Source: Acidobacteriota bacterium
GTDB taxonomy: Bacteria; Acidobacteriota; Blastocatellia; RBC074
Direction: 5' to 3'
NCBI GenBank assembly: GCA_022072205.1
Contig: JAJVID010000091.1
Coordinates: forward strand, 1,192-65,191
DNA: 64,000 nucleotides
Positions within the stretch are counted from its first letter, which is position 1. The number at the start of each line of letters is the position of its first letter. The notes under the pieces were generated by a model. The model did not search any database. It was not told the DNA's origin and saw only the letters and a list, made by a program, of their open reading frames with translations. The position numbers were made by a program, and so were the translations under genes. Of the stretch, positions 1 to 64,000 are shown piece after piece.

Positions 1-1493
1 TTCGCATTTTGCAGCAAGGCGGCAACGCGGTTGACGCGGCGGTCGCGGCGGCGGCTGTGCTCTGCGTTGTCGAGCCGATGATGGTCTCTCCCGGCGGCGA
101 TATGTTCGCGATGGTCTGGGACGCGAAGAAGAAAGAATTGAAGGGGCTGAACGCTAGCGGGCGCTCGCCGCAAGCCATCAGCATTGATGAATTGAAAAAG
201 CGCGGATTTGATCGAATGCCGCAGATCGGCGTTCACACCATCACGGTTCCGGGCGCGGTTGACGGCTGGGCTAAGCTGCTGGAACGTTACGGCACGATGA
301 AACTGGCGCAGGTCTTGCAGCCCGCGATTGAATACGCCGAGCGCGGCTTTCCCGTCACCGATGTCATCGCCACCGATTGGCAGAACGGATTGAGCCACAA
401 GGATCATCCCTATTTCGCCGCGACCTATTTGCCGAACGGCAAGCCGCCCGCGCCGGGTGAAATTTTCGTCAATAAAAATCTGGCCAACACGCTGAAGAAG
501 ATCGCCGCGCAGGGGCCGGATGTTTTCTATCGCGGCGAGATCGCGGCGAAAATCGTCAAATTCCTCAATGAAGAAGGCGGGCTGCACACGCGGCGCGATT
601 TCGCCAACCAGACATCGAACTGGGTTGATCCGATCAACACGACCTATCGCGGCTACACCGTCTACGAGATGCCGCCGAACACGCAGGGGCTGGTCGCGCT
701 TGAAATGCTGAATATCCTGGAAGGTTTCGACGTGAGCAAGCTCGGCCACAACTCCGGCGAGTATCTGCATCTGCTGGTCGAAGCCAAAAAGCAGGCGTTC
801 ATTGACCGCGCGCGCCACATCGCCGATCCGGCGTTTTACCAGGCGCCGCTCGACAAATTGCTCTCGAAAGATTATGCGGCGGAGATGCGCAAGCGGATTG
901 ACGCAGGCCACGTCGCAGGCTCAACGGATTCAAGCCCGCGCGGCGGCGAAGATACCGTCTACCTGACGGTCGTTGACAAAGATCGCAACGCCGTCTCGTT
1001 CATCCAAAGCATCTTCAGCCAGTTCGGTTCGGGGTTAGTCGCGGGCGACACCGGAATCATTCTGCACAATCGCGGCGCGGGTTTTTCGTTCGACCCGGCG
1101 AACGCGAACCGGCTCGAAGGCGGCAAACGCCCGTTCCACACGCTCGTCCCCGCGATGGTTCTGAAAGACGGCAAACCGTGGCTAAGCTTCGGCGTAATGG
1201 GCGGCGATATGCAGGCGCAAGGCCACGTCCAGGTTTTGCTCAACATCATTGATTTCGGGATGGACGTTCAACGCGCGGGCGAGCAACCGCGCTTCCGGGA
1301 TTTCGACGAGGGGCTGGCTCTCGAATCGGAAATCAGCGCAGATGCGCGAAAAACGCTCGAAGCCAAAGGCCACAAGCTGACCACATCGCCGGGAGCGTTC
1401 GGCGGTTATCAGGCGATTATGATTGATCCGAAGTCGGGCGCGCTGTTCGCGGGATCGGATCCGCGCAAGGATGGCTGCGCGATTGGTTGGTGA
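1..1493 (+). CDS. ggt: gamma-glutamyltransferase family protein, 5' end off-window
   Basis: The frame is open to the window edge. GGNAVDAAVA, DTVYLTVVDKDRNAVSF and GVMGGDMQAQG segments are typical of GGT Ntn-hydrolases. It is a paralog of 8638..10380. Confidence 0.85.
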   Translation, partial: RILQQGGNAVDAAVAAAAVLCVVEPMMVSPGGDMFAMVWDAKKKELKGLNASGRSPQAISIDELKKRGFDRMPQIGVHTITVPGAVDGWAKLLERYGTMKLAQVLQPAIEYAERGFPVTDVIATDWQNGLSHKDHPYFAATYLPNGKPPAPGEIFVNKNLANTLKKIAAQGPDVFYRGEIAAKIVKFLNEEGGLHTRRDFANQTSNWVDPINTTYRGYTVYEMPPNTQGLVALEMLNILEGFDVSKLGHNSGEYLHLLVEAKKQAFIDRARHIADPAFYQAPLDKLLSKDYAAEMRKRIDAGHVAGSTDSSPRGGEDTVYLTVVDKDRNAVSFIQSIFSQFGSGLVAGDTGIILHNRGAGFSFDPANANRLEGGKRPFHTLVPAMVLKDGKPWLSFGVMGGDMQAQGHVQVLLNIIDFGMDVQRAGEQPRFRDFDEGLALESEISADARKTLEAKGHKLTTSPGAFGGYQAIMIDPKSGALFAGSDPRKDGCAIGW

Positions 1494-1574
1494 GCAATGT
1501 TGCTGCGCATTGGTATAATGCCCGGCAGAATCGCAACGCCGCCGATTCAAAAGCCGTACGCCAGGAGATGAGTT

Positions 1575-2294
1575 ATGAGTTTGCATAAAAGAGCGCGGGC
1601 CAGAGAAATCTATTACCCCGAATCGGACGGAGAGCCTATGGCCGAAACCGATCTGCATCGCAACCTGATGGTGGAACTGATCTCCGAGTTGGAGATTTTC
1701 TTTCAGAACGATTCCGATGTTTACGTCTCAGGCAATTTGCTGATCTATTACGTCGAGGGCGATCCGACCAAGTGTTTCGCGCCGGATGTCTTTGTCGTTC
1801 GCGGCGCGTCCAAACACGAGCGGCGCATTTACAAGCTTTGGGAAGAGGGACGCGCGCCGGACGTGGTCTTCGAGATCACGTCCCGCAAGACGGCGCTCAA
1901 GGACGCGCAGCAAAAGTCGCAGTTATACGCGCGGTTGGGCGTAAAGGAATACTTTCTATATGACCCGGAATACGATTGGATGCCCGACGGGCTTGCCGCT
2001 TATCGGCTTGAAGATGGGCAGTACGTAGAGGTCGAAATCAAGGACGGCTCAGCTTACAGCAAAACTCTGGGATTGGACGTCGTGGACACTGGCGATACGT
2101 TGAGGCTGCGCGATCCGTGGACCAAACGCTTTCTGCCAACGAGGCAAGAAATGATCGAAGCGCAGCGACTGGCCGAAGTCGCTCGACAGCAAGCCGAAGC
2201 GCGCGCGCAAGCGGAGGCTGAGGCTCGCGAGAAGGCCGAAGCGGAAATCGTCAGGTTGCGCGAGGAGTTGACTCGCCTTCGTTCGCAAAGCTGA
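1575..2294 (+). CDS. Uma2 (DUF820) family endonuclease with C-terminal Ala/Glu coiled-coil tail
   Basis: YPESDGEPMAETDLH...APDVFVV...PDVVFEITS...K...Y matches the Uma2 PD-(D/E)xK-like pattern. The tail reads AEARAQAEAEAREKAEAE. Confidence 0.85.
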   Translation: MSLHKRARAREIYYPESDGEPMAETDLHRNLMVELISELEIFFQNDSDVYVSGNLLIYYVEGDPTKCFAPDVFVVRGASKHERRIYKLWEEGRAPDVVFEITSRKTALKDAQQKSQLYARLGVKEYFLYDPEYDWMPDGLAAYRLEDGQYVEVEIKDGSAYSKTLGLDVVDTGDTLRLRDPWTKRFLPTRQEMIEAQRLAEVARQQAEARAQAEAEAREKAEAEIVRLREELTRLRSQS

Positions 2295-2327
2295 AACCGC
2301 TACATTCTGGTGTTGAGGTAACGCCGC

Positions 2328-3011
2328 TTGCCCATCAAATACGATTTCATTCCCCTCGATTTCAATCGCCTCTCACCAGAAAAACAACAGCGGCGAGCAG
2401 TCGAATTTTACGAATTGATGAAGCGCCGCCGCACAGTGCGCGAATTCTCCCCAGAGCCTGTCCCTTTTGAATTGATCGAACTTGCGATCAAGACCGCGGG
2501 CGTAGCTCCGTCGGGCGCAAACCAGCAACCGTGGCGTTTCGTCGTCGTCAGCAACCCTGAGATCAAACGGCGGATTCGATTGGCGGCGGAAGAGGAAGAG
2601 CGGGAGAATTACAGCGGTCGCTTCCCCGACGAATGGTTGCAGGCTCTGGCGCCGCTCGGCACCGATTGGCATAAAGAGTTCTTGGAGACCGCGCCTTATC
2701 TGATCGTCGTCTTCAAGATTGATTATGGCGTTGAGTCAACGCCTGACGGCGGCGAGCGCAGGATCAAGCATTATTACGTCAACGAATCGGTCGGCATCGC
2801 GTGCGGGATGCTGCTGACGGCGCTTCACAACGCCGGGCTGGCGACGTTGACGCACACGCCCAACCCGATGGGATTTTTAAGCGAAATTTTGAAACGACCG
2901 AAGAACGAAAAACCGTATTTGCTTGTGCCGGTCGGTTATCCTGCCGACGGCGTCAAAGTTCCCGACATCACGAAGAAACGTTTTGAAGAGATCGCGGAAG
3001 TGATCGAATAA
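2328..3011 (+). CDS. nitroreductase family protein (iodotyrosine-deiodinase-like subgroup)
   Basis: [13 protein letters not shown]...[18 protein letters not shown] is the classic nitroreductase N-terminal signature. Start codon is TTG. Confidence 0.8.
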
Positions 3012-3022
3012 CGTAAAGCGGC

Positions 3023-3103
3023 GTCCGGCGAGCTGCCAGCTTGCCGCAGGCTCCGGCAATTGTCCTTTCATCAAGCTCACGACAAGCTGGCAGCTTGTCG
3101 GAC
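3023..3103. repeat. long inverted repeat / stem-loop between nitroreductase stop and Gfo RBS
   Basis: GCTGCCAGCTTG (3032-3043) is the exact reverse complement of CAAGCTGGCAGC (3083-3094). Pairing extends to about 21 bp with two G-U pairs, and the loop is 39 nt. Confidence 0.6.
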
Positions 3104-3122
3104 ATTCTTCAGGAGACCAGAA

Positions 3123-4451
3123 ATGAAAAAAGATTCGACAGGCAAAGATTCCAAACCCACGCGCCGCGACTTTGTCAAAACTACGGCGGCCGCAGGCGCA
3201 GGATTGTTAATCGTCCCATCGGCCACGGCCTTCGGCTCGGCGGCCAATTCGTCGCTCGGACTTGGCATCATCGGGTGCGGCGGGCGCGGCAATTATGACG
3301 GCGGCGAATTCGTCCGCAACACTGATGTGCGCGTGACAGCGTTGATGGATGTGTTCGAGGACCGTGTGGGAGCGACGCGCGCGCGCTTCGACAAGATGGC
3401 CGAGGAGAAGGGGCAGGGCAAGATCGCTGAAGCCAATCTCTTCAAAGGCCATCGCGGTTACGAGAAGCTGGTGCAATCGAAAGACGTTGATCTGGTGCTC
3501 GTCACCAGCCCGCCCTATTTTCACCCGGATCATCTGGAAGCCGCCGTCGGCGCCGGTAAACACGTCTATCTGGAAAAACCGGTGGCGACTGACGTCACCG
3601 GCTGCCTGCGCGTAAAGAACATCGGCAAGAAATATGACGGCAAGGTCAGCATGCACGTCGGTTTCCAGAAACGTTATGACGAAGGCTATCGCGGGATGAT
3701 CGAACGCATTCACGCGGGCGAGATCGGCGACATCGTGCTGGGCCAGAGCTTTTATTTCACGAACGATCTGGGCCGGCAAAACAAACCCGGCATGTCCGAT
3801 CTGGAAGCGCGCATCCGCAACTGGGTTTTCGACCGCGCATTGTCGGGCGACATTCTGGTCGAACAGAACATCCACATCATTGATATTGTCAACTGGGCGA
3901 TGAAATCGCATCCCGTGAAAGCGGCGGGCACGAGCGGGCGCGCGCTGCGCAAACAGGTTGACGGCATCCCGGCTGACTATCTGTGCAGCGATCACTTCAT
4001 CCTGACCTACACCTATCAAACAGCCGCGGGCGACGTTCACGTCAGCTTCAATTCGAACCAGTTCAAAAACAAAGGCTACCGGCAGCAGGGCGAACGCTTC
4101 TTCGGCAGCAAGGGCGCGGCTGAATCGTTCCAAAGCGGCCCGGCGACAATCAACTACAACCAGGTGGAGGAAGGCCAGAAGGTCGCCGACAAGATTGACA
4201 CCGGCAAGGTTGACCTGCACCTCGCGGTCGGAACGAAGATGAAGGCGTTGGTCGAAAGCATCAAATCGGGCAAGTTCGACAATCAATGCGAACAAGGCGC
4301 CGACTCCACGCTGACGACTATCCTCGGGCGCACGGCTGCTTACTCAGGCCGTGAAGTGACCTGGGACAAGATGATCAAGTCGAACGAGAAATGGGATCTC
4401 AGGCTCAATCTGGATTCGCTCGGCGGCGGAGCGGTCTCGATGAAAGGCTGA
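3123..4451 (+). CDS. Gfo/Idh/MocA family oxidoreductase with Tat signal
   Basis: ATG at 3123 follows a GGAGA RBS. The N-terminus has TRRDFVKTTAAAGAGLL (twin-arginine) and the GIIGCGGRG Rossmann motif. The listed 3060 start would read through the upstream hairpin. Confidence 0.85.
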   Translation: MKKDSTGKDSKPTRRDFVKTTAAAGAGLLIVPSATAFGSAANSSLGLGIIGCGGRGNYDGGEFVRNTDVRVTALMDVFEDRVGATRARFDKMAEEKGQGKIAEANLFKGHRGYEKLVQSKDVDLVLVTSPPYFHPDHLEAAVGAGKHVYLEKPVATDVTGCLRVKNIGKKYDGKVSMHVGFQKRYDEGYRGMIERIHAGEIGDIVLGQSFYFTNDLGRQNKPGMSDLEARIRNWVFDRALSGDILVEQNIHIIDIVNWAMKSHPVKAAGTSGRALRKQVDGIPADYLCSDHFILTYTYQTAAGDVHVSFNSNQFKNKGYRQQGERFFGSKGAAESFQSGPATINYNQVEEGQKVADKIDTGKVDLHLAVGTKMKALVESIKSGKFDNQCEQGADSTLTTILGRTAAYSGREVTWDKMIKSNEKWDLRLNLDSLGGGAVSMKG

Positions 4452-4479
4452 TCGGCAATACAGACTCATTTAAGTTTGC

Positions 4480-4521
4480 GCGAGGTGGCGCGTGGGTTTA
4501 ACCCGCGCCACCTCGCATTTT
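4480..4521 (+). terminator. intrinsic terminator after Gfo oxidoreductase
   Basis: GCGAGGTGGCGC (4480-4491) pairs with GCGCCACCTCGC (4505-4516), and the stem extends by 3 more bp. It is followed by A-TTTT. Confidence 0.7.
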
Positions 4522-4629
4522 CATTCCTCGGATTAATCAGGAACCGATTCAGGATCAGAGCGTTTTACGGCCTTGCCTCCTCATGCCCCAATCACTCTGC
4601 CCCACATTCTCATCCTCAAGGAGTTCCAG

Positions 4630-5211
4630 ATGAAATCAGTCAAGTTATTTCAGATCGTATCCACATTTACTTTGCTCACCCTCCTTTGCACGATCGCGCT
4701 CTCTCAGTCGGAGACGCCTAAAACCGAAGTAGGAATACATTACACAGGACTGCGTTTTGGCAGCTTCGACAATATAGGCCCAGGTGTAGGCGTTAGAGCG
4801 ACACGCAACCTGAATGATAATTTGGCCGTGGAAGGCGAGATCAATTTCTTTCCGCAGTCGCGCGCTGAATACGTCAACCGAGCTATAGACGAAGAGAGAT
4901 TTCAAGGGCTGTTCGGAGTGAAGGCAGGCTTCAGGCGAAGCAGATTTGGGGCTTTCATCAAAGCCCGTCCAGGCTTTATCCGCGTCACGGCTATTGACCT
5001 GGTTAAGCCTGGCGCCAATTTTGAGGACAGAACACTTTTCAACTTCGATGTTGGCGGCGTTTTCGAGTTCTACCCGCTAGATCACTTTCTTCTTCGAGCA
5101 GATATCGGCGATACATTCATCAGACTTGTCAGACGTTACCCTGAGACTCCTGAGATAAATCGGGTCAGAGGCGTTTTGCAGATCAGCGTAGGTGTCGGAT
5201 ACCGTTTTTGA
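4630..5211 (+). CDS. small outer-membrane beta-barrel-like protein with signal peptide
   Basis: MKSVKLFQIVSTFTLLTLLCTIALSQ is a signal peptide. The sequence alternates hydrophobic residues and ends in GVGYRF, an aromatic terminus typical of OMPs. Confidence 0.6.
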   Translation: MKSVKLFQIVSTFTLLTLLCTIALSQSETPKTEVGIHYTGLRFGSFDNIGPGVGVRATRNLNDNLAVEGEINFFPQSRAEYVNRAIDEERFQGLFGVKAGFRRSRFGAFIKARPGFIRVTAIDLVKPGANFEDRTLFNFDVGGVFEFYPLDHFLLRADIGDTFIRLVRRYPETPEINRVRGVLQISVGVGYRF

Positions 5212-5213
5212 TA

Positions 5214-5251
5214 AAAGGGCGGGTCTCGAACGTATTTGTTTGAGGCCCTTT
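5214..5251. terminator. hairpin between convergent genes (possible bidirectional terminator)
   Basis: AAAGGGC/GCCCTTT plus an inner CTCGAAC/GTTTGAG stem (one G-U, 4-nt bulge). There is no clear T-tract on the + side. Confidence 0.35.
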
Positions 5252-5319
5252 CCATACCCCGATGATCGCGTCTGTCACTGCCGGGTTTCGCAACGTCCAC
5301 GCAATCGCGGCTTCGCTTG

Positions 5320-6651
5320 TTATCGCGCTAACAAAATCCGCAGATCGCGCACGTTATTGCCGGTCGGCCCGGTGATGATCGCGTCGCCGAGCGCGTTGAA
5401 GAAATTGAATGAGTCGCTGTTTTGCAGCAGTTCTTCCGCCAAGATATTTTTCTCTTCAGCCCGCCGCAACGTGCCAACGTCGGCAATCGCCCCGTCAGCC
5501 GGACTATTGCCGTCAATGCCGTCGGTGCCCGCGCTGAGCGCAACGACATCCGGCAGGCCGCGTTGATGCAGATGAATCGCAGCGCGCAACACGAACTCCT
5601 GATTTCGCCCGCCCTGCCCATCGCCGCGAACCGGGCAGATGGCTTCCCCTCCCGACAACAGACATACGATCTTTCCCGGGCGCCGGTGGCGCAACGCGAC
5701 GACGCGTTCGACGTGAGTCAGCGCCATCGCCTCAACATCGCCTTCAACCAGGTCTTCGGCGATTTCGACCACGCAGCCGAAATCCGATTCGGCGATTCGT
5801 TTGGCTTCAAGCAAGGCCTTGCGATTGTCCAGCAGCAGATGATGCGAGCGCCGATCAGCGTCTTCGGCTTTCGCGCGCGGCAGGTCGGGCAATTCGCCGC
5901 CAGCGATCAAGGCCGCGACGTGAGCGGGAAATTTATCGAGCAGATCGTAGCGTTCGACGATGCGGTCGAACTCCTCTCGCGTGGCCGCGCTCGGCAGCGT
6001 CGGCCCGGAAGAGATGGTTGAAAGGTCGTCGCTGTTGACATCTGAAATATAGAGCGAAATCTGGCGCGAGCGCGGCGCGGCGGCGGCCAGGCGCCCGCCT
6101 TTGACCGCCGACAGAAAACGCCGGACGACGTTCATCTCCGCGATCACCGCGCCGCAGTCAACCAACACGCGATTGATCGTTCGCAAATCGTCGAGCGTGA
6201 TCGCCTCGTCAATCGGATTTTCAAACAAGGCCGAACCGCCGCCTGAGATCAAAAACAAAACGAGCGTGTCGTCGGCGTCGTTCGAGCGCAGAATTTCCAG
6301 AGCTTTTGACGCGGCTTCGAGACTGCCTTCGTTCGGCAAAGGATGTCCGCCGATGATCACCGGCAAAAGCCGCGGCGACTTTCCGATCACAGCGTTGGTG
6401 GCGACCAGGCCGCCGCTGATGCGAGCGCCGAGAATATGCTCGACCGCGCGCGCCATCGGGACACTGGCTTTGCCGATGGCGATAACGATGACGCGTTTGA
6501 ACCGCGCCAGTTCAATTTCTTCGTCGCCAACCGCGAGCCGGTCGTCGTTCAATCGCGCGTACGCGCGCACAACCGATCCAACGTCAATCCTGGCCAACGT
6601 TCGATGGAAAATTTCGAGCGCGATGTTTCGCAACTCTGATGTTGAATTCAT
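5320..6651 (-). CDS. glycerate 2-kinase / hydroxypyruvate reductase-like (DUF4147 + MOFRL)
   Basis: GGHPLPNEGS, LISGGGSAL, LLSGGE...GGRNQEF and AGTDGIDGNSPADGA are hallmark segments of TtuD/GckA-type glycerate kinases. Confidence 0.85.
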   Translation of the reverse strand: MNSTSELRNIALEIFHRTLARIDVGSVVRAYARLNDDRLAVGDEEIELARFKRVIVIAIGKASVPMARAVEHILGARISGGLVATNAVIGKSPRLLPVIIGGHPLPNEGSLEAASKALEILRSNDADDTLVLFLISGGGSALFENPIDEAITLDDLRTINRVLVDCGAVIAEMNVVRRFLSAVKGGRLAAAAPRSRQISLYISDVNSDDLSTISSGPTLPSAATREEFDRIVERYDLLDKFPAHVAALIAGGELPDLPRAKAEDADRRSHHLLLDNRKALLEAKRIAESDFGCVVEIAEDLVEGDVEAMALTHVERVVALRHRRPGKIVCLLSGGEAICPVRGDGQGGRNQEFVLRAAIHLHQRGLPDVVALSAGTDGIDGNSPADGAIADVGTLRRAEEKNILAEELLQNSDSFNFFNALGDAIITGPTGNNVRDLRILLAR

Positions 6652-6667
6652 AGTATTGCCGGGCCAT

Positions 6668-7222
6668 TCACTTCTTGACGCGTCTGGCCATGTAAATATC
6701 GGGTTTGCCGAATCCGTTCGCGTCTGGCGCCACGCCGACGATCACGAATCCCAGCTTCTGATAAAACTCGTAGGGGTGGCCGCGCAGGTTTTCGATCTTC
6801 GACAAGTGTTCGAGCGGGTTCGGATAAAGATCAACTCCACCGAGCGAAGTCAGATTGTTTTCGTCGTCCGTGCCCACCCACAAAGTTTGTCCGTCGAGCG
6901 CGGCGATACGCGCTTCCAAATCTTCAACCAGAGCGCGCCCGACGCCGCGCCCCTGCGTCTTCGGGCTGACCGCGAGCGGGTGCAATTCCCACACGTTGCC
7001 GTTGTACATTTTGATCGCTCCAATCCAACCCAGAACCGATCCGTCATCGTCAACAGCGATGCGGCTGATGCGGCCTTCAGCAAACGATTCGCGGACTTCT
7101 CCCAGCGCGTCGTCAATCGTCGGCCAGGCATCGGGCCAATGCTCGTTGAAAGCATCGAAAAGCAGTTCCGCCGTTTGCCTGATCAAATTTTCATCGTTCG
7201 GCGAAAGATCAATGATTCGCAT
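6668..7222 (-). CDS. GNAT family N-acetyltransferase (AAC(6')-like fold, substrate unknown)
   Basis: LHPLAVSPKTQGRGVGRALV is the acetyl-CoA binding motif A (Q/RxxGxG/A). Confidence 0.8.
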   Translation of the reverse strand: MRIIDLSPNDENLIRQTAELLFDAFNEHWPDAWPTIDDALGEVRESFAEGRISRIAVDDDGSVLGWIGAIKMYNGNVWELHPLAVSPKTQGRGVGRALVEDLEARIAALDGQTLWVGTDDENNLTSLGGVDLYPNPLEHLSKIENLRGHPYEFYQKLGFVIVGVAPDANGFGKPDIYMARRVKK

Positions 7223-7301
7223 AGCCGCTCCTCACGCGTTGTTGACAGATCGAAAGCTGTGCTAGTTTTGCGCCGCATTCTACGATGTCCCTTCAAAAAG
7301 C

Positions 7302-7871
7302 ATGATGGCATCCAATTCTCATCACAACAACATGACAACAAAGCTCATCTTCGCCGTAGGCTCAGAAAACCCCGTCAAAATCAACTGCGTCGCCGAAGCC
7401 ATCGCTGAATTCCGGCCCGGCGCGAAAGCCGTCGGGATCAATACGGATTCCGGCGTCAGCCATCAGCCGCTGTCCGATCACGAGATGCTCACGGGCGCTT
7501 TGAATCGCGCCCGGCAAGCTCTCGCCAAAATCCCCGAAGCCGATTTCGGCGTCGGTATCGAAGGCGGAACGCTCGACACTGAAGACGGAATGTGGGCTTA
7601 CGCCTGGGTCGTTGTCGTTGATCGAGAAGGGCGCGTGGGCAAAGGACAGACTGGGCGGTTTTTGTTACCCGAAGCCGTCGCTCAGATGGTTCGTGAAGGG
7701 ATGGAATTGGGTGAAGCCGATGATCACTTTTTCGGACGAGATAATTCAAAACAGAAGGAAGGCGCAATTGGCATTCTGTCCGGCGGACGTATAACGAGGC
7801 TGACTTTATACAAGCCTGCTGTGACTTTCGCGCTGCTGCGTTTTGTTCATCCGGAATATTACGAGGCGTGA
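7302..7871 (+). CDS. yjjX: inosine/xanthosine triphosphatase (YjjX/DUF84 family)
   Basis: KLIFAVGSENPVKINCV...SGVSHQPLSDHEMLTGALNRA...FGVGIEGG. The true start may be the internal ATG at about 7332. Confidence 0.75.
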   Translation: MMASNSHHNNMTTKLIFAVGSENPVKINCVAEAIAEFRPGAKAVGINTDSGVSHQPLSDHEMLTGALNRARQALAKIPEADFGVGIEGGTLDTEDGMWAYAWVVVVDREGRVGKGQTGRFLLPEAVAQMVREGMELGEADDHFFGRDNSKQKEGAIGILSGGRITRLTLYKPAVTFALLRFVHPEYYEA

Positions 7872-7877
7872 ATTGGT

Positions 7878-8282
7878 TCAGACGGCGGAAGCGGCGCCTG
7901 ATCCGCCGAGCAAGTTTCTGACCGTCGCCATCAAGCTCTGGCGATCATTGCTCGACTTGTCAATGAAACGATCTATTCCGGCGTTCATCTTTTCGGGCAG
8001 GTTGTAATCGGTGAGGTTCGCGCTGAGCGCGATGATCGGAATGCCGGCGATCTTGCCTCTCTGACGGCGCAACAACCGCGCCAACTCCACTCCGTCCAGA
8101 ATGGGCATGTTCAAATCAGTGATGACCAGGTCGGGTTGGTGGGTCATCGCCTGCAAATATCCTTCATCGCCGTCGCGCGCAGTGACCACAACAAATCCTT
8201 CCAGCCGCAGCAACTCCGTCAGCGTGATGCGCAGATTTTGATCGTCCTCGACAACGAGGATCTTGTGCCTAAGGTTTGACAT
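7878..8282 (-). CDS. single-domain response regulator (CheY-like receiver)
   Basis: KILVVEDD...PDLVITDLNMPILDG...IPIIALSA shows the receiver acidic pocket, phospho-Asp and conserved T/S-A positions. GGAGGAG RBS. Confidence 0.85.
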   Translation of the reverse strand: MSNLRHKILVVEDDQNLRITLTELLRLEGFVVVTARDGDEGYLQAMTHQPDLVITDLNMPILDGVELARLLRRQRGKIAGIPIIALSANLTDYNLPEKMNAGIDRFIDKSSNDRQSLMATVRNLLGGSGAASAV

Positions 8283-8563
8283 AACAATTCTCCTCCCGAC
8301 CTTTACATCTGATCAGCCTGACACTCCAGGCTGGCAAGTATGTTTTCAGGCTGTGACCGCAAAGGGATATGAGGCTGGTCAGCAACGCATGTGCCAGTAT
8401 TAGCGTTTTGATGAGTCGTCAAAACGTAATGCTGTAAGCATTTGACTTAACTCTACTTTGGTAGGGGGAGATAGGCGCCAGACGCTCATTCGCAATGTAA
8501 GATTTTCGTGCGATTCATTTTTTTCTGTGTTCTTTCTTTACACAGTTTCAGCAATGTAAGTGT

Positions 8564-8629
8564 CGGTAGCCCGCGCGTGAGCAAGGGCTTGGATTGCGAC
8601 AAAAACCCTTGTTCACGCGCGGGCTACCG
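8564..8629. repeat. about 24-bp stem-loop immediately after the ggt stop (terminator-like, no U-tract)
   Basis: GGTAGCCCGCGCGTGAGCAAGGG (8565-8587) pairs with CCCTTGTTCACGCGCGGGCTACC (8606-8628) with one G-U. The loop is 18 nt. Confidence 0.6.
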
Positions 8630-8637
8630 GCACGATA

Positions 8638-10380
8638 TCAATAACCAAGCGACTTGCCGTCGAGTCGCGGGTCGCTGCCTCCCAATCGCACGCCCGTCTT
8701 GTCTTCGATCATGATTCCTTCGGCATCGCCCATGTAACGCGGATTGGCGAACTTGTGCCCCATTGCTCTCAACCTGTTCATCACATCCGGCGACAGCCCA
8801 TAAGGTTCGTAAGTGATCTGATCCGGCATCCATTGATGATGCACGCGCGGCCAGTCAATCGCCTGCTGGATGTTCATCCCGTGATCAACGATGTTGATGA
8901 TCACCTGCGTGACCGTGTTGATGATCGTCGGGCCGCCGGGACTGCCGACCGCGAACCACAGCTTGCCGTCTTTCAGAACAATTGTCGGCGTCATTGCCGA
9001 GAGCGGGCGTTTGCGCGCGGCGACGGCGTTGGCCTCGCCCTGAATCAAACCGTAGGCGTTCGGCGAGCCGGGCTTGGCCGCGAAATCGTCCATCTCATTG
9101 TTAAGCAGAAAACCAGCGCCTTCGACCGTGATCTTGTTCCCGAAGCTGTCGTTGATCGTGTACGTGTTCGACACGACGTTGCCATCTTTGTCCACGACCG
9201 TGAAGTGAGTTGTCTCTTCAGATTCGTAAGGCAGCGGGTCGCCGTTTCTGACTTCCTGCGAAGTCGAGGCGCGTTCGAGGTCAATTGTCGCGGCCAATTT
9301 GTCGGCGTATTTGCGCGAGATCAGGCCTGCCACTGGAACTTTGACGAAATCGGTGTCGCCCAGGAACTGCGCGCGGTCGGCGAACGCGCGGCGCATCGCC
9401 TCGATCATCACGTGAATCGCCTGCGACGATCCGGCGCCCATTGATTTCAGATCGTAGCGTTCCAGGATGTTAAGCATTTCAATCATCGCAATCCCGCCCG
9501 AAGACGGCGGCGGCATCGTGATGATCTCGTGCCCGCGATAAGTCGTCCGCAGCGGTTCGCGTTCGACGGCCTTGTAATTCTTCAGGTCTTCGACGGTCAT
9601 CCAGGGCTTTCCACCCTTCGCCGCGCGACGCATGCTCTCTTCGATCAACTGCGCGGTCTTGCCTTCGTAAAATTCGCGCGGCCCCTGTTTGATCATCCGC
9701 TCGAAGACGGCGGCCAGCTCCGGCTGTTTGAAAATCTCGCCGGTCTCGTAAGGCCTGCCGTCGCGCAGGAAGATTCGTTTCGTTTCGGGATAACGCGAAA
9801 GGCTGCGGCTTGCGCCTTTCAAACTGCGTTCGAGTTGATACCAGACCGGGAAGCCGTCAGCGGCCAGTTTGCGCGCAGGTTCTGCGACATCGGCCCATTT
9901 CATCGTGCCGTATTTTTCGAGCGCTTGAGCCAGGCCGGCGACCGTGCCCGGCACGCCAGCGGCTCGATGGCCATAGGTCGAAGACTCGTCAACGTATTCG
10001 CCCTTGTCGTTCAGATAAACGTTGCGATGCGCGGCGGCAGGCCCCATCTCGCGGTAATCAATTACGGTAGCCTTGCCGCTGGCTTGCCGGATGACCATAA
10101 ATCCGCCGCCGCCCAGATTGCCCGCCGAAGGCCACACAACGGCCAGCGCCAATCCGACTGCGACCGCCGCGTCAACCGCGTTGCCGCCACGTTTCATCAC
10201 GTCAACGCCGACCTGCGAAGCGATCTCGCTGACCGATGAAACCATCCCGTGCTGGCCACGAACGGGCGGACGCGAGGCGGCTTGTGTTGACGGAACTGAA
10301 CTGAGATATGAAGGAGCGGCTGTGAATGAAAACAACAGCGCGAAACAGAGGAAAACAGAAAAAACTCTTTTAGGGATCAT
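8638..10380 (-). CDS. ggt: gamma-glutamyltransferase, secreted
   Basis: Has a signal peptide, then GGNAVDAAVAVGLALAVV, ETTHFTVVDKDGNVVS (nucleophile Thr) and GSPGGPTII. Confidence 0.9.
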   Translation of the reverse strand: MIPKRVFSVFLCFALLFSFTAAPSYLSSVPSTQAASRPPVRGQHGMVSSVSEIASQVGVDVMKRGGNAVDAAVAVGLALAVVWPSAGNLGGGGFMVIRQASGKATVIDYREMGPAAAHRNVYLNDKGEYVDESSTYGHRAAGVPGTVAGLAQALEKYGTMKWADVAEPARKLAADGFPVWYQLERSLKGASRSLSRYPETKRIFLRDGRPYETGEIFKQPELAAVFERMIKQGPREFYEGKTAQLIEESMRRAAKGGKPWMTVEDLKNYKAVEREPLRTTYRGHEIITMPPPSSGGIAMIEMLNILERYDLKSMGAGSSQAIHVMIEAMRRAFADRAQFLGDTDFVKVPVAGLISRKYADKLAATIDLERASTSQEVRNGDPLPYESEETTHFTVVDKDGNVVSNTYTINDSFGNKITVEGAGFLLNNEMDDFAAKPGSPNAYGLIQGEANAVAARKRPLSAMTPTIVLKDGKLWFAVGSPGGPTIINTVTQVIINIVDHGMNIQQAIDWPRVHHQWMPDQITYEPYGLSPDVMNRLRAMGHKFANPRYMGDAEGIMIEDKTGVRLGGSDPRLDGKSLGY

Positions 10381-10706
10381 GCTCTATCTCCGTTATCGTG
10401 ATTCGATTTGTATCGGTCCATTGCAAGTCCAATTAAGACGCATAAGGACATGAAAGCCAGTATGTGTTTCCATAAAAACACAGCCACTATTGGCAAGAAA
10501 CCGAGACCTTGAGACAAGTATTCACGAAAGCTACAGGGTTGGCCAATCTCATCAAACACCAGGAATTGGTAGCAGCGTCCGTTGTACGTGCGCGCAGCGG
10601 AAATTGAAATATAAATCGCCAAACAAAGAAAGAATAGAAGCGGCGCTGCGAATGCGACAATCACGCCTCTGATTGAATAACGGTACTTCTTTATCAGTGA
10701 CGCCAA
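10377..10706 (-). CDS. small hydrophobic protein, unknown function
   Basis: 109-aa ORF with 2-3 predicted TM stretches in a visibly AT-richer patch. TTG start lies 4 nt after the hepT stop, and the ORF overlaps the ggt start by 4 nt. Confidence 0.35.
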   Translation of the reverse strand: MASLIKKYRYSIRGVIVAFAAPLLFFLCLAIYISISAARTYNGRCYQFLVFDEIGQPCSFREYLSQGLGFLPIVAVFLWKHILAFMSLCVLIGLAMDRYKSNHDNGDRA

Positions 10707-10709
10707 TCT

Positions 10710-11059
10710 CTAGTTTGCGCCCGCAATCAGCATTGCTTGAATCTTTGTCGCCAAATCCGGCAAGTCTTCAATCACTGTTTTCCAGACGACTTCAACATTC
10801 ACTCCGAAATAGTCGTGAGTCAACTTATCCCGCATCCCGGTCATCTCTCGCCAGGGGATTTCTGAGTGTTGATCACGAACTTCTTGCGGAATGCGTTTAG
10901 CGGCTTCTCCAACGATCTCCAGGGCGCGAACCACAGCGAATATCGTTTTGTCATCTGCAACGAACTGATCTAAGGGCACTCCACTGATGAACTGATTGGC
11001 CTTACCTATGCGTCCAGAATATCTCGCAAATAGTCATTGTGATCGCGTCCGGATTTCAT
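10710..11059 (-). pseudogene. hepT: HepT (DUF86) toxin, reading frame broken by a 1-nt frameshift near codon 17
   Basis: ATG at 11059 overlaps the mntA stop (ATGA) and reads MKSGRDHNDYLRDILDA then TAG at 11008-11006. The adjacent frame continues IGKANQFISGVPLDQFVADDKT...RDKLTHDYF (Rx4HxY). Confidence 0.7.
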
Positions 11060-11358
11060 ACCGCGATGACCTCTTCAAGAATTCGTTCGCCGATGCGAGG
11101 TTTAAGCGCGTCTCTCATCACAAGATCAACTTTCACACCCAGCAAATCAGACAGATAATTCTCCATCTCCATGAATTTCAGAAGTCCAGGCGGGTCGTCA
11201 AACGTGACTAACAGATCGAGATCGCTGTCGTCGCATTCTTCGTGGCGCGCGTAGGAGCCGAAGATGCCCAGAGATCGCACACGATACCGAGTCGCCAACG
11301 CTGGCAAATGCTGACGCAGTCTGGCAATGTGGATTTCGACCCCATTATCTTTCGCCAT
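11056..11358 (-). CDS. mntA: MntA-type nucleotidyltransferase antitoxin
   Basis: GIFGSYARHEECDDSDLDLLV is the GSxxR...DxD minimal nucleotidyltransferase motif. ATG at 11358 has an AGGAAG RBS. Confidence 0.8.
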   Translation of the reverse strand: MAKDNGVEIHIARLRQHLPALATRYRVRSLGIFGSYARHEECDDSDLDLLVTFDDPPGLLKFMEMENYLSDLLGVKVDLVMRDALKPRIGERILEEVIAV

Positions 11359-11405
11359 AGATGTTCTTCCTGCTTGATTTGGCGGAAATTCTATCCTCTT
11401 CAACT

Positions 11406-12962
11406 CTATCTTGGATACAGTCTGAAAAACAATGCCTCGATCTCGTCTGTCCGCTCTTTGGCGCGAGTGATCAATTCGGTGATCTCGGCGCGCTGCCGCC
11501 GGTTGAAATCTTCGTCGCTGATCGTCAGCAGGTTCGAGAGCACGTTGTAAGCGGCGCCGCGCATCGCGGTCATCGCCAGTTGAGCGCCCGTCGCCAGGTC
11601 GGCGAAGGCGCTGGGGTTGCCGATCTCGGTCAGTTCGTTGAGCAATTCCAGAACTTCCATCGCGTTTTGCGCGATCCGCAGCGGCGACGCCACAGCATTC
11701 TTCGTCGCCTGCTCCAGCGCCATCGTGCGCGCCAGGCGTTCGGCCTCAGTGTCGCGTGGCAGAGCGATGGCTTCGGCCACCTGTTTGCGGCCTTCGGTCT
11801 CTTCCGCAGAGGCGAGGCGTAAATCCGCGCTGAGTTGTCTCAGTTGGTCCAGCACTCCGCGCGCCTCTTCGTCTGACGACCTCTTCTGGTTGATGGTCAG
11901 GCTGCACACCAATTCGCCCAGCGCCGCAGCAAGCGCGCCCGCCTGGGCGGCGGCGCTCCCGCTGTCGGTCACCGGCTGGCTAACTTGTAAAACTCCGATC
12001 GGGGGCGGTTGCCGCACGGGGGCGCGCTCTTCGTATTCAAAGCCCGGCTCGATCTTCGACAATTCAGCTTGCAGGCGTTTTTCAAGAATCAGGTCATCGC
12101 TGAAGTTTTCGATCTGCATATAGAACTCGCTGCAGGCGTTGAGCGCCGCTTGCGGTATCAGGCCGACGATCTCGCTTCCTGCAACCGCCACTCCGTAACG
12201 CGCGGCTTCGCGTTTGACCATCTCGAATGCGCGGAAGATCGGCGTCAGTTCGTAATTGACCAGATTCATTGAAACCTGCGCCTGGCCCCGGCTTTTCATT
12301 TCAAGCCCAAGCGCTTTGACGTAAAGCAATCCGCCGTCGCTGCCACGCACGCTGCGAGCGATCTTCTTCGCTACGGACAGATCGTCTGTCGTCAGATTGA
12401 TGTTGAAAGCGACCAGCGGCAGCCGCGCGCCCACAGCCATCGCGCCGGCTGTCGGATGAATGCGCCGCGTGCCGAAATCGGGTTTGCGGTCAGGGTCGCT
12501 CTCAATCGAATCACGAAGCGCCTCGAATTCGCCTCGCCGCACATCCGCAAGATCAATCCGGTCGCGGCGCGTCGCGGCTTTTTCGTAAAGGTAAACCGGG
12601 ATGTCCAGTTCGTCCGCGATGCGCTGGCCTGCGTTTCGCGCGATGACCACGCACTCATCCATCGTCAGCCCTCTGATCGGCACAAATGGCAACACGTCGA
12701 GCGCGCCCATTCGCGGATGAACGCCATCGTGCGCGTTCAGGTCAATCAGTTCAATCGCGGCGGCGGCGGCGCGCACGGCGGCCTCGACAACCGATTCAGG
12801 CTCGCCCGCGAAAGTAATCACGGAGCGGTTGTGATCAGCGTCCAGCGTGTAATCGAGCACCGCCACACGCGGAACCGTCGCAATGGTTCTGGCTATCAAT
12901 CCGATCTTTTCCCGGTCACGGCCTTCACTGAAGTTCGGAATACATTCGACGATCTTTTTCAT
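11406..12962 (-). CDS. ftcD: bifunctional glutamate formimidoyltransferase / formimidoyl-THF cyclodeaminase
   Basis: The N-terminus MKKIVECIPNFSEGRD is canonical FTCD_N. The C-terminal helical domain with AAQAGALAAALGELVCSLT is cyclodeaminase-like. Confidence 0.85.
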   Translation of the reverse strand: MKKIVECIPNFSEGRDREKIGLIARTIATVPRVAVLDYTLDADHNRSVITFAGEPESVVEAAVRAAAAAIELIDLNAHDGVHPRMGALDVLPFVPIRGLTMDECVVIARNAGQRIADELDIPVYLYEKAATRRDRIDLADVRRGEFEALRDSIESDPDRKPDFGTRRIHPTAGAMAVGARLPLVAFNINLTTDDLSVAKKIARSVRGSDGGLLYVKALGLEMKSRGQAQVSMNLVNYELTPIFRAFEMVKREAARYGVAVAGSEIVGLIPQAALNACSEFYMQIENFSDDLILEKRLQAELSKIEPGFEYEERAPVRQPPPIGVLQVSQPVTDSGSAAAQAGALAAALGELVCSLTINQKRSSDEEARGVLDQLRQLSADLRLASAEETEGRKQVAEAIALPRDTEAERLARTMALEQATKNAVASPLRIAQNAMEVLELLNELTEIGNPSAFADLATGAQLAMTAMRGAAYNVLSNLLTISDEDFNRRQRAEITELITRAKERTDEIEALFFRLYPR

Positions 12963-13155
12963 AAGGGAGAGCTTGCCTTTGAACAAATAGCGCCAGGCGC
13001 CCACGAAATTCCCGGCTCGTCATTCGACTAATCGCGGAGCAACGCCCCCGGAGTTCCAGGAGTAATGCGCAAATTGAAAAAGCTATGGGGAAACGTAGCG
13101 GTAGTTTAGCCCAACTGAAGAAGGTGTGAAATCAATTCAGGCTGAGCGACGGTCA

Positions 13156-13653
13156 CTATTCTTCGGTTTCCGGCTCGATTTCCGTCTTATCTTCTTCAGA
13201 CGGAAAAGCGACGCGCCCGTAAACTTCACTCAACGACAAGCGGCAATCAATCGAAGGCGGATGAATCGAGCTTCCGAGGCCGGGAGCTTCGGTCATCAAC
13301 CAACCGTCCGGGCGCCGCGAGTAAACCTCGATCAACGGCATTGTTTGCTCGATCAACACGTAATCCTGCAACGAATCGTTGTGTGTGCGGTAGCGGCGGA
13401 GTTTTTCGTCGCGGTTAAAGTCCTCAGTTGAGCCGGAGAGAATCTCGATGATAACTATCGGGTTGATGAGCGCGTCCCGAAACTTGTCGTGAAATTCCGG
13501 CTCGCCACACACCACCGTCAAATCGGCATAGGAGAACACTCCCTTGTTTGTCTTTTGTTCCTGGAAGAACGTTCCGGAGTTCACCTTCATGTTAGGTGAA
13601 TGCGCTACACCGGCGACAGCCGAGTGAGTTGAAAGTTCATTGACAATCACCAA
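13156..13653 (-). pseudogene. Uma2 family endonuclease, N-terminal ~35-45 aa missing, abuts IS remnant
   Basis: YADLTVVCGEPEF...NPIVIIEILSGSTEDFNRDEKLRRY...LQDYVLIEQ is the Uma2 nuclease core. No upstream N-terminal region or ATG is present, and the frame runs into the IS end. Confidence 0.55.
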
Positions 13654-13660
13654 ATGAGAG

Positions 13661-14880
13661 TCAGGGCGATGCCTGACTCAATGTCTGAGCCTGTTTTTTC
13701 ACCTCGTTGGTCTCTTTGGGACGCTTTTTGACTACATCGAAGCGTATGCGCTTGGCGCGAGTGCGCCCGAGAGACCAGCCTGGCGAAATTCCCCGAGGTT
13801 TAGGCTCGCTGGCCGGTATGCCAACCCCCGCCAAAACTCCGCCCATTGCCTGGTGAACGCGTCCTGGCGTCATCTTCTCGGGCGGTTGCGGCTTTTGCCA
13901 GGGGCGTGGATTGTCTTTGGCCGCGCAACGGGCCAGCCACAATTGCCAACTCGCGATCATCATCAATGCGCTCCATAACTCGCCCTGCTCAGGCGTGGAG
14001 AATTGCGGCATCTTCCAATGAAGCGACTGGTTGATGAAACGATACCAGTGTTGAACTACATACCGGCTCAGGTATTGGCGCCAGAGGGCCGACCTTCGCG
14101 GCAGCTTCTCTTCGCCGCAGTAACCGAGCCAGATCACTCCGGGATCGCGCCGGGTTTTGCGCGCTTTCAATTGTTCGACTCGTAGCAGCGTGATGGCCCG
14201 ATCGGGCGCGTCTTCGAAGTGAAGATTGCCCCGACGCTTGATCTTCATCGGCACGAGCTTTTGGTCCTCGAACTCCCACTCTTCGTCGGGCGCGGGCCAG
14301 GTGGTCGGGTCTGAAAGTCGAAAGATGCTGCCGCGTTTCGGATGGGGGCCTCGTCCTTTGTAAGGGCCCGGCGCAAGACGCAGCTTGCGATTGGGGCGCA
14401 CGCGAAAGAGCAGGTCACACGGGATGCCATCAGTCTGCTTGACAAAGACGCCGCTGCCGTATTCAGCGTCAAAGAGTCCACGCGGGCGCTCAGGCAACAG
14501 GGGCAGACCTCTTTGAGTTGTTCAGCCATCTTGGCTGAAGGCGTCGTGCCGCTCTTGATCCTCTCGTGTAACAGCGCACGCGACCAGGCCGTGTGATCAC
14601 CGACCAACAATGGTCGGGAATCTGTCGTCAAGTTCTCGACCTCGAGTTTGAGTAACTCTTGGCGACTGTGGCGTCGTCAGGATGGCGCCGATCAACTCGA
14701 AGAGCGCATCGCGCGCTTTTGTCAAACAACCATAAATGGATCGGCGGAAGGCCGCCAACTTGCTACGCTGCGATTGGGTAGTGGTTTTGTTGTTCACACC
14801 TCAATCGCACTACCTGACAGCGGCTTTGGCAAGCCCATTACCGCTGTCTTCTTTGACCAAAAACAGGTCCGATTAGTCTA
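13661..14880 (-). mobile_element. decayed IS (IS701/IS4-like DDE transposase split over three frames)
   Basis: Transposase pieces are 14797..14597 (MNNKTT...ALFELIGAIL), 14631..14245 (LLVGDHTAWSR) and 14497..13661 (LFDAEYGSG...YVVQHWYRFINQSLHW). Imperfect terminal inverted repeats lie around CCTGTTTTT (about 13674-13698 vs 14858-14879). Confidence 0.6.
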
Positions 14881-14966
14881 AACTCGAATTCATAGTCAGC
14901 CACGCGAAGTCTGTAAACCGTGATGATCACAGCGTCCTGATTATATTTGCTTCCTTCAGGCGAGTC

Positions 14967-16109
14967 TCAAATGAACGCCGCAAAGACTTCATTCGCCAAC
15001 ACCGTGCCTGCGCGCGAAATTTTCAATCTGTTTTCGTCGAACTCGATCAAGCCGGCTTCGCGCAACCGCTCGATCTCGTCGCGGTAACGTTCCAGCGTGT
15101 TGACACCGAATCGCCGCTGATGTTCGCCGAGATCAACGCCATCTTTCAATCGCAAACGCAAAAACAGATTCTCGCTTTGCCGGTCGTCTTCGTTGAGTTC
15201 AATCGTTTCGGCGACCGGCGACTGGCCGCTCTCGATCTTTGCCAGATATTCGTGGATGTTGCGCGTGTTCGACCATCGGGTTTGGCCGTCGTAGCCAGCG
15301 GCTGAAACTCCGAAGGCCCAGTAGGGCGCTCCCGTCCAGTATTTCAGGTTGTGGCGCGACTCGAAGCCGGGCCGCGCCCAGTTTGAAATCTCGTAATGCT
15401 CGAAGCCTTGTCGTTCGGCCTCGTCCACCAGCGCGAAATACATCTCGACGGTCAGTTCGTCGTCAATCGCGCGCAACTCGCCTCGATTGATTCGGTGCAG
15501 CAGCGGCGCGTCTTTGTAAAGTTCGAGCAGGTAGACCGACAGGTGATCAGGTTCGAGCGCGAAAGCTTCTTCCAGGTTGCGCCGCCACGTCTCCAATTTC
15601 TGTTCCGGCAATCCGGCGATCAGATCAATGCTGACGTTTGCGAAACCTGCGGCGCGCGCCATCCGCACGGCTTCGCGCGCGTCTTCGGATGAATGCGTGC
15701 GCCCGATCATTTGCAATTCGCCGTCGTCGAAGGATTGCACGCCGAAACTCAATCGGTTGACGCCAGCCGCTCGCAACTCTTCGAGATAATTTTGAGAAAC
15801 CGATCCGGGATTAGCCTCGGCGGTGATTTCGGAATCTGGCGCAATGTCGAATGTTTGGCGGCAGGTTTCGATCAGGTCTGAAATCTGTTCGATGGTTAAA
15901 GTCGTCGGCGTGCCTCCACCGAAGTAGATCGTGTCCGCTCGCCGCATCTCAGGCTTTTTTGAAACTTCGGCGCGTTCGATCTCCGCGCGCGCGGCGGCTG
16001 TGTAGCGGCGCGCCAGTTCAGATTCGTATCCGCCAGTGGCGAAATTGCAGTAATGGCAGCGCGTCGCGCAGAACGGTATGTGAATGTAGATACCCGCGAG
16101 GTGTTTCAT
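14967..16109 (-). CDS. hemW: radical SAM heme chaperone HemW (HemN-like)
   Basis: [16 protein letters not shown] is the CxxxCxxC radical-SAM motif. Also has GGGTP and a HemN C-terminal domain. Confidence 0.9.
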
Positions 16110-16143
16110 AGAGACAGGCAGTATAGCACGCCGGTTAATCCGA

Positions 16144-17409
16144 CTATGGCAACCAGGAGAGATGAAACGTATAGAACGCGGTTAGAACCAACAGCCAGAG
16201 CGCGCCTGCGACGCTGACGATCAAATGTACGGATTGTCTGGCTCCCCATTCGGCCAGCAGAAAAACCAGCGGGATGGCCAGCAGACAATGCTTCGGCAAT
16301 CCCATATAAGCCCACGGAGTCCCGGTCGAATAAGAAAAGCTGACGATTGTCACTACGACGGCGTAAAGCAGATACGAGACTCTCATCCTCCACAACCGCC
16401 TGGCGCCCAGACCCAACACCAGCGCGTAGAAAGAGCCGCCCAGCAGATCAATGGCATTGGTTGTGTTGAAAGACTTGATGGCGATCAACAGCGCCTGCCA
16501 GGGTGGAACAAAACTTTGATTGGGCACAACCGCGTTGGCGCTTTGGCTGATTAGTAATCCATATATCAGCGACTGCGGTTTCTGCCAGTCCACTGAAACG
16601 TCGGATAGCGCAACGGCGCGGAAAATCAGCCACGCCAGCAGAGCCGACGGGATCAACAATAGATTGAGGGCTTTTCTCCAACTGGCCCAGCCCACTTTGG
16701 CGAATTGCCGAATTCCGCCAGACGATTGCAGAAATTCACAAACCAGCGGGAGCAGAAGAAAGATTCCCTGCTGGCGGGTCAAAACGGCAAGACCTCCGGT
16801 CACGCCCGCCAGAAACCATCGGTCTTCTCTGGCGCTGATCAAACACAGTGTCGAGCAGAGCAGGAAGAGAGATTCGGTGTATGGCGCGAACAGGATGAAC
16901 GCCGAAGGCAGCATCAGGAAGTAAAAAGAGGTTCGCTGCGCCGCGCGTTTCGGCAGGTCGAATGCGGCCAGCCGCTCGAGGCTGATCAAAAAGAGAATCG
17001 TGCAAATGTTGCTGACGATGAATAATCCCAGCAGTTCATTGCCGCCCGTCAACAATCCCGCCAGTTTTCCAAGCAGCGGATAAAGCGGGTGAAAGGACGA
17101 TGTCCCGTCTTCGGCTCGGTACCCGCGTTCGGCGATTTTCAAAAAGTGTTCGACGTCCCAGCGATTCCACGGCTCGAGAAAAACTCTCGTCAGCCACGCG
17201 CCGAACGGAGCGCTCGGAGGCCAAACCGCAACTTGCTTTTCAAGCTGCGAATGCGGGAGACTGGCCGAACAGAACAGCGCCCATAATGAAAGTCCCACGC
17301 GCGTCACCAGCCAGAAGGAGATGATTCTTCGCCAGGCAGGAGCGTCAGCCGGGCCAGGCTTTTTGAAGTCGGCGGCGCGTGATTCTGAGTGTTCCGGGCA
17401 GGGTTTCAT
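16144..17409 (-). CDS. polytopic membrane glycosyltransferase, PIG-V/mannosyltransferase-like (GT-C)
   Basis: [17 protein letters not shown]...[10 protein letters not shown] resembles the PIG-V family loop motif. It has at least 9 predicted hydrophobic helices. Confidence 0.6.
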
Positions 17410-17420
17410 CGTTGGCGAAC

Positions 17421-18740
17421 TTATTCAGGTTTTGTATACGGATCGCTGGACATGCGCGACAAGCGCCGCATTAGCCATAACAGCAATAGCAAACTCAAGG
17501 TCGGAATCAGGCTGATCAGCCCCGCCGCAAAAGGCACTCCCTCTGATCCGTCCGAGCGCTCTTCAATCAAAAATATCTTCGTCACGTCTGCAAGCGAAGA
17601 GCCTGGTATCAGAAGAATCAAGGCGAGGATCGCTGTCGCGATGGTTTCCCGCCTCGGAAAGTTCATTTGCGACAGCGCGCGGATCGTGATCAACATCGGA
17701 ATCGCGGCCATGATTATGTAATGCGCCCACATTATCGGGCTGATGAGTATGCTCACGATGACCATTAGCCCGTACGATAAATCAAAATTCTTTGTCTTGA
17801 GCGCCAGCCGCAGCCCGGCAATTAGCACCGCGAGAGGCAAGGCGAAAGAAATCAGTTTTGCCAGCGCCGGAACGTAAATCAACGGTGGCGATTCGATGGA
17901 GATCAGCGCAGGTGATGTAGTGCCCGCGAATAACCTGTAGCCAACGCTCCACAAAGAGATGTTGCCGCCATGTGCGCGGTAGTATGAAAAGAGGAGTGGG
18001 CCGACGTGAGTGAAGTAGGACAGAAACGAGTGCCATCCCATTATCGCGGCGGCTGTGAGATTGAGTATCAACGCAGCCGCTGCCGCCGAAATCACGCTCA
18101 ACCATTTACGACGCAATATCAGAAAGATTACCAATGGCCACCCGATGAACTTGAGCGCGACTGCGAAACCCAGAGCCATCCCACCGCTTATTTGACCGGC
18201 GATATCAGCCTTCGGAGAGTCATTGTCACGCAACTTTTGCCAGGCAAACGCCAGAAGGAGCAATAGAATTGTGCTGACCTGACCCAGGACAAGCTCAGTC
18301 CAGACGTGGCCCCAACCCAAAGCCGTCCAGGCGATGAGCAAGACCGGTGGAAGCGCAATCCTGCCTGTCCACCATTTCCACAGAAGTGCGACGGACGCAA
18401 ACAGGCAGATTATTTCAACCAGAAGCCAGATCAATGCGGCGCGCTCATACCCAAAGAGAGCCAGCGGCAGGCTGAGCAGCGCGATTGATGGCGGATGCGG
18501 CGTCGGGTGCGGCAGGATCGCGTGTGGCAGAACCATTCCAAGCTTACTGGCTAGTTCGGGCAAGGTGAGGTAAGGATAACACCCAACGAAGATAGACTTT
18601 GCCAGAAGGTATTCTTGAATGAAGTCCTTGCGGTAGATGTTCTCCGGCGCAAAAGATTTGATTATGAGTTGCGCTCCGGCCAGACCGAATACGATGGCAA
18701 TTGTGATGAGGATATATTTGAATTTGCGGAAGAAGTTCAT
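17421..18740 (-). CDS. DUF2029 / GT87-like polytopic membrane glycosyltransferase
   Basis: RKDFIQEYLLAKSIFVGCYPY is the N-terminal loop motif of the DUF2029 family. The protein is multi-TM and a paralog of 18743..20095. Confidence 0.6.
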   Translation of the reverse strand: MNFFRKFKYILITIAIVFGLAGAQLIIKSFAPENIYRKDFIQEYLLAKSIFVGCYPYLTLPELASKLGMVLPHAILPHPTPHPPSIALLSLPLALFGYERAALIWLLVEIICLFASVALLWKWWTGRIALPPVLLIAWTALGWGHVWTELVLGQVSTILLLLLAFAWQKLRDNDSPKADIAGQISGGMALGFAVALKFIGWPLVIFLILRRKWLSVISAAAAALILNLTAAAIMGWHSFLSYFTHVGPLLFSYYRAHGGNISLWSVGYRLFAGTTSPALISIESPPLIYVPALAKLISFALPLAVLIAGLRLALKTKNFDLSYGLMVIVSILISPIMWAHYIIMAAIPMLITIRALSQMNFPRRETIATAILALILLIPGSSLADVTKIFLIEERSDGSEGVPFAAGLISLIPTLSLLLLLWLMRRLSRMSSDPYTKPE

Positions 18741-18742
18741 GG

Positions 18743-20095
18743 CTAAGAAGATCGAGTCAAAGCGCCGGGAAATTTCCCGACATTGGTTTCATTCATCAAC
18801 CGGCGCATTAGCCAGATGAGGAGCGCCACGCTCAAAGTCGGAATCAAGCTGAGCAATCCGGCGGCGAATGAGACTGGCACATCCGGCTGAATGCCTGATG
18901 CGCCGGAAAGGGAACCAGGGGCGGTGGAGAAAGAGAAGATAAACGTTTCGAGCGTAATGTTGGGGATCAACAGAAATAAGATTGTGATCGCGCATAGCAG
19001 GGTCTCCAGGCGCGGGAACCGAAGAGCGCGCAGCCTGCTCACAATCAAAGTCAGCGGGAGCGCCGCGATTATCAGGTAATGCGGCCAGGTCAGTGGGCTG
19101 ACAAGCAAACAAGCGCAAACCATTATTCCGTATGAGAGATCGAAGTTGTGGCCTTCGCCGACTTTGGCGGATCCGCCGGACTTTGTCACCGTCAAACACA
19201 CGATGAGCGCCAAACCAGTCAGGAGCAGTGAAGAGATGACGGCCAGGCGCGGAGAGAGGAACATAGCCGGAGCGGTTATTCCAGTTATCTCCGGAGACCC
19301 AGTGCCTGAAAAGACTCGCCAACCGACGCTCCACAACGAGAGGTTCTGCGCGCATGACCGGTAAAACGCCGCAGTGGACGGCCCGATATGGAGATAATAG
19401 TCAATTACGACTCGCCACCCGATGATGGCAGCCGCAGTCAGGTTGATGATCGCAAAAACAGCGAGAGCCGCAGTTACGCTCAACCACCGACGGCGGAAGA
19501 CCAGAAAAAGAGCCAACGGCCAAAAGATCAGTTTGAACGATATGGCCGCGCCCAACAGCGCGCCTCCCTGCCATTGCCTGCCATTGCGCAGATTCAACCA
19601 GGCCCCGGTAATCAGCAACAGCAGGATGGTGTTAATCTGTCCAAGGATTAAACCTTCCCAGATGTGACTCCATCCCAAGGCTGTCCAGGCCGAGAGAATC
19701 ATCACAAGCGGATTGACTGAGCCATTAAGCCACCGGAGTAACAAAAATACGGAAGCCACCAGACAAAGTACCTCGACCAGCAACCAGATTCTGGCGGCTT
19801 GTAGGTAGCTGAAGAAAGTAAGCGGCAGAGAAAAGATCGCCAGCCAGGGCGTGTGCGGCGTGGGGTGTGCAAACACCCACTTGGCATTTGTCTGAAACCG
19901 GTTGTTCAATTCGGGCAGAGGTTGGTAGGGATTCACGTCACTGCGCGCCGCCCTGGCCATCAGATATTCCTGGATAAAATCTTTACGCAAGACGTTATCA
20001 GGCTTGAGCGATCTGAGAGCCAGTCGAAAGCCGCTGAAACCGAAGAGTACGGCAAACAGCAGCAATGGTATTTTTAAACGGCGCAAAAGAATCAT
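18743..20095 (-). CDS. DUF2029 / GT87-like polytopic membrane glycosyltransferase (tandem paralog)
   Basis: RKDFIQEYLMARAARSDVNPY. The preferred start is ATG 20095, overlapping the upstream stop as ATGA. The gene ends 2 nt before the next gene. Confidence 0.6.
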   Translation of the reverse strand: MILLRRLKIPLLLFAVLFGFSGFRLALRSLKPDNVLRKDFIQEYLMARAARSDVNPYQPLPELNNRFQTNAKWVFAHPTPHTPWLAIFSLPLTFFSYLQAARIWLLVEVLCLVASVFLLLRWLNGSVNPLVMILSAWTALGWSHIWEGLILGQINTILLLLITGAWLNLRNGRQWQGGALLGAAISFKLIFWPLALFLVFRRRWLSVTAALAVFAIINLTAAAIIGWRVVIDYYLHIGPSTAAFYRSCAQNLSLWSVGWRVFSGTGSPEITGITAPAMFLSPRLAVISSLLLTGLALIVCLTVTKSGGSAKVGEGHNFDLSYGIMVCACLLVSPLTWPHYLIIAALPLTLIVSRLRALRFPRLETLLCAITILFLLIPNITLETFIFSFSTAPGSLSGASGIQPDVPVSFAAGLLSLIPTLSVALLIWLMRRLMNETNVGKFPGALTRSS

Positions 20096-21903
20096 CGGGT
20101 CTGAATCCTTTTTTGCCTCACGCGATTGATCGTTCGCGCGGCCATCCAAAGCAGCATCACTCCCCAGGCAGTCAATGAGAGCGCCTGCGAAATGCGTTGC
20201 GAAATCTGCCTGACCTCATAGTCGAGCGTCAACCGATGCGCTCCAGCGGGAATGTCAATCAACATCAGCCCGCTGCCCTGCTCGGGCGTGATCGGAATTT
20301 CGCGTCCGTCGAGACGGGCGACCCAGTGCGGATAGTTATAGGCCTCGATTCGCGCGCGCGCAGGCTCTTCACTTTCAATCAGGAATTCGCGTCGAGCTAT
20401 GCCGAGTTTTTGCGAGACGACACGGCCACGCCCTGAGATGAGTAAAATGCCGCCCGGTTCCTGAGTGGGCGGATAAAAATTGAAATCCGATCCGGGAGGA
20501 CGGAAATAGATTTGATTGGCGGAGTTGAAGATGTATCTCAGATCGTCTTTGTCCTGCAGCCTGCGCGCTTCATCAGGCGTAATTCCACGCGCTGTGAGCA
20601 GGTCGGCGACTTGCGCGCGAGTAGTGTTCGATTCATCCAGCCGCGCGAGCATGAACGTGAGCGCCGCGTTGAAGATCACAACCCAGGTCAGAAACGCCGC
20701 AATCCGCATTCGTGATTTGGGATTGAGCGCCGGCCACGCTTCGATGACTGCCGCCGCGAGCAACCCGCATCCGAGCGCCACGAGAGGTTGGAAGCGCCAC
20801 GGAAATTGAATGAATTTCAACCCCGGCAGATAACGCCACAGAGGCCCCGATACCGGCAGTGAAATAAGCAGTCCGAATGCCGCGAGCGCAAGACCGAACC
20901 ACGCGGCGGAACTCAGACGGGCAGGCGTCTTCTGCGGCAAAAGAATTTTTCGGATCATCAGGCCGAGTAGCAAAGCCATCGCTGTTTGCGCGAGCGTGAT
21001 CATGCTGGCGACGTGATTGATGTCGGCCCATGATTGCCGGTACGCGCTGCCGTCGGGCGATTTCGCAAACAGGAAGTAGTTGCGGTAATCCTGTTGAACC
21101 GTTTGGAGGCGGATTTGCGTCCACCCGGATTCGACCCACTGCGGCCACAGAAAAAACGCCGTGAGCGCAAGCGTGATCACGCCCGCCCCGGCCAGGCGCG
21201 CCAGACCGCGCCAGCCGAAATTCGGCAGATAGATCAGCGCCATCAGACAAATGGCCACCGCGCAGAGATAAGTCGTGATCGCGTGGGTAAGGATGAGCGC
21301 GCTGAAGCTCACCGCGAAAATTGCAACGCTTCGCGCGCGCCTGTCTCCGCCGAGCAGTAAATGAGCGCCGAGCAGCGAAAATGGAAGCAGGCTCAGGCCC
21401 GCAGCGTTGGCCATAAACGCCCGGTGCAGCGCGATCAACGGATAGGCGGGCAGCAGAACGTAGATCGAGGAACAGATCAGACTCTGACGGTGATTGAAAA
21501 ACTGTCTGGCGAAAATGTATGAAGCGGCTTGCGCGATTATCAGAATGAGCAGGGAAAGAATTTTGAGAGAAGCGAGAGCGTCAATCCCAAGCAACTTCAT
21601 AAGCGCCGCGCTTAGCAGGTAACTGAGCGGCGGATAGAAAGTGAAGATAGCGTCGCCGCGTCCCCCGTCCAACAGGCCGGCCCATCTGGGGAAGACCTCG
21701 CCTTCGGAAAAACTGCGCTCGAAGGATCGCGTGATGTGGTAATGGAGCGGCAAATCGCCCTGAACGCCGAAGGCCGGATGCGTTATCCTAGCGAAGGTCA
21801 GCAGCGCGCCTACAAAGATCCAGACCGCGAAAAGCAGGATCGCTTGTTTAAGCGGCGGCAGCTTCGAGCTTGAAGATCCGCCATTTGATTCCGTGTGATT
21901 CAT
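20092..21903 (-). CDS. large polytopic membrane protein, GT-C/ArnT-like putative glycosyltransferase
   Basis: GDLPLHYHITRSFERSFSEGEVFPRWAGLLDGGRGDAIFTFYPPLSYLL is the first-loop motif of PTPS-related/ArnT-like membrane proteins. There are about 12 TM helices and a C-terminal soluble domain. Confidence 0.55.
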   Translation of the reverse strand: MNHTESNGGSSSSKLPPLKQAILLFAVWIFVGALLTFARITHPAFGVQGDLPLHYHITRSFERSFSEGEVFPRWAGLLDGGRGDAIFTFYPPLSYLLSAALMKLLGIDALASLKILSLLILIIAQAASYIFARQFFNHRQSLICSSIYVLLPAYPLIALHRAFMANAAGLSLLPFSLLGAHLLLGGDRRARSVAIFAVSFSALILTHAITTYLCAVAICLMALIYLPNFGWRGLARLAGAGVITLALTAFFLWPQWVESGWTQIRLQTVQQDYRNYFLFAKSPDGSAYRQSWADINHVASMITLAQTAMALLLGLMIRKILLPQKTPARLSSAAWFGLALAAFGLLISLPVSGPLWRYLPGLKFIQFPWRFQPLVALGCGLLAAAVIEAWPALNPKSRMRIAAFLTWVVIFNAALTFMLARLDESNTTRAQVADLLTARGITPDEARRLQDKDDLRYIFNSANQIYFRPPGSDFNFYPPTQEPGGILLISGRGRVVSQKLGIARREFLIESEEPARARIEAYNYPHWVARLDGREIPITPEQGSGLMLIDIPAGAHRLTLDYEVRQISQRISQALSLTAWGVMLLWMAARTINRVRQKRIQTR

Positions 21904-22059
21904 TTGCCCAGAGGTCTATGCGCGTGATCGTATTCGGGGGCGAGATAATGTCACAGATCGAAATCGAAGGCCAAATTGATGTAAGCCCTTGCCCATAAAA
22001 AGCGATGGGAAAAGTGGGAGGGGCTATTTCGCCGATTCTTTCGCGGAACGAATTTCCCC

Positions 22060-22088
22060 TTGATCAATCCAGGGTTTGTGGCTAGAAT
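22060..22088 (+). promoter_or_regulatory. candidate sigma70-type promoter far upstream of flp
   Basis: TTGATC (22060-22065), a 17-nt spacer, then TAGAAT (22083-22088). It would give a leader of roughly 360 nt. Confidence 0.3.
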
Positions 22089-22456
22089 GCGCCCGCATTT
22101 TGTTCCTTATTGTTGATCAAGCTGACACGTAAGGTGGCGGCGCCAAACGGTCGTAGGCGTCAACAATTCCGTCCCCCCGAAAAAACATACAAAATCCAAT
22201 GCTGCTGAAGCGCCTGTCAGGGGAGGTGGCATCTTCAAGGTAAGATTTGGATGTATTTGTCCCTTACCCGCGAGATGTTTTGTTGTTGACCGTATGTCAG
22301 ATCATCAATGAAGGGCAGGAGGTAAATTACAACCATCTTCACCCTAGAAGTTGCCGGATGCCTTAGCGGATCGGCCTGAATCAACCCCCTGGGTTATATC
22401 CACGCAACCGCGCAACTTGAGTTAAACAATAACCAGGCAAAAAATAGGAGGAAACC

Positions 22457-22633
<177 letters not shown>

Positions 22634-23006
22634 GTCAAACACGATCAAAGTAGACCCTGGGCAAGACCCTGTACCGCCCGTGGTCGCCAACTCGCCTTCA
22701 ATTTCGGAAGGCCTGCGATTACCTATAAATTATAGATTCGATTCAGCCGCCGGAAATTGCCCCACAGCGCTCATTGAGTTCGCTGTCGAGCGGCTGGACA
22801 TTGTTGAATAGGTTGTAACCCCAGATAGACGCACCTCACCGAGTGGCATTCCGTGATCCAATGGCTGCGCCTTTTGGCCAAGCCATTCGGCTACGTCTTT
22901 TCGGCTAGTATTTGAACTTGCCCGTATTTGAATTTGTTTGACTGTTTAGCACCAGCGTGGAATGCCCCACATCGTCACGCTCACTCATCGTAATTCAATA
23001 GCTCTA

Positions 23007-23066
23007 GGATCATCGTTAAATTTGGTGTCCGATGATCCTATGGCTGTGTTTTCCAGCAGCCATAGG
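23007..23066 (+). terminator. two adjacent perfect hairpins between flp and cpaA (possible partial terminator/attenuator)
   Basis: GGATCATCG/CGATGATCC (9 bp, 23007-23038) and CCTATGGCTG/CAGCCATAGG (10 bp, 23037-23066), followed by TTGTT. Confidence 0.4.
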
Positions 23067-23098
23067 TTGTTGGGCAGAATCTGGCAGGAGAGAGAGTT

Positions 23099-23647
23099 TT
23101 GCAGAATGAAGTCTCCGCAGGTTTGCTCACCGCGTTCGTCATCGCAGTTTCGATTTTTGACATCCGCGAACGCCGCATTCCCAACCTTCTTGTCTTTCCC
23201 GCTGCGCTGATTGGTTTGACGCTCAATTCGATTTTGCATGGCTGGGTAGGACTAGGCTCTGGATTGAAGGGCCTGGTTGTCGGGTTTGCGTTGCTCTTTA
23301 TCCCCTACCTGGTCGGAGGGATGAAGGCGGGTGACGTGAAATTCCTGGCGGCGATAGGAACTTTCACCGGCGCGACTGACGTTGTCAGGGCGCTGCTTGC
23401 TACTCTGCTTTTTTACCCGCTGCTTGCGGCCCTCGCTGTGAGCAGGGAGAGAAAGCTCAAACTCACCTGGTTGAGGTTTCGGCGGGTTCTATTCAATTTT
23501 CTGGGCTTCTTTATCCCCGGATTGCGCCTCCACGCAATCCGGCTTGACGGACAGGATGACAAGAGCATCCCTTCGGCGACGACGCCTTTCGGCGTCGCGA
23601 TTGCCGCCGGAGCATTGATCGCGATTTACACGAACTTCTTGCGTTGA
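23099..23647 (+). CDS. cpaA: A24 family prepilin peptidase CpaA/TadV
   Basis: Multi-TM protein with two catalytic Asp contexts, [11 protein letters not shown] and [18 protein letters not shown] start. Confidence 0.85.
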
Positions 23648-23733
23648 CCGCAACCTTTCGCATTGCTTTCCACCCCCATTGTCTGGAAAAATGACCAGAC
23701 CACATCCTTTGCTTCTCACAGAGAGGTACGCAT

Positions 23734-24255
23734 ATGAGAACGCTTACGAGTTACCCTTATCGGTATCGGCGGAAAATCACGCGGAGAAGCGAGCAGGGAC
23801 AATCATTTCTCGAATTCGCCTTGATCGTGCCGGTTCTGTTTCTTATGCTGCTTGGCGTCACAGTCATCTCACAGGGGTTCAACCTGCAGATGGTTCTGTA
23901 CGGAGCGTCTTACGAAGGCGCGCGGGTCTGGGCGAAGAACCCGGCGGGCGGCGATGGAATCCATTGCATGCTACCCGCTTGCGATCCCAATTTGGGCACA
24001 ACGAACAACTTCGAGAAGTATGTGATTCCCGTTGTGCGGCAGTACATCACAAACAATGGGTTCGAGGGCGCCAAAGTCCGCTTTTTTGCCACAGATCAGC
24101 GCGGATATCAGAACGCCCTGAGCATCATTGGCAATAATCCGCAATGGGTCAGAGTTACTTTGCTCTATCCGTACGAACTACCGCTGGGAAACCTCGCAGT
24201 GAACTTCCAGCAGGTTTGGATCAGCGCGAGTTGTACTCTGAAGCGCGGGAGCTAG
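23734..24255 (+). CDS. TadE-like pseudopilin
   Basis: [23 protein letters not shown] is a TadE N-terminal signature with a G/XXXXEF processing site. Confidence 0.75.
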
Positions 24256-24284
24256 GGATTCACAACCGTCAGGTCGCAGGAGGT

Positions 24285-24818
24285 ATGATGTACGACAAGA
24301 TCGGCAAAATGGGAAAGGTGGGCGAACAGGGTCAGACAATGGTTGAGTTCGCATTCGTTTTCCCGCTCTTCCTGATTCTGGTTCTCGCCATCATCGAATT
24401 CGGGCGCGCCTGGGCGGCGAAACAGGCTCTGACCATCGCCGCGCGTGAAGGCGCTCGTATCCTGGTTCTGCCATACGGCCCGAAACCGCCCTACACTTAT
24501 GGTTCGGAAGACGAGGTCAAGGCCGCTGCGCTTGACACGGTCAAAGCCTCGATGAACGGATCGGGTGTGGCGGTGACGGCGTCCACTCAAATCAATTTGG
24601 TCAGGATCACGCCGGGCAATGACGGCGTTTTCAACACCGGCGACGATAAGATAGAGCCGTACGATAACGTGAAACGCGGCGAGCGGGTCGGCATTCAGAT
24701 CACCTATCCGTTTGAGACGCCGGTCCCGATACTTCTGAAAATGTTCGATAGTGGCGGCGCGCCGCCAGCGCAGAGCGTCATCAATATGGGGATGACCTGT
24801 TATATGGATCACGAATGA
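24285..24818 (+). CDS. TadE/TadF-like pseudopilin
   Basis: ATG 24285 follows a GCAGGAGG RBS. Contains GEQG/QTMVEFAFVFPLFLILVLAIIEFGR. Confidence 0.75.
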   Translation: MMYDKIGKMGKVGEQGQTMVEFAFVFPLFLILVLAIIEFGRAWAAKQALTIAAREGARILVLPYGPKPPYTYGSEDEVKAAALDTVKASMNGSGVAVTASTQINLVRITPGNDGVFNTGDDKIEPYDNVKRGERVGIQITYPFETPVPILLKMFDSGGAPPAQSVINMGMTCYMDHE

Positions 24819-24898
24819 TATTGCCGGAGAGCTGTCGGAGGAATCCGTAGCCGCAATCTCCGTGCGCCCTGATCAAAACCCACGAAGGAGTTTACGAA

Positions 24899-25810
24899 AT
24901 GAACAGACGCTTCCTGCTGGCTCTTGCCGGCGCGGTCTTTTTCGGATTGCTCGCGATCATGGCGGCGAAGAATTATCTGAACGCCAAGGTCACCAGCGAC
25001 ATCGCCAAGACGGAAACCGCCGTCGTCATTGCGAAGACCGAAATCCCGCGTGGCACTAAAATTGGGCCTGAGCACATCACGGTTGAACGGTATCCGATAA
25101 GACTTCTTCCCGAAGGCGCGATGGTCAAAAAGGATGAAGTGATTGGCCGCGTGGCTTTCCTGGATGTTCCGGCGAAGACGCTGATCCTCGACAAACAGTT
25201 GGCGGGATTGGGGGCGCAACCGGGATTGTCAGGAATCACAGCGCCCGGCATGCGCTCGGTTTCGGTTCGCGTTGACGAGGCGAGCGGCGTGGCCGGTTTC
25301 GTCGCCCCGGAAACTTACGTTGACGTGATCGCGATTATGCAGCCGCAACTCGACGGCGCTAAGGCCGTCTCGAAAGTCATCTTGCAGAAAGTCAAAGTCC
25401 TTGCGGGCGGCCAGAAGATGGAAACCAAGAGCGACGGCAAGGCGGCTCTGGTCAACACCGTGACTCTGGAAGTCACGCCCGCGCAGGCTGAGAAATTGAA
25501 GCTCGCCGAGGCCGAAGGCCGGCTGCAACTTTCGATCCGCAACGGAATTGACCAAATTATCGAAAAGACTCCGGGCGCGACAAAGCGTGACGTGATCAAC
25601 GACATAGCGCTGGAAAATCGTGCGCGCGAGGGCACACGCGACGGAATGGGCGGCCCGGCCAGAGCGGGGCAGGCTCCCCCGCCGATCACCTTCAATGTAA
25701 ATCCCAATCAACCGGCGTCAACCCCGCCGACGGTGAGGATCATCTCGCGCGAGAAATCAATCGAACTGATCGAAGGCTCCAAGCGCACCCGCGTCGAAAT
25801 GGTGCCTTGA
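24899..25810 (+). CDS. cpaB: Flp pilus assembly protein CpaB/RcpC
   Basis: N-terminal TM anchor, a SAF-like domain ([12 protein letters not shown]) and an RcpC-like beta domain. Its position between the pseudopilins and the secretin fits. Confidence 0.8.
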
Positions 25811-25964
25811 AGTTGTGAGCTTGTGAGACCGGAGCCGCTGGCGCTTCGGTCTTTCGCTCATTGGAATGTCGTATTTCCTGTCCCCCCGCAGGCGGCCCCC
25901 AGGCTAGTGGATACCTGACAAGCCCATTGCAAATTTTGATACAGCCGAATTTTCAGGAGACTTT

Positions 25965-27638
25965 ATGAACACTCAACTCCACCGAATCCGCCCAGCCCTG
26001 CGATGCTTCTCTTTGCTGGTCGTGGCGCTCGCGGCCAGTTTGTGCGCGATGGCGCAGGAGCGGGCGACCCTGCAAGCTTCGTTCACCAATAACGCCGAGC
26101 CGATCAAGATTGACGTTCAGGTCGGCCAGTCGCGCGTCATTGATTTCGATCAGGAGGTAGACCGCGTCGCGAGTTCCGATCCGAAGGTCGTCGAAACGGT
26201 GCCGATCTCGTTCAAGCAGGTGCTGATCAACGGCCTGCAATTCGGCCAGGTCAACCTGGTCGCGTGGTCGAAGCCGAAAATCAAAGGCGAGGCGTCGCGG
26301 ATGCTGGTCTTCGACATTTACGTTCAGGTCAATCTTTCGCTGATTGACAACCAGATCAAGATTCTCTTCCCGAAAGAGAATATTCAGCTCTCGCAGGCGA
26401 ACAATTCGGTGGTGCTCTCAGGCAGCGTGACCAGACCGGAACTCTCCGAGCAGGCGCAGAAGATCATCGAGGCCGCCGGGTTGAAAGTCACGAACCTGCT
26501 TAAAGCGCCCGTGCTCGATGCGGCGCAGGTGCAGTTGCAGATTCGTGTGGCGGAAGTGAATCGCTCGATTTTGCGTGAACTGGCGACGGCTTATGGCGTG
26601 GGAAATAGCGTTGTGCCAGCTTTCGTAAGCTCCGGTGGCCCGGCACAGACAGGAGGCAGCCTGGATTTAGCCAAAGCAGGCGCTCTGGCCGCTATTGCCG
26701 AAGCGGGGGCAGGGGTCAATCTCTTGCTTGGAAATCCGAATGCGTCCGGCTCTGTTCTGGGCTTTGTTCGCGCGATGCATCAGCGCGGCGCGATCCGTGA
26801 GTTGGCCGAACCGAATCTGATCGCAATGCATGGTCAGAAGGCGAGTTTCCTTGCCGGAGGCGAATTCCCGATTCCGATCGTTCAATCTCTCAGCACCGGA
26901 CAATCGTCAGTGACAATCTTATTCAAGGAATTCGGAGTGAAGCTCAACTTCACGCCCACCATCATTGATGAGAATCACATCCGGCTGGAATTGGAGCCGG
27001 AGGTCTCGACTCCGGATTACACCTTCGGCATACGTTTGCAGGGGTTTGTGATTCCTGGGTTGATCACTCGAAGGGCGAAGACAACACTTGAACTTCGTGA
27101 TGGTCAGAGTTTCGCTCTTGCCGGTTTGATTGATAACCGCGAGCAGGTCAACCTGTCGAAGGTTCCAGTGCTGGGCGATATTCCGGTTTTGGGAGAGCTT
27201 TTCAAGAGCCGTAGTTTCCAGCGCAATGAAACTGAGTTGCTTTTCCTGGCGACGGTGAAAGTGGTTGAGCCGCTCAACCCCGACCAATTGCCGCGCTTGC
27301 CAGGTGTCAGCGAGTTGAAACCCGTAGGTTCCGCGAATCCCGCCGGCGCCGCTCCGTCAAGCTCTGTTGAAGGCCAGTCAGGACATTCTATCCCGCGCAA
27401 GGCCGGCGAACAGACTCCGGAGAGCGAGAACAAGACCAAATTGGAACAGCCGGCCACTGATAAACCCGCTACGGACAACGCCGATAAAGGCCTGACGGAG
27501 AATCTGACTTCGAAGCTGGCGCTTCCATCATCGCCGACCGGCCCAGCCGGACCAAGCGGTTCGGACGCGCGCCCTTCGAAGGCGGAAAACGCGCCGACGC
27601 CAAAGCCCGACGCAAAAGAGCAGAAGAAGCAGCAGTGA
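25965..27638 (+). CDS. cpaC: secretin CpaC/RcpA with long low-complexity C-terminal tail
   Basis: Signal peptide, then the secretin core [25 protein letters not shown]...[13 protein letters not shown]. The last ~115 aa are Pro/Ala/Ser/Lys-rich. Confidence 0.9.
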
Positions 27639-27770
27639 CAAACCCTGATTGCGATCAGTCGTTTCACCGTCGCCTGGCAGCCTCATCTGTTTTTTCGGAC
27701 GGGGCTGTAACTTCGGTAAGCGGCTTCGGAAATGCGCTTCAGAACAAAAGAAGAAATGGAGGTAACAAAA

Positions 27771-29135
27771 ATGAATCGCATCTTCACACGGCCAGGTTCC
27801 ATTCGTAATTTCTACCGCCGTCAGCAGAAAGGCTCGATCATGGTGCTGACGACGTTGTTGATCATGGGCATGATCGGAATGCTGGCGCTGGCGATTGACC
27901 TCGGATTTCTGTTCAGCGCTCGCAATCAGCTTCAGAACGGCATTGACGCCGCGACTCTGGCGGCTGGCGCGGGATTGCGCGTGACCATGGAGGACGATCC
28001 GGCGGCGCCGCAGCAGAAACTCCTTGCGCAGCAACTCGCCATTCAGTACGCAGGTTACAATCAGGTTCGCACCAAATCTGATCCTGACCCGAATGGCAAT
28101 CAGCCAAACGAGAACAATATCCAGTTGGATAAGATCGGAAAGGTAACTGTTGACACATCCGGCGATCTTCCGAGAGCGCAGGTTGACGCTGTTCTGAAGA
28201 CGCCATTGTTATTCGCCGGAATCTTCGGTTTCAACAGCATTGACATGGGCGCGACGGCTAAGGCTTCGCTGCTGCCGGTTGACGGAGGGAACGGGACGAT
28301 AGGCGCTGGAACCGCTATCGGCGGCGGTTGCTGGCGTCCGCTGTTCGTGCCAGACACGTTTTTCGATATAAACAACGTGCCATTGAGAGTCGGCGCCGTC
28401 ATTTCAGGCATCCCTCGCGTACCGAGTCAGGACGGCGATTATTATCGTTCGCGCTTCGCCGCTGGCGCGCGCAACACTTATCCGTTTGTTGACTCCATAA
28501 CGGGCGTTGGTTCTTCTGTCACAAGCCTTCGCGACACTCAATTGAAGGCCGATATCGGAGTGAAGACGATCATGGGCGAGGACATCGTTCTCGATCCCAA
28601 TTATTACTTTATCGCCGATTTCTCGGCGTTGCCGCGCGCGACATTCGATGTCTTGAGCGTTGGCGACCTCGCCAATTTCGGATACTGCGGCAAAATTCGC
28701 GTCGGCGACAACATCCCGGTTTATCCCATAAAAGATTTGGCGAAAAAAGATGAAGTGAGAACAGGGCTTCTCGCGCTGCAATACCGGACGGTCGGAGTTG
28801 ATTCGATTGACGTGACTACCGAGGCGCTTTTCCGCTACGTTACAAGCTCCAGTTATCCGGGCCCGAACACGCACGGCGCGATCATTCCGGTCTTGTTCTA
28901 CAACCCGATCATCTGGAAAGACCCCGGAGCAGTGGACGCGACGACCACGCTCACTGTCACCAACATCGGATTGTTCTTTATGAGGAACGTGAGGCCCACC
29001 GGTGAGCTTGAAGGATATTTTGTCCGCGAGATTATTTCCGGCGGAACTCCGATTGACGCGACGAATATGACGTCCGATAGTGATCCGAGCTTTAAACGAA
29101 GCTGGCTGCCGATGTCGGTTCAGCTACTCAAGTAG
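27771..29135 (+). CDS. TadG-like pilus assembly protein
   Basis: ATG 27771 follows a GGAGG RBS. GSIMVLTTLLIMGMIGMLALAIDLGFLFSARNQLQNGIDAATLAA matches the TadE/G-like N-terminal domain. Confidence 0.7.
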   Translation: MNRIFTRPGSIRNFYRRQQKGSIMVLTTLLIMGMIGMLALAIDLGFLFSARNQLQNGIDAATLAAGAGLRVTMEDDPAAPQQKLLAQQLAIQYAGYNQVRTKSDPDPNGNQPNENNIQLDKIGKVTVDTSGDLPRAQVDAVLKTPLLFAGIFGFNSIDMGATAKASLLPVDGGNGTIGAGTAIGGGCWRPLFVPDTFFDINNVPLRVGAVISGIPRVPSQDGDYYRSRFAAGARNTYPFVDSITGVGSSVTSLRDTQLKADIGVKTIMGEDIVLDPNYYFIADFSALPRATFDVLSVGDLANFGYCGKIRVGDNIPVYPIKDLAKKDEVRTGLLALQYRTVGVDSIDVTTEALFRYVTSSSYPGPNTHGAIIPVLFYNPIIWKDPGAVDATTTLTVTNIGLFFMRNVRPTGELEGYFVREIISGGTPIDATNMTSDSDPSFKRSWLPMSVQLLK

Positions 29136-29497
29136 GTGGATGAAGAGTACGCATAAATCCTGGGAGCGCGCGCGGATTGCGCGCCGCTATCGCAACCTTC
29201 ATCACGACGAAACCAAGCCAACTTAGCGCGTCTGAAACTCATCCGAAGGCCCCTGGAAATCAGCGGTTGCTGCTGAAATCTTGTCCGGGAATTTTTGATG
29301 GAGTTTCATTCCTGCTGAGACTATAATTCCGCCTCCGTTAGCCTTGTAGCCCCAAAGGATCCGTTCAACGGCTTTCATCTCAGGCTTGGCGTTAATTGGT
29401 TGCGCGGAATCCGAAGGCTGACGGCGCGAGTTGGAATTCCATCGTGGGCCAGGCCGCAAGAATCAAATTCAGGATTTAAGTTAAGGAACCGAAGTCA

Positions 29498-30697
29498 GTG
29501 TCAAAAGCGATTTCTGTTGTTGTCATCGGTCGAAGTTTGAACCAGCAAGAGCGAACGCGTCTGCGTAGCGCGAGCCATATCCCGCTGGCCATCGTGGCGG
29601 AATTGCCGAACGCTCCGCAGGTGCTGGACGAACTCAACCGGTTGCGTCCGCAAGCAGCGCTCGTGTTGCTCAACGGCGAACTGAACCATACATTTCAGCT
29701 CGTCGAGCGGATTCATCAGGAATTGCCGGAGACGGCGGTGATCTGTTCGTCCGAGGATAATTCTCCCGACGTTATTCTCCAGTCATTCAGATCAGGAGCT
29801 ATGGAGTTCCTGCGATTGCCGCTGGTCGAAACCGAGATTGCTTCGGTCTTTGCGAAGATTGAACAGACCGCCACGAAACCCGAAGAATCTCACGGACGCG
29901 TCATCGCTGTATACGCCAGCAAAGGTGGATGCGGGACGACGTTCGTGACGGCCAATCTGGCGGCTTCTCTGGCGCGGCTTTCGCGCAAACGCGCCTGCGT
30001 AATTGATCTGAATTTGCAGGCGGGCGATCAGCCGCTCTATCTGGGCCTGGAGCCGAATTATTCGATCCACGACATCGTCCGAAACTTCGACCGCCTGGAT
30101 GATCAGTTGATCGCCAGTTACCTGACGCAAAGATCGAAGTATCTGACGTTGCTCGCCGCGCCGACCGAAATCGGTAAAGATGAAGACGTGCGGGTTGAGC
30201 ACGTCACGCGATCAATCGCTTTGCTGCGCGCCCAGACAGAATACGTAGTGATTGACCCGCCTCGGATGTTAAATGAATTGACCATCGCCGCGCTCGACGC
30301 GGCTGATGATCTGATTCTGCTTCTGACGCTGGACATCCCGGCGATTCGCAGCGCGAAACGCGCGCTCGACATTTTCGCCCGACTCGGTTACGACCGCAGC
30401 CGGGTTAAAGTCGTGATCAACCGCTACACCAAGACTCCGGAGTTTGATCTGAAACAGGTCGGCAAGGTTTTAGAGACGGATGTCTTTGCGACGGTCGCCA
30501 ATGATTATCAGGCGGCGATCTCTTCGATCAACGTCGGCGAACCGCTGGTGCTTTCCAAGACCCAATCGCGCATAGTGCATGATTTCGGGACTCTGGCGAG
30601 CAAGTTGAGCGGTATCAGGCTGCCAAGTGAAAATTCCGAGGCCCCGGCGCGTCCGAGCCGTGGCGGCTGGACATCGCTCTTCGGCGGCAAGCGATAA
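29498..30697 (+). CDS. cpaE: CpaE/TadZ: atypical receiver domain + ParA/MinD-like ATPase
   Basis: [16 protein letters not shown] is the deviant Walker A. The N-terminal receiver-like fold has Asn (LVLLNGE) where the phospho-Asp would be, as in TadZ ARD domains. Confidence 0.85.
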
Positions 30698-30734
30698 GAA
30701 GGCAGGCGAATATTTTGCGCTACAACCGCTGATC

Positions 30735-30752
30735 ATATTTCATATGAAATAT
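30735..30752. promoter_or_regulatory. 18-bp perfect palindrome upstream of cpaF (candidate operator)
   Basis: ATATTTCATATGAAATAT is self-complementary. An extra GAAATAT half-site lies 9 nt downstream. It sits in the 250-bp cpaE-cpaF gap. Confidence 0.4.
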
Positions 30753-30947
30753 CGCATAGGAAATATGGTCTGATCGCTGCTTCCGGTTCCTGGCGTCGTC
30801 TTTGTTTCAGGTTTGCTCTCATCCGGTCGGCAATCGTCATCACTGATTTTGCGCCAGACCGGTTCTTGCCGGGGCGGCTGCCCCCACACACACAAACCCG
30901 GCGTTCAACTGCCCCCAAAAACTAGGCCCGAAAAAAAATAGAAAAAT

Positions 30948-32288
30948 ATGTCAGTTCTCAAAGAAAGATTACAAGAACAGCAGAACGGGTCTGCTTCACG
31001 CGCTACGGGCGCTTTGCGGGCGTCGAACGAATTGCAGGAACTCAAAGCCCGCGTTCACCGCATCCTGATCAATAAACTCGACCTGAGCAAACTGGAGAAC
31101 GCCGACCCGGAAGTAGTTCAGAAGGACGTGAAGAAGGTCATCGAGCGCATTCTCGATGACGAGAACGCGCCGCTCTCCGGGATTGAACGCGAACAGGTTC
31201 AAACCGACGTGCTGCACGAATTGTTCGGCCTCGGCCCGCTCGAACCGTTGTTGGCGGACAAAGGCATTTCCGATATTCTGGTCAACGGCTGGCGCAATGT
31301 TTACATCGAGCGGCGCGGCAAGCTCGAAAAAGTTGATGTCACGTTCCGCGATGACGCGCACCTGCTGCAGATCATTGACCGTATCGTGTCGCGCATCGGG
31401 CGCCGCGTTGACGAATCTTCTCCGATGGTGGACGCGCGTTTGTCTGACGGATCGCGCGTCAACGCCATCATCCCGCCGCTGGCGATTGACGGCCCCGTGC
31501 TCTCGATTCGCCGTTTCGGGGCTGAGCCGCTGACAATCAAAAACCTGATTGAACTGAAAGCGCTCACGCCGCCGCTCGTGCAGATGCTGGAGGCCTGCGT
31601 CAAATCGCGTCTCAACGTTCTGGTTTCTGGCGGAACCGGCGCCGGAAAGACCACCATGCTCAATTGTCTTTCGGGTTTCATTCCCAACGATGAACGTCTG
31701 GTGACGATTGAAGACTCGGCGGAGTTGCTGTTGCAACAGCCGCATGTGGTTCGGCTGGAAACGCGCCCGCCCAACATCGAAGGACGCGGCGAAGTGACGC
31801 AGCGCAGCCTGCTCCGCAACTCGCTCCGTATGCGTCCCGACCGAATCATCGTCGGCGAGGTTCGCGGCGACGAGGCGATTGACATGTTACAGGCCATGAA
31901 CACCGGTCACGACGGCGGTATGACCACCATCCACGCCAACACGCCGCGCGACGCCCTGGCCCGTCTCGAAACGATGATCGCCATGGCCAATTTGCGTATT
32001 TCCGATAAAGCCATGCGCCAGCAGATCAGCTCCGCCATCAATCTGATCATCCAGGTTTCGCGCATGGGCGACGGTTCGCGCAAAGTCGTGAGCGTCTCCG
32101 AAATCATCGGCATGGAAGGCGAGATCATCACGATGCAGGAAGTTTACAGATTCGTGCGCACCGGCGTCGGGCCGAAAGGCGAGGTGCTCGGCCAGTTCCG
32201 ACCGACGGGCATCAGGCCGCGTTTTTCGGAACGACTTGAACAGTACGGTTTCAGACTGCCGCCGAACGTCTTCGAGGCGGCGTTTTAA
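30948..32288 (+). CDS. cpaF: CpaF/TadA secretion ATPase
   Basis: Walker [12 protein letters not shown], Asp box, Walker [10 protein letters not shown] and His box [13 protein letters not shown]. Confidence 0.95.
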
Positions 32289-32304
32289 ATGAGTCAGGGG
32301 AGCT

Positions 32305-33276
32305 ATGGGCGGACTACTTTTCATTCTCATTCTCTTCGCATTCGTCCTGCTGACGGTGGCGATCTATTTTTTCGTCAGCCGGGACACCGATCAATATCGC
32401 CGCCGGATTGACGAACGGTTGAAGCAGTTGGTGCAGGAGCGCGGAGGCGCGAGCCAGCGCGAAATGCAACTTCTCAAGGAGGAACTGCTCAGCAACGTGC
32501 CGGCGTTCCACCGGGCGCTGATTCGCTTCGAGGTCTTCAATAATCTGCAGGCGGTGTTGCGTCAGGCCGACCTGAAGGTGTCGGTTTACCGTTTCGTGAT
32601 CTCCAGCCTGATTGGAGGCTTCGTCGTGGGAGTAGTGGTCTTCTTCATCTCCGGCTCACTGATGGCGATGTTGATGACGGCGGTGGTAGTTATGGTGATC
32701 CCTTTGATAGTCGTGCGGAACAAGCGGAGCCGCCGTTTCCGAAGCTTTCTGGAGCAGTTGCCCGACGCGTTGGAACTGATGGTGCGTTCGTTGCAGGCCG
32801 GGCACAGTTTCAGTTCGGCTCTGCAGATGGTTGCGACGGAAATGCCCGACCCAATCGCGCGCGAGTTCGGCAAGACTTATGAAGAGCAGAACCTGGGGTT
32901 GAATATCAAAGCGGCGCTTGAAAATCTGGCTGAGCGGGTGCCGATTCTCGATCTCAAACTTTGCGTTACGGCGGTGCTGATCCAGCGCGAGATTGGCGGC
33001 AACCTTTCCGAAGTTCTGCGGAACATCAGCCACACGATCCGCGAAAGGTTCCGCATCCAGGGGGAGATCAGAGTCAAGTCGGCGCAGGCGAGATTGTCTG
33101 GGTACATCGTCAGCGCGCTGCCGTTCTTTCTCTTTTTCTGGATCAACATTTTCAATCCCGCTTACATGAGGACGCTTTATGATCATCCTTACGGCGTCCT
33201 TATACTCGGAACGGGCGTGGTGATGCAGATCGTCGGCTGGCTGATCATTCGCAAGATCGTCAACATTCAAATTTAG
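32305..33276 (+). CDS. tadB: TadB (GspF-like inner-membrane platform protein)
   Basis: T2SSF domain: [22 protein letters not shown]...ENL, with terminal TM helices. Confidence 0.85.
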
Positions 33277-33358
33277 GAGGGAGTGGGGAATGTGAAGTAG
33301 GGGGAGGGAGTTATAGATCGCTAAACGAGCAAACTCACTACCCACTCTCTACTCCCGA
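33277..33358. repeat. degenerate heptamer-based inverted repeat between tadB and tadC
   Basis: GGGAGTGGGGAATG (33281-33294) is identical to 57061-57074. The downstream ACTCACTACCCACTCTCTACTCCC is an imperfect reverse complement (about two thirds of positions pair). Confidence 0.45.
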
Positions 33359-33367
33359 AAGGCGCTT

Positions 33368-34306
33368 ATGGATATTAACAGCCTGATACTTTTTGGTTCT
33401 CTGGCCTTTGCCGTCGGCAGCGGGATATTGGCTTTTTACTGGTTGTGGGCGCGACCGGCCAATCCGGTTGGAGACCGGTTGAGAGAGATCAACCCACACG
33501 CGGCTGAAGACTCTCCGTCTCAGCCGGTTTCGACCATCATTGTCGAACAGGTCGCCAAACGAATGGATCAGATCGCGCCGACTCCGTCGCCTCGGAATGT
33601 GCGCCGGTTGCGCAGACGTTTGATCCAGGCGGGGTTTTTCGATGAAAACGCGGTGACAATCTACCGCGTAATCCGGCTGATCTCAGCGGTGGCGTTTCCG
33701 GCCATCATGTTCTTTACGCTGACCGTCCTGCTTGGTTGGCCGGTTGATGTGACGACGCTGGGCGGAACGGTGCTTGCGCTCCTTTACGGCATGTTCCTGC
33801 CGTCGTTCTTCCTTTCGCGGATGATCTCGAACCGGAAAGGGCGGATTACGCGGGCGCTGCCTGACGCGCTGGATTTGATGGTCGTATGCGTCGAGGCGGG
33901 ACTGGGCTTGAACGCTGCGCTGCAACGCGTCGGACGTGAGATGGAACTTGTCGAGCCTGATCTGTCGGAAGAGATGGCCATCACCAACCGCGAGATTCGC
34001 GCGGGTAAGCCGCGCGACGAGGCGCTGCGCAACCTGGGTTCCCGCACCGGCGTGGATGATGTGAAATCTCTGGTGGCGATGCTGGTGCAGACGGACCGTT
34101 TCGGAACTTCAATTGCCGACAGCTTGCGCGTCTTCGCCGATTCGATGCGCACTAAACGCCGCCAGCGCGCCGAGGAACTCGTGGCCAAAGCGGCGATCAA
34201 GTTGATTTTTCCGCTGCTGTTATGTATTTTCCCCGCGCTGCTGATTGTGCTGATGGGGCCTGCGCTGATCAGAATCTGGACTCTGTTTGGCGCCGTCTCT
34301 CAATAA
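33368..34306 (+). CDS. tadC: TadC (GspF-like inner-membrane platform protein)
   Basis: T2SSF domain: [22 protein letters not shown]...R...G, with terminal TM helices. Confidence 0.85.
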
Positions 34307-34385
34307 GCTGAATCGGCAAACCGGCCATCTGGATACTCAAACGCCCTAAAAATATGACGCTGAAATTCTAAACAAGGAGACCCCC

Positions 34386-34547
34386 ATGCAGATTTTGGCT
34401 GCTCTGCTTCTGCAAGCAGAACCAGAAAGACCTGACCTGACGCTTAACTACATTATCATTGGCTTTCTTTTGGTAATTGCCGCGATTCTGAGTGTGATAG
34501 TCGTGCGTCGCCGTATGCGCGAACGCGATGACGACTGGGATAGCTGA
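34386..34547 (+). CDS. 53-aa single-pass membrane peptide (not in ORF track)
   Basis: An AAGGAGA RBS lies 6 nt upstream. The product is MQILAALLLQAEPERPDLTLNYIIIGFLLVIAAILSVIVVRRRMRERDDDWDS, with one TM helix and a basic stop-transfer. It sits between tadC and DUF192. Confidence 0.45.
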   Translation: MQILAALLLQAEPERPDLTLNYIIIGFLLVIAAILSVIVVRRRMRERDDDWDS

Positions 34548-34597
34548 ATTCAGGCGAGAAGCCAATCTCAGATTTGAGATTGGCCATCGCAATCGAA

Positions 34598-34942
34598 ATG
34601 AAGATTTATCATCGCGCGACCGGGCAATGTCTGGCTGAAAAGGTCGCGCTCGCCAACACAGTTTTCAAGCGGCTTCGCGGATTGATGTTCCGCCGCCGCC
34701 TCGCCCCCGCCGAAGCGATTTGGCTGCGCCCCTGCAACGGCGTCCACACTTTCTGGATGCTCTTCGCGATTGACGTGATCTTTCTCGATCAACAACTGCG
34801 AATCGTCAAGCTGGTTGAAAATATGCGCCCGTTCCGCGTGACTTCGCCGCAACTGGCCGCGCGCAGTGTGGTGGAAATGCCCGCGCACACGATCTCGCGC
34901 GCCTCGCTCAAAGTGGGCGATCAGCTTGAAATCGTGCGCTGA
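34598..34942 (+). CDS. DUF192 (COG1430) domain protein
   Basis: [17 protein letters not shown]...[17 protein letters not shown]...VVEMPA...KVGDQLEI follows the DUF192 consensus. Confidence 0.75.
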
Positions 34943-34955
34943 CACGCCTCTCACA

Positions 34956-36614
34956 ATGACGCAGGCAAAAAGGCCAACAGGAGAAGACAGCCGATCAAGG
35001 AACAAAAAAGTCGGCGCGATCGCGCGCTGGCTTCTCCCTTCGACCGGCAGTTACTGCCTGCTGATCGCGCTCTTCCTGCTGGTCAACAACTCGTGGCGAT
35101 TTCTGATTGACAGCGACACGGGATGGCACATCCGCGCGGGCGAGTTGATCCTTGAAACCCACGCTGTCCCGCAGCGCGACGTGTTTTCGCACACGATGGC
35201 CGGGCGCGAATGGTTCGCGTGGGAGTGGTTGACCGATGTGATGATGGCGGCGCTGCATCACCAGTGGGGATTGGCCGGTGTGGTCGGCGGGGCGTTTCTG
35301 GTTTTACTGGCGAGTTACGCCGCGCTTTACCGGATGGCGCTCCGGCGTGGCGCTGATCCGATGATCACCCTCGCCGTTACGATCTTTGCAGTCTTGTGCG
35401 GCATCGTTCACTGGCTGGCGCGCCCGCATCTGGTTTCCATCGCGTTGATGGTCGCCTGGTATGCGGCGGTGGAAAGCTTTCGGCGAGATCGAAGCAGGTG
35501 GATTTACCTCCTGCCGCTGCTGATCGCGCTATGGGCCAATTTGCATGGCGCTTTTGTCGTTACGTTCATAATCCTTGCGGTTTATGCCGCAGGCGAGTGG
35601 GCTGAGTTTGCGGCGCGCGGCGAATGTGGCGCGGCGTCAATGTGGCGGGTGTTGCGAACCTACGCGGTTGTCGGAGCGCTTTCGGCGGTTGCCGCGCTCG
35701 CGACGCCGTACGGATTCAAACTTTACGGCCATCTTTGGCGATATTTGACAGATGCGAAACTGCTCTCGACCATCAGCGAATTTCAGTCGCCTGATTTCCA
35801 CATGCTGGACGGCAAGCTGATTGAAATTCTTCTGCTCCTGGCTGCAATCGCGGCGGCGAACGCGATCCGGCAGCGCCGCTTCGTCGAAGTGGGACTGCTG
35901 ATTTTGTGGGGGCACATGACACTGCGATCGGAGCGGCACGTCACGCTGGCCGTCGTGATACTGGCTCCGATCATCGCTGAACAATTCAGCGCGTTGACCG
36001 CCGAATTTGCTGACCGCGCGACCGCAGGGATGGGCAGGGCGGCGCGAGTCCTCCGAACCGCGCGCGGCTGGTATCGTGAAACGATGGGGATTGACCGGCA
36101 ATTGACCGGAGCCTTTGCCGCCGCCGCCGTCTTCGTTTTTGTCATTGCCGTGATGGGTAGCGGATTGGCGGAGAAAATTTTGTCGCCGCATTTCAGTCCG
36201 AACCGCTTCCCGGTGGCCGCCGCCGATTTCATCCTGCGAACGAAGCCGGAAGACCAGCTTCAGGGCCGGTTAAACGGGAAGATGTACTCTTCGGATCAGT
36301 TCGGCGGTTATTTGATTTACAGGCTCTACCCGCAGTTCAAGGTCTTCGTTGACGGACGCAGCGATTTTTACCGGCGCGGCGCGGTGTTGGATGACTACGA
36401 CAAGATCGCGACCGTCAAGCCGCAATGGTCGGAACTGCTGGACAAATACGATATACAGTGGATGACGTTGCGCCGCGACGAACCGCTTGCGCTGATCGCG
36501 CTGATGAGCGGGCGTTGGCGGAGCGTTTATGAAGATTCGGTAGCTCAGATTCTGATCAGGAAACCCGTTCAACCCGATCAAGCAATGGACAGCCAAACGA
36601 ACAACGTCAAATAG
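34956..36614 (+). CDS. polytopic membrane protein with C-terminal soluble domain, GT-C-like (unknown function)
   Basis: ATG 34956. The loop motif [15 protein letters not shown]...[20 protein letters not shown] and WANLHGAF resemble ArnT/PMT-like membrane enzymes. There are about 11 TM helices. Confidence 0.55.
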
Positions 36615-36675
36615 CTCCGGCCTTTGCTGTTGTTCATCAAATGCCCGTGAAGGGGCTTAAGAAAGGTTGTGAATT

Positions 36676-37761
36676 ATGGCTTGGAACAAATTCTTTCGTT
36701 ATTTGCGTCAACCTGCGATTACGGCTGTCGTTGTGATCGCGCTGTCGCTTGTCGCCGTGACTGCGATTCCGAGCGTGCGCACGCGCGTCAGCTCAAGTCT
36801 GGGTTCGGGCGCCAATCTCTTCCTGTTCGATGATGACGCTTCTGACGAGGCGTCAGGAGAAGCTTCCGCAGAAGCGGCGCCGGAGGGCAAGAACGGCGCG
36901 CCATCCGAAGGCAAGAAACGCAACGGGTTCAAACGAGTAGTGACCGCGCCGGTGCGGTTGTTCGCCCGCCTGTTCAGGAGGAAAGACAACAACGAAATGG
37001 CGATGAAGAAGGCGAGCGAGAAGGATTTTGAGAAGATGAAGATGATCCCGATGAACCGCACGCGGGACGGCATCGCCGACGCCAACAACGGGCTTGCGCC
37101 GGAAGCCACCACCGCCGAAGTCGCGGCGAAGAACCTGTTTGAAGAGGCGATTGAATTGCACGATAGAGGCCGGCTCGATGGTTCGATTGAAAAGCTGGTG
37201 GCCTCGACCGTGCTGCAACCCAATTTCGCCGAGGCTTTCAATCTGCTTGGGGTTTGTTACGACGAGAAAGGCCAATATCGTCTTGCGCAGGAAGAATACA
37301 AGAAGGCCTTGAAGATCGAATCCAACAACGCCCGGTTCCTGAACAATCTCGGCTATTCGTGCTATCTGTCGAACGATTTCGGCAATGCCGTCAAGTATTA
37401 CAACAAGGGGTTGAAGATCACGCCGAACGACCGCCGCATGCACAACAACATCGGATTGGCATACGGACGCAAAGGCGATTACGACAAGGCGAAGCAGCAT
37501 TTCGTGATCGCTGTCGGCGAAAACGGCGCGAATCTCAATCTCGGTTACGTCTACAGCCAGCAGGGCAAATATGAAGACGCGATCAAATATTACGAAGCCG
37601 CGCTTCGCTCACAGCCGCAATCGCTTCCCGCGCTGAGCAATCTGGCCAGCCTTTACGAACGCACGGGCCGGTTGCGCGAGGCCGCCACACTCAACGATCA
37701 ATACAAGAAGTTGGCCGTAGCCGCGCAGCAAAAAGATCAGACTGTTGATCAGGATCGGTAA
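36676..37761 (+). CDS. membrane-anchored TPR repeat protein (TadD-like)
   Basis: N-terminal TM helix, an acidic/low-complexity linker, then about 6 TPR units ([32 protein letters not shown]...). Confidence 0.7.
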
Positions 37762-37763
37762 TC

Positions 37764-37866
37764 GGTGGTTGGTGGTTGGTGGTTGGTGGTTAGCCGTCTT
37801 TTGAGCGGTCAATCATTCATCGCCGATCACTTCCTGCCAACCACCAATCACCAACCACCAACCACC
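37764..37866. repeat. inverted arrays of heptamer GGTGGTT x4 / AACCACC x4 (28-bp stem, 47-nt loop)
   Basis: (GGTGGTT)4 at 37764-37791 pairs with AACCACC AATCACC AACCACC AACCACC at 37839-37866, with one mismatch. It starts 3 nt after the TPR stop and ends 16 nt before the next ATG. Confidence 0.85.
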
Positions 37867-37882
37867 CAGCTTATGTCAGCTT

Positions 37883-39157
37883 ATGAATGAAGCAGTACAA
37901 GCCAGAATGGAAGCTTTTGCGCCTCCGGTTACAGAATCCATTGAGGCTACGGGACTTTCTTTTCAGTTCCTAGCCGATCTGGCGCTCAAGATTTCCGCGA
38001 CTGAAAGCACGCTGACGACGGCCACAATATCCGATCGGATGTGTTTGCCTCTGACGCTGGTCGAACAGATGATGCAGCACCTTTACCGCGAGAAACTGGT
38101 CGAGATTCGCGGGAGCGTTGGGTTCAGCAACAATCGTTACGCGCTGCTCGATCGCGGATGGGATCAGTTGAAGCGCGTCATGGAGATTTCAGGCTACGTC
38201 GGCCCTGCGCCGGTTTCGCTTGCGGCTTACAGCGCGATGATGCGTTCGCAGGCTCAGCCCGAAGAACTGATCGGGCCTGATCAGGTGGCCGACGCGTTTC
38301 ACGATCTGGTTTTGCCCGACAGCTTGCTCCAGACGCTCGGGTTTGCGATCAATTCGCGCCGCAGCCTTTTCATCTCCGGCATTCCCGGCACCGGCAAGAC
38401 CTCCGTCGCCGAACGTATCAACAACGCGCTGCTGACGCCGATCTGGGTTCCTTACGCCGTCGCGATTGATGAACACGTCATCAACATTTACGACGCGCAC
38501 AATCACGACCGCACTCTGGACGAAGATAATTTCGACGTTTTCGACCGCCGCTGGCTGCGTATCGCGCGCCCGTTGATCATCGTCGGCGGCGAGATGACTC
38601 TGGAAAGCACCGACCTGATCTACAATCGCGCGGCGCGTTATTACGAGGCCCCATTCCAGATCAAGGCCAATTGCGGCACGCTGGTGATTGACGATTTTGG
38701 CCGCCAGCGGGTCGAGCCGGAAGAACTGCTCAACCGGTGGATCATTCCGCTCGAACGCAAGGTTGATTTTCTGACTCTGCACACCGGCAAGAAAATCAGC
38801 GTGCCTTTTGAACAACTGGTTGTTTTCTCGACCAACCTCGAACCGAGCCGGTTGGTTGACGAAGCCTTCCTGCGGCGAATGGGTTACCGCGTTCGCGTCG
38901 AACCGCCTTCCGAAGAAACCTACCGCAGAATTTTTGAAAGGTATGCCGAAAACGCTGGCGTCTATTACGACAGATCAGTGCTCGATTACCTGCTTTCGAA
39001 ATATGAGGCTGAAAAGCGCGTGATGAAAGCCTGCGAGCCGCGCGACCTGCTCAGCCGGTTTCTGGACATCTGCCAGTACAAAAATCTGCAGCCGACGCTC
39101 ACCCCGGACCTGCTCGATCTGGCCTGGAATAATTACTTCGGCGTCGCGCACGTTTGA
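37883..39157 (+). CDS. AAA+ ATPase with N-terminal winged-helix-like domain
   Basis: Walker [11 protein letters not shown], Walker [12 protein letters not shown] and the sensor/Arg region [10 protein letters not shown]. The N-terminus [29 protein letters not shown] looks wHTH-like. Confidence 0.7.
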
Positions 39158-39181
39158 AAATCCCGTGAGAATTTAAGCTGT

Positions 39182-40084
39182 ATGCGTCTGAGCTTTGTCG
39201 CTAAAAGGCCGATGATGGTCATCCTGGTTTGCCTGCTGTTGTGCGCCGCCGGCGTGCGAGCGGACGAATTGCATCTGAAGAACGGGCGTATGGTCGAGGC
39301 CGAGGAGGTTTGGGAAGTGGGCGACGCGATTTGGTACCGGCAGGGAAAGGTCATCGCTTCGTTCGCCAGGACGGATGTCGCCCGGATTACGAAATCGAAA
39401 CCGGCGCCGGCGGCCAGCCTTTCATCTGTCAGTAATTCAGGCGAAAGCGCCAATGGCGATGAAATGGTGACGCGCACGGTGTCGCGGATTTTGCTCAAAG
39501 GCGGGAGGCAGATTGACGCCGACGCCGTCTGGGAAAATTCGGGATTGGTCGGTTACCGGCTGGGCAAGATGCAAACCGTCATTGACCGCAGAGATGTCGA
39601 ACGTATCGTCCACGATGTCACGGTCACCGAACCGAAGTCCGTGGCGGCTAATGCGAGTTTGCGTTACACGACCGGGCATAGCGGACTTGACCGGCTGATC
39701 GCATACAGCGGCGACAAGTACGACATTGATCCGACGCTGATCTTTCTGATAATGCGCGAAGAGTCGAGGTTCAATCATCGGGCCGTTTCGCGCGTCGGCG
39801 CGCGTGGATTGATGCAATTGATGCCGGGAACGGCGGCCAAACTCGGCGTTCGGAACATTCACGATCCGGTAGAAAATGTTGACGCGGGCACCAGGTATCT
39901 GCGCACTTTGCTGGAGATGTTCAACGGAGATGTTAATCTGGCTCTGGCAGCGTATAATGCCGGCGAAGGCGCCGTGATGAAATACGGCCGCCGCATTCCG
40001 CCGTACCGTGAAACGATGAATTACGTCTGGCGGATCAACACGGCTTATCGTCGCGCGATGGCTGCTAATCGGAATGAGAAATAG
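39182..40084 (+). CDS. secreted lytic transglycosylase (SLT domain)
   Basis: Signal peptide, then [26 protein letters not shown]...AGTRYL...[10 protein letters not shown], the catalytic Glu-Ser context of family 1 LTs. Confidence 0.85.
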
Positions 40085-40279
40085 ACAGGATTGACCGGAT
40101 CAATGACGCCTGCGAGCGGTTGATATTATTCTTGAAGACGCCGTGATTCCTGTCTATGGTTGGTTCACTCACTGACTCGCGATACCCCTTCCTCCGAGTC
40201 TGTGTCACTGGGTACAGTCTCCCTGCTGTAATGAAGCCGCAATCGTAGCAGCGCCCGCCGAGGAGCCTTCAGGTAGAAA

Positions 40280-40306
40280 TTTTCACGTAAGCCCTTTTCA
40301 CGTAAG
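40280..40306 (+). repeat. direct repeat TTTTCACGTAAG x2 abutting the RBS of 40316
   Basis: Copies are at 40280-40291 and 40295-40306, spaced by CCC. The second copy runs into the AGGAGG RBS. Confidence 0.35.
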
Positions 40307-40315
40307 GAGGATTGT

Positions 40316-41083
40316 ATGAAGTATCTCGCCCCTCTTTGTTTCGTGATTACCCTGGCGCTGGCTGTGGCCGGCGAGGCTAACGCGCAAAATCGCCCCGACA
40401 TCAACAAGCGCGAAGTGTTGACCAACGAAGCGATCGTCAACCTCGCCAAAGCCGGGTTCAAGGAACGCACGATCATCACCCTGATCCGCACTTCCGACAC
40501 CGCGTTCGACATCTCGACGGCCAAACTGGTCGAATTGAAAAAGCGCGGCGTCAACGAGCGCGTCATCAGCGAGATGATCGAACGAACCAATTACGGCGCC
40601 GCCGCTCAACGGCTGACCACGCTGCGCGACGATGAATTCTTCGCCAAAGATGACGAAGCTTTCTTCAACGGCCCGATCTTCAAAGAGCTGCCGACCGAGA
40701 AGGAAGCGAAGCGAAAAGAAGACGAAGCGATGATCTTCGGCTCGCAATCGGGTTCAGGCAGCAAGACCAGAAGCCGGGGCCTGGGGCCTAACGGCGATCG
40801 CAGCCAGCAGAGCGAAACGACCGGGACGGCTACGGTCAGAATCATTCGTCCTCCGAGCGAAGGCAATCCCGAGCCGAAATTGCAGCGCCCCGCCAAGTTG
40901 GACAACAAAGGCATTCTGGAAATGATCCAGGCCGGTTTCTCCGAAGGCACGGTGCTCCGCAAGATCGAATCGTCACAGGTTGATTTCGACCTTTCGTCGA
41001 AAGCCCTCGGCGACCTGCGCCAGAACCGCGTCAGCGAGCGCATCATCACTGCGATGAAAACAGCGATGGACGAATCGAAGTGA
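40316..41083 (+). CDS. secreted protein with two copies of an ~50-aa repeat, unknown function
   Basis: Signal peptide. [49 protein letters not shown] is repeated as [48 protein letters not shown]. Confidence 0.6.
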
Positions 41084-41197
41084 TGACGGAATCAAAGGGC
41101 AAGTGATGGCCAGACCCTTGAAACATCGTTGGGAGAAGATTTGAAGAGAGAGCACGGAAAAGACAGTGATAACGGAACAAACGGAAAGATTTCCCCG

Positions 41198-42244
41198 ATG
41201 CTTTTCCGTTATTTCCGTGCTCTCTCTTTCCTCGCTGTTTTCATCGCGCTGTGGGGGGCGCCGTTTCCCGTCCGCGCCCAGACCTCACAGTCGAATCAGG
41301 AGAAGCAGGAGCAGAAAGACCGCCAGCGCAAGCCCGGCGAAGATGTGATCGCAATTGACACCGCCGAAGTCCTGCTGCCCGTCACCGTGCGCGATTCTTC
41401 CGGACAGTTCGTGACCGATCTGAGGGCCGAAGATTTCATCATTTACGAAGACGGCGCCCAGCAGCCCATCAGTTCCTTCGCGCTCAAACGCATGCCGGTT
41501 CACGTTGTGATGATGATTGACACAAGCAGCAGCGTGGCGCATGAACTCGAAGACTTCAAAGAAGCCGCCTGGCGCTTCATCAACCAACTCGATCCCGAAG
41601 ACAAATTCTCATTGATCCGTTTCGACGACCAGGTCGAACTGGTGCAGGATTGGACCAACAGCCGCAACGCGCTGAAACGCGCGCTCAACCGTCTGGGAAC
41701 CGGGATGTTCACGAAATTCAACGACGCGCTTTATCTGGCGGCGCACGAGCAATTGGGCAAGATCAAAGGCCGCAAGGCGATCATCGTTCTGACCGACGGC
41801 ATTGACAGCGGGCGCGGCTCGGTTTCGAGCGAACGCGCCTTCCGCACGCTGATCGAAGAAGAGACGCCGGTTTATGCCGTCAGCAAAACGCGAATTCAGC
41901 GGCGCGCCGACAACGAAGAACTTGAGTATTTCGAGAAGGCTTCGTCTTCGTCGGTGAACAGCCTCCGCATCGAGGGCCTGAAGATGAAGATCGCCCAACT
42001 CGAATCCAGCGAACGCAACATGACCCGCATCGCCGAAGAGACCGGCGGGCGAATTTTCCTGCCCGCGAGCTTCGACGATCTGAGCGACGCTTATCAACAG
42101 GTCGCCGATGAACTTCGTTCCCAGTACGTGATCTTTTACACCCCGACGAACTCAAACCGCGACGGCAGCTACCGCGCAGTCAAAGTCAAAGTCAAACAAC
42201 CGGGCTATCACGCGACTACGCGCTTTGGCTACTACCTCAAATAA
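41198..42244 (+). CDS. secreted VWA domain protein (VWFA-related acidobacterial type)
   Basis: ATG 41198 gives a signal peptide. [17 protein letters not shown] is a MIDAS DxSxS, followed by FSLIRFDD...[10 protein letters not shown]. Confidence 0.8.
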
Positions 42245-42280
42245 TAAACACCTTTCAACGCCCCGCCGATTTCAACGAAT

Positions 42281-43549
42281 ATGCCTTCAAACAACGAAAG
42301 TACAGGCGAGGCGCGAAACCGCTCAAACAGAATCAAACTCTTCGTCGTTGTGGTCTTCGCGCTCATCGCCGCCGCAAGTGGCTTCTGGGGTTATCAACGT
42401 TACCGCGCAAGCGGCGCGACGCTGACAACGGCGGAAATAACCGAACTGGCGAAAACGGCCGCGTCAGAGGATCGCCAAGCCTGGCTGCGTCTGGCGCGCG
42501 CCGCATTGACCGCCGAGAACGTGCAAGCCATCATCGCGCCTACGGAGCCGACGAATAATCGAGGCGAAGCTTCGCGCGTCGAGCTTGGCTATCTGCTCTT
42601 CTTCGATCCGATCCTGTCTGGCGACAAAACCACTTCCTGCGCTTCGTGTCATCACCCCGATTATGGAATGGCCGACGGGCTGAAGAAGGGAATCGGCGCT
42701 GGCGGACACGGCTACGGCTTGCAACGCGCGGGCACGGGGCGCGAATTGCAGCGCAACACGCCGAGCCTTTTCAACGTCGCCTACAACCCGATCCTGTTCT
42801 GGGATGGGCGCGCCGGAACGCTCGAAGAACAGGCGCTGGAGCCGATCTTCAACGAACACGAATTGAATCAATCGAGCGCCGCCGAACTGGTGAAAAGTTT
42901 GCGCGCGATCCCGAAATACCGCGAGTTGTTCGCCAAAGCGTTCGGCTTCAACTCGCCGCAGGACGGGCGCGAGATCACTCTCCAAAACATCGCGCGCGCC
43001 ATCGCGGCATTCGAGCGCAAGCTGAACATCACCGAAACCGATTACGACCAGTTCGTCAAAGGGAAGGATGATAAGCTCACGACTGAGCAATTGCGCGGGC
43101 TGGTCGTGTTCATCGGCCAGGGGCAATGCGCCGCCTGTCACATCCCGCCGCATTTCCACGACGGCGTTTTGTCTTCGACTGGGACGCCTGTCTCCGCGGA
43201 GAAAGGCGCGCCGCTCGATTCCGATCCGGGTTTCGGCGCAGTGATTCGCCGCGAGGACGGGTTCGGGATGTTCAAGACGCCAGGCCTGCGCAACGTAGCC
43301 CGCACCGCGCCATACATGCACAACGGCGCGTTCAACACACTAGAAGAGGTCGTGGATTTTTATAATGACGGCGGAGGCCGCGGACGCGGGCTTGATGTTT
43401 ACAGCCAGGACGTGAAGGTGGCTAAGCTGAACCTGACCGAACAGCAGAAGAAAGACCTGGTCAGTTTTATGAAATCGCTCAACGACACCGCCCCTCCGCC
43501 GCAAACGCCGGCCAGTGTGCCTAGCGGGCTGCCGGTTGTCGGCAAGTAG
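42281..43549 (+). CDS. di-heme cytochrome c peroxidase (CCP/MauG family)
   Basis: Two CxxCH motifs (CASCHHP, CAACHIP), plus [21 protein letters not shown]. Confidence 0.9.
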
Positions 43550-43656
43550 AAACCGCACGCAGCCACTGCGCCTTCGTCGTGAAAAACGCCGGCCTTTTGC
43601 CTTTTGATTTTCTGGGCTAGAATCCGGATGTAAGCGACAACAATCACGACAAAACG

Positions 43657-44115
43657 ATGCCCGAATTTACCAAAGAGAAAGAGATATTCTTTGAACATCT
43701 CAGGCGCGCCGGGTTCAAAAAGACCTCGCAGCGCGAGTTGATACTCGACGTTTTTCTCAAAACCGAAGGCCATCTCAGCGCCGAAGACCTGTATAACATT
43801 GTCAAAGTCGAAGACCCGACCGTCGGCTTCACGACTGTTTACCGCACGCTCAAGCTTCTGGTCGAATGCGGGCTGGCGCGCGAAGAGCGTCTGGGCGACG
43901 GGCGCGCGCGTTATGAACACCTTTACAACCACCAGCACCACGACCATCTGATCTGCACCCAATGCGGCCAACTGATAGAGTTTTACAGCGAAGAGATCGA
44001 GAATAAACAGGACGAAATCGCCGCGAATCACGGTTTTCACCCGACACGCCACAGCCTGCGCATCTGGGGAATCTGCTCGGAGTGCCAGGTGAAACGCCAG
44101 GCGGCTGGACGTTGA
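43657..44115 (+). CDS. Fur family transcriptional regulator (PerR/Fur-like)
   Basis: [11 protein letters not shown]...SAEDLY...[24 protein letters not shown] and CSEC metal sites. Confidence 0.9.
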
Positions 44116-44134
44116 TGCCTCGGAATATCGAATC

Positions 44135-44527
44135 GTGAACCGGAAAAACTCACGGCGAAATTTGTTGATCATCTGCGCCTGCGCCGGCATTTTCTACGGT
44201 TGCGCCAGCCAGGATGCGAAAGACGGCAGAAGCGAGGCAGACCAGAATCGTGAAAAAATCGGCGCTGAAGATTTCATGCCGGAGCGGATACGAACTGTTT
44301 ATGTCCGCAGTTGCGCTTCGTGTCACGGCCCCGACGGGCACGGAATCAAGGCGATTGCGCCTGATCTCTACCGCGCCAAACATCGCAGCGCGGAAGAGTG
44401 GGAAAAGTATCTGCGCGATTCCAGAGACGCTCATCCTGTTGCGCAACCGCCGCCATTGTGGCTTGACGCGGACGAGATGAAAGAGATGGCGGAATATCTG
44501 GAGTTGATAACCCGGCGAAATCAGTAA
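44135..44527 (+). CDS. c-type cytochrome lipoprotein
   Basis: Cys-containing signal (LIICACAGIFYGCAS) and a single CASCHGPDGHG heme motif. GTG start. Confidence 0.75.
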   Translation: MNRKNSRRNLLIICACAGIFYGCASQDAKDGRSEADQNREKIGAEDFMPERIRTVYVRSCASCHGPDGHGIKAIAPDLYRAKHRSAEEWEKYLRDSRDAHPVAQPPPLWLDADEMKEMAEYLELITRRNQ

Positions 44528-44593
44528 CGCGGAGTGTTGGAATCGCTTGTTGGCCGAAGTTCGCGGGCTGTGTTAGCCTGACGCAGCGAGTTT

Positions 44594-44782
44594 ATGAACG
44601 TGCGCGAAAACACCTGTCATCACAGCGCGGAAACAGATTTCCATTCCGCGACGCAAAACGATCTCGCGTCGCGGCTGGCGCAAAAGCTGCGTCGCGTGTG
44701 GAACGCGTTGCGCGATGTGCTGCGCGGATATTGCGCCGGACAGCCTGTGGACGAATCGCGCCCGCGCAAAGGTTGTTGCTGA
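44594..44782 (+). CDS. possible small protein, unknown
   Basis: 62-aa ORF with an ATG start in the cytochrome c-deoC gap. I recognised no motif. Confidence 0.2.
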
Positions 44783-44807
44783 CATCACACGCCAAATAAA
44801 ATTTGTA

Positions 44808-45686
44808 ATGAACGTAGAACTGGAAAAACTTGTCGAGCAGATCACGGATCAGATCGTCGCTCGGCTCTCAGCCTCCCGCGGCTACGATTTGAACGGCGCC
44901 GATTGCGGCGAATGCAGCCCGCACTCGCTGGCCTGCGCGCTGAACGCCGGAGCCTCGCGCATCGGGTTGGCCTGGGGCCAATCAGCCGCCACAAGCGCCG
45001 ACGTGGCGAAATACATTGACCACACGCTGCTCAAACCCGAAGCCTCGCGCGACGAAATCGAAAAGCTCTGCCGCGAAGCCCGCGATTTCAATTTCGCTTC
45101 CGTCTGCGTCAACCCGACGTGGGTTAAAGAATGCGCGTTCGCGCTGCACGGCTCGCCGGTCAAAGTCTGCACTGTCGTCGGCTTCCCGCTCGGAGCGACG
45201 CTGGCCGACGTTAAGGCTTACGAAACCCGTCGCGCGATCTTCGACGGCGCAACAGAAATTGACATGGTCATCAACATCGGCGCGCTGAAATCGGGCGATG
45301 ACGCAACGGTCAGACGCGACATCCGCGCCGTAGTCGAGGCCGCGCACGAAGCCTGCGCCATCGTCAAAGTGATCATCGAAACCGCGCTGCTTACCGACGA
45401 AGAGAAAGCCCGCGCCTGTCTGCTCGCAAAAGAGGCTGGAGCCGATTTCGTCAAAACCTCAACCGGATTCAGCAAAGGCGGGGCGACCGTCGCCGACATC
45501 GAATTGATGCGCCGCACGGTCGGATCGGAAGTCGGAGTTAAAGCGGCGGGCGGCGTGAAAGATCTGGCCGGCGCGCGCGAAATGATCGCCGCTGGCGCAA
45601 CCCGCATCGGCGCAAGCGCGGGCGTCAAGATAGTGCAGGAATCACAGGGCGTGAAGACCGGCGCCGCAAGTTCAGGTAACTATTGA
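44808..45686 (+). CDS. deoC: deoxyribose-phosphate aldolase with ~70-aa N-terminal extension
   Basis: [19 protein letters not shown]...ASVCVNP...[11 protein letters not shown]...KVIIE...FVKTSTGF (Schiff-base Lys context). Confidence 0.85.
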
Positions 45687-45747
45687 CGGCTGCCTTCCGG
45701 CTCTCCAATTTCACCTTTCGACGGGCGTTGCTGCGTTGTTGGACTAC

Positions 45748-45777
45748 TTGACAACCTCTGAGCTTCGCGGCTATTTT
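45748..45777 (+). promoter_or_regulatory. candidate sigma70-type promoter
   Basis: TTGACA (45748-45753), an 18-nt spacer, then TATTTT (45772-45777). It lies upstream of the AAAGGAG RBS and TTG start at 45825. Confidence 0.3.
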
Positions 45778-45824
45778 GACGCCTTCCTCATTGCCCCCAT
45801 TTTCTTGCTTAAAGGAGTACAACA

Positions 45825-46619
45825 TTGGCTAAAGGGCGAGCTTCGGCACAAAATTTAAAACGCGATCCGCTGATGGAGCAATACGTGGCTACGTCGGCCT
45901 GGGTCAAAGATCGTTCACGCCCAATCGTGAAATGGCTGACTGTCGCGGCGGTGGCGCTTGCGGTCGGCGGGATCATCTGGATGTTCATGTCGCGCCGCGC
46001 GGCGAACGCCAGCGAATCAATGGCCAGAGCGATGGACGCTCACGAGGCGATGGTTGCGAACCCGATTCCTCCGAACCTGTCTCCGGGACAGGTCGCTTTT
46101 ACGAGCGAGGACGAAAAACACCGCAAGGCTTACGAGGCTTTCACAAAAGCGGCGAACGAATATCCTTCTTATAACGGCGACCTGGCGCGCTATTTCGCTG
46201 CGACTCATCAACTACATTTCGAGGCCGACAAGGCCGAAGCTACGTTGAAAGAGCTTTCGCAGAAAGATTCCGATGTCGGCGCTCAGGCGCGCCTGGCGCT
46301 TGCTGAACGTTACGAAGCCGTCGGCAAGAACGACGACGCGATTGCGGAGTATCAAAAGCTGAAAAACAAACCAGGCCCGATTCCTCCGGCGTTGATTGAT
46401 GTGAGCATGGCTCGCGTTTATGAAGCTATGGGGAAAACCAAAGAGGCCGCTGACCTTTACTTCGCCGTCGCCAACAACAAGGATTTGCGAAGCACTGGAT
46501 TGGGCGCTACGGCTGTCACGCGGCTGACTGTCATCGCCCCTGAAAAGGTGGAGCAGTTGCCGCCTCCCGAATCCACCACTCCCGCATTCCCAGGCGGAAT
46601 GGCGATCCCAGGCCGCTAA
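45825..46619 (+). CDS. membrane-anchored TPR-like protein (YfgM-like architecture)
   Basis: Short cytoplasmic N-terminus, a TM helix ([18 protein letters not shown]) and a helical repeat ectodomain. Confidence 0.5.
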
Positions 46620-46722
46620 GCCGGAAATATCAGTTGGGTCAATGAAGACGAGTGGCAACCTGAGTTTTGCCACTCGTCTTCGTTTTTACGCGTGGCTTGC
46701 AAACGGTTTGTTCGAGGTGTGA

Positions 46723-47157
46723 ATGGCCAGAGAGAAATTATTGATATGGCTGTTGGCGGCGCTGGCGTTGTTTGGCGCCGCTTGTCGAACTCCGAATGGC
46801 GCCGCTCCAACGCAGACTACGAAGCAGAGGGCGTCCGGTGGCGGAGATTCGACAGGCGCGACAAGCGTTCGCTCGGAGATTGGTTTTGCGACGAGGCGGA
46901 AATTCCTGGAGCATTATGAAAAGCACGGCGCCGAATTCGGCTCGATCAGTCAGGATGAATATCTGCGCCAGGCGCAGACGCTGCGCGACAGCCCGGCAGG
47001 TGGAAACATTCTGGAAGCCGTGAGAGCCGACGGCGTCATCACAAGGTTCGACCGCAAGACCGGCGCTTTTCTGGCCTTCGACCCCGATCTGACCATTCGC
47101 ACATACTTCAAACCAAACGACGGCGAGAGATATTTTCGCAGGCAAAGCAAACGATGA
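46723..47157 (+). CDS. putative lipoprotein with uncharacterised C-terminal domain
   Basis: LLAALALFGAAC is a signal with Cys. The C-terminal part reads FLEHYEKHGAEFGSISQDEYLRQA...ITRFDRKTGAFLAF...TIRTYFKP. Confidence 0.5.
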   Translation: MAREKLLIWLLAALALFGAACRTPNGAAPTQTTKQRASGGGDSTGATSVRSEIGFATRRKFLEHYEKHGAEFGSISQDEYLRQAQTLRDSPAGGNILEAVRADGVITRFDRKTGAFLAFDPDLTIRTYFKPNDGERYFRRQSKR

Positions 47158-47167
47158 GGTGAAGAGA

Positions 47168-47590
47168 ATGCCAAAAGTGAATGACCCCGTGCGCGATTTT
47201 TTACGTGAAAGAGGTTGCGCCGATTACGTTGTCGAAGGCGGTCTGGCGGGTCTGATCGAAAGCTGGGAGAAGACCGTTCAATCGGTCGAGGACGGTTATT
47301 CGCTGACGCTCGATGATTACCTGAATGATCTGGATGCGCGGCAATTGATCGCCGAAGCTTTGTTGGTGGCCAGCGATGATCAACGCGCTGAAATCGCTGC
47401 GCGACTCAACCGCGCCGACGAAAAGATGCGAAGCCTGACCGAGCCGGCGACAGTTTGTTTGTGGGGCAAAGAGATTGCCGAAGAAGAAAGTTGGACGGCG
47501 AAAGACAATTGGTGGTATTTCGCGCGCCCGGTCAACGCCGACCCTGAATTGCTCGCCGAAATTGATGAGGCAGTGGAAAGCGGTGGGTAA
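47168..47590 (+). CDS. acidic cytoplasmic protein, unknown (coupled to 46723..47157)
   Basis: A GAGGTGA RBS overlaps the upstream stop. The protein is Asp/Glu-rich and has no signal peptide. Confidence 0.5.
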   Translation: MPKVNDPVRDFLRERGCADYVVEGGLAGLIESWEKTVQSVEDGYSLTLDDYLNDLDARQLIAEALLVASDDQRAEIAARLNRADEKMRSLTEPATVCLWGKEIAEEESWTAKDNWWYFARPVNADPELLAEIDEAVESGG

Positions 47591-47640
47591 TCAATCAAAG
47601 GCAGAGGGGGCGAAACCTCTGCCTTTGATTTTTGATTTCT

Positions 47641-50721
<3,081 letters not shown>

Positions 50722-50915
50722 AATGCAGCTCCTTTGGGCCTTTGGGATTGCTGGCGATGAACCTTCGCCGCAGGCAGAGACGTAACCGGCAAACGAGCCG
50801 TTTCAGGAAAGCTTTACTCATTCCCGCGCGGAAATTCGTGACGCTTGTTCCGGGGCTGTTCCGCCACGAAGATTGAGCTATAATGCGCGCGAGTGGTAAT
50901 CATACAGGTGAGGCA

Positions 50916-51530
50916 ATGATCGAACAGAATAGTCCGTCCGGAAAATCCTCTGAAAGCAGGCCGCGCTGGAGCTGGTATCGAATCTTGCTCGCGTTAATCC
51001 CGGCCTTCATTCCATTCGTCTATTTCTATCTGACCGGTAAAGAGACGTGGTCGCTCTCGGATTTCGGAGTAGTGTGCGGCTTGTTCGTCGGTTACTGGCT
51101 GACGGTGATGCTGATCGCCGGACGCGTGCTGCGAAGCAAGCAGGCGTTGCAGGCGGCCCGGCTCGCTTCGCCACTGATCGAAGTTCCGCTCAACGCCGAT
51201 TTGCGCGCCCGGCTTTCCAGATTCGCCGCGTCCAATCGCCAGAAACTCGCCGTCGCCGCTTTTGAACTGCTCGATCAGGAAATCCCTCGCTTCGAGCAGG
51301 ACGAAGAGCGTGACCGCGCGCGCCGCGACAACGAACACCTGCGCCAGCAGGCCGGACAGGGCGCGTTCCTGGTTGCCGTCACGACTGAAATTTTAAAACG
51401 CCTGTTGCTGCTAAGCGGCGCCCACGAGGAAGACCGCAAATTCTGGCGCGCACAGATCAGCGAAACCGCCGCCCGCATCGTCAGCGATGCGTTGGAACAC
51501 CGGCTGCCGATCACAGAACAACCCACCTGA
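50916..51530 (+). CDS. membrane protein, unknown function
   Basis: ATG 50916 has a GGTGAGG RBS, and a possible TATAAT lies at 50879-50884. There are two TM helices and a charged C-terminal domain. Confidence 0.45.
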   Translation: MIEQNSPSGKSSESRPRWSWYRILLALIPAFIPFVYFYLTGKETWSLSDFGVVCGLFVGYWLTVMLIAGRVLRSKQALQAARLASPLIEVPLNADLRARLSRFAASNRQKLAVAAFELLDQEIPRFEQDEERDRARRDNEHLRQQAGQGAFLVAVTTEILKRLLLLSGAHEEDRKFWRAQISETAARIVSDALEHRLPITEQPT

Positions 51531-51747
51531 AACATCCCAGGCGGAATCCCGCCGAAATGAATTCAAATTATTGCCGTGTTCTGCTGTCAGTCTGATTCCG
51601 AATCTCGTTCACCGAAGATGGAAGAGATTGCCTGGGAGTATTGCGCGGTGTTTGTGGTGGATGTGATCAGGAGAATGAAATGAGTGATAAGGGACGTGTA
51701 CAACCACTGGCAATTCGCCCTCGGTTGATTTAAGTCTAATGGCTCGG

Positions 51748-52296
51748 TTAGATGTCGTCTTCTTTCATCAATAAGCCCAATTGTTGCTTCGACAATCCAA
51801 TCAAGCGATAAATCATCCAATCATTCTTTCGGTCAAATGAAGCGTACCAAGCGGACTGCTCATTTGATGCTGAGGTGTAAACCATGAGGCTGGCCTTGCC
51901 TACTGTTCTAGTTCCGCTGCTATACCATACAAACAAAGCTGACTTTGAAATGTCTGTGATCTTCCGGCTCAGGTTCTCGCCGCTGGTCTGGTGGCGATGC
52001 AAAGGTGGTGTGAGTTGTTCGAAGAGTTGTAGCGTCGCGCTGTCTATAATCAAAGCCTTTGTCTCAGAAAGTACCCGGTTAGGATGAAACGGTGGTACTG
52101 TCAGTATGCTTCCCCAAACCCCCAACGCTCCGAGTTCCTTGCCAGAAAACTCGAGCCACTTGCAACCGAACCAACCGTCAATTTGAACCACGAAGATTTC
52201 ACTAGGGCTAACGACTCTTACCTCGTTACGGATAATTCGGGAAACAAGAGCCACAAACGTCGGGTCATCCTCCGGTTTTGCAGTCAATGGGATCAT
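51748..52296 (-). CDS. hypothetical protein (orphan, low-GC islet)
   Basis: 182 aa counted from ATG 52296 (MIPLTAKPEDDP...). No motif recognised. It lies 16 nt downstream of 52313..52585. Confidence 0.4.
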   Translation of the reverse strand: MIPLTAKPEDDPTFVALVSRIIRNEVRVVSPSEIFVVQIDGWFGCKWLEFSGKELGALGVWGSILTVPPFHPNRVLSETKALIIDSATLQLFEQLTPPLHRHQTSGENLSRKITDISKSALFVWYSSGTRTVGKASLMVYTSASNEQSAWYASFDRKNDWMIYRLIGLSKQQLGLLMKEDDI

Positions 52297-52312
52297 GCGA
52301 GTTAACACAGCC

Positions 52313-52585
52313 TTACCCAAACAACGGCCCGCCACGATAAACCACGCTCCACCCACGCTCGATGCTGGTGCTGATCGCGTCTTCGTAATTGCGTCTTGCT
52401 TCGCTTCTGGTCTCGAACTGCTTCAGGATTGGCTGGCCTTCGCGCGGGTCGAGTTTGACCACCGCCGCGATGGATTTCGACAGGCCGTCCGAGTCAACCG
52501 CAGTTTCGGCGCGCAGCAGACCGAGGAAAGAGAACATGCTGTTTTTAGTCAGAATCGTCAGGTACGTCGTCGGTTTATCAATCAT
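52313..52585 (-). CDS. hypothetical small protein (orphan)
   Basis: 90-aa ORF with no recognised motif. It is co-oriented with and adjacent to 51748..52296. Confidence 0.4.
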   Translation of the reverse strand: MIDKPTTYLTILTKNSMFSFLGLLRAETAVDSDGLSKSIAAVVKLDPREGQPILKQFETRSEARRNYEDAISTSIERGWSVVYRGGPLFG

Positions 52586-52666
52586 AGAGAGAATCGTCCG
52601 TTGATGTAGTTGTTTTCAGGTTTGAGGCTGCGATGATACCACATCGGCGCGAATTTTCTTCCTCGC

Positions 52667-53632
52667 TCACGCCAGCGTTTCTGCTTTTCGTCCGGGCTTG
52701 AGCAGGTACGCCGCAAGCGCGACGGCTGTCGCCGCCGAGACCGCGAACCTGAAGCCGGAATGGATAGGCAGCGGCGAGATGAATCCCTCGATCAATCCGG
52801 CGATCACGAACAACGGGAAACACCCGGCCATCAGTTTGATCGCCACCGCGCCTTTTTCAATCAACGCTTCGCGCCGGGTGCGTTCGCCCGGCGCGAGCAC
52901 CGACAAGCCGATCATCAACCCTGCGCCGCCTGCGATAAAGATCGCCGTGAATTCCAACACGGCGTGCCCGGCGACGAACGACCACAGCGTATGTCCCATT
53001 CCGTATTTGAAGACCAGCGCATTGATGGCCCCGAATTGCAGCGCGGTGGTCTTCAAGACGTTCACTGTTCCGACGACCGGAAAAATGCTGAGCGCGAAAG
53101 TGAGGATGCCGACGGAGATGTTGTTGGTGATGATCCCAGCCGCTCCGACTGGCGCCATTTTATTCAAATCGTCCCACCACGCCTGATGGTCTTTGATCTT
53201 CTGAACCAGAGGGCGCGGCACGTAAGCGAAATCGGCGAAATCGTCGTTGCGCCAGGTGGCGAAGAACGACGGGATCGCAATCGCGATGAAAATCAAAAAG
53301 ACCGCCAGCGTGTAGCGGAACGTTCGCCGGAAGATCGCCGGAAAATCGTAAAGGTAAAAATTCAGGATTGCGCGCCCGCCTTTCGATTCCGTGCGGTAGA
53401 TCATCCCGTGCGCGCGGATGACCAGATTGTTCAGGTAGCTGACCAGCCGCTGATCGCGCGATTCGACGCGCGCGATAGCCAGATCGGAGGCCGCCCGCCG
53501 GTAACTGCGCGCCAGTTCACGCACTTCATCGCGGCTCAAACTGCGCAGCCCGCGCATCGTGCGCGCCTGATCAATCAGTTCTTCCAGCCGCTTCCAGTTG
53601 GCTTTGCGCTTTTCGATAAAGTTTTCAGCCAT
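52667..53632 (-). CDS. SpoIIM-like (DUF95) integral membrane protein
   Basis: The N-terminal helical segment WKRLEELI...LSRDEVRELARSYRRAASDLAIAR followed by 5-6 TM helices is the typical DUF95 architecture. Confidence 0.7.
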   Translation of the reverse strand: MAENFIEKRKANWKRLEELIDQARTMRGLRSLSRDEVRELARSYRRAASDLAIARVESRDQRLVSYLNNLVIRAHGMIYRTESKGGRAILNFYLYDFPAIFRRTFRYTLAVFLIFIAIAIPSFFATWRNDDFADFAYVPRPLVQKIKDHQAWWDDLNKMAPVGAAGIITNNISVGILTFALSIFPVVGTVNVLKTTALQFGAINALVFKYGMGHTLWSFVAGHAVLEFTAIFIAGGAGLMIGLSVLAPGERTRREALIEKGAVAIKLMAGCFPLFVIAGLIEGFISPLPIHSGFRFAVSAATAVALAAYLLKPGRKAETLA

Positions 53633-53638
53633 AACTCG

Positions 53639-54400
53639 TCAGAATTTTTGATAGAGAAAATGTTTGTACCCGACGCTCATACTCGGCAACAGCCAGGGTG
53701 GCAGCGAAGTCATCAGCATCAAACTGATCGCCGCGTGCGACAGCGCGATTGCGAACAGGTTCGGCGCGCGTTCGTAAACCGACGACCAGATCAGCCCGCC
53801 CACGAACGTCAAAGTCATCAGCATCGGATTCGGCGCGTGAGCGAAAGAAAAAATGGCCGCAGTCGCAAGGATCGCAAACCTCACCCGCCGCTTTCGCTCA
53901 TCCGGCGCGAGCGAATCATCAAGGAGCAGGAACCGGACGCGGCGGTAGATGAATCCCTGCAAGACGTATTGCTGAATCAGCGCCCAGATCGGCGTTGCCA
54001 GCGCGTTCAACCAGAAATGCGAAGTGCGATGAAATGAGCCAGTGAAATATCCGATGGCCGCGAACGTCGCGCAGGCGAGGATCGTCGGCGCGGCGAGCAA
54101 CTTGAGCGCGCGAGAGAAATGATCGGAGCTTAGCCCGATCCCGCGCAGTGATTCGCCGCGCACTCTCTGCGAATTGATCATCAGCGCGATGGCCATCAGC
54201 GCGGGCAGAGCCATCAGCCATTGGCTCCGAGGCTGCAACGGAATGATCGCCCAGGTGGTGATCAGCACCGAGATGAGAACCGAGGCGAGTTCGAGCGCGG
54301 TCACCGCGCGCATCGAAATTTGCGCAGTGAGTTCTTGCGCCGGAGCCGCCACGGCGGGTGGTTGTTCTTCAACGTTGTGTTTAGGCGCTGACGCTTGCAT
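53639..54400 (-). CDS. CPBP (CAAX/Abi) family intramembrane protease homolog with divergent motif 1
   Basis: FSFAHAPN (motif 2) and LSHAAISL (motif 3) are present. The position of EExxFRG reads QQYVLQG. Confidence 0.65.
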   Translation of the reverse strand: MQASAPKHNVEEQPPAVAAPAQELTAQISMRAVTALELASVLISVLITTWAIIPLQPRSQWLMALPALMAIALMINSQRVRGESLRGIGLSSDHFSRALKLLAAPTILACATFAAIGYFTGSFHRTSHFWLNALATPIWALIQQYVLQGFIYRRVRFLLLDDSLAPDERKRRVRFAILATAAIFSFAHAPNPMLMTLTFVGGLIWSSVYERAPNLFAIALSHAAISLMLMTSLPPWLLPSMSVGYKHFLYQKF

Positions 54401-54403
54401 CTT

Positions 54404-54787
54404 TCACTCAACCTCCAGGACGACGAAGGCGACGGCCTGATCCCGCGCGTGAGAAAGCGAGATGTGCGAGCGGGTGATTTTAAGCTCTTTGATCAGTTCG
54501 GCGGCGCGTCCGTGAAATTGAAGCTGCGGCGCGCCTTCGGTTGATGGTATGATTTCGACGTCGCGCCAGGAGAGCGCGACGACGGGCGTGGCGGCGCCGA
54601 GGGCTTTGCGGGCCGCCTCTTTTGCGGCGAAACGTGTCGCGTAACGTTCGGCTTTGCGGGCGACCTGCTTGCAATAATCAATTTCCTGTCTGGTGAAGAC
54701 GCGATTAACGAAACGGTCCCCGTGCTCTTCAATCGCGTGTTCGAGCCGCGAAATTTCAACGATGTCCACGCCGATGCCTGCGATCAT
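54404..54787 (-). CDS. acpS: holo-[acyl-carrier-protein] synthase
   Basis: MIAGIGVDIVEISR...FT..E..Y is the canonical AcpS N-terminus. Length is 127 aa. Confidence 0.9.
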   Translation of the reverse strand: MIAGIGVDIVEISRLEHAIEEHGDRFVNRVFTRQEIDYCKQVARKAERYATRFAAKEAARKALGAATPVVALSWRDVEIIPSTEGAPQLQFHGRAAELIKELKITRSHISLSHARDQAVAFVVLEVE

Positions 54788-54800
54788 AAAATGATTTCAA

Positions 54801-54842
54801 ATTCGAGTTCTGAGATTTGAGATAAAGATTCGAGAAAGATTC
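54801..54842. repeat. degenerate TTYGAGA-type heptamer array upstream of pgeF
   Basis: ATTCGAG TTCTGAG ATTTGAG ATAAAGA TTCGAGA AAGATTC. It has the same core and orientation as the array at 55659-55706. Confidence 0.6.
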
Positions 54843-55658
54843 GTGATGGAGCATTTCTCTTTTCGCCACATCAACAACCTGCAACTGCTGGTCTGCGATC
54901 CGATTGAGCGGGCCGGATTCAAAAACGCTTTCAGCACGCGCGTGGGCGGCGTCAGCCCCTTGCCGGCGGATGCGCTCAGCCTGGGGAATTTCAGCCAGGA
55001 CGAGCGCGAGAACGTGATTGAAAATCGCCGCCGGTTTCTCTCGGCGCTCGACGCGGCGGATTGGCCGCTTGTCACCGCGAAGCAGATTCATTCCGCCGAT
55101 ATTCGTTTTGTCAGCGGCGCGGAAGACGCCGGCAGCGAGCCGACGGCTTGCGACGCGTTGACGGCCAACACTCCGCGGGTTTTGCTGGCGGTTCAAACAG
55201 CCGATTGTCTGCCGATTTTGATTGCCGATGAACGCTCCGGCGCGTTCTCGGCTGTGCACGCCGGATGGCGCGGCACGCTCGCGGGCATCGTCGCACGAAC
55301 GGTTGAGCGGATGCAACAGGAGCATGGTTCGCGCTCCGAAGACCTGCGCGCCGCGTTGGGGCCTGCGATCAGCGCCGCCGTTTTTGAAGTCGGGCCGGAA
55401 GTGCTGGCCGAATTCAGAAACAAATTCGGCTACGCCGAGGAATTGATTTCCGATCAGCAACCGAACGGCAAAGGCCATCTGAATTTGAATCTGGCCAATA
55501 TCCGGCAGTTGATTGACTGCGGCGTGCGCGAGGATCGGATTTACGACAGCGCGCTTTGCACCTGGCTGCGCAACGATCTGTTTTTCAGCTACCGGCGCGA
55601 ACGCGGGGCCGAGAAACCGGCCGGAAGGTTGATGGGGGCGATTGGGAGAGAAGGATAA
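54843..55658 (+). CDS. pgeF: peptidoglycan editing factor PgeF (YfiH/DUF152, laccase-domain protein)
   Basis: AFSTRVGGVS...NFS...NRRRF...QIHSAD...TADCLPIL...HAGWRG. The start is GTG 54843 or ATG 54846. Confidence 0.9.
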   Translation: MMEHFSFRHINNLQLLVCDPIERAGFKNAFSTRVGGVSPLPADALSLGNFSQDERENVIENRRRFLSALDAADWPLVTAKQIHSADIRFVSGAEDAGSEPTACDALTANTPRVLLAVQTADCLPILIADERSGAFSAVHAGWRGTLAGIVARTVERMQQEHGSRSEDLRAALGPAISAAVFEVGPEVLAEFRNKFGYAEELISDQQPNGKGHLNLNLANIRQLIDCGVREDRIYDSALCTWLRNDLFFSYRRERGAEKPAGRLMGAIGREG

Positions 55659-55706
55659 TTTGAGATTTGAGATTTGAGATTTGAGATTGAGATTCGAGAT
55701 TGGAGA
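55659..55706. repeat. tandem heptamer array (TTTGAGA)x4 plus 3 degenerate units
   Basis: Four perfect TTTGAGA units span 55659-55686, followed by TTGAGA, TTCGAGA and TTGGAGA. The array begins at the base after the pgeF stop and ends 7 nt before GTG 55714. Confidence 0.85.
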
Positions 55707-55713
55707 GAAACCT

Positions 55714-57051
55714 GTGAAATCAAAATTACTGTTTATCGCTTTGATTGCTTCATCGTTGTTGATCGCGCCTGCGTTCGCGCTCGTTCAGGACTCCGGCAAG
55801 CAGAAGGCGAATGCCCAGCAGGGTACTGATGCTCCGAAAGATGCGCCCAAAGAGCCGGCGAAAGATTCGGATGAAGACCTGCGCCGCGCCATCCAATCTT
55901 CGGGCGGCAGCGAAACGCAGATCATCACGAACCTCGAAGAGTATCTGAAGAAATATCCGGCGAGCGCTCGTCGCGGAGAGATCGAAAACGAGCTTTACAA
56001 GCTCAGCATGAAACTGCGCGACCGAAACCGCGCCATTATGTACGCCGAAAGGCTGGTAATCAGCGATGAGAATAACATTGACGCGCTGACCAATCTGGTC
56101 ACGATGCTGCGCGAGCGCAAGACGGAAGCCGATCTGATCAAGGCGCTGGCTTACGCCGATGATCTCGTCAAACGATTCGAGCACATCGTTTCCACCAGCG
56201 CCAAGCCGAAGCGCATCAGCTCCGCGCAGTGGCAGGAGCGCAAAGAGCAGGGGCTAGCTTCGGTTTACCTGCTGCGCGGCAAGGTTCACGCCGATCTGGG
56301 CGCCGATGACAAAGCGCGCGCAGATTTGTTGAAGAGCTACAAGTCGGCGCGTCTGGCCGGAGCCGCCGTGTCGCTGGGCGAGCTTGCCGAGAAGCGCAAG
56401 AACATTGATGAGGCGGTTGATTATTATTTGCAAGGCTTCGTCATCTCGCTCAACACCGATGAGCGGATTGATCTGAAATCGCTGCGGCGGAAGATCGGGA
56501 TTCTCTATTCGGCGAAGAACGGGTCGGAGGCCGGGCTGGGCGACCGGATGCTGAAAGCTCACGACGCTTTCGTCAAAGAGCGCGAGGAGCGGATGGCGAA
56601 GCTCGAACCGGCGAATATCAACGAAGGCATCGGCGACCCGCTGAAATTCACGCTGACCAGACTCGACGGCTCGCCGCTGAAGATGGAGGATCATCGCGGC
56701 AAGGTGATCGTGATGAATTTCTGGGCGACGTGGTGCGGCCCCTGCCTGACCGAGATGCCGCTGTTTGAAAAGACCATCGCAAAATACAAAGAAGACAAGG
56801 ATGTCGTCTTTCTGGCCATCACTACGGACGAAGACCGCGAACTGGTCGCGCCATTTTTGAAGCAATACAAATTCAACCTCCCGGTCGCTTACGCCGAATA
56901 CATCAACGATCATTTTGCTATCTCTTCGATCCCGACGACGATCATTCTTGACCGCAAAGGCGAAATCGCTTTCCGACAGGCGGGCTTCAATCCGCGCGAC
57001 GATTTCGTGGTTACGCTGAGCGGGAAGATTGAAGACGCGAAGAAGAGGTAA
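55714..57051 (+). CDS. secreted TPR + TlpA-like thioredoxin-fold protein
   Basis: GTG 55714 gives the signal peptide VKSKLLFIALIASSLLIAPAFA. C-terminal VIVMNFWATWCGPCLTEMP is the redoxin CxxC. Confidence 0.8.
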   Translation: MKSKLLFIALIASSLLIAPAFALVQDSGKQKANAQQGTDAPKDAPKEPAKDSDEDLRRAIQSSGGSETQIITNLEEYLKKYPASARRGEIENELYKLSMKLRDRNRAIMYAERLVISDENNIDALTNLVTMLRERKTEADLIKALAYADDLVKRFEHIVSTSAKPKRISSAQWQERKEQGLASVYLLRGKVHADLGADDKARADLLKSYKSARLAGAAVSLGELAEKRKNIDEAVDYYLQGFVISLNTDERIDLKSLRRKIGILYSAKNGSEAGLGDRMLKAHDAFVKEREERMAKLEPANINEGIGDPLKFTLTRLDGSPLKMEDHRGKVIVMNFWATWCGPCLTEMPLFEKTIAKYKEDKDVVFLAITTDEDRELVAPFLKQYKFNLPVAYAEYINDHFAISSIPTTIILDRKGEIAFRQAGFNPRDDFVVTLSGKIEDAKKR

Positions 57052-57130
57052 GAGGGAGTAGGGAGTGGGGAATGGGGAGTGGGGAGAGGCTACTTGCCCC
57101 CACTCCCCATTCCCCACTCCCTACTCCCTC
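57052..57130. terminator. perfect 33-bp hairpin built from GGGGAGT/GGGGAAT heptamers, exactly filling a convergent intergenic gap
   Basis: 57052-57084 is the exact reverse complement of 57098-57130, with a 13-nt loop. The flanking stop codons end at 57051 (+) and 57131 (-). Confidence 0.9.
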
Positions 57131-58072
57131 CTACCTAATTTCCCGCCTCAATTGCTTCAACACCGAACGCACAGCCGACGCCTGCCTGCTCGTGGGATCG
57201 AGTTGCAGATATTTTTCGTAAGCCTCCACAGCCTCTTTATTGAGAAATTCGCGTTCAAGAGTGGTTCCCAGTAGAAAATAGATTATCGGTTCGGTGTCGT
57301 TGGCCTGGGCAATGGCCAGGCGGAAGTGTTTGATCGCTTCTTCTGGGCGGTTGCGCTCCTGGCAGGCGAGCGCCAGCCCAGTGTGGGCTTCCGGCGAAAC
57401 GCCGCGCGCCTGGGCGAGCGCTGTGCGGTAACTCGACATGGCGTCGTCGTAAAATCCTTGCGTGCGTTTGATGTTGGCGATGACGGTGTGAGCTTCGGGG
57501 AAGACGCCGCCTCTTTCGCGCAATGCGCGGCGGGCTTCGGCGACGGCGTCGTCGTATTCTTCGCTCGACATCAGGCTGCGGGCCAGGCCCACGCGCGCGG
57601 CGGGGAAGCCTGCGGGACGAAGTTTGATGGCGGCGCGGTATTCTTTGATCGCGTCGGCGTGTTTGCCTTTTTCGCGTAACTCTTCGGCGGTTTGAAACGC
57701 CAGTTCGGCTTTGTCCGCCGGGGCCGGAAAAACGATTTGAACTGACTGGCTCCCGTCGGCGGCTAGAACGATCTTCCGCGCAATCTCGCGCCTGCCTTTC
57801 AACCGCGCGCGGATTGTGCGAGCGCCTGCAGGCAGGTTGTTGATCGTCAATTCGCCGCTCGCGGGCACGACGCCGTAACGCAGCGCGTCAACCCAGATGA
57901 TCGTGTCAGGCGCAGTTTTGATGAGAAGCGATGACGTTGGGCCGGATTGAGATGAAGTGGATTGAGATGAAGTGGATTGAGACTGAGTGGATTGAGCCGG
58001 AGTGTTGACGCTGAGCGCAAGTCCCAGCGCCATCACTCCGGCGAGAGATGCTTTTCGGGGCGGTGTCTGCAT
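57131..58072 (-). CDS. secreted PEGA-like + TPR repeat protein
   Basis: Signal peptide, an SQSTS repeats linker, LLIKTAPDTIIWVDALRYGVVPASGELTINNLPAGARTIRARL (PEGA-like) and 4-5 TPR units. Confidence 0.7.
   Translation of the reverse strand: MQTPPRKASLAGVMALGLALSVNTPAQSTQSQSTSSQSTSSQSGPTSSLLIKTAPDTIIWVDALRYGVVPASGELTINNLPAGARTIRARLKGRREIARKIVLAADGSQSVQIVFPAPADKAELAFQTAEELREKGKHADAIKEYRAAIKLRPAGFPAARVGLARSLMSSEEYDDAVAEARRALRERGGVFPEAHTVIANIKRTQGFYDDAMSSYRTALAQARGVSPEAHTGLALACQERNRPEEAIKHFRLAIAQANDTEPIIYFLLGTTLEREFLNKEAVEAYEKYLQLDPTSRQASAVRSVLKQLRREIR
57944..58003. repeat. in-frame 15-nt tandem repeat (4 units) inside 57131..58072
   Basis: GGATTGAGATGAAGT occurs twice exactly, followed by two diverged units. 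It encodes QSTSS/QSTQS repeats on the minus strand. Confidence 0.8.
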
Positions 58073-58102
58073 ACAACCGATGCAATCGGGGCGCGCCGGA
58101 AA

Positions 58103-60337
58103 TTATTCCGGCACGCTGCTTCTGAATCTGCCCTGATCGTCGTAAAGCCGCTGGTATTGCCGCGCGTTGCGGTAAACGCCTTGCACGTAGAGCCGGGTTT
58201 CGGTGAGCGGGATGCTCTCGACCCACTCTTCGATGTCGGCTGTCGGCAGTTCCCTGATCCAGCGGCGCACGCGGGTCGGGCCGCCGTTGTAGGCTGCGGC
58301 GACGTATTCAAAACGGTTGAACCCGTCCATCAACTCTTTCACGTAAGCCGTGCCAAGCTGGATGTTGAGAGCCGGATTGAACAGGTCGTTCGCCGTGATG
58401 GTTCCGCCGCCGGTCTTGCGAGCGACATCCCGTCCGACGTACGGCAGAAGTTGCATCAATCCGAGCGCGTTGGCGCGGCTGCGCGCGTTCGGCGCGAAGA
58501 CCGTCTCCTGGCGGATCAACCCGGCGATCAGGTACGGGTCAATGTTGTGTCGCTTCGATTCCTCTTTGATATTCGACCACCACTTGAGCGGGTAGAAGAC
58601 TTCCCAGACTTCGCGCGTCGCCTCTTCGGGCAGCATCTGGCCGTAATCGGGGTAGGCGCGTTTGAGCGCGTTGAGCGCCGCCACAGGCTCGCCCTGGATG
58701 CGGAAGATTTGAGCGATACGCAAATTGACAGACGGCGAATTGGGATGGCCCACGCGCGCGGCGTCCAGTTCGTTCATCGCCGATTGATAGAGCGCTATGC
58801 GCGTCAGTTGTTCGGCTTTGGTCACGTGTTCAGCGTCGGCGTCTTTGACTGTCTCGCGGGGCAGTTTGACCGTTTGAAGCCCGGCGACGGCGCGGCGCAG
58901 CAACAGATCGGATTCAAACGGTTTGCCCTGAACTCCTTCGCTCGCAAGTTGCGCGATGCGGCGGTCGGCGTTGATCCCGAACCAGCCCGCGCCGTAACGC
59001 AGCATCAGCGCGCGATAAAGCGTCATCGCGGTTTCCTTGTCACCCGCGCGTTCGGCGTCGAGCGCGGCCCAGAATCCCGCCTTGCCGCGATTGTCCGTGA
59101 CGTTGCTGTAATTGGCTACGTGCTCGGCCAGCAACCGCGACGACGTTCGATAATCCCGCGCCGTGTGCGCGCGCCACGCCAGCCAGAAATGAGCTTCGTC
59201 AGCGCCATCCGCCTGCGGGAACTGCCGGACCAGTTGCGTATAAAACGCGTTCGCCTGCTCGTTTTGATTGCGTTTTTCGTGATGGCGCCCGATGGCGAAA
59301 AGCAGATCGCCGATGCGCTCGCTGTTCGGCGCGGCGCGGCGCAACTCCGCGAGAGATTGCAAAGCCGCCGCTTCGCTGTTGAGCGAAAGCTGCGCCAGCC
59401 CCAGGTGATACAACGTATCGCTCATCAGCTTCGGCGTGCGCGCGCGAATCTGCGAAAGCGTGTCCGCAGCCTGTCTGAACGAATTCGATTTGTAGTAGCA
59501 GATTCCCGCGCGCAGTCGAACATCGTCGGTGACGGCGTTCGGGAAAAGGCGCGGAATCTGGTCGTAAGCTTGCGCTGCGATTGCGTACAGGCCGGCTTGA
59601 TAGAGTTTGTCGGCGCGCCGTTTCAGTTGCGCGGCGTCGGCTGGAGCGGTCGAAGCGCCGAGCGTGGCCAATCGCGCGCCAGCCTTCTCGGCTTCGGCGG
59701 ATTGCGGCGCGTCGTAATAAAGTTTCCGAAGCGTGATGACCGCCTCGCTTGCGCGACCGGCTTTTTCCAGCGCGTCGGCGCGCAGCTTGAGCGCTGTGCC
59801 ATCGTTCTTTTCAACCAGCGGCGCAAGGTCGTCAATCACCGTTTGATAATCGCCGCGCGCCATCGCCGAGCCTGCCGATTGCAGCGCCGCCGTTCGCGCA
59901 AGCAGAGATGACGGATAAGTTTGCGACAGGCGGCGAAACTCGCGTTCGGATTCAAGCGCGCCCCCGCTTTCCTGCAATGCCTGGCTGCGATAATAAAGCG
60001 CGTAATCGCCAACCGCAGTCAGGCGCGCGATGTTCTGGTTGGCCAGAAGATTCGCGGCGGTCGTGAAATCTTTCGCCTGAAATCGCAGGTAACCGCGCAG
60101 GAGACGGGCCAGCGCCGCTTCTCTGGTTCCGGGAAACGAATTTTCCACGCGTTGTAATTCAGCTTCAGAGTTGGCGGCGGCGGCGGCTTGCAATTGCGCC
60201 TCGGCTTTATTTTGCGCAGCGCCAGACCTGTTGGGGGACTGCGATACGGCGCTGATCAGCGCAAGGGCCAATGCCGCAATCGAGAGAAGATACCGCTTAC
60301 GTTGGAGGAACGAGATAGTGGAGGAAAAATACTTCAT
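58103..60337 (-). CDS. slt: soluble lytic murein transglycosylase (Slt70-like: superhelical TPR-like N-domain + SLT)
   Basis: The C-terminus reads IAGLIRQETVFAPNARSRANALGLMQLLP...GTAYV...AAYNGGPTRV. Signal peptide present. Confidence 0.85.
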   Translation of the reverse strand: MKYFSSTISFLQRKRYLLSIAALALALISAVSQSPNRSGAAQNKAEAQLQAAAAANSEAELQRVENSFPGTREAALARLLRGYLRFQAKDFTTAANLLANQNIARLTAVGDYALYYRSQALQESGGALESEREFRRLSQTYPSSLLARTAALQSAGSAMARGDYQTVIDDLAPLVEKNDGTALKLRADALEKAGRASEAVITLRKLYYDAPQSAEAEKAGARLATLGASTAPADAAQLKRRADKLYQAGLYAIAAQAYDQIPRLFPNAVTDDVRLRAGICYYKSNSFRQAADTLSQIRARTPKLMSDTLYHLGLAQLSLNSEAAALQSLAELRRAAPNSERIGDLLFAIGRHHEKRNQNEQANAFYTQLVRQFPQADGADEAHFWLAWRAHTARDYRTSSRLLAEHVANYSNVTDNRGKAGFWAALDAERAGDKETAMTLYRALMLRYGAGWFGINADRRIAQLASEGVQGKPFESDLLLRRAVAGLQTVKLPRETVKDADAEHVTKAEQLTRIALYQSAMNELDAARVGHPNSPSVNLRIAQIFRIQGEPVAALNALKRAYPDYGQMLPEEATREVWEVFYPLKWWSNIKEESKRHNIDPYLIAGLIRQETVFAPNARSRANALGLMQLLPYVGRDVARKTGGGTITANDLFNPALNIQLGTAYVKELMDGFNRFEYVAAAYNGGPTRVRRWIRELPTADIEEWVESIPLTETRLYVQGVYRNARQYQRLYDDQGRFRSSVPE

Positions 60338-60508
60338 GCTTTCAGCTCCAGGAAAATGCTTCAGCTAAAGGGGACAACCAAATGTGACGATGCCTTCGAC
60401 GAATTTCAGGGGTTGAGAGTTCGCCGGTGAAAATCGGGGCGGGGTAATTCGGGAATGGGAGAGCGAGAAAAAATCTACGCCTCTTCTCCCACGCCCGCAA
60501 TCATTCTT

Positions 60509-62461
60509 CTATGCCAGCACCACAGGCCCAGGACAATTCTTGCCCAGCTTGGCGGGATCGCCTTCGGCCAGCGTTTGCACCAGCTCATCGTAAAAATAAT
60601 CGAAACGTCCGGCGACGGCTGGCGCGACGCGTTTGTCGTAAACCTTGCGGCTGCGGTCAATTTCGTCTTTAAGGCGGTCGTAAAGATCGTAATTGCGCCG
60701 TCCATCGTTGACCTTCGCCGCGTTGTAGAGCTTGATTTCAGAAACAAGCAAACGCGCGAACCGTCGCGCGTCGTTGTGCGCGCGCTGTTCGGTCTCGCTT
60801 CCAGGTGTCGGAACCCCCTGAGATGACGCTGAGGTTACGGGTTGAGCCGGCCTGGGCGGTTCAGTTGGTTGAGTGAATATCGGAGCCGATGGCGATTGGA
60901 ATGCTGAAATTCCCGGCGTGGTTACGCGCTCTTCGATTGGAGGAGCGCTGAAATCCGACATCGGCGTAGTCGGGGCCGATGCCATGTTTTCGCCTGCCAT
61001 CGTTTGCTGCGCGTAGGCTGTGGGTGATGGTTGATCTGGCGGTTCAAATTGCGGCGCGCCGTCAAATGTTTCAGCGGCTGTATCGGTGACTTCTCTGGTG
61101 ATTCTTCGCGGCGCGGTTTTTACCTGGCCAGATTCCGGTTCAACGCGCGCAGGTTCGGGAGCCTGATGCAGGCTTTCAACAGGCGGCGCTATTGCTTCGG
61201 GCAGCGGCGGCAAGTCTTCAGTCTTGTGCTTCTCGTCGGTTATTTCATCAATTCCGCTTGGCGTAGTTAGCGCGGCCTCCTCAGCTTGCGCGGCTTCTTT
61301 CCAGACGTGACTTGGCGGCTCTTCCTGAATCTCGCGCTTAACCTCAGGCTCGGCCTGAGCGCTTTCCGCCTGCGCCACTTGTTCTGGCGCCTGAGGGACC
61401 TCTGTCTCCTGAGTTATCGCGGAAGGAGGCGCTACGGCGGGCGAACTTAACTGCGCCTGTGAGACGCTCGGACGCGTTGGCTCGACGCCTCGGCGAGCAG
61501 GCAAAAGCTCGATCACCATCGCGGCGATCCGCATCAGCGATTCGATGGCCGCCGTGTTGATCGAGTTTTCGGATTGCGTGCCCGAATCGGCGTAGAGCAC
61601 AGCGGCGGCTTTATGGCGGACGATCAGAGGAATGGCGACGGCGCGGCCCGGCACAGGGGAACTGTAAAGTCCCAGCACGGCTGAACTGTCAACGTAAGAT
61701 TGCGGATCGCTCGCGGCGGGACGGAAGTTTTCGAGCGCCTCGCGCAGAAGAGTCTGCTTTTGTGATGAAACAGTCAGGAGTTTCGCCGTCTCGTCATTCA
61801 ATCCGTTCTCGAAGCCGCTTGCCTTCCAGCCTATGGCGTCGCCGCTTTTGATCACGAAAAAGACCACGCGCGGCGCGAATTGAGCGGCGCGGCGCACCAG
61901 CGCGGATAGCGTGTCTGATTGCGTGCGCTGCAAATCAATATCTTCAATTGCGGTTTTGATCGTGTCGAAACTTACCGTTTGAGCCGCCGCTTCCTGCGAC
62001 GACGACACGGCCAGAGTCAAAGCTTTGCGGCTGGCTTCAAGCTGCTCGCGCAGGTCTTCGATCTGAGCTTCGGATTCGCGGCGCGCGATGGCGGAGGCTT
62101 CGGCGCAAGCCTGCTCGATCCGGGCCTGAAAGCCCCGCTCGGCTTCTTCGCGCGCCTGTTCCAGGCGAGATTTGAAATCTTCTTCAGCCCTGGCGCTCGA
62201 ATCGCTGAACCATTGTCTGACGTAATCGAGCAATCCCGAAGCGTCCTGCTCGGTCGCGGCGCTCTCCTGTTCAACCAGACGCGAACTGATTTCGGAAATG
62301 TTCGCCTGTAGCCGCTCGATCTCAGCTTTAAGCGTGGCGTTGCGTTGCGAGAGCAATTCGCCTGCGCGCGCCTGGAGTTGGGCTTCCCAGCTTGCCAGGT
62401 TGGATGATTGTTCCTGTTGGGTTTGGTTTCTCTCTTCGGACACTTTGTACCTCCGAATCAA
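60509..62461 (-). CDS. coiled-coil / GAF-like / Pro-rich protein with conserved C-terminal domain, unknown function
   Basis: N-terminal coiled coil, then a GAF-like core (RVVFFVIKSGDAIGWKASGF...AIPLIVRHKAAAVLYADSG). An ~200-aa Pro/Ala/Gln-rich linker follows, then the C-terminus ARRFARLLVSEIKLYN...YDKRV. Confidence 0.6.
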   Translation of the reverse strand: MIRRYKVSEERNQTQQEQSSNLASWEAQLQARAGELLSQRNATLKAEIERLQANISEISSRLVEQESAATEQDASGLLDYVRQWFSDSSARAEEDFKSRLEQAREEAERGFQARIEQACAEASAIARRESEAQIEDLREQLEASRKALTLAVSSSQEAAAQTVSFDTIKTAIEDIDLQRTQSDTLSALVRRAAQFAPRVVFFVIKSGDAIGWKASGFENGLNDETAKLLTVSSQKQTLLREALENFRPAASDPQSYVDSSAVLGLYSSPVPGRAVAIPLIVRHKAAAVLYADSGTQSENSINTAAIESLMRIAAMVIELLPARRGVEPTRPSVSQAQLSSPAVAPPSAITQETEVPQAPEQVAQAESAQAEPEVKREIQEEPPSHVWKEAAQAEEAALTTPSGIDEITDEKHKTEDLPPLPEAIAPPVESLHQAPEPARVEPESGQVKTAPRRITREVTDTAAETFDGAPQFEPPDQPSPTAYAQQTMAGENMASAPTTPMSDFSAPPIEERVTTPGISAFQSPSAPIFTQPTEPPRPAQPVTSASSQGVPTPGSETEQRAHNDARRFARLLVSEIKLYNAAKVNDGRRNYDLYDRLKDEIDRSRKVYDKRVAPAVAGRFDYFYDELVQTLAEGDPAKLGKNCPGPVVLA

Positions 62462-62827
62462 TAAAGCGACATTGGAGTAATTGGCGATTTCGTCCCGTGT
62501 CGCTTGAATTGTCGGACTAACGAGGCTGCGCTGATCATTTCGTGCGGCTCTTTACCGCTTGATACCAAAATCTTTATTGCAAAGGGCGGTTCATTATCTT
62601 TTCTCGGATTGAGCTTGTCAATTTATCGGTTTTCGATTGGTATGACCGGCTAAGTTTTGCCAAAGACGGACTGTTTGACTACAATTCACCCGTCGTTCAG
62701 GCGACGTCATCAACACATTCCGCTACCAGTTCAAAAATCGGAACCACAGCCCGCATCGGTAATTCGATGGGCGTCAATTCGTCATCGGCTCTCGCATGCG
62801 GCCCTTCAAACGAAAGAGGAGAAGACA

Positions 62828-64000
62828 ATGAAAAAACAGGACCTCGTTTCGCGCAGAACAGTATTGAAAGGCGCGGCAGCCGCGACGGCGGCTTCGGCCT
62901 TCACCGTTGTCAAAGCCGAATCGGTTCGCGGCACGGCGGCCAACTCGATGGTCGAGATCGGATTTATCGGCTGCGGCGGGCAGGGAACACGTGACTCGCA
63001 ATTGCTTGAAGCCACCGGCAAAGCCAAGATCGTCGCGCTCGCCGATTATTTCCAGGATCAGCTCGACAAAGCGCGCGAGCGATTCAAGGTTGATCCGAAG
63101 CGCGCGCATCTGGGCATTGACGCTTACAAGGAAGTCATCGGGTCGAAGGTTGACGCCGTGTTGTTGACCACGCCGCCGGGCTTTCGCCCCGAACACTTCA
63201 AAGCGGCGGCGGCGGCCAAAAAACACATCTTCGCCGAAAAGCCGCTCGCGGTTGACGTGCCCGGCTGCCACACCGTGATGGACGCGGGCGAAAAGATGAA
63301 AGCCGCCAATCTGACAGTCATCGTCGGTTTGCAGCGCCATTATTCGAAAGCCTATCGCGCCTGCAAGAAATTGATTGATGAGGGCGCGCTCGGAACCATC
63401 GCCATGGCGCATTCGGCCTGGGATCAGGGCGATTTGTGGCGGCGCGAAAAACGCGGCGAGATGAAATCGGAACTCGATTGGCAGATCCGCAACTGGTATT
63501 ACTTCACCTGGCTTTCTGGCGATCACATCGTCGAACAGAACATTCACAACATGGACGTGATCAGTTGGATGTTGAACGCGCATCCGGTCAAGGCGTACGG
63601 CAGCGGCGGTCGGCTCTGGCGCAAGGACATCGGCCACATTTACGACCACTTCAATCTGGTTTACGAATATCCGAACCAGGTGCTGCTCAACAACACCTGT
63701 GTGCAGATTGACGGCGTGCGCGGCGACGTGTCGGAAACCATTCGCGGATCGAAGGGCATGTTCACGACTACCGCCGGCAAAGGCGGCACGGGCGGCACGC
63801 GCATCGAAGGCGTTCCGCCAAAACGCGGCGGCGATACGCCGATGATCTACAAATACGAAGGCGGCGACGACAAGCATTACGATCAGGAGGCGCTGGCTTT
63901 CGTCAACAGCGTGCTCGGCGTCGGCGAGGGCGAAGACAAATACCGCAACGACGCCAAGTACGGCGTCGAGAGCACGTTCATGGCCATCCTCGGACGCGAA
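62828..64000 (+). CDS. Gfo/Idh/MocA family oxidoreductase with Tat signal, 3' end off-window (not in ORF track)
   Basis: ATG 62828 follows an AGAGGAG RBS. Contains SRRTVLKGAAAATAASAF (Tat), IGFIGCGGQG, EKPLAV and DHIVEQNIHNMDV. The frame is open for 391 codons to the window end, and it is a paralog of 3123..4451. Confidence 0.85.
   Translation, partial: MKKQDLVSRRTVLKGAAAATAASAFTVVKAESVRGTAANSMVEIGFIGCGGQGTRDSQLLEATGKAKIVALADYFQDQLDKARERFKVDPKRAHLGIDAYKEVIGSKVDAVLLTTPPGFRPEHFKAAAAAKKHIFAEKPLAVDVPGCHTVMDAGEKMKAANLTVIVGLQRHYSKAYRACKKLIDEGALGTIAMAHSAWDQGDLWRREKRGEMKSELDWQIRNWYYFTWLSGDHIVEQNIHNMDVISWMLNAHPVKAYGSGGRLWRKDIGHIYDHFNLVYEYPNQVLLNNTCVQIDGVRGDVSETIRGSKGMFTTTAGKGGTGGTRIEGVPPKRGGDTPMIYKYEGGDDKHYDQEALAFVNSVLGVGEGEDKYRNDAKYGVESTFMAILGRE

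Follow-up and report, generated by a model that had tools for sequence, protein, structure and literature searches.

A soil Blastocatellia (Acidobacteriota) bacterium carries an island of membrane glycosyltransferase genes adjoining its Flp pilin gene, and we asked whether this arrangement points to glycosylation of the pilus. The window is the whole 64,000-nucleotide stretch of DNA that was analysed. A first-pass annotation, made from the letters alone, had described four consecutive genes for polytopic membrane proteins (here g1 to g4) and had proposed that they modify the pilin or the cell envelope.

Gene layout and GT-C identity

All four open reading frames lie on the minus strand where they had been placed (Table 1), and the junctions described for them can be read directly: the g2 ATG at 20095 overlaps the TGA stop of g1 (cccgATGAttc), g2 and g3 are separated by 2 nt (TAG-cc-ATG), and g3 and g4 by 11 nt (TAA-gttcgccaacg-ATG). 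As reported, hemW follows, its ATG 34 nt beyond the g4 TAG; it is probably a housekeeping neighbour of the island. The four genes are packed in an operon-like manner and diverge from flp across a shared region that had been put at ~550 bp and measures 553 bp. In a 10-locus alignment of this region, the flp-proximal ~420 nt is highly conserved and the g1-proximal ~130 nt is not. The region contains a promoter-like TTGATC-17-TAGAAT on the plus strand (22060-22088) and a weaker promoter-like GTGACA-16-TACGAT on the minus strand (21954-21927), and a search of it for consensus RNA structure returned nothing convincing.

Table 1. Positions of the island, flp and the tad locus within the window
Feature	Position	Strand	Description
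hemW	14967..16109	-	radical-SAM heme chaperone; same direction as g4; TIGR00539 290 bits (cut-off 205)
g4	16144..17409	-	421-aa PIG-V/PMT_2-like GT-C enzyme, "type A"; PF04188 33.3 bits (cut-off 22.4), PF13231 27.1 (26.1)
g3	17421..18740	-	439-aa GT87 GT-C enzyme; PF09594 71.1 bits (cut-off 25)
g2	18743..20095	-	450-aa GT87 (DUF2029) GT-C enzyme; PF09594 74.9 bits (cut-off 25)
g1	20092..21903	-	603-aa GT-C enzyme, PTPS_related/YfhO-like; PF10131 31.7 bits (cut-off 26.4)
Divergent intergenic region	21904..22456	.	553 bp between g1 and flp
flp	22457..22633	+	58-aa Flp prepilin, G/QDIVEY processing motif; PF04964 E=5.6e-7, below gathering score
Core tad genes	23099..34306	+	prepilin peptidase, two TadE-like, RcpC, secretin, TadG, TadZ, TadA, TadB, TadC; Pfam
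53-aa ORF	34386..34547	+	single TM; between tadC and g5
DUF192 gene	34598..34942	+	between tadC and g5; DUF192 E=4.4e-22
g5	34956..36614	+	552-aa GT-C-fold membrane protein; AlphaFold pLDDT 86.9
TPR protein	36676..37761	+	membrane-anchored; TPR Pfam matches, N-terminal hydrophobic anchor in translation

The GT-C-like nature ascribed to the four proteins held up. Each has a Pfam match above gathering score, the families concerned all belong to the GT-C clan CL0111 (PMC7801869), and acidic residues of the first extracytoplasmic loop, the expected catalytic positions, are conserved. In g1, an N-terminal polytopic membrane part is followed by a periplasmic beta-sandwich (residues ~486-562) and a last TM helix. 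When its AlphaFold model (pLDDT 87, pTM 0.89) was compared with the PDB by Foldseek, the best 35 matches were all GT-C enzymes, led by ArnT (5f15, E=8.9e-6) and followed by AftD, STT3, AglB, PglB, AftA, Emb, ALG12 and DPY19. Loop 1 of g1 contains residues that are invariant among its homologs (G49, D50, H54, P72-R-W-A-G-L and G80-G-x-G83) and two, D79 and D84, that are nearly so. There are at least 324 g1 homologs, those with a named source all from Blastocatellia or Acidobacteriota; they match PF10131, often together with a weak match to PF09586 (YfhO), and a PF09586 search of g1 itself gave no significant match.

The two GT87 proteins are 44% identical across 424 residues (E=3e-106), and g3 is an old paralog of g2. 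Orthologs of g2, which has an RKDFIQEY motif after TM1, are the lone GT87 genes of loci L003 and L008 (60-66% identity). Only 23 homologs of g3 were found at E<=1e-10; relatives at 64% and 50% identity are the lone GT87 genes of L092 and L091, respectively. Type-A orthologs of g4 keep a W-D-x-E-H-F-x-x-I-A-x-x-G-Y motif, and elsewhere a "type B" PIG-V-like gene, 29-36% identical to g4, substitutes for type A or stands beside it.

Linkage of the island to flp in related loci

After flp, on the plus strand, comes a tad locus that is complete by Pfam matches, with a core gene order identical in L001, L003, L004, L086 and L087. The C-terminus of Flp is Ser/Thr-rich, as had been pointed out, ending in ...RLTSANSAIS. 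Its orthologs in related loci (63-94% identity) keep such C-termini, and Ser/Thr-rich tails end every Flp type in the loci compared.

Comparison of 30 related loci from Blastocatellia, all with sufficient flanking sequence, did not bear out the treatment of the four genes as a unit: g1 alone is constant, and the GT87 and PIG-V-like genes vary by species. Behind g1 stand 0 to 3 more genes for polytopic membrane proteins, most of them GT87 or PIG-V-like, and the combination differs between loci. Taken with the family and fold assignments, this makes it very likely that g1 to g4 are GT-C glycosyltransferases in a variable island anchored by g1.

The head-to-head flp/g1 pair is kept in 18 of the 30 loci. 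The pair, as flp/g1 or flp/GT87-g1 in divergent orientation, occurs in the window and in L001, L003, L004, L007, L008, L014, L021, L022, L023, L027, L029, L030, L035, L091 and L092. L020 and L028 retain the flp/g1 pair next to a tad locus of diverged type that encodes a different Flp; their Tad proteins are 36-59% identical to those of the window, and nothing downstream of g1 is in common. As the pair is kept where other neighbours differ, flp/g1 adjacency outlasts g1/hemW adjacency in tad1b and tad2 contexts; hemW comes after the island in the majority of tad1-type and unlinked loci and is missing from tad1b and tad2 loci. Since the g1 tree has no resolved backbone, a single ancestral event may account for all 18 linked loci. 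An argument from two copies in one genome depends on a 2.2-kb MAG contig.

In the remaining 12 loci, which form one clade (100% bootstrap in the g1 tree) plus one other locus, L006, the pair is broken. In the unlinked clade g1 and flp share a contig but are ~51 kb apart, g1 being part of a persisting g1/PIG-V-like/hemW unit; where g1 is unlinked, tad is intact and the Flp tail unchanged. The first-pass annotation would have counted occurrence of the block without linkage, in genomes lacking tad genes, against its proposal; such a lack of linkage exists in this one clade, for the g1/PIG-V-like/hemW unit, but tad is still present there. Flanks of distant g1 homologs (CPR, Chloroflexota, Omnitrophota and other groups) show no flp-tad locus. 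Beside the island, genes of unrelated housekeeping function (hemW, a beta-eliminating lyase and cmk) are conserved to a similar extent.

A fifth GT-C protein inside the tad operon

The first-pass annotation had also placed a fifth GT-C-like protein, g5, inside the Tad locus, and both parts of that statement agree with our results: g5 lies within the tad operon and is GT-C by fold. A Pfam search returned no match, even at E<=5; in Foldseek the AlphaFold model matched the DPY19 C-mannosyltransferase best (7zli, E=1.4e-6, TMq 0.54), then AftA, ArnT and STT3B. In loop 1, D52-x-D54-x-G-W-H is invariant among homologs. L086 and L087 carry g5 at an unchanged place in the tad operon, which covers the clade with unlinked g1 too, and both loci also have counterparts of the preceding small genes (51-52-aa ORFs and DUF192 genes). 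In many relatives the C-terminus of g5 is fused to the TPR gene, giving proteins of 907-932 aa (P0161-P0163, P0166, P0167 and P0169-P0171, among others; the L086 gene is also such a fusion). Because it lies inside the tad operon and is TPR-fused in many relatives, g5 is the more firmly Tad-linked candidate.

The g5/TPR combination resembles TMTC1-4, in which a GT-C membrane domain is joined to TPRs on the non-cytoplasmic side (PMC7801869), and g5, like TMTC (PMC7801869), has a conserved acidic loop-1 motif; its best structural match is DPY19, another GT-C protein mannosyltransferase. It differs from them in that no similarity of sequence to a Pfam GT-C family can be detected, in the TPR part being a separate gene in the window, and in its setting within a bacterial tad operon.

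Possible role of the island

Gene order, family and fold membership, the conserved loop-1 acids and the comparative linkage pattern are demonstrated here; the donor, order of action and acceptor in the following proposal are what we infer. The island would most likely support stepwise periplasmic glycosylation from polyprenyl-phosphate sugars. The g1 gene, ancestrally head-to-head with the Flp pilin gene, anchors the island, and the accessory GT-C set differs by species, here comprising two GT87 and one PIG-V/PMT_2-like enzyme. Going by family knowledge, each enzyme would work at the periplasmic face of the inner membrane with a polyprenyl-phosphate carrier as donor, and the sugar taken from it would most likely be mannose. 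The acceptor would receive its first sugar from g1, and the GT87 and PIG-V-like enzymes would extend this to a short oligosaccharide whose length and linkages would be set by the accessory genes. Such accessory gene variability is typical of glycan-diversifying loci. The likeliest acceptor would be the C-terminus of mature Flp, which is Ser/Thr-rich and presumably exposed at the surface, or else some other component of the Tad pilus. Within the tad operon, g5/TPR would add a second enzyme and is possibly the main one dedicated to the pilus. As a whole, with Flp or a Tad pilus component as acceptor, this reading is tentative. Among relatives, g1 alone is a consistent partner of the pilin gene, and pilus glycosylation is therefore reasonable but unproven; what speaks for it is chiefly the persistence of the flp/g1 pair and the tad-embedded g5, not the whole block.

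Several known systems work in a comparable way. The TfpW precedent invoked in the first-pass annotation is real: in Pseudomonas aeruginosa group IV strains, a GT-C-type enzyme gene adjoins the major pilin gene, lying downstream of the type IVa pilA, and its product adds D-arabinofuranose oligomers to pilin Ser/Thr residues in the periplasm (bioRxiv 10.1101/2020.04.19.049825). Here, by contrast, a 58-aa Flp (type IVc/Tad) is the pilin, the enzyme gene diverges from it, there are up to four enzymes, and the modification is a prediction. Glycosylation of Flp1 has been reported in Aggregatibacter actinomycetemcomitans (PMC6182317), and the C. crescentus Tad pilus, the only one solved at high resolution, shows no glycan (PMC10710030). 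In the YfhO three-component systems (YfhO-CsbB-GtcA of B. subtilis and Listeria; streptococcal PgtC2 and PgfM1/M2), a GT-C fold carries a C-terminal extracytoplasmic domain, as in g1, and streptococcal YfhO-family members O-glycosylate Ser/Thr-rich extracytoplasmic tails (bioRxiv 10.1101/2024.05.05.592596). Unlike in YfhO-CsbB-GtcA, the surroundings of the island contain neither a GT-A Und-P-sugar synthase nor a GtrA/GtcA flippase; the window as a whole encodes no polyprenyl-phosphate sugar synthase (GT2) and no GtrA-type flippase. The proposed logic is that of actinobacterial O-mannosylation, in which mannoproteins are acted on by PMT (GT39) and the GT87 enzyme PimE, the latter extending the sugar set by a different GT-C initiator (PMC12757957). 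There, however, the initiator is GT39 and not PTPS_related/YfhO-like, and here the genes are clustered beside a pilin gene in a diderm acidobacterium. Against the NCBIfam mannosyltransferase equivalog NF009915/PRK13375, g2 scores only 30.7 bits (cut-off 413) and g3 has no match. The first-pass interpretation is supported in part: its GT-C families and folds, loop-1 acids, divergent packing and precedents stand, whereas the block is not a conserved unit and is not linked to tad in every lineage.

Characterised GT87 (PimE) and PIG-V relatives, the nearest characterised families, are mannosyltransferases that often work on lipid-linked glycans (PIMs, GPI), not proteins. The GT-C enzymes might accordingly lengthen or decorate an envelope glycan, either lipid-anchored or polymeric (lipomannan-like glycolipid, LPS or EPS side chains, or some similar polymer), at the periplasmic face, flp adjacency being lineage-specific inherited synteny. 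Adjacency is the sole link of the island to Flp, and such synteny may explain it: the g1/PIG-V-like/hemW unit survives unlinked to tad in a whole clade, housekeeping neighbours are conserved equally, and distant g1 homologs lack an adjoining flp-tad locus. Also in line with an envelope glycan is a weak likeness of g4 to the "cell surface glycopolymer formation" family NF046093 (33.8 bits, cut-off 150). We nevertheless consider this rather unlikely, given that flp and g1 stay paired in tad1b and tad2 contexts, in which every other neighbour is different, and that in none of the loci inspected does the island come with polysaccharide-export, Wzx/Wzy, GT2 or sugar-nucleotide genes.

A division of labour, also on the doubtful side, would make g5/TPR the pilus modifier, its TPR part binding pilins or Tad components as in TMTC-type enzymes, and give the four-gene block some other function. 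The GT-C fold and invariant loop-1 DxD of g5, its constancy in the operon where g1 is unlinked, and the TPR fusions all suit this idea, which is compatible with pilus glycosylation by the island rather than exclusive of it; g5 could instead be a structural TadD-like assembly factor. The likelihood we give it is not additive, because it overlaps the envelope-glycan explanation regarding the four-gene block.

Least probable is a general system of periplasmic protein O-glycosylation, O-mannosylation-like and comparable to actinobacterial PMT/PimE or streptococcal PgtC2/Pgf, that would serve many secreted or membrane proteins and have Flp as at most one substrate. It fits a GT-C initiator with GT87 elongators as in the PMT/PimE pathway (PMC12757957), the modification of Ser/Thr-rich regions in several membrane-associated proteins by YfhO-family enzymes, and the at least 324 g1 orthologs in Blastocatellia metagenomes, tad-unlinked clade included. 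Such a system would not, however, be expected to stay head-to-head with flp where the Tad type has diverged.

GT-C-like proteins beside flp and within the tad operon

The first-pass annotation had described four minus-strand genes joined by an ATGA overlap and by gaps of 2 and 11 nt, with hemW next and flp divergent, and all of these features were read from the sequence. The junction of g1 with g2 is cccgATGAttc, that of g2 with g3 is TAG-cc-ATG, and those of g3 with g4 and of g4 with hemW consist of TAA, 11 nt and ATG and of TAG, 34 nt and ATG, respectively. The flp gene lies 553 bp upstream of g1 and is followed on the plus strand by a complete tad locus (A24 peptidase, TadE-like genes, RcpC, secretin, TadG, TadZ, TadA, TadB and TadC). 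The base composition of the four-gene block is similar to that of the remaining window.

Genes of the block, flp and the g5 neighborhood in the tad operon
Feature	Coordinates	Strand	Description
hemW	14967..16109	-	TIGR00539, 290 bits vs cut-off 205
g4	16144..17409	-	421 aa
g3	17421..18740	-	439 aa
g2	18743..20095	-	450 aa, counted from the ATG overlapping the g1 stop
g1	20092..21903	-	603 aa
flp	22457..22633	+	58-aa Flp prepilin, MISRFIKDEQG/QDIVEY...RLTSANSAIS
Single-TM ORF	34386..34547	+	53 aa, between tadC and the DUF192 gene
DUF192 gene	34598..34942	+	13 nt ahead of g5
g5	34956..36614	+	GT-C-like protein
TPR protein gene	36676..37761	+	next after g5; N-terminal membrane anchor

In Pfam, g1 matches PF10131 (PTPS_related; 31.7 bits vs 26.4) over profile positions 1-305 of 621. 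Both g2 and g3 match PF09594 (GT87/DUF2029; 74.9 and 71.1 bits, gathering cut-off 25), and g4 matches PF04188 (PIG-V, GT76-like; 33.3 bits vs 22.4) over profile positions 50-179 of 443 only, with a borderline match to PF13231 (PMT_2; 27.1 bits vs 26.1). All four families belong to the Pfam GT-C clan CL0111, in which PF10131 is without an assigned function (PMC7801869). There was no match of g1 to PF09586 (YfhO) at E<=5; many g1 orthologs carry precomputed YfhO matches, some of them faint, and a g1 paralog in locus L022 scores 30 bits vs 28.5. The genes g2 and g3 are old paralogs that share 44% identity. Neither is an equivalog of a characterized GT87 enzyme, as g2 reaches just 30.7 bits (cut-off 413) on the mannosyltransferase equivalog NF009915/PRK13375, the only curated NCBIfam model that it matched, and g3 has no NCBIfam match.

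As searches of PDB chains by sequence with g1 (as a profile), g3 and g4 gave nothing useful, a fold comparison was needed. The best 35 Foldseek PDB matches of an AlphaFold model of g1 (60 homologs, pLDDT 87, pTM 0.89) were all GT-C enzymes (best E=8.9e-6, TM about 0.4): ArnT, AftD, STT3/OST, AglB, PglB, AftA, Emb, ALG12, DPY19, AftB and ALG3. The model consists of an N-terminal polytopic domain, a beta-sandwich (residues 486-562) and a last TM helix. Each of g1 to g5 has one or more conserved acidic residues in the predicted first extracytoplasmic loop, which the models and the positive charge of the N-termini put on the periplasmic side. In g1, loop 1 has invariant G49-D50, H54, P72-R-W-A-G-L and G80-G-x-G83, with D79 and D84 nearly invariant (at least 90% conserved); g2 and g3 have RKDFIQEY in common right after TM1; and g4 has the motif WD..[FY]..IA..GY, in the window as RWDVEHF..IA..GY. 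The GT-C part of the earlier claim therefore holds on Pfam families, the g1 fold and loop-1 motifs, and g1 to g4 are new members of known GT-C families.

A further GT-C-like protein, g5, had been proposed inside the tad locus. It has no Pfam match even at E<=5; the best Foldseek match of its AlphaFold model (pLDDT 86.9) is the DPY19 C-mannosyltransferase (E=1.4e-6, TMq 0.54), followed by AftA, ArnT and STT3B, and D52-x-D54-x-G-W-H is invariant in its loop 1. The fold check, carried out for g1 and g5, thus places both among GT-C enzymes, and g5 has a loop-1 DxD in addition. In many Blastocatellia relatives (P0161-P0171 and others; L086 10001-12754), g5 and the TPR protein are a single fused protein of 907-932 aa. 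This fusion is similar in architecture to TMTC proteins, which also combine GT-C and TPR parts, but it lies inside a tad operon. It occupies the site where a TadD-like TPR protein is expected. In loci L086 and L087, g5 or the fusion holds the same place in the tad operon and is followed by AAA-like, SLT and VWA genes. After the TPR gene of the window come genes for an AAA-like 424-aa protein, an SLT lytic transglycosylase, a 255-aa family-less protein and a VWA protein (37883-42244). The order of these genes is identical in the relatives (L086 12848-16893, L087 12889-17242), which suggests an extended tad operon. L086 and L087 also keep the single-TM ORF and the DUF192 gene in this place between tadC and g5.

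Island content and linkage to flp

We found at least 324 homologs of g1, and all those with a named source are from Blastocatellia or Acidobacteriota, which reveals the class to which the window belongs. Loci were gathered via the encoding contigs, a g1-profile scan of species-representative genomes and an exact-match metagenome scan, and all window proteins were mapped onto them by tblastn; the close relatives found all derive from metagenomes or MAGs. The gene set that follows g1 differs between these loci, and the four-gene block is not a conserved unit. In L014, L021, L027 and L035, hemW follows g1 directly, while the genes between g1 and hemW are a type-A PIG-V-like gene (g4A, the type of the window's g4) in L001 and L004, a type-B gene (g4B) in L007, one GT87 and one PIG-V-like gene in L003, L091 and L092, and GT87, g4B and g4A in L008. 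L023 has one GT87 gene after g1, and L029 has a GT87 gene ahead of g1 and g4A after it. L022 has a second PTPS_related/YfhO paralog, g4B and a 737-aa membrane protein before hemW. Paired GT87 genes are found only in the window among the loci compared, the g2 and g3 lineages each being single elsewhere; g3 has just 23 homologs at E<=1e-10. Some islands hold the second PTPS_related/YfhO paralog and a Pfam-less polytopic protein of ~730 aa (L022 11770-13584 and 14737-16950; L011 11702-13894), the latter beginning MVWLFA[LI]TLFVSALLLFLVQPLIARMLLPLLGG; both are candidates for further glycosylation modules.

A head-to-head flp/g1 pair is present in 18 loci, 16 of them of the tad1 or tad1b context. 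The other two, L020 and L028, represent a diverged Tad type (tad2) with a different Flp (…GLELSEYAV…TTLTTTIANGS; …TALTSAVSAGS), Tad proteins only 36-59% identical to those of the window and no shared genes downstream of g1. That flp and g1 stay adjacent across such diverged Tad types while the other flank of g1 is wholly different favors functional coupling. So does the presence of variable accessory transferases at a fixed anchor, which has the look of glycan-diversity loci.

On the other hand, the pair is missing in 12 loci whose upstream flank spans 3 kb or more, namely L006 and 11 that form a single clade (100% bootstrap, NJ tree of g1). On one 366-kb contig of this clade, g1/g4B/Fic/hemW lie ~51 kb from flp, the tad operon still holds the g5-TPR fusion, and the Flp tail of the clade is still KLTSANQSIS. 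The proposed linkage of the block to tad thus survives as the flp/g1 pair of 18 loci and fails for these 12, with tad still present on the 366-kb contig. The flp/g1 linkage has been lost at least twice, with both partners kept. A second contig, on which rcpC begins with the same 48-mer, has an ABC exporter gene upstream of flp, and a second GT-C gene at that position in the unlinked clade was therefore rejected.

Further out, 50 distant g1 homologs (22-29% identity; CPR, Chloroflexota, Omnitrophota and others) had no adjoining flp-tad locus, and the sole related match was to a TadA-like ATPase in L061, at 33% identity. The unrelated genes hemW, cmk and a lyase gene are as well conserved beside the island across the tad1 and unlinked clades, which speaks against over-reading the linkage. 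The backbone of the g1 NJ tree is unresolved (bootstrap 7-21%); all linked loci may therefore stem from one ancestral arrangement, and we make no case for g1 having been recruited separately to the tad2 loci. The argument that a genome has one g1 copy for each tad locus, drawn from the two copies that one MAG apparently has (L018, L020), was downgraded, as one of the two is on a 2.2-kb contig.

A possible glycosylation route and its acceptor

GT-C enzymes work on the non-cytoplasmic side of the membrane, where polyprenyl-phosphate carriers supply their sugars. Tad/Flp pili serve adhesion and biofilm formation in many bacteria. What we infer for the island, wholly by analogy, is a route in which g1 would initiate a glycan on the acceptor, g2, g3 and g4 would elongate a short, probably mannose-based, glycan, and the accessory genes would set its structure species by species. 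In actinobacterial protein O-mannosylation, PMT begins the glycan of a mannoprotein, and the GT87 enzyme PimE extends it (PMC12757957). The YfhO-family proteins PgtC2 and PgfM1/M2 O-glycosylate Ser/Thr-rich extracytoplasmic tails (bioRxiv 10.1101/2024.05.05.592596), and TfpW is a GT-C enzyme whose gene adjoins pilA and which arabinosylates pilin (bioRxiv 10.1101/2020.04.19.049825). The three-component Und-P-sugar system combines a GT-A synthase, a GtrA/GtcA flippase and a GT-C enzyme, whereas the window and related loci are without the first two near the GT-C gene: no GT2 Und-P-sugar synthase or GtrA-family flippase was found among the scanned window ORFs or in those related loci that had Pfam tables. 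The genes for the two may lie in another part of the genome.

Glycosylation of Flp is neither universal nor unprecedented, as it has been reported for Flp1 of A. actinomycetemcomitans (PMC6182317), and no density for a glycan is seen in the Tad pilus of C. crescentus (PMC10710030). With two points for reading function into the linkage and four against it, we regard Flp or another Tad component as a tenable acceptor, somewhat short of an even chance. It seems rather unlikely, if worth stating, that Blastocatellia Tad pili are glycosylated by a two-part GT-C machinery, comprising g5 and TPR in the tad operon and a flp-divergent g1 island whose interchangeable GT87/PIG-V-like modules would give a species-specific Flp glycan. 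The earlier proposal of glycosylation by a GT-C set beside flp is partly supported: the enzymes are of the GT-C type, but the four genes are not kept as a unit. It is clear and names candidate genes, and it rests on a gene context that is not uniformly conserved.

Full-text literature searches returned no paper assigning an enzyme to Flp modification and no account of a flp-paired GT-C enzyme with modules and a tad-embedded GT-C/TPR protein; the pairing and the tad-embedded protein provide concrete candidate genes. If the Tad link is real, these components would vary known periplasmic glycosylation systems through a flp-paired PTPS_related/YfhO-like GT-C, interchangeable GT87/PIG-V-like modules and a tad-embedded GT-C/TPR protein. 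With a two-part machinery, Flp/Tad pilin glycosylation would for the first time have an enzyme system assigned to it, which would include a new Pfam-less GT-C family, with TMTC-like GT-C and TPR parts, in bacteria. The differing sets of accessory genes would in that case amount to a natural experiment in how glycans diversify, for instance where phages or predators exert selection, as has been shown for the glycans of type IVa pilins (bioRxiv 10.1101/150227). Should the island instead build an envelope glycolipid, it would still mark an uncharacterized periplasmic glycosylation pathway in Blastocatellia.

The flp upstream region and the island edge

Most of the 553-bp region between g1 and flp belongs to flp. 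When the window was aligned with L001, L003, L004, L007, L008, L014, L021, L027 and L035, the flp-proximal ~420 nt (22030-22456) proved strongly conserved, in long blocks of near-identical DNA, although the proteins of these loci share only 50-80% identity. If transcribed from the promoter-like TTGATC-17-TAGAAT on the flp side (22060-22088), flp would have a conserved 5' leader ~360 nt in length. The g1-proximal ~130 nt are poorly conserved and have a weak promoter-like site of their own (21954-21927), so g1 and flp seem to have a promoter each, placed back to back, and not a single regulatory element in common. Promoter and terminator scans are weak hints only, with no more sites than in shuffled sequence. 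Rfam and tRNA scans found nothing in the window, and RNAalifold on the conserved leader gave a weak result (-6.9 kcal/mol, positive covariation term), so we make no claim of RNA structure; the blocks may bind regulators or belong to an unusual leader. Downstream of flp, the 465-bp non-coding gap before the prepilin peptidase gene (22634-23098) contains hairpin-forming inverted repeats at 22860-22887, 23000-23045 and 23037-23066, which may be attenuators or terminators setting the pilin:machinery ratio.

At the other end of the island, the sequence immediately downstream of hemW (13156-14497) contains a Uma2-family gene and a truncated fragment of a DDE_5 transposase. As relatives carry the beta-eliminating lyase gene and cmk there, the island edge seems to have undergone a local rearrangement or an insertion. 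Farther along, the paired genes of a HepT-like RNase and of an MNT-type nucleotidyltransferase form a toxin-antitoxin module (10710-11403, minus strand), and two gamma-glutamyltranspeptidase genes (9-1493 and 8638-10380) lie on opposite strands less than 10 kb apart.

Follow-up and report, generated by a model that had tools for sequence, protein, structure and literature searches.

We consider it probable, if well short of certain, that the eight genes directly 3' of tadC in this Blastocatellia (soil Acidobacteria) genome constitute a same-strand extension of a Tad (type IVc, Flp) locus, made up of accessory sub-modules that each recur near tad genes elsewhere. Inspection of the window (the whole 64,000-nucleotide stretch analysed) confirmed that all eight open reading frames are real, lie on the + strand immediately after tadC and carry the domain calls of the original prediction. 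The intergenic gaps from tadC to the last gene, which encodes a von Willebrand A (VWA) protein, measure 79, 50, 13, 61, 121, 24, 231 and 45 nt in order, matching its description of mostly short spacing with 231 nt before position 40316. A gene for a MauG-like di-haem peroxidase follows on the same strand only 36 nt past the VWA gene, so the end of the block is not defined by gap size, and promoter and terminator scans returned signals at chance level, leaving the operon structure unproven.

The Tad set upstream of the block is complete. It begins with a 58-aa Flp prepilin (22457..22633, +), which carries the G/QDIVEY processing motif and matches Flp_Fap (PF04964) at 5.6e-07 and 29.7 bits, slightly under the 32.2-bit cutoff. 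It continues on the + strand, with each Pfam match above the gathering cutoff, through the TadV peptidase (23099-23647, Peptidase_A24), two TadE-like genes (23734-24255 and 24144-24818, TadE), CpaB/RcpC (24899-25810, RcpC), the secretin (25965-27638, Secretin), TadG (27732-29135, Tad), TadZ/CpaE (29498-30697, AAA_31), TadA/CpaF (30948-32288, T2SSE), TadB (32305-33276, T2SSF) and TadC (33368-34306, T2SSF). The locus yielded no recognisable RcpB, CpaD or lipoprotein TadD. This upstream half corresponds to the textbook set of a canonical Tad/Flp (type IVc) locus (flp, tadV, rcpCAB, tadZABCDEFG or cpaA-K), whereas the eight downstream genes are absent from the component lists of recent papers, including that for Caulobacter, and we found no published description of such an extension.

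We assessed conservation across 80 tadC-anchored loci from GTDB genomes, divided into near (Blastocatellia-like) and distant (Gemmatimonadota, Vicinamibacteria and others) loci. The whole gene order is retained in near loci, with DUF192 kept in 43/43, the membrane protein in 34/35, the TPR protein in 34/34, the AAA+ ATPase in 33/34, the SLT transglycosylase in 28/32, the repeat protein in 28/31 and the VWA protein in 27/29. MauG and Fur, although unrelated genes, are likewise retained in near relatives (21/26 and 14/24), and synteny at close range is therefore little proof by itself. Among distant loci (Gemmatimonadota, Vicinamibacteria and a 'Deltaproteobacteria' MAG), DUF192 still follows tadC in 17/24 and the AAA+ gene in 16/18; the SLT and repeat proteins were each found in 0/15 and the 53-aa peptide in 0/24. 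Conserved synteny with the tad neighbourhood, a check set beforehand, is thus borne out, with adjacency reaching well past close relatives. Locus L091 carries the same eight-gene block (AAA+ 66% identity), stopping at the VWA gene beside an unrelated convergent gene, and is the main support for placing a boundary after VWA. L088 (AAA+ 58% identity) holds only tadC-TPR-AAA-SLT-repeat protein, and L084 and L093 hold DUF192, GT-C paralogues and AAA+. Since the sub-modules are of unequal evolutionary depth and occur in varied combinations (L088 versus L084 and L093), the block is not one unit; the accessory module originally proposed holds up in its synteny with tad genes and fails as a single eight-gene unit.

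The pairing of DUF192 with the AAA+ ATPase is the deepest Tad association. The DUF192 protein (34598..34942, +; 114 aa from ATG, with an alternative upstream TTG start at 34574) matches PF02643 at 5e-22 and 78 bits and lacks a signal peptide, so it is probably cytoplasmic. Its PDB relatives, 3M7A and 3PJY, are both uncharacterised, and its gene directly follows tadC also in L084, L091 and L093. The AAA+ ATPase (37883..39157, +) is an orphan whose Pfam matches (AAA_16, AAA_5, Mg_chelatase, bpMoxR) all fall below threshold. Its Walker A (GIPGTGKT, 166-173), Walker B (IDDFG, 269-273), sensor-1 N318 and R331/R332 are invariant among 55 diverse members of a family that comprises 698 cluster representatives (50% identity clusters) at E<1e-30. 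The protein probably carries an N-terminal winged-helix (wHTH) domain, as Rrf2, MarR, TrmB, GntR, IclR and PadR models match in 6/10 diverse members; the earlier wHTH-AAA+ call is therefore sound in its ATPase motifs, and its wHTH part derives solely from these consistent sub-threshold matches. Because the AF2 model is poor (pLDDT 48), the fold class is assigned from motifs alone.

Most striking is the uncharacterised AAA+ gene, whose position next to tad genes recurs in three or more named phyla. Together with DUF192 it adjoins tadC in Blastocatellia, Vicinamibacteria and Gemmatimonadota, and without DUF192 it is found within Tad loci in Rhizobium etli p42e (directly 3' of tadC in the annotated locus; the orthologue in strain CFN42 is WP_011428170.1), Burkholderia (between tadV and cpaB in the annotated loci of B. 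pyrrocinia and B. stagnalis) and Pseudorhodobacter (in the order tadC-TPR-AAA). It is divergent from flp in L092 and convergent with tad-DUF192-GT-C clusters in L084 and L093. Six homologues on Chloroflexota-type contigs (43-46% identity) have no tad gene within 10 kb, so the family is not obligatorily Tad-linked in cis; in a neighbour-joining tree, members without tad neighbours nest inside the Tad-linked ones. Like ExeA/GspA of type II secretion, the protein is an additional AAA+ ATPase whose gene accompanies those of a secretin-based machine, but it has neither a TM helix nor a peptidoglycan-binding domain. It also shares with MoxR/ChlI-type proteins the pattern from Walker B to sensor-1, differing from them in its sub-threshold model matches, a wHTH-like domain at the N-terminus that is unique to it and the conserved motif Y.GPAPV.

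The first gene of the block (34386..34547, +) encodes a 53-aa single-pass membrane protein with one hydrophobic helix (residues 22-40) followed by RRRMRER. Its consensus is ERPDLT.NY.II..LL..AA.LSVIVVRRRM.E.DDDW, and it matches no Pfam or NCBIfam family. Kept in 44/45 Blastocatellia-like loci and in L091, this peptide is a conserved fifth part of the extension.

The 552-aa polytopic membrane protein (mem552; 34956..36614, +) had been called GT-C-like, and structural modelling confirms a GT-C glycosyltransferase fold: the AF2 model reached a pLDDT of 85 and a pTM of 0.86, and the top Foldseek matches in the PDB were STT3/OST, DPY19, AftA, ArnT and PglB (probability 1.0, TM 0.55-0.59). Structure prediction, proposed earlier for both this protein and the AAA+ ATPase, thus delivered a fold for the former and not for the latter. 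The first extracytoplasmic loop contains two invariant aspartates, D52 and D54, in a DxD-type motif (DSD). The protein resembles PglB/STT3, ArnT, AftA, PMT/TMTC (TPR) and TfpW in fold, acidic first external loop and TPR association, but unlike known GT-C glycosyltransferases it is not recognised by any current Pfam or NCBIfam model. Homologues adjoin tadC in L084 (accompanied by GT2, PAP2 and epimerase genes), L093 (two copies) and L123 (inverted), and remote ones occur in the Acidobacteriota loci L070, L072 and L076 and in the 'Deltaproteobacteria' MAG locus L077. As far as we could find, GT-C enzymes have not been linked in print to Tad pili, as opposed to type IVa pili.

Its partner is a membrane-anchored TPR protein (36676..37761, +; multiple TPR Pfam families). 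This protein is held by one TM helix at the N-terminus, and no Cys occurs before residue 194, which leaves it without a lipobox. In L010 (11592-14321) the GT-C and TPR proteins are fused in frame as one 909-aa ORF, and this fusion is seen in no fewer than 17 protein clusters, 907-932 aa in length. The position of a TPR gene behind tadC recalls the pilotin lipoprotein TadD/CpaO; the protein here, however, has the TM helix in place of a lipobox Cys and forms the C-terminal part of the GT-C fusion in many relatives, and we rejected the idea that it is simply a pilotin on account of that fusion. Outside the block, four GT-C-type genes (16144..21903, -) are divergent from flp: PTPS_related (20092-21903), two GT87 (18743-20149 and 17421-18740) and PIG-V/PMT_2 (16144-17409). 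They adjoin flp in L096, L097, L098, L106 and L107 (47-76% identity) and are not beside it in L105 and L109; in Burkholderia, two GT87 genes, GT2 and GtrA adjoin flp.

Downstream of the ATPase lies a secreted SLT-family lytic transglycosylase (39182..40084, +) with a signal-like N-terminus, two N-terminal repeats (z = 14.6), a PF01464 match at 1.1e-31 and the motifs EES (193-195), GLMQ and AYNAG. It follows the AAA+ gene in near loci as well as in L088 and L091. Next to it is a secreted 255-aa protein of an orphan family (40316..41083, +), whose two internal repeats of ~60 aa, noted previously, are real (z = 16 against shuffles); a profile built from 17 orthologues found nothing above threshold in the PDB or Pfam. 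This gene follows SLT in near loci, L088 (35% identity) and L091, and in L088 the two recur as a pair after AAA+. Specialised lytic transglycosylases serve T3SS (EtgA/IagB), T4SS (VirB1), flagella (SltF/FlgJ) and type IVb pili (BfpH and R64 PilT), and those of envelope-spanning machines were reportedly covered by Koraimann in 2003, as cited in PMC12307814. They likewise have an SLT domain with intact catalytic motifs and are encoded within the gene cluster of their machine, whereas the enzyme here carries a pair of repeats at its N-terminus and is accompanied by a conserved orphan gene. According to a 2025 paper (PMC12307814), the Tad pilus has had no reported enzyme of this kind. The polysaccharide-deacetylase-like CpaM of Caulobacter offers a precedent for a non-core, envelope-remodelling Tad accessory factor, although CpaM comes from another protein family and its gene lies apart from the cpa operon.

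The last gene (41129..42244, +; PF00092/PF13519) encodes a secreted VWA protein with the MIDAS motif DTSSS (residues 131-135) that matches TIGR03436, an Acidobacteria-specific VWA family, at 1.3e-68 and 232 bits against a cutoff of 81. As this family is restricted to Acidobacteria and represents a large paralogous expansion, the VWA adjacency may be partly incidental. Other VWA proteins follow AAA+ in Vicinamibacterales loci.

Several other explanations could account for these data. That the GT-C, TPR and glycosylation genes make a surface glycoconjugate (an adhesive polysaccharide, lipoglycan or cell-wall glycan) and are merely co-located or co-regulated with the pilus is a possibility we take seriously without thinking it likely. 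GT87, PMT_2 and PIG-V-like GT-C enzymes commonly make lipoglycans and polysaccharides, the upstream GT-C cluster is not always beside flp, and L093 has a PilZ-cellulose-synthase-like GT2 and a PMT nearby. By contrast, the mem552 family adjoins tadC in four divergent lineages, one of them inverted, GT-C genes sit immediately beside flp in Burkholderia as well as in Blastocatellia, and the GT-C enzyme TfpW glycosylates the type IVa pilin of P. aeruginosa. The glycoconjugate alternative also gains from the Caulobacter Tad pilin, which shows no glycan density (PMC10710030). Somewhat unlikely, in our judgement, is that the AAA+ protein is no part of the machine but a locus-specific, ATP-gated winged-helix regulator of flp and tad, comparable to the PprAB regulators, whose genes lie within the tad locus of P. 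aeruginosa. The consistency of its wHTH matches, its divergence from flp in L092 and its differing position and orientation relative to tad among lineages would suit a regulator, the stand-alone Chloroflexota copies fit action in trans, and its Walker B is of the DD rather than DE type, a variant of slow, switch-like AAA+ proteins such as DnaA. Against this, the ATPase core and C-terminal domain show high conservation between phyla while conservation is lowest in the wHTH region, and, as in ring-forming remodelling AAA+ proteins, sensor-1 and the arginine-finger positions do not vary.

It appears very doubtful that the AAA+, TPR and VWA proteins form a MoxR/Bat-like chaperone system with an incidental pilus link. 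The AAA+ family does show sub-threshold AAA_5, Mg_chelatase, bpMoxR and Sigma54_activat matches, a PDB profile search ranks midasin-type AAA domains first, the TPR protein matches BatC weakly and a VWA gene directly follows AAA+ in Vicinamibacterales; yet no MoxR model reaches threshold, the signal-peptide-like VWA protein is probably in another compartment than the cytoplasmic ATPase, and the AAA+ genes of R. etli, Burkholderia, L088 and L092 have no nearby VWA match, annotation or call. Hardly any probability attaches to the absence of a functional link, with the genes neighbouring the tad operon through shared ancestry in one class only. The downstream co-conservation of MauG-like and Fur genes and the undetected operon signals are consistent with it, but AAA+ and DUF192 adjacency crosses phyla and survives rearrangement, GT-C adjacency outlasts inversion and L091 keeps the boundary after VWA while its flanking genes differ; for AAA+, DUF192 and the GT-C genes this explanation is largely refuted.

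We therefore favor an extension composed of Tad accessory sub-modules. The AAA+ protein may act at the cytoplasmic face, using ATP to assemble or remodel the TadA/TadB/TadC/TadZ platform, or may instead bind DNA in an ATP-gated manner and so regulate flp and tad. The GT-C and TPR proteins, with the four upstream GT-C enzymes, would transfer sugars on the periplasmic side, presumably from polyprenyl-phosphate donors, the most plausible acceptor being Flp pilin or some other pilus component that is exported. SLT and its two-repeat neighbor may open peptidoglycan locally for the envelope-spanning conduit, and the secreted VWA/MIDAS protein could contribute to adhesion or assembly. Collectively, the recurrence of these eight genes by tad genes in other lineages makes them good candidates for undescribed pilus accessory functions.

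A complete Tad (type IVc) pilus cluster lies on the + strand at 22457-34306, with all components matched in Pfam, in the order Flp, A24 prepilin peptidase, two TadE-like pseudopilins, CpaB/RcpC, secretin, TadG, TadZ/CpaE, TadA/CpaF, TadB and TadC. The Flp prepilin (22457-22633, +) carries a G/QDIVEY motif and scores 29.7 bits on Flp_Fap, slightly under the cutoff, and the presence of TadA/CpaF, two T2SSF proteins, TadZ, a secretin, RcpC/CpaB, TadE/F/G, A24 and Flp in one cluster places the system in the Tad/Flp type IVc family. The window derives from a MAG of the acidobacteriotal class Blastocatellia; near-identical genes occur on the 130,613-bp contig WBZR01000134.1, and the nearest GTDB genomes in a TadC-anchored search are Blastocatellales MAGs. 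The original prediction had read eight genes downstream of this cluster (34386-42244) as a single accessory extension of it: a 53-aa peptide, a DUF192 protein, a 552-aa GT-C-like membrane protein, a TPR protein, a wHTH-AAA+ ATPase, an SLT protein, a 255-aa repeat protein and a VWA protein. All eight were found on the same strand directly after tadC, separated by mostly short gaps as claimed (79, 50, 13, 61, 121, 24, 231 and 45 nt), and Pfam upheld the DUF192, TPR, SLT and VWA assignments. Although the gap sizes were as described, spacing does not delimit the block, because a MauG-like di-haem peroxidase gene follows only 36 nt after the VWA gene and is itself followed by Fur. These MauG/MbnH-like and Fur-family genes (42281-44115, +) are kept in most near relatives and are absent from locus L091, described below, and from distant loci. 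Promoter and terminator counts across 33000-44500 were at the level of shuffled sequence, an Rfam scan of 22000-44500 returned no matches, and nothing obvious was seen by eye in the 231-nt gap before the repeat-protein gene.

Synteny was assessed in 80 TadC-anchored loci drawn from GTDB species representatives and taken with 10-kb flanks, onto which the window proteins were mapped by tblastn; counts are given as loci with the gene over loci with enough sequence. Among the 49 Blastocatellia-like (near) loci, whose TadC is 63-90% identical, the order from tadC through the 53-aa peptide (44/45), DUF192 (43/43), GT-C (34/35), TPR (34/34), AAA+ (33/34), SLT (28/32), repeat protein (28/31) and VWA (27/29) is almost invariant where sequence suffices. 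MauG (21/26) and Fur (14/24) are also kept, and since both are plainly unrelated to pili, near-locus conservation is weak evidence by itself. In one near locus (L024) tadA is separated from tadB, and the TPR gene from the AAA gene, by roughly 2-2.5 kb of additional sequence (about 5088-8967 and 13382-16742), which may represent insertions. The remaining 31 loci, the more informative set, are distant (TadC 40-56% identical; Gemmatimonadota, Vicinamibacterales, Terriglobales and one 'Deltaproteobacteria' MAG), and here DUF192 directly follows tadC in 17 of 24 and the AAA+ gene in 16 of 18, at 35-42% identity over 96% of its length. The proposed co-occurrence beside tadC in other lineages is borne out for DUF192 and the AAA+ ATPase. 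By tblastn, the 53-aa peptide, SLT, repeat protein, MauG and Fur are absent from the distant loci. Family HMMs recovered remote homologues of the 552-aa protein a few kb downstream in three Acidobacteriota loci (L070, L072 and L076, the last from Vicinamibacteria) and, in the 'Deltaproteobacteria' MAG locus (L077), one lying upstream of the Tad genes; VWA proteins follow the AAA+ gene in several Vicinamibacterales loci.

Searches seeded with the AAA+ or the 552-aa protein revealed further arrangements. A tblastn search of PLSDB plasmids with the AAA+ protein returned 76 records from Rhizobium, Sinorhizobium, Ensifer, Burkholderia, Paraburkholderia, Salipiger, Photobacterium and Pseudorhodobacter. 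On R. etli CFN42 p42e an 'ATPase AAA' (WP_011428170.1) sits immediately after the second T2SSF gene of the annotated Tad operon; in Burkholderia pyrrocinia and B. stagnalis the gene lies between the prepilin peptidase and cpaB, and in Pseudorhodobacter the order is tadC-TPR-AAA. Metagenomic contigs with intermediate AAA+ homologues add more variants: locus L091 (66% identity) holds an identical eight-gene block that ends at the VWA gene against a convergent TonB-dependent-receptor-like gene, providing the best evidence for a 3' boundary after VWA, and locus L088 (58%) has the order tadC-TPR-AAA-SLT-repeat protein. The AAA+ gene is divergent from flp in L092 and convergent in two other loci, one with tadA-B-C, DUF192, an epimerase, PAP2, GT2, a 504-aa gene and a homologue of the 552-aa protein (L084), the other with tadA-B-C, DUF192, four 505-562-aa genes, two of them such homologues, and GT2 (L093). 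In L123, found through a 54%-identical homologue of the 552-aa protein, that gene is convergent with and abuts tadC, and the locus has neither DUF192 nor the AAA+ gene. No tad gene lies within 10 kb of six AAA+ homologues (43-46% identity) on Chloroflexota-type contigs (Kouleothrix, Anaerolineae-like and Limnocylindria; L083, L085, L086, L087, L121 and L122). A rough neighbour-joining tree places all six among the Tad-linked sequences, which fits an ancestral Tad link with later separation in Chloroflexota without proving it. The gene next to the AAA+ gene in L086 codes for a TPR plus YkuD (L,D-transpeptidase) protein, and in L122 the AAA+ gene is followed by an iSTAND, AAA and VWA_CoxE trio.

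The AAA+ protein, for which NCBI has a 100% identical 'Acidobacteria bacterium' entry (P0001), belongs to the AAA+ superfamily by its Walker A (GIPGTGKT, 166-173), Walker B (IDDFG, 269-273), sensor 1 (N318) and arginine finger (R331/R332). Across 55 diverse members, 34-52% identical to the window protein, G166/G169/G171/K172 of Walker A, D270/D271 and R331 are invariant and N318 and R332 nearly so (90% or more); the acidic pair of Walker B is DD, not DE. The family comprises 698 representatives of 50%-identity clusters at E<1e-30 and has no dedicated Pfam or NCBIfam model. Its Pfam matches are sub-threshold (AAA_16 in 48/55 members, AAA_5, AAA, Mg_chelatase, AAA_22, bpMoxR and Sigma54_activat), and a family profile run against the PDB with HMMER aligned to generic AAA+ proteins over short segments (midasin, NSF, spastin, p97 and Vps4). 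An AlphaFold2 model built on a 28-sequence alignment was poor (pLDDT 48). For the predicted N-terminal wHTH, 6 of 10 diverse members gave consistent hits to Rrf2, MarR, TrmB, GntR, IclR and PadR, all of them below threshold.

Several known groups were considered for this ATPase. Assignment to MoxR/ChlI/AAA_5 was not supported, as AAA_5, Mg_chelatase and bpMoxR match 20-29 of the 55 members with best E values of only 3e-6 to 3e-5 and the bpMoxR model, whose cutoff is 27 bits, gives the window protein 15.6. By our own reading, the consensus from Walker B to sensor 1, IDDFGRQ..P..LLNRWIVPLE..vDyLtL.tG.kf.VPFd.llVFSTN..P..L.DEAFLRRI, resembles the MoxR/ChlI/YifB pattern, a likeness that may account for the JGI label 'predicted ATPase with chaperone activity'. 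ExeA/GspA was likewise set aside: AAA_22 reached 18 bits against a cutoff of 27, and unlike ExeA/GspA, which carries transmembrane and peptidoglycan-binding parts, the window protein has no TM helix and no PG_binding domain that we could find. A PADLOC scan for anti-phage defence gave just partial IetA matches around Walker A (122-189) and weak TRIP13 for the ATPase, and for the other block proteins no matches save generic TPR; the defence-island reading was rejected. Two modes of action would suit a Tad-linked ATPase. It may use ATP to drive assembly or remodelling at the cytoplasmic platform, or it may regulate flp and tad as an ATP-gated wHTH protein; the divergent arrangement in L092 and the DD Walker B lend some support to the regulator. 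Its frequent neighbour DUF192 is confidently assigned (PF02643, COG1430; 78.2 bits against a cutoff of 27) and has no signal peptide. The AAA+ and DUF192 proteins are probably tied functionally to the pilus.

The SLT protein matches PF01464 at 109 bits (cutoff 21.3; 1e-31), has the family 1 motifs EES (193-195), GLMQ (209-212) and AYNAG (257-261), and has two repeats in its N-terminal part (z = 14.6). A 2025 structural paper (PMC12307814) notes that the Tad system has no peptidoglycan-cleaving enzyme found with it so far, and peptidoglycan remodelling has merely been suggested for the deacetylase-like Caulobacter CpaM (PMC12637624). The R. etli Tad operon (L081, p42e) instead has an L,D-transpeptidase gene between tadZ and cpaF (10010-10573), and in Pseudorhodobacter cpaB is closely preceded by an SLT-domain gene. 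Together with the window SLT, these genes suggest that wall-modifying enzymes in Tad loci may be commoner than reported. The window has a second SLT-domain coding region (58244-58570, -), which shares 35% identity with the Tad-linked enzyme in the catalytic domain.

The SLT gene and its two-repeat neighbour are kept together in Blastocatellia, L091 and L088. That neighbour, the 255-aa protein (40316-41083), has a signal-like N-terminus, and its two internal repeats, as originally proposed, proved real by Smith-Waterman comparison with shuffles (z = 16), although a BLAST self-comparison showed none. The repeat spans about 55 aa (LTN..I..L.KAGF.E.TII.LIR.S...FD.S...L.ELK...V.E.II.AM in alignment A4), and a conserved segment that includes FGSQSGS parts the two copies. 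Searched with a 17-member profile, the PDB gave no match and Pfam nothing beyond a sub-threshold hit to DUF7626; this predicted secreted protein defines an orphan family. The VWA protein belongs to the Acidobacteria-specific VWA family TIGR03436 (231.9 bits against 81.25), and its predicted MIDAS motif was located as DTSSS at 131-135. We lean slightly towards a functional tie of the SLT and repeat proteins to the pilus and regard such a tie as somewhat less likely than not for the VWA protein.

The 552-aa protein (34956-36614) has no Pfam or NCBIfam match, and its GT-C-like label was confirmed by an AlphaFold2 model (pLDDT 85, pTM 0.86) whose Foldseek hits, STT3/OST, DPY19, AftA, ArnT and PglB at probability 1.0 and TM 0.38-0.59, establish a polytopic GT-C fold. 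GT-C enzymes carry a catalytic acidic motif just after the first transmembrane helix. In the 552-aa protein D52 and D54 (DSD) lie just after TM1, in the predicted first extracytoplasmic loop, and are invariant in 32 homologues, making the DSD by its position a putative DxD/ExD-type catalytic motif. The N-terminus holds 7 K/R, and therefore the DSD loop should face the periplasm. Neighbouring sugar-pathway genes, namely GT2, PAP2 and an epimerase in L084, GT2 in L093, and GT2 with GtrA in Burkholderia, give contextual support to a putative polyprenyl-phosphate-linked donor.

The adjacent TPR protein matches TPR_1, TPR_2, TPR_11 and others (E down to 4e-31), as a TadD/CpaO protein would, and is membrane-anchored by a single TM helix (residues 13-31). 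It lacks the lipobox by which a TadD/CpaO pilotin is anchored in the outer membrane, since no Cys occurs before residue 194. In many Blastocatellia, and in at least 17 homologue clusters (among P0161-P0198), GT-C and TPR are encoded as one 907-932-aa polypeptide. The last 346 residues of an uninterrupted 909-aa ORF in L010 (11592-14321) match the window TPR protein over its full length at 65% identity, its start Met and TM helix included. This fusion to a polytopic inner-membrane protein links the TPR protein with the glycosyltransferase and speaks against a role as a TadD-type pilotin. A topology count for the GT-C protein (11 TM helices, C-terminal domain outside) would, taken with the fusion, make the TPR domain cytoplasmic, whereas the stand-alone TPR protein has a distribution of charges that suggests the periplasm.

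Outside the block and divergent from flp lie four GT-C-type genes (PTPS_related, two GT87 and PIG-V/PMT_2; 16144-21903, -), the two GT87 proteins being 43-45% identical to each other. Farther upstream, 13156-14497 (-) holds a truncated DDE_5 transposase-like ORF and a Uma2-family endonuclease-like ORF. The four-gene arrangement beside flp is kept in relatives down to 47% identity (L096, L097, L098, L106 and L107) and missing in L105 and L109, and in a B. pyrrocinia locus (L082, 7350-11431) three flp genes are transcribed divergently from GtrA, GT2 and two GT87 genes. The recurring picture is of a putative polyprenyl-phosphate-sugar, periplasmic glycosylation pathway around Tad loci. A mechanistic precedent is TfpW, a GT-C enzyme that arabinosylates a type IVa pilin of P. 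aeruginosa. For the Tad pilin of Caulobacter, by contrast, no density of a glycan is seen (PMC10710030). That GT-C enzymes flank flp suggests glycosylated pili in soil bacteria, and on balance we favour a functional tie of the block's GT-C and TPR proteins to the pilus.

Collectively, these data partly support the original prediction: the eight genes are not random neighbours, but they form a mosaic of accessory sub-modules rather than one unit, and the functions given to them are all predictions. No published description of these genes as Tad components was found in a literature search with thin coverage of subscription journals, an absence that is no proof. With confidence a little short of even, we propose that the orphan wHTH-AAA+ family, often with DUF192, is a so far unrecognised and broadly conserved part of a large Tad clade (Acidobacteriota, Gemmatimonadota and Alpha-/Betaproteobacteria including Rhizobium and Burkholderia), whose loci can also encode their own lytic transglycosylase and a GT-C-based periplasmic glycosylation pathway modifying the pilus. 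If the links are only regulatory or incidental, the gain would be a modest one in annotation for three orphan families. Tad pili serve adhesion, biofilm formation, surface sensing and predation in many bacteria, and to our knowledge their list of components has been regarded as all but complete, CpaF/TadA being the single, bifunctional motor ATPase. The main points of note are the cross-phylum AAA+ family, directly testable in Rhizobium etli or Burkholderia, and the locus-encoded lytic transglycosylase: a further conserved ATPase encoded in these loci across phyla would add a player in Tad assembly or control, and the transglycosylase would explain the passage of the machine through the wall, at least in some lineages.

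What the first reader, a model, noticed from the sequence alone, without database searches (positions are those of the whole stretch)
57052..57130. Perfect 33-bp heptamer-built hairpin that exactly fills a convergent stop-to-stop gap
57052-57084 (GAGGGAGTAGGGAGTGGGGAATGGGGAGTGGGG) is the exact reverse complement of 57098-57130, with a 13-nt loop. The element begins at the base after the TAA of the + gene and ends at the base before the stop of the - gene. Both arms parse into 7-nt units (AGGGAGT, GGGGAAT, GGGGAGT). A stem this long and perfect is far beyond a normal intrinsic terminator and has no U-tract. It looks like a member of a repeat family co-opted as a bidirectional terminator or RNA-stability element.
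Basis: seen in the sequence. Interest (0 to 1): 0.6.

Follow-up and report, generated by a model that had tools for sequence, protein, structure and literature searches.

The report
Heptamer-repeat hairpin between two gene ends
The perfect 33-bp hairpin is real; it is one of about 130 palindromes built from 7-base repeats that sit right after stop codons in this sludge acidobacterium, a repeat class already described in Xanthomonas and cyanobacteria whose function is still unknown.

Summary
Positions 57052-57084 and 57098-57130 are a perfect 33-bp inverted repeat around a 13-nt loop. With one mismatch the arms extend to 39 nt and cover both convergent stop codons.

The element is not unique. 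This Blastocatellia genome holds 533 period-7 arrays, and 129 of them pair into hairpins. Fifty-four of those hairpins use the GGGGAGT/GGGGAAT/AGGGAGT units.

Family rules:
- The modal arm length is 32-33 nt.
- The G-rich arm comes first in 123 hairpins and the C-rich arm in 4.
- 70% of hairpins have an edge within about 10 nt of a stop codon.
- Divergent gene gaps are avoided.

This matches the heptamer repeats of Rehm et al. 2015, so it is a new member of a known kind.

At this same site, 12 of 23 orthologous loci carry arrays, built from at least 8 different units. The gene tree implies at least 3 wholesale replacements. One ortholog has a PF05635 (23S-IVS-type) gene inside the palindrome.

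A strong-terminator role is unlikely for the family:
- There is no U-tract.
- 39 of 92 co-directional hairpins fill intercistronic gaps.
- An RNA contig reads through one of them.

The G-first polarity does match this genome's true terminator stems. A REP-like 3'UTR hairpin, probably sensitive to RNase III, is my best reading. It remains unproven.

The parts
57046..57084 (.). G-rich arm: AGGTAAG + AGGGAGT AGGGAGT GGGGAAT GGGGAGT GGGG. Positions 57052-57084 pair perfectly. The arm contains the TAA stop (57049-57051) of the + gene.
57085..57097 (.). Locus-specific 13-nt loop, AGAGGCTACTTGC.
   Evidence: Loops of the 54 family members are unrelated to each other.
57098..57136 (.). C-rich arm, the reverse complement of the G-rich arm. 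Positions 57098-57130 pair perfectly. It contains the stop of the - gene (CTA on the + strand, 57131-57133). It reads as the G-rich arm in the - gene's mRNA.
   Evidence: The RNA contig X25 record 7 (57099-57623) joins this arm to the TPR-gene transcript.
55681..57051 (+). Upstream convergent gene: an exported TPR/ARM + redoxin (TlpA/AhpC-like thioredoxin-fold) protein. The likely true start is the GVG at 55715. Its C-terminus ...AKKR* is conserved in orthologs whether or not an array follows.
57131..58072 (-). Downstream convergent gene: a TPR-repeat protein.
55658..55706 (+). Solo array of the same class (ATTTGAG x7). It starts at the TAA of ORF 54843-55658 and fills the gap up to the redoxin gene.
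   Evidence: The RNA contig X25 record 1 reads through it.
37764..37866 (.). Second heptamer palindrome in the window (GGTGGTT x4 / CCAACCA x4, 45-nt loop). It lies 2 nt after the stop of ORF 36676-37761 and 16 nt before the ATG at 37883, so it is an intercistronic junction.
   Evidence: The RNA contig X25 record 9 spans 37300-38087.

Best explanation
The hairpin is an ORF-less member of a genome-wide class of palindromes whose arms are tandem 7-nt (sometimes 8-nt) repeats. This is the class described for Xanthomonas and Nostoc by Rehm et al. 2015, and it overlaps the cyanobacterial STRR repeats. Shown: the class has a modal arm length of about 32-33 nt, puts the G-rich arm first on either strand, and starts within a few nt of stop codons. 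Each copy has its own mosaic of unit variants and its own loop. At this very site, related species carry palindromes built from other units, and one carries a PF05635 (23S-rRNA-IVS-type four-helix-bundle) gene inside the palindrome. So the site is repeatedly rewritten rather than slowly evolving. Inferred: the element is transcribed into the 3'UTRs of both convergent mRNAs. In each mRNA it folds into a 33-39-bp stem that begins at the stop codon. It then acts like an E. coli REP element. It blocks 3'-to-5' exonucleases and partly limits read-through into the opposing gene, but it is not a canonical, efficient intrinsic terminator. A perfect duplex of this length should also be a substrate for the genome's RNase III, as IVS stems are, and this may set the final 3' ends. 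Its presence here probably owes more to the still unknown process that spreads these palindromes than to selection for a terminator at this particular gene pair.
For: Family membership:
- Period-7 arrays with at least 4 copies number 426, against 53 for period 6 and 60 for period 8.
- There are 129 hairpins and 275 solo arrays, and 54 hairpins use this unit family.
- The modal arm length is 32-33 nt.

Placement:
- 90 of 129 hairpins have an edge within -10 to +12 nt of a stop codon, against 21.6% for random placements.
- In co-directional contexts, the distance from stop to stem base is within +/-8 nt in 63 of 92 cases.
- Divergent gaps hold 4 of 107 intergenic hairpins, against 13.9% of all gaps.

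Polarity:
- The G-rich arm comes first in 123 hairpins and the C-rich arm in 4.
- Non-repeat terminator-like stems in this genome show the same bias: 47:8 with a T-tract (p = 8e-8) and 152:91 without.

Transcription:
- An RNA contig joins the arm 57099-57130 to the TPR gene.

Rewriting of the site:
- 12 of 23 orthologous loci have an array starting -1 to +12 nt after the stop, and at least 8 units are used.
- The sister taxon L001 (99/98 support) has an octamer palindrome instead.
- L004 and L006 have nearly identical proteins but different units.

PF05635 link:
- L005 has a PF05635 ORF (E = 6.8e-30) between the arms at this site.
- About 26 of 33 PF05635 genes in the genus have a G-rich array on the left and the complementary C-rich array on the right.
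- Only 0.1% of random segments have arrays on both sides.

Enzymes and precedents:
- RNase III and Rho genes are present.
- IVS stems of 28 bp are cut mid-stem by RNase III (PMC4990558).
- REP325 acts as a partial terminator and an mRNA stabiliser inside an operon (preprint 10.64898/2026.03.23.713779).
Against: - No 3'-end or half-life data exist for this organism. The RNA evidence consists of k-mer contigs that break in the repeat, so stabilisation, partial termination and RNase III cleavage are all inferred.
- Rehm et al. found no regulatory role in Xanthomonas.
- The site-replacement pattern and the genus-restricted, patchy abundance (8 to 635 hits among congeners) fit a selfish or neutral element equally well.
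- RNase III cleavage could destabilise the upstream mRNAs rather than stabilise them, as in lambda sib-type retroregulation (my own knowledge).
- The G-rich arm could fold into a G-quadruplex instead of pairing with the C-rich arm.
Confidence: 0.55

Rival explanations
1. Selfish or neutral passenger. The palindrome has no host function. It is deposited and replaced by an unknown propagation process, possibly linked to PF05635 cassettes. It survives only where it does no harm, namely directly after stop codons and not in promoter regions.
For: - The family occurs in bursts restricted to the genus: 8-10 hits in G003 and G005, 635 in G006, and about 0 outside the genus.
- There were at least 3 wholesale replacements at this one site within an 8-species clade.
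- 9 of 22 orthologous loci manage without any array.
- Hairpins also occur in intercistronic gaps and, by my crude gene calls, inside 20 ORFs.
- Rehm et al. found no regulatory role.
Against: - Tolerance alone does not predict a start within 0-8 nt of the stop when hundreds of nt of spacer follow.
- It also does not predict the 123:4 polarity shared with true terminator stems.
- There are no target-site duplications, no array-flanked Y1 transposase, and no conserved full-length consensus. No known mobility mechanism fits.
Confidence: 0.3
2. An efficient factor-independent bidirectional transcription terminator.
For: - The element lies between convergent genes and has a very stable stem.
- G-first polarity matches canonical terminator stems.
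- Canonical stem-plus-T-tract terminators are rare in this genome, at 2.8% of 3' flanks, so other structures may take over termination.
- Array-less orthologs L008 and L010 have a short GC hairpin in this gap.
Against: - There is no U-tract in either direction, and only 13% of family hairpins have a T-rich tail.
- Convergent gaps are not enriched.
- 39 of 92 co-directional hairpins leave 25 nt or less before the next start codon.
- An RNA contig reads through the hairpin at 37764-37866.
Confidence: 0.12
3. A G-quadruplex element. The G-rich arm (GGG-AGTA-GGG-AGT-GGGG-AAT-GGGG-AGT-GGGG) folds into a G4 in DNA or RNA and acts through that structure, as Rehm et al. proposed.
For: - The arm has five runs of three or more G, and the family prefers about 4-5 units.
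- Related units form G4 structures in vitro (PMC4692102).
Against: - Most unit families in this genome cannot form canonical G4s, yet they obey the same rules. Examples are GATTGCG (the largest family, 113 arrays), GGTGGTT, AGAAGAC, ATTTGAG and, in relatives, AAAGTAA.
- In a hairpin, the perfectly complementary C-rich arm competes with G4 folding.
Confidence: 0.08
4. A DNA- or RNA-level binding site for a dedicated protein (PF05635 four-helix-bundle pentamers), or a cruciform that marks the site for renewal. On this reading the hairpin is the footprint of a new kind of writing system.
For: - PF05635 genes are flanked by a G-rich array and its C-rich complement in about 26 of 33 cases, whatever the gene's strand, and the units cover every major family of this genome.
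- PF05635 sits at the orthologous site in L005.
- The fixed arm length of about 32-33 nt suggests a ruler.
- A hairpin's own arms match better than arms from other loci (median 18 vs 14 nt, p = 2e-6).
Against: - G002 is a 9-contig genome with 298 GGGGAGT hits, yet none of its 5 PF05635 genes is flanked by GGGGAGT.
- G011 has a GGGGAGT-flanked PF05635 gene but no dispersed copies.
- PF05635 has no known nucleic-acid activity.
Confidence: 0.15
5. An assembly artefact, such as a chimeric fold-back join.
For: The palindrome is perfect, and k-mer assemblers do break at it.
Against: - Four independent studies support both flank-arm junctions, and one contig spans 56850-57127.
- The same architecture appears in hundreds of loci and in long-read assemblies.
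Confidence: 0.01

Closest known systems
G-rich heptameric repeats of Xanthomonas (GGGAATC) and Nostoc (GGGGA(C/T)T), including their convergent 'inverted repeat' pairs (Rehm et al. 2015, PMC4692102). These overlap the cyanobacterial STRR repeats (Mazel et al. 1990, cited from my own knowledge).
   Same: - The units are 7 nt long and of the GGG(G)ANT type.
- About four units are preferred.
[quoted passage not shown]
- Paired convergent arrays can form stem-loops (70-75 pairs per Xanthomonas genome).
- Divergent gaps are depleted.
- The repeats are transcribed.
- Length and sequence vary widely between close relatives at the same gene pair.
   Different: - The phylum differs (Acidobacteriota, class Blastocatellia).
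- Many co-existing unit families are present, most of them unable to form G4s.
- Octamer versions exist in relatives.
- About a quarter of all arrays are in hairpin form.
- The PF05635 link and the site-replacement pattern are not in that paper.
REP/BIME elements of E. coli (for example REP325; preprint 10.64898/2026.03.23.713779).
   Same: - Both are abundant extragenic palindromes in 3'UTRs and intercistronic gaps.
- Neither is a canonical terminator.
- REPs are proposed or shown to act as partial (Rho-assisted) terminators and as stabilisers of the upstream mRNA.
- Positions vary between strains.
   Different: - REPs share one conserved imperfect consensus of about 35 nt and are mobilised by RAYT (Y1) transposases.
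- Here each copy has its own unit mosaic and loop.
- The three Y1 transposase genes have no arrays nearby.
- The stems are perfect and 2-3 times longer.
ORF-bearing 23S rRNA intervening sequences (Coxiella, Leptospira) that encode S23p/PF05635 (PMC4990558).
   Same: Both have a long terminal-inverted-repeat stem (28 bp in Coxiella) with a PF05635 gene in the loop. IVS stems are RNase III substrates, and IVSs have a sporadic, selfish-looking distribution. The ortholog L005 and the loci C7 and C119 of this genome have that same architecture, with tandem-repeat arms.
   Different: The window element has no ORF (13-nt loop). It lies between protein-coding genes, not in 23S rRNA. IVS stems have not been described as tandem-repeat arrays.
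Rho-independent (intrinsic) terminators, including bidirectional ones between convergent genes.
   Same: Both are stable GC-rich stems just after gene ends. The G-rich 5' arm and C-rich 3' arm polarity is shared with this genome's T-tract hairpins.
   Different: The stem is 33-39 bp rather than 5-15 bp, the loop is 13 nt, and there is no U-tract. The family also occurs inside operons.
MITEs and Rickettsia palindromic elements.
   Same: These are also short palindromic repeats dispersed in many copies.
   Different: There are no target-site duplications, no conserved internal sequence, and no identifiable parent transposon.

Membership tests
Heptameric G-rich SSR arrays / inverted pairs (Rehm et al. 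2015; STRR-like) | Tandem 7-nt units of the GGG(G)ANT type | tested here: met
   TRF finds period 7 with 4.7 and 4.4 copies. The units are AGGGAGT, GGGGAAT and GGGGAGT.
Heptameric G-rich SSR arrays / inverted pairs (Rehm et al. 2015; STRR-like) | Preference for about four units | tested here: met
   The arm is 33 nt long. The genome-wide mode is 32-33 nt for hairpin arms and 31-34 nt for solo arrays.
Heptameric G-rich SSR arrays / inverted pairs (Rehm et al. 2015; STRR-like) | [quoted passage not shown] | tested here: met
   The distance to both stops is 0 nt. Across the family, 70% have an edge within -10 to +12 nt of a stop, against 21.6% for random placements.
Heptameric G-rich SSR arrays / inverted pairs (Rehm et al. 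2015; STRR-like) | Convergent paired arrays, one on each strand, able to form a stem-loop | tested here: met
   There are 129 such pairs in the genome.
Heptameric G-rich SSR arrays / inverted pairs (Rehm et al. 2015; STRR-like) | Under-represented between divergent ORFs | tested here: met
   4 of 107 intergenic hairpins lie in divergent gaps, against 13.9% of all gaps.
Heptameric G-rich SSR arrays / inverted pairs (Rehm et al. 2015; STRR-like) | Transcribed | tested here: met
   An RNA-run contig covers 57099-57623, joining the arm to the TPR gene. Caveat: these are contigs of a low-depth RNA run, and DNA carry-over is not excluded.
Heptameric G-rich SSR arrays / inverted pairs (Rehm et al. 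2015; STRR-like) | G-quadruplex formation by the G-rich strand in vitro | not testable with these tools
   The sequence has five runs of three or more G, so it is G4-competent on paper. CD spectroscopy would be needed.
Intrinsic (Rho-independent) terminator | Short GC-rich stem (about 5-15 bp) with a 3-8-nt loop | tested here: not met
   The stem is 33-39 bp and the loop is 13 nt. The scan does not call it.
Intrinsic (Rho-independent) terminator | U-tract directly after the stem | tested here: not met
   The tails are CCTACCTAATTTCC on the + strand and CTTACCTCTTCTTC on the - strand.
Intrinsic (Rho-independent) terminator | Transcript 3' ends at the site | tested here: inconclusive
   RNA contigs end at 57058 (X25, X28) and start at 57099 (X25). 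However, k-mer contigs break in palindromic repeats whether or not an RNA end is there.
REP/BIME | One conserved imperfect-palindrome consensus shared by all copies | tested here: not met
   The 54 family hairpins each have a different unit mosaic and an unrelated loop.
REP/BIME | Associated RAYT (Y1) transposase flanked by the repeats | tested here: not met
   There are three PF01797 hits, and none has a 6-9-nt-period array of this class within 1.2 kb.
REP/BIME | Extragenic 3'UTR or intercistronic location | tested here: met
REP/BIME | Stabilises the upstream mRNA and/or partly terminates transcription | not testable with these tools
   This needs half-life and 3'-end measurements.
MITE | Target-site duplication flanking the terminal inverted repeats | tested here: not met
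   Flanking direct repeats of 3 nt or more occur at 8.5% of hairpins, against 15.3% of shifted controls.
MITE | Conserved internal sequence derived from a parent transposon | tested here: not met
   The loops are unrelated.
IVS-type PF05635 element | PF05635 ORF in the loop of a long inverted-repeat stem | tested here: not met
   The loop here is 13 nt and holds no ORF. The feature is met at the orthologous site in L005 (E = 6.8e-30) and at C7 and C119 of this genome.
IVS-type PF05635 element | Inserted in helix 25 or 45 of 23S rRNA | tested here: not met
   The element lies between two protein-coding genes.
IVS-type PF05635 element | Stem cleaved by RNase III | not testable with these tools
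   The rnc gene is present. A perfect duplex of 33 bp exceeds the roughly 22 bp that RNase III needs (established knowledge).
Phase-variable simple sequence repeat (contingency locus) | Repeat-number variation between strains that switches a gene on or off | tested here: not met
   A strain with 6 SNPs in the 200-nt flank has unchanged arms (X8 record 25). The position after two stop codons cannot shift a reading frame or alter a promoter.

The most novel reading that the evidence does not exclude
These palindromes may be the ORF-less form of an undescribed, IVS-like element class associated with PF05635 four-helix-bundle genes. An unknown process that leaves no target-site duplication and uses no recognisable transposase would repeatedly write a pair of mirror-image arrays, about 32-33 nt long and made of 7-8-nt units, onto the same stop-adjacent sites, always with the G-rich strand pointing inwards. 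New unit families would overwrite old ones. The polarity, the fixed arm length, the better match between a hairpin's own arms and the locus-specific loops would all follow if both arms were synthesised together from one template at a break or hairpin. That would be a new kind of sequence-writing or mobility mechanism.
Probability: 0.2. Interest if true: 0.8.

Novelty: new member of a known kind. Interest (0 to 1): 0.4.

Why it matters
On its own, this hairpin is an ordinary member of a repeat class published in 2015 and seen many times in this scan. It should not be annotated as a terminator or as a new RNA.

The class still lacks any explanation for how it arises or what it does, and this locus is an unusually clean natural experiment. 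One conserved convergent gene pair carries at least eight different repeat units across 23 species. One ortholog holds a PF05635 gene inside the palindrome. Sister taxa differ completely. This shows turnover by replacement at a fixed site.

Together with the terminator-like G-first polarity, the locus gives concrete, testable handles on both origin and function. The organism is common in wastewater reactors, so material for Term-seq and long-read population studies is available.

Tried and rejected
1. Outer-to-inner polarity of unit variants, with TAG-bearing AGGGAGT units on the outside. Rejected: the A-first fraction is about 0.33 at every position.

2. The idea that the array overwrote the gene's C-terminus and supplies its stop codon. 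Rejected for this locus: the C-terminus ...AKK(R/K)* and the stop position are conserved with or without arrays.

3. A MITE-type origin. There is no target-site-duplication signal and no shared loop.

4. A REP/RAYT-type system. The Y1 transposases are not flanked by arrays.

5. The prediction that a genome rich in unit X must hold a PF05635 gene flanked by X. Not met for G002, and apparently not for G006 or G007. Conversely, G011 has the cassette without dispersed copies.

6. A known RNA family. Rfam gives only sub-threshold matches to microRNA-precursor models, which are generic long hairpins.

7. Mapping RNA 3' ends. Only Logan contigs were available, and they break in the palindrome.

8. 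Strain-level repeat-number variation. None was seen. The apparent loop variant in X8 and X13 is the paralog C7:11134, which has the same 33-nt arm and the loop aggtcttc.

9. A literature search for heptanucleotide repeats in Acidobacteria found nothing.
Full report
**Observation.** The sequence is as described. Positions 57052-57084 and 57098-57130 are exact reverse complements separated by 13 nt. The + ORF 55681-57051 is a TPR/ARM plus redoxin/TlpA-like protein (Pfam Redoxin 2e-18) and ends with TAA at 57049-57051. The - ORF 57131-58072 is a TPR protein and ends at 57131-57133. So the perfect stem fills the stop-to-stop gap to the base. The complementarity continues outwards: the arms 57046-57084 and 57098-57136 are 39 nt long with one mismatch. 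Both stop codons and the final AGG codon of each gene are therefore part of the palindrome. TRF reports period 7 in both arms. As RNA the region folds at -94 kcal/mol, with z = -12.9 against dinucleotide shuffles. No T-tract follows either arm, and the consensus terminator scan ignores it. Rfam offers only sub-threshold matches to microRNA-precursor models, which are generic long hairpins.

**Not an artefact.** The organism occurs in bioreactor and activated-sludge metagenomes from at least eight studies. Contigs from four of them run from the unique flanks into both arms. One contig (X8 record 25) spans 56850-57127 without a gap. It carries six SNPs in the coding flank but has unchanged arms. 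An apparent loop variant in X8 and X13 is a paralogous locus, C7:11134, with the same 33-nt arm and a different loop.

**It is one of a large family.** The window lies in a 6.47-Mb, 57.5% G+C assembly of a Blastocatellia (Acidobacteriota) bacterium.
- Period-7 tandem arrays with at least 4 copies number 426, against 53 for period 6 and 60 for period 8.
- They fall into a few unit families: GATTGCG 113, GGGGAGT 92, GGTGGTT 61, AGGGAGT 38, and others.
- Of 533 arrays with at least 3 copies, 258 pair up as 129 hairpins and 275 are solo.
- Fifty-four hairpins use the GGGGAGT/GGGGAAT/AGGGAGT units of the window element.
- Two other members lie in the window. One is a GGTGGTT hairpin at 37764-37866. 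The other is a solo ATTTGAG x7 array at 55658-55706, which begins at the stop of the gene upstream of the redoxin gene.

**Rules of the family.**
1. Arm length has a sharp mode at 32-33 nt, about 4.6 units. Solo arrays show the same mode. This is not the geometric decay that slippage would give. The window's arms have exactly the modal length.
2. The G-rich arm comes first in 123 hairpins and the C-rich arm in 4, with 2 ties. This property reads the same on both strands.
3. Ninety of 129 hairpins have an edge within -10 to +12 nt of a stop codon of a gene reading into them, against 21.6% for random placements in intergenic DNA. In co-directional contexts the stem base is within +/-8 nt of the upstream stop in 63 of 92 cases, often with hundreds of nt of spacer on the far side.
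4. Divergent gaps are avoided: 4 of 107 intergenic hairpins, against 13.9% of gaps. Convergent gaps are not enriched: 11 of 107, against 13.6%.
5. Each copy has its own order of unit variants and an unrelated loop, so there is no master copy. A hairpin's two arms still match each other better than arms from other loci, with a median perfect run of 18 vs 14 nt (p = 2e-6). The window's 33-nt perfect stem is in the upper tail.
6. There is no target-site duplication.

These gene-context numbers rest on my own crude ORF-based gene caller, which gave 4668 genes and 87% coding.

**Already described.** Rehm et al. 2015 (PMC4692102) reported the same features for GGGAATC in Xanthomonas and GGGGA(C/T)T in Nostoc:
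- a preference for four units;
- depletion between divergent ORFs;
- 70-75 convergent inverted pairs per Xanthomonas genome that could form stem-loops;
- transcription of most repeats;
- strong length and sequence variation between close relatives;
- no identified function.

A full-text search found nothing for Acidobacteria. The window element is therefore a new member of a known kind. Earlier notes of this scan describe the same class in this genome and in many others. I treated them as leads and re-tested what I used.

**What happens at this site in relatives.** I fetched 22 orthologous loci.
- Including the window, 12 of the 23 loci have a 7- or 8-nt array that starts -1 to +12 nt after the redoxin gene's stop.
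- At least eight different units are used: the octamer GGGGACAA (L001, L002, L003, L005), GGAATGC (L004), GGGGCGA (L009), GAGGGATG-like (L012, L013), GGGGAGT-type (L014), AGTACAA (L015) and AAAGTAA (L018).
- The protein's C-terminus (...AKKR*) and the stop position are conserved whether or not an array follows. So the arrays begin after the native stop and do not supply it.
- Array-less relatives (L008, L010) have a short ordinary GC hairpin in a gap of about 29 nt.

A maximum-likelihood tree of the redoxin proteins places the window as sister to L001 (99/98 support), and L001 carries the octamer palindrome. The octamer occurs in all three sub-branches of the 8-species clade and is probably ancestral there. 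L014 has the window's unit family but lies in another sub-branch. L004 and L006 are almost identical in protein (branches 0.015 and 0.029) yet carry different units. This needs at least three wholesale replacements at one fixed site. Point mutation or slippage cannot do that.

**Link to PF05635.** In L005 the octamer palindrome contains a 130-aa ORF that matches PF05635 (23S rRNA intervening-sequence protein, E = 6.8e-30; weaker match to bAvd). The order is G-rich arm, ORF, a short G-rich arm plus loop, then the C-rich arm.

The window's genome has three strong PF05635 genes:
- C7:56985 lies between AGAAGAC x3 and TCTTCTG x8.
- C119:7024 lies between two GGGGAGT-family hairpins, the same unit family as the window element.
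- C44:1303 has GGTGTCA x3 on one side only.

Across seven congeners and G011, about 26 of 33 PF05635 genes have a G-rich array on the left and its C-rich complement on the right, whichever strand the gene is on. The units cover every major family of this genome. Only 0.1% of random 320-nt segments have arrays on both sides. So ORF-bearing and ORF-less palindromes share one architecture.

A simple driver model did not pass my test. G002 is a 9-contig genome with 298 GGGGAGT hits, yet none of its five PF05635 genes is flanked by GGGGAGT. G011 has a GGGGAGT-flanked PF05635 gene, but all of its GGGGAGT arrays sit on one 15.8-kb contig, which may be an acquired island or a mis-binned contig. Abundance of the unit family is genus-restricted and patchy: 8 to 635 hits among congeners and about 0 outside the genus.

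**Function.**

Evidence against an efficient terminator:
- There is no U-tract here, and only 13% of family hairpins have a T-rich tail.
- In 39 of 92 co-directional cases, 25 nt or less remain before the next start codon.
- The hairpin at 37764-37866 lies 2 nt after one stop and 16 nt before the next ATG. An 803-nt contig of an RNA run spans it from gene to gene.

Evidence for an RNA-level role:
- Non-repeat perfect stems in this genome's 3' flanks are also G-first: 47:8 when followed by a T-tract (p = 8e-8) and 152:91 otherwise. So the heptamer hairpins share the polarity of true terminator stems.
- They abut stop codons far more tightly than tolerance alone predicts.
- An arm of the window element is contiguous with the TPR transcript in an RNA run.
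- Canonical T-tract terminators are rare: 2.8% of 3' flanks, against 0.6% of 5' flanks and 0.1% of shuffles.
- Rho and RNase III genes are present.

The best analogue is the E. coli REP element. It is intercistronic or 3'-terminal and acts as a partial, Rho-assisted terminator and a stabiliser of the upstream mRNA (preprint 10.64898/2026.03.23.713779).

A perfect 33-39-bp duplex should also be cut by RNase III, as 28-bp IVS stems with a PF05635 ORF in the loop are (PMC4990558). Whether that would stabilise or destabilise the two mRNAs cannot be said.

The stem starts at the stop codon, so a terminating ribosome must melt roughly its first 10-12 bp (established ribosome footprint; inference). 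That couples hairpin formation to translation of both genes.

All of these functional steps are inferred. Only the anatomy, the placement statistics, the polarity and the transcription of one arm are shown.

**Verdict.** The element belongs to a published but unexplained repeat class. A terminator reading is not supported as stated, and a REP-like 3'UTR hairpin that may be RNase III-sensitive is the best available mechanism (confidence about 0.55). A purely selfish or neutral passenger is the main rival (about 0.3). The most novel reading not excluded is a PF05635-associated, IVS-like system that repeatedly writes mirror-image arrays onto stop-adjacent sites (about 0.2).

Noticed in passing
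window 57944-58004: A 15-nt tandem repeat (GGATTGAGATGAAGT, about 4 copies, i.e. 5 codons per unit) lies inside the 5' part of the TPR gene. An RNA-run contig (X25 record 8) lacks exactly one 15-nt unit at 57971. This suggests an in-frame copy-number polymorphism between strains.
   Followed up: no
window 55658-55706: A solo heptamer array (ATTTGAG x7) starts at the TAA of ORF 54843-55658 and fills the gap to the redoxin gene. The ORF-list start at 55681 (TTG) lies inside the array. The likely true start is the GTG at 55715, followed by a signal-peptide-like sequence. An RNA contig reads through the array.
   Followed up: partly
window 37764-37866: A GGTGGTT/CCAACCA heptamer hairpin (45-nt loop) fills an intercistronic junction in the extension of the Tad pilus locus. 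It lies 2 nt after one stop and 16 nt before the next ATG. An 803-nt RNA-run contig spans it.
   Followed up: partly
G000 C7:11134 (outside the window): A second locus has exactly the same 33-nt arm (AGGGAGTAGGGAGTGGGGAATGGGGAGTGGGGA) as the window hairpin but a different 8-nt loop and different flanks. Chance identity among 54 mosaics is possible, as is copying between loci.
   Followed up: no
G011:C69:900-7600 (locus L116): In a genome of another genus that otherwise lacks GGGGAGT arrays, one 15.8-kb contig carries four GGGGAGT-family palindromes. One of them encloses a PF05635 gene. This is either a horizontally acquired island or a mis-binned contig.
   Followed up: partly
G013 (same family, other genus): G013 has 123 hits to the control pattern, which is the unit read backwards (GGGGTGA-type heptamer), and none to GGGGAGT. 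Different genera appear to have their own dominant units.
   Followed up: no
L009, L011, L023: These records are titled 'uncultured Heliobacteriaceae/Heliomicrobium' but encode redoxin orthologs that nest inside the Blastocatellia clade with 66-69% identity. The record taxonomy is probably wrong.
   Followed up: no
G000, about 20 loci genome-wide: By my crude gene calls, about 20 of 129 heptamer hairpins lie inside ORFs. Some may be in-frame insertions like the glgP case noted earlier in this scan. Others may be gene-calling errors.
   Followed up: no
L005 2957-3525; also L006, L014, L018-L023: In several relatives the TPR gene that faces the redoxin gene in the window is absent, and the SLT transglycosylase gene is the convergent neighbour instead. 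The palindrome site persists despite this change of neighbour.
   Followed up: no
G002:C4:1105647-1105752 (locus L115): This is a rare C-first palindrome (CCATTCT x4.7 ... AGAATGG x4.9). It lies beside a weak PF05635-like hit and is one of the few exceptions to the G-first rule.
   Followed up: no
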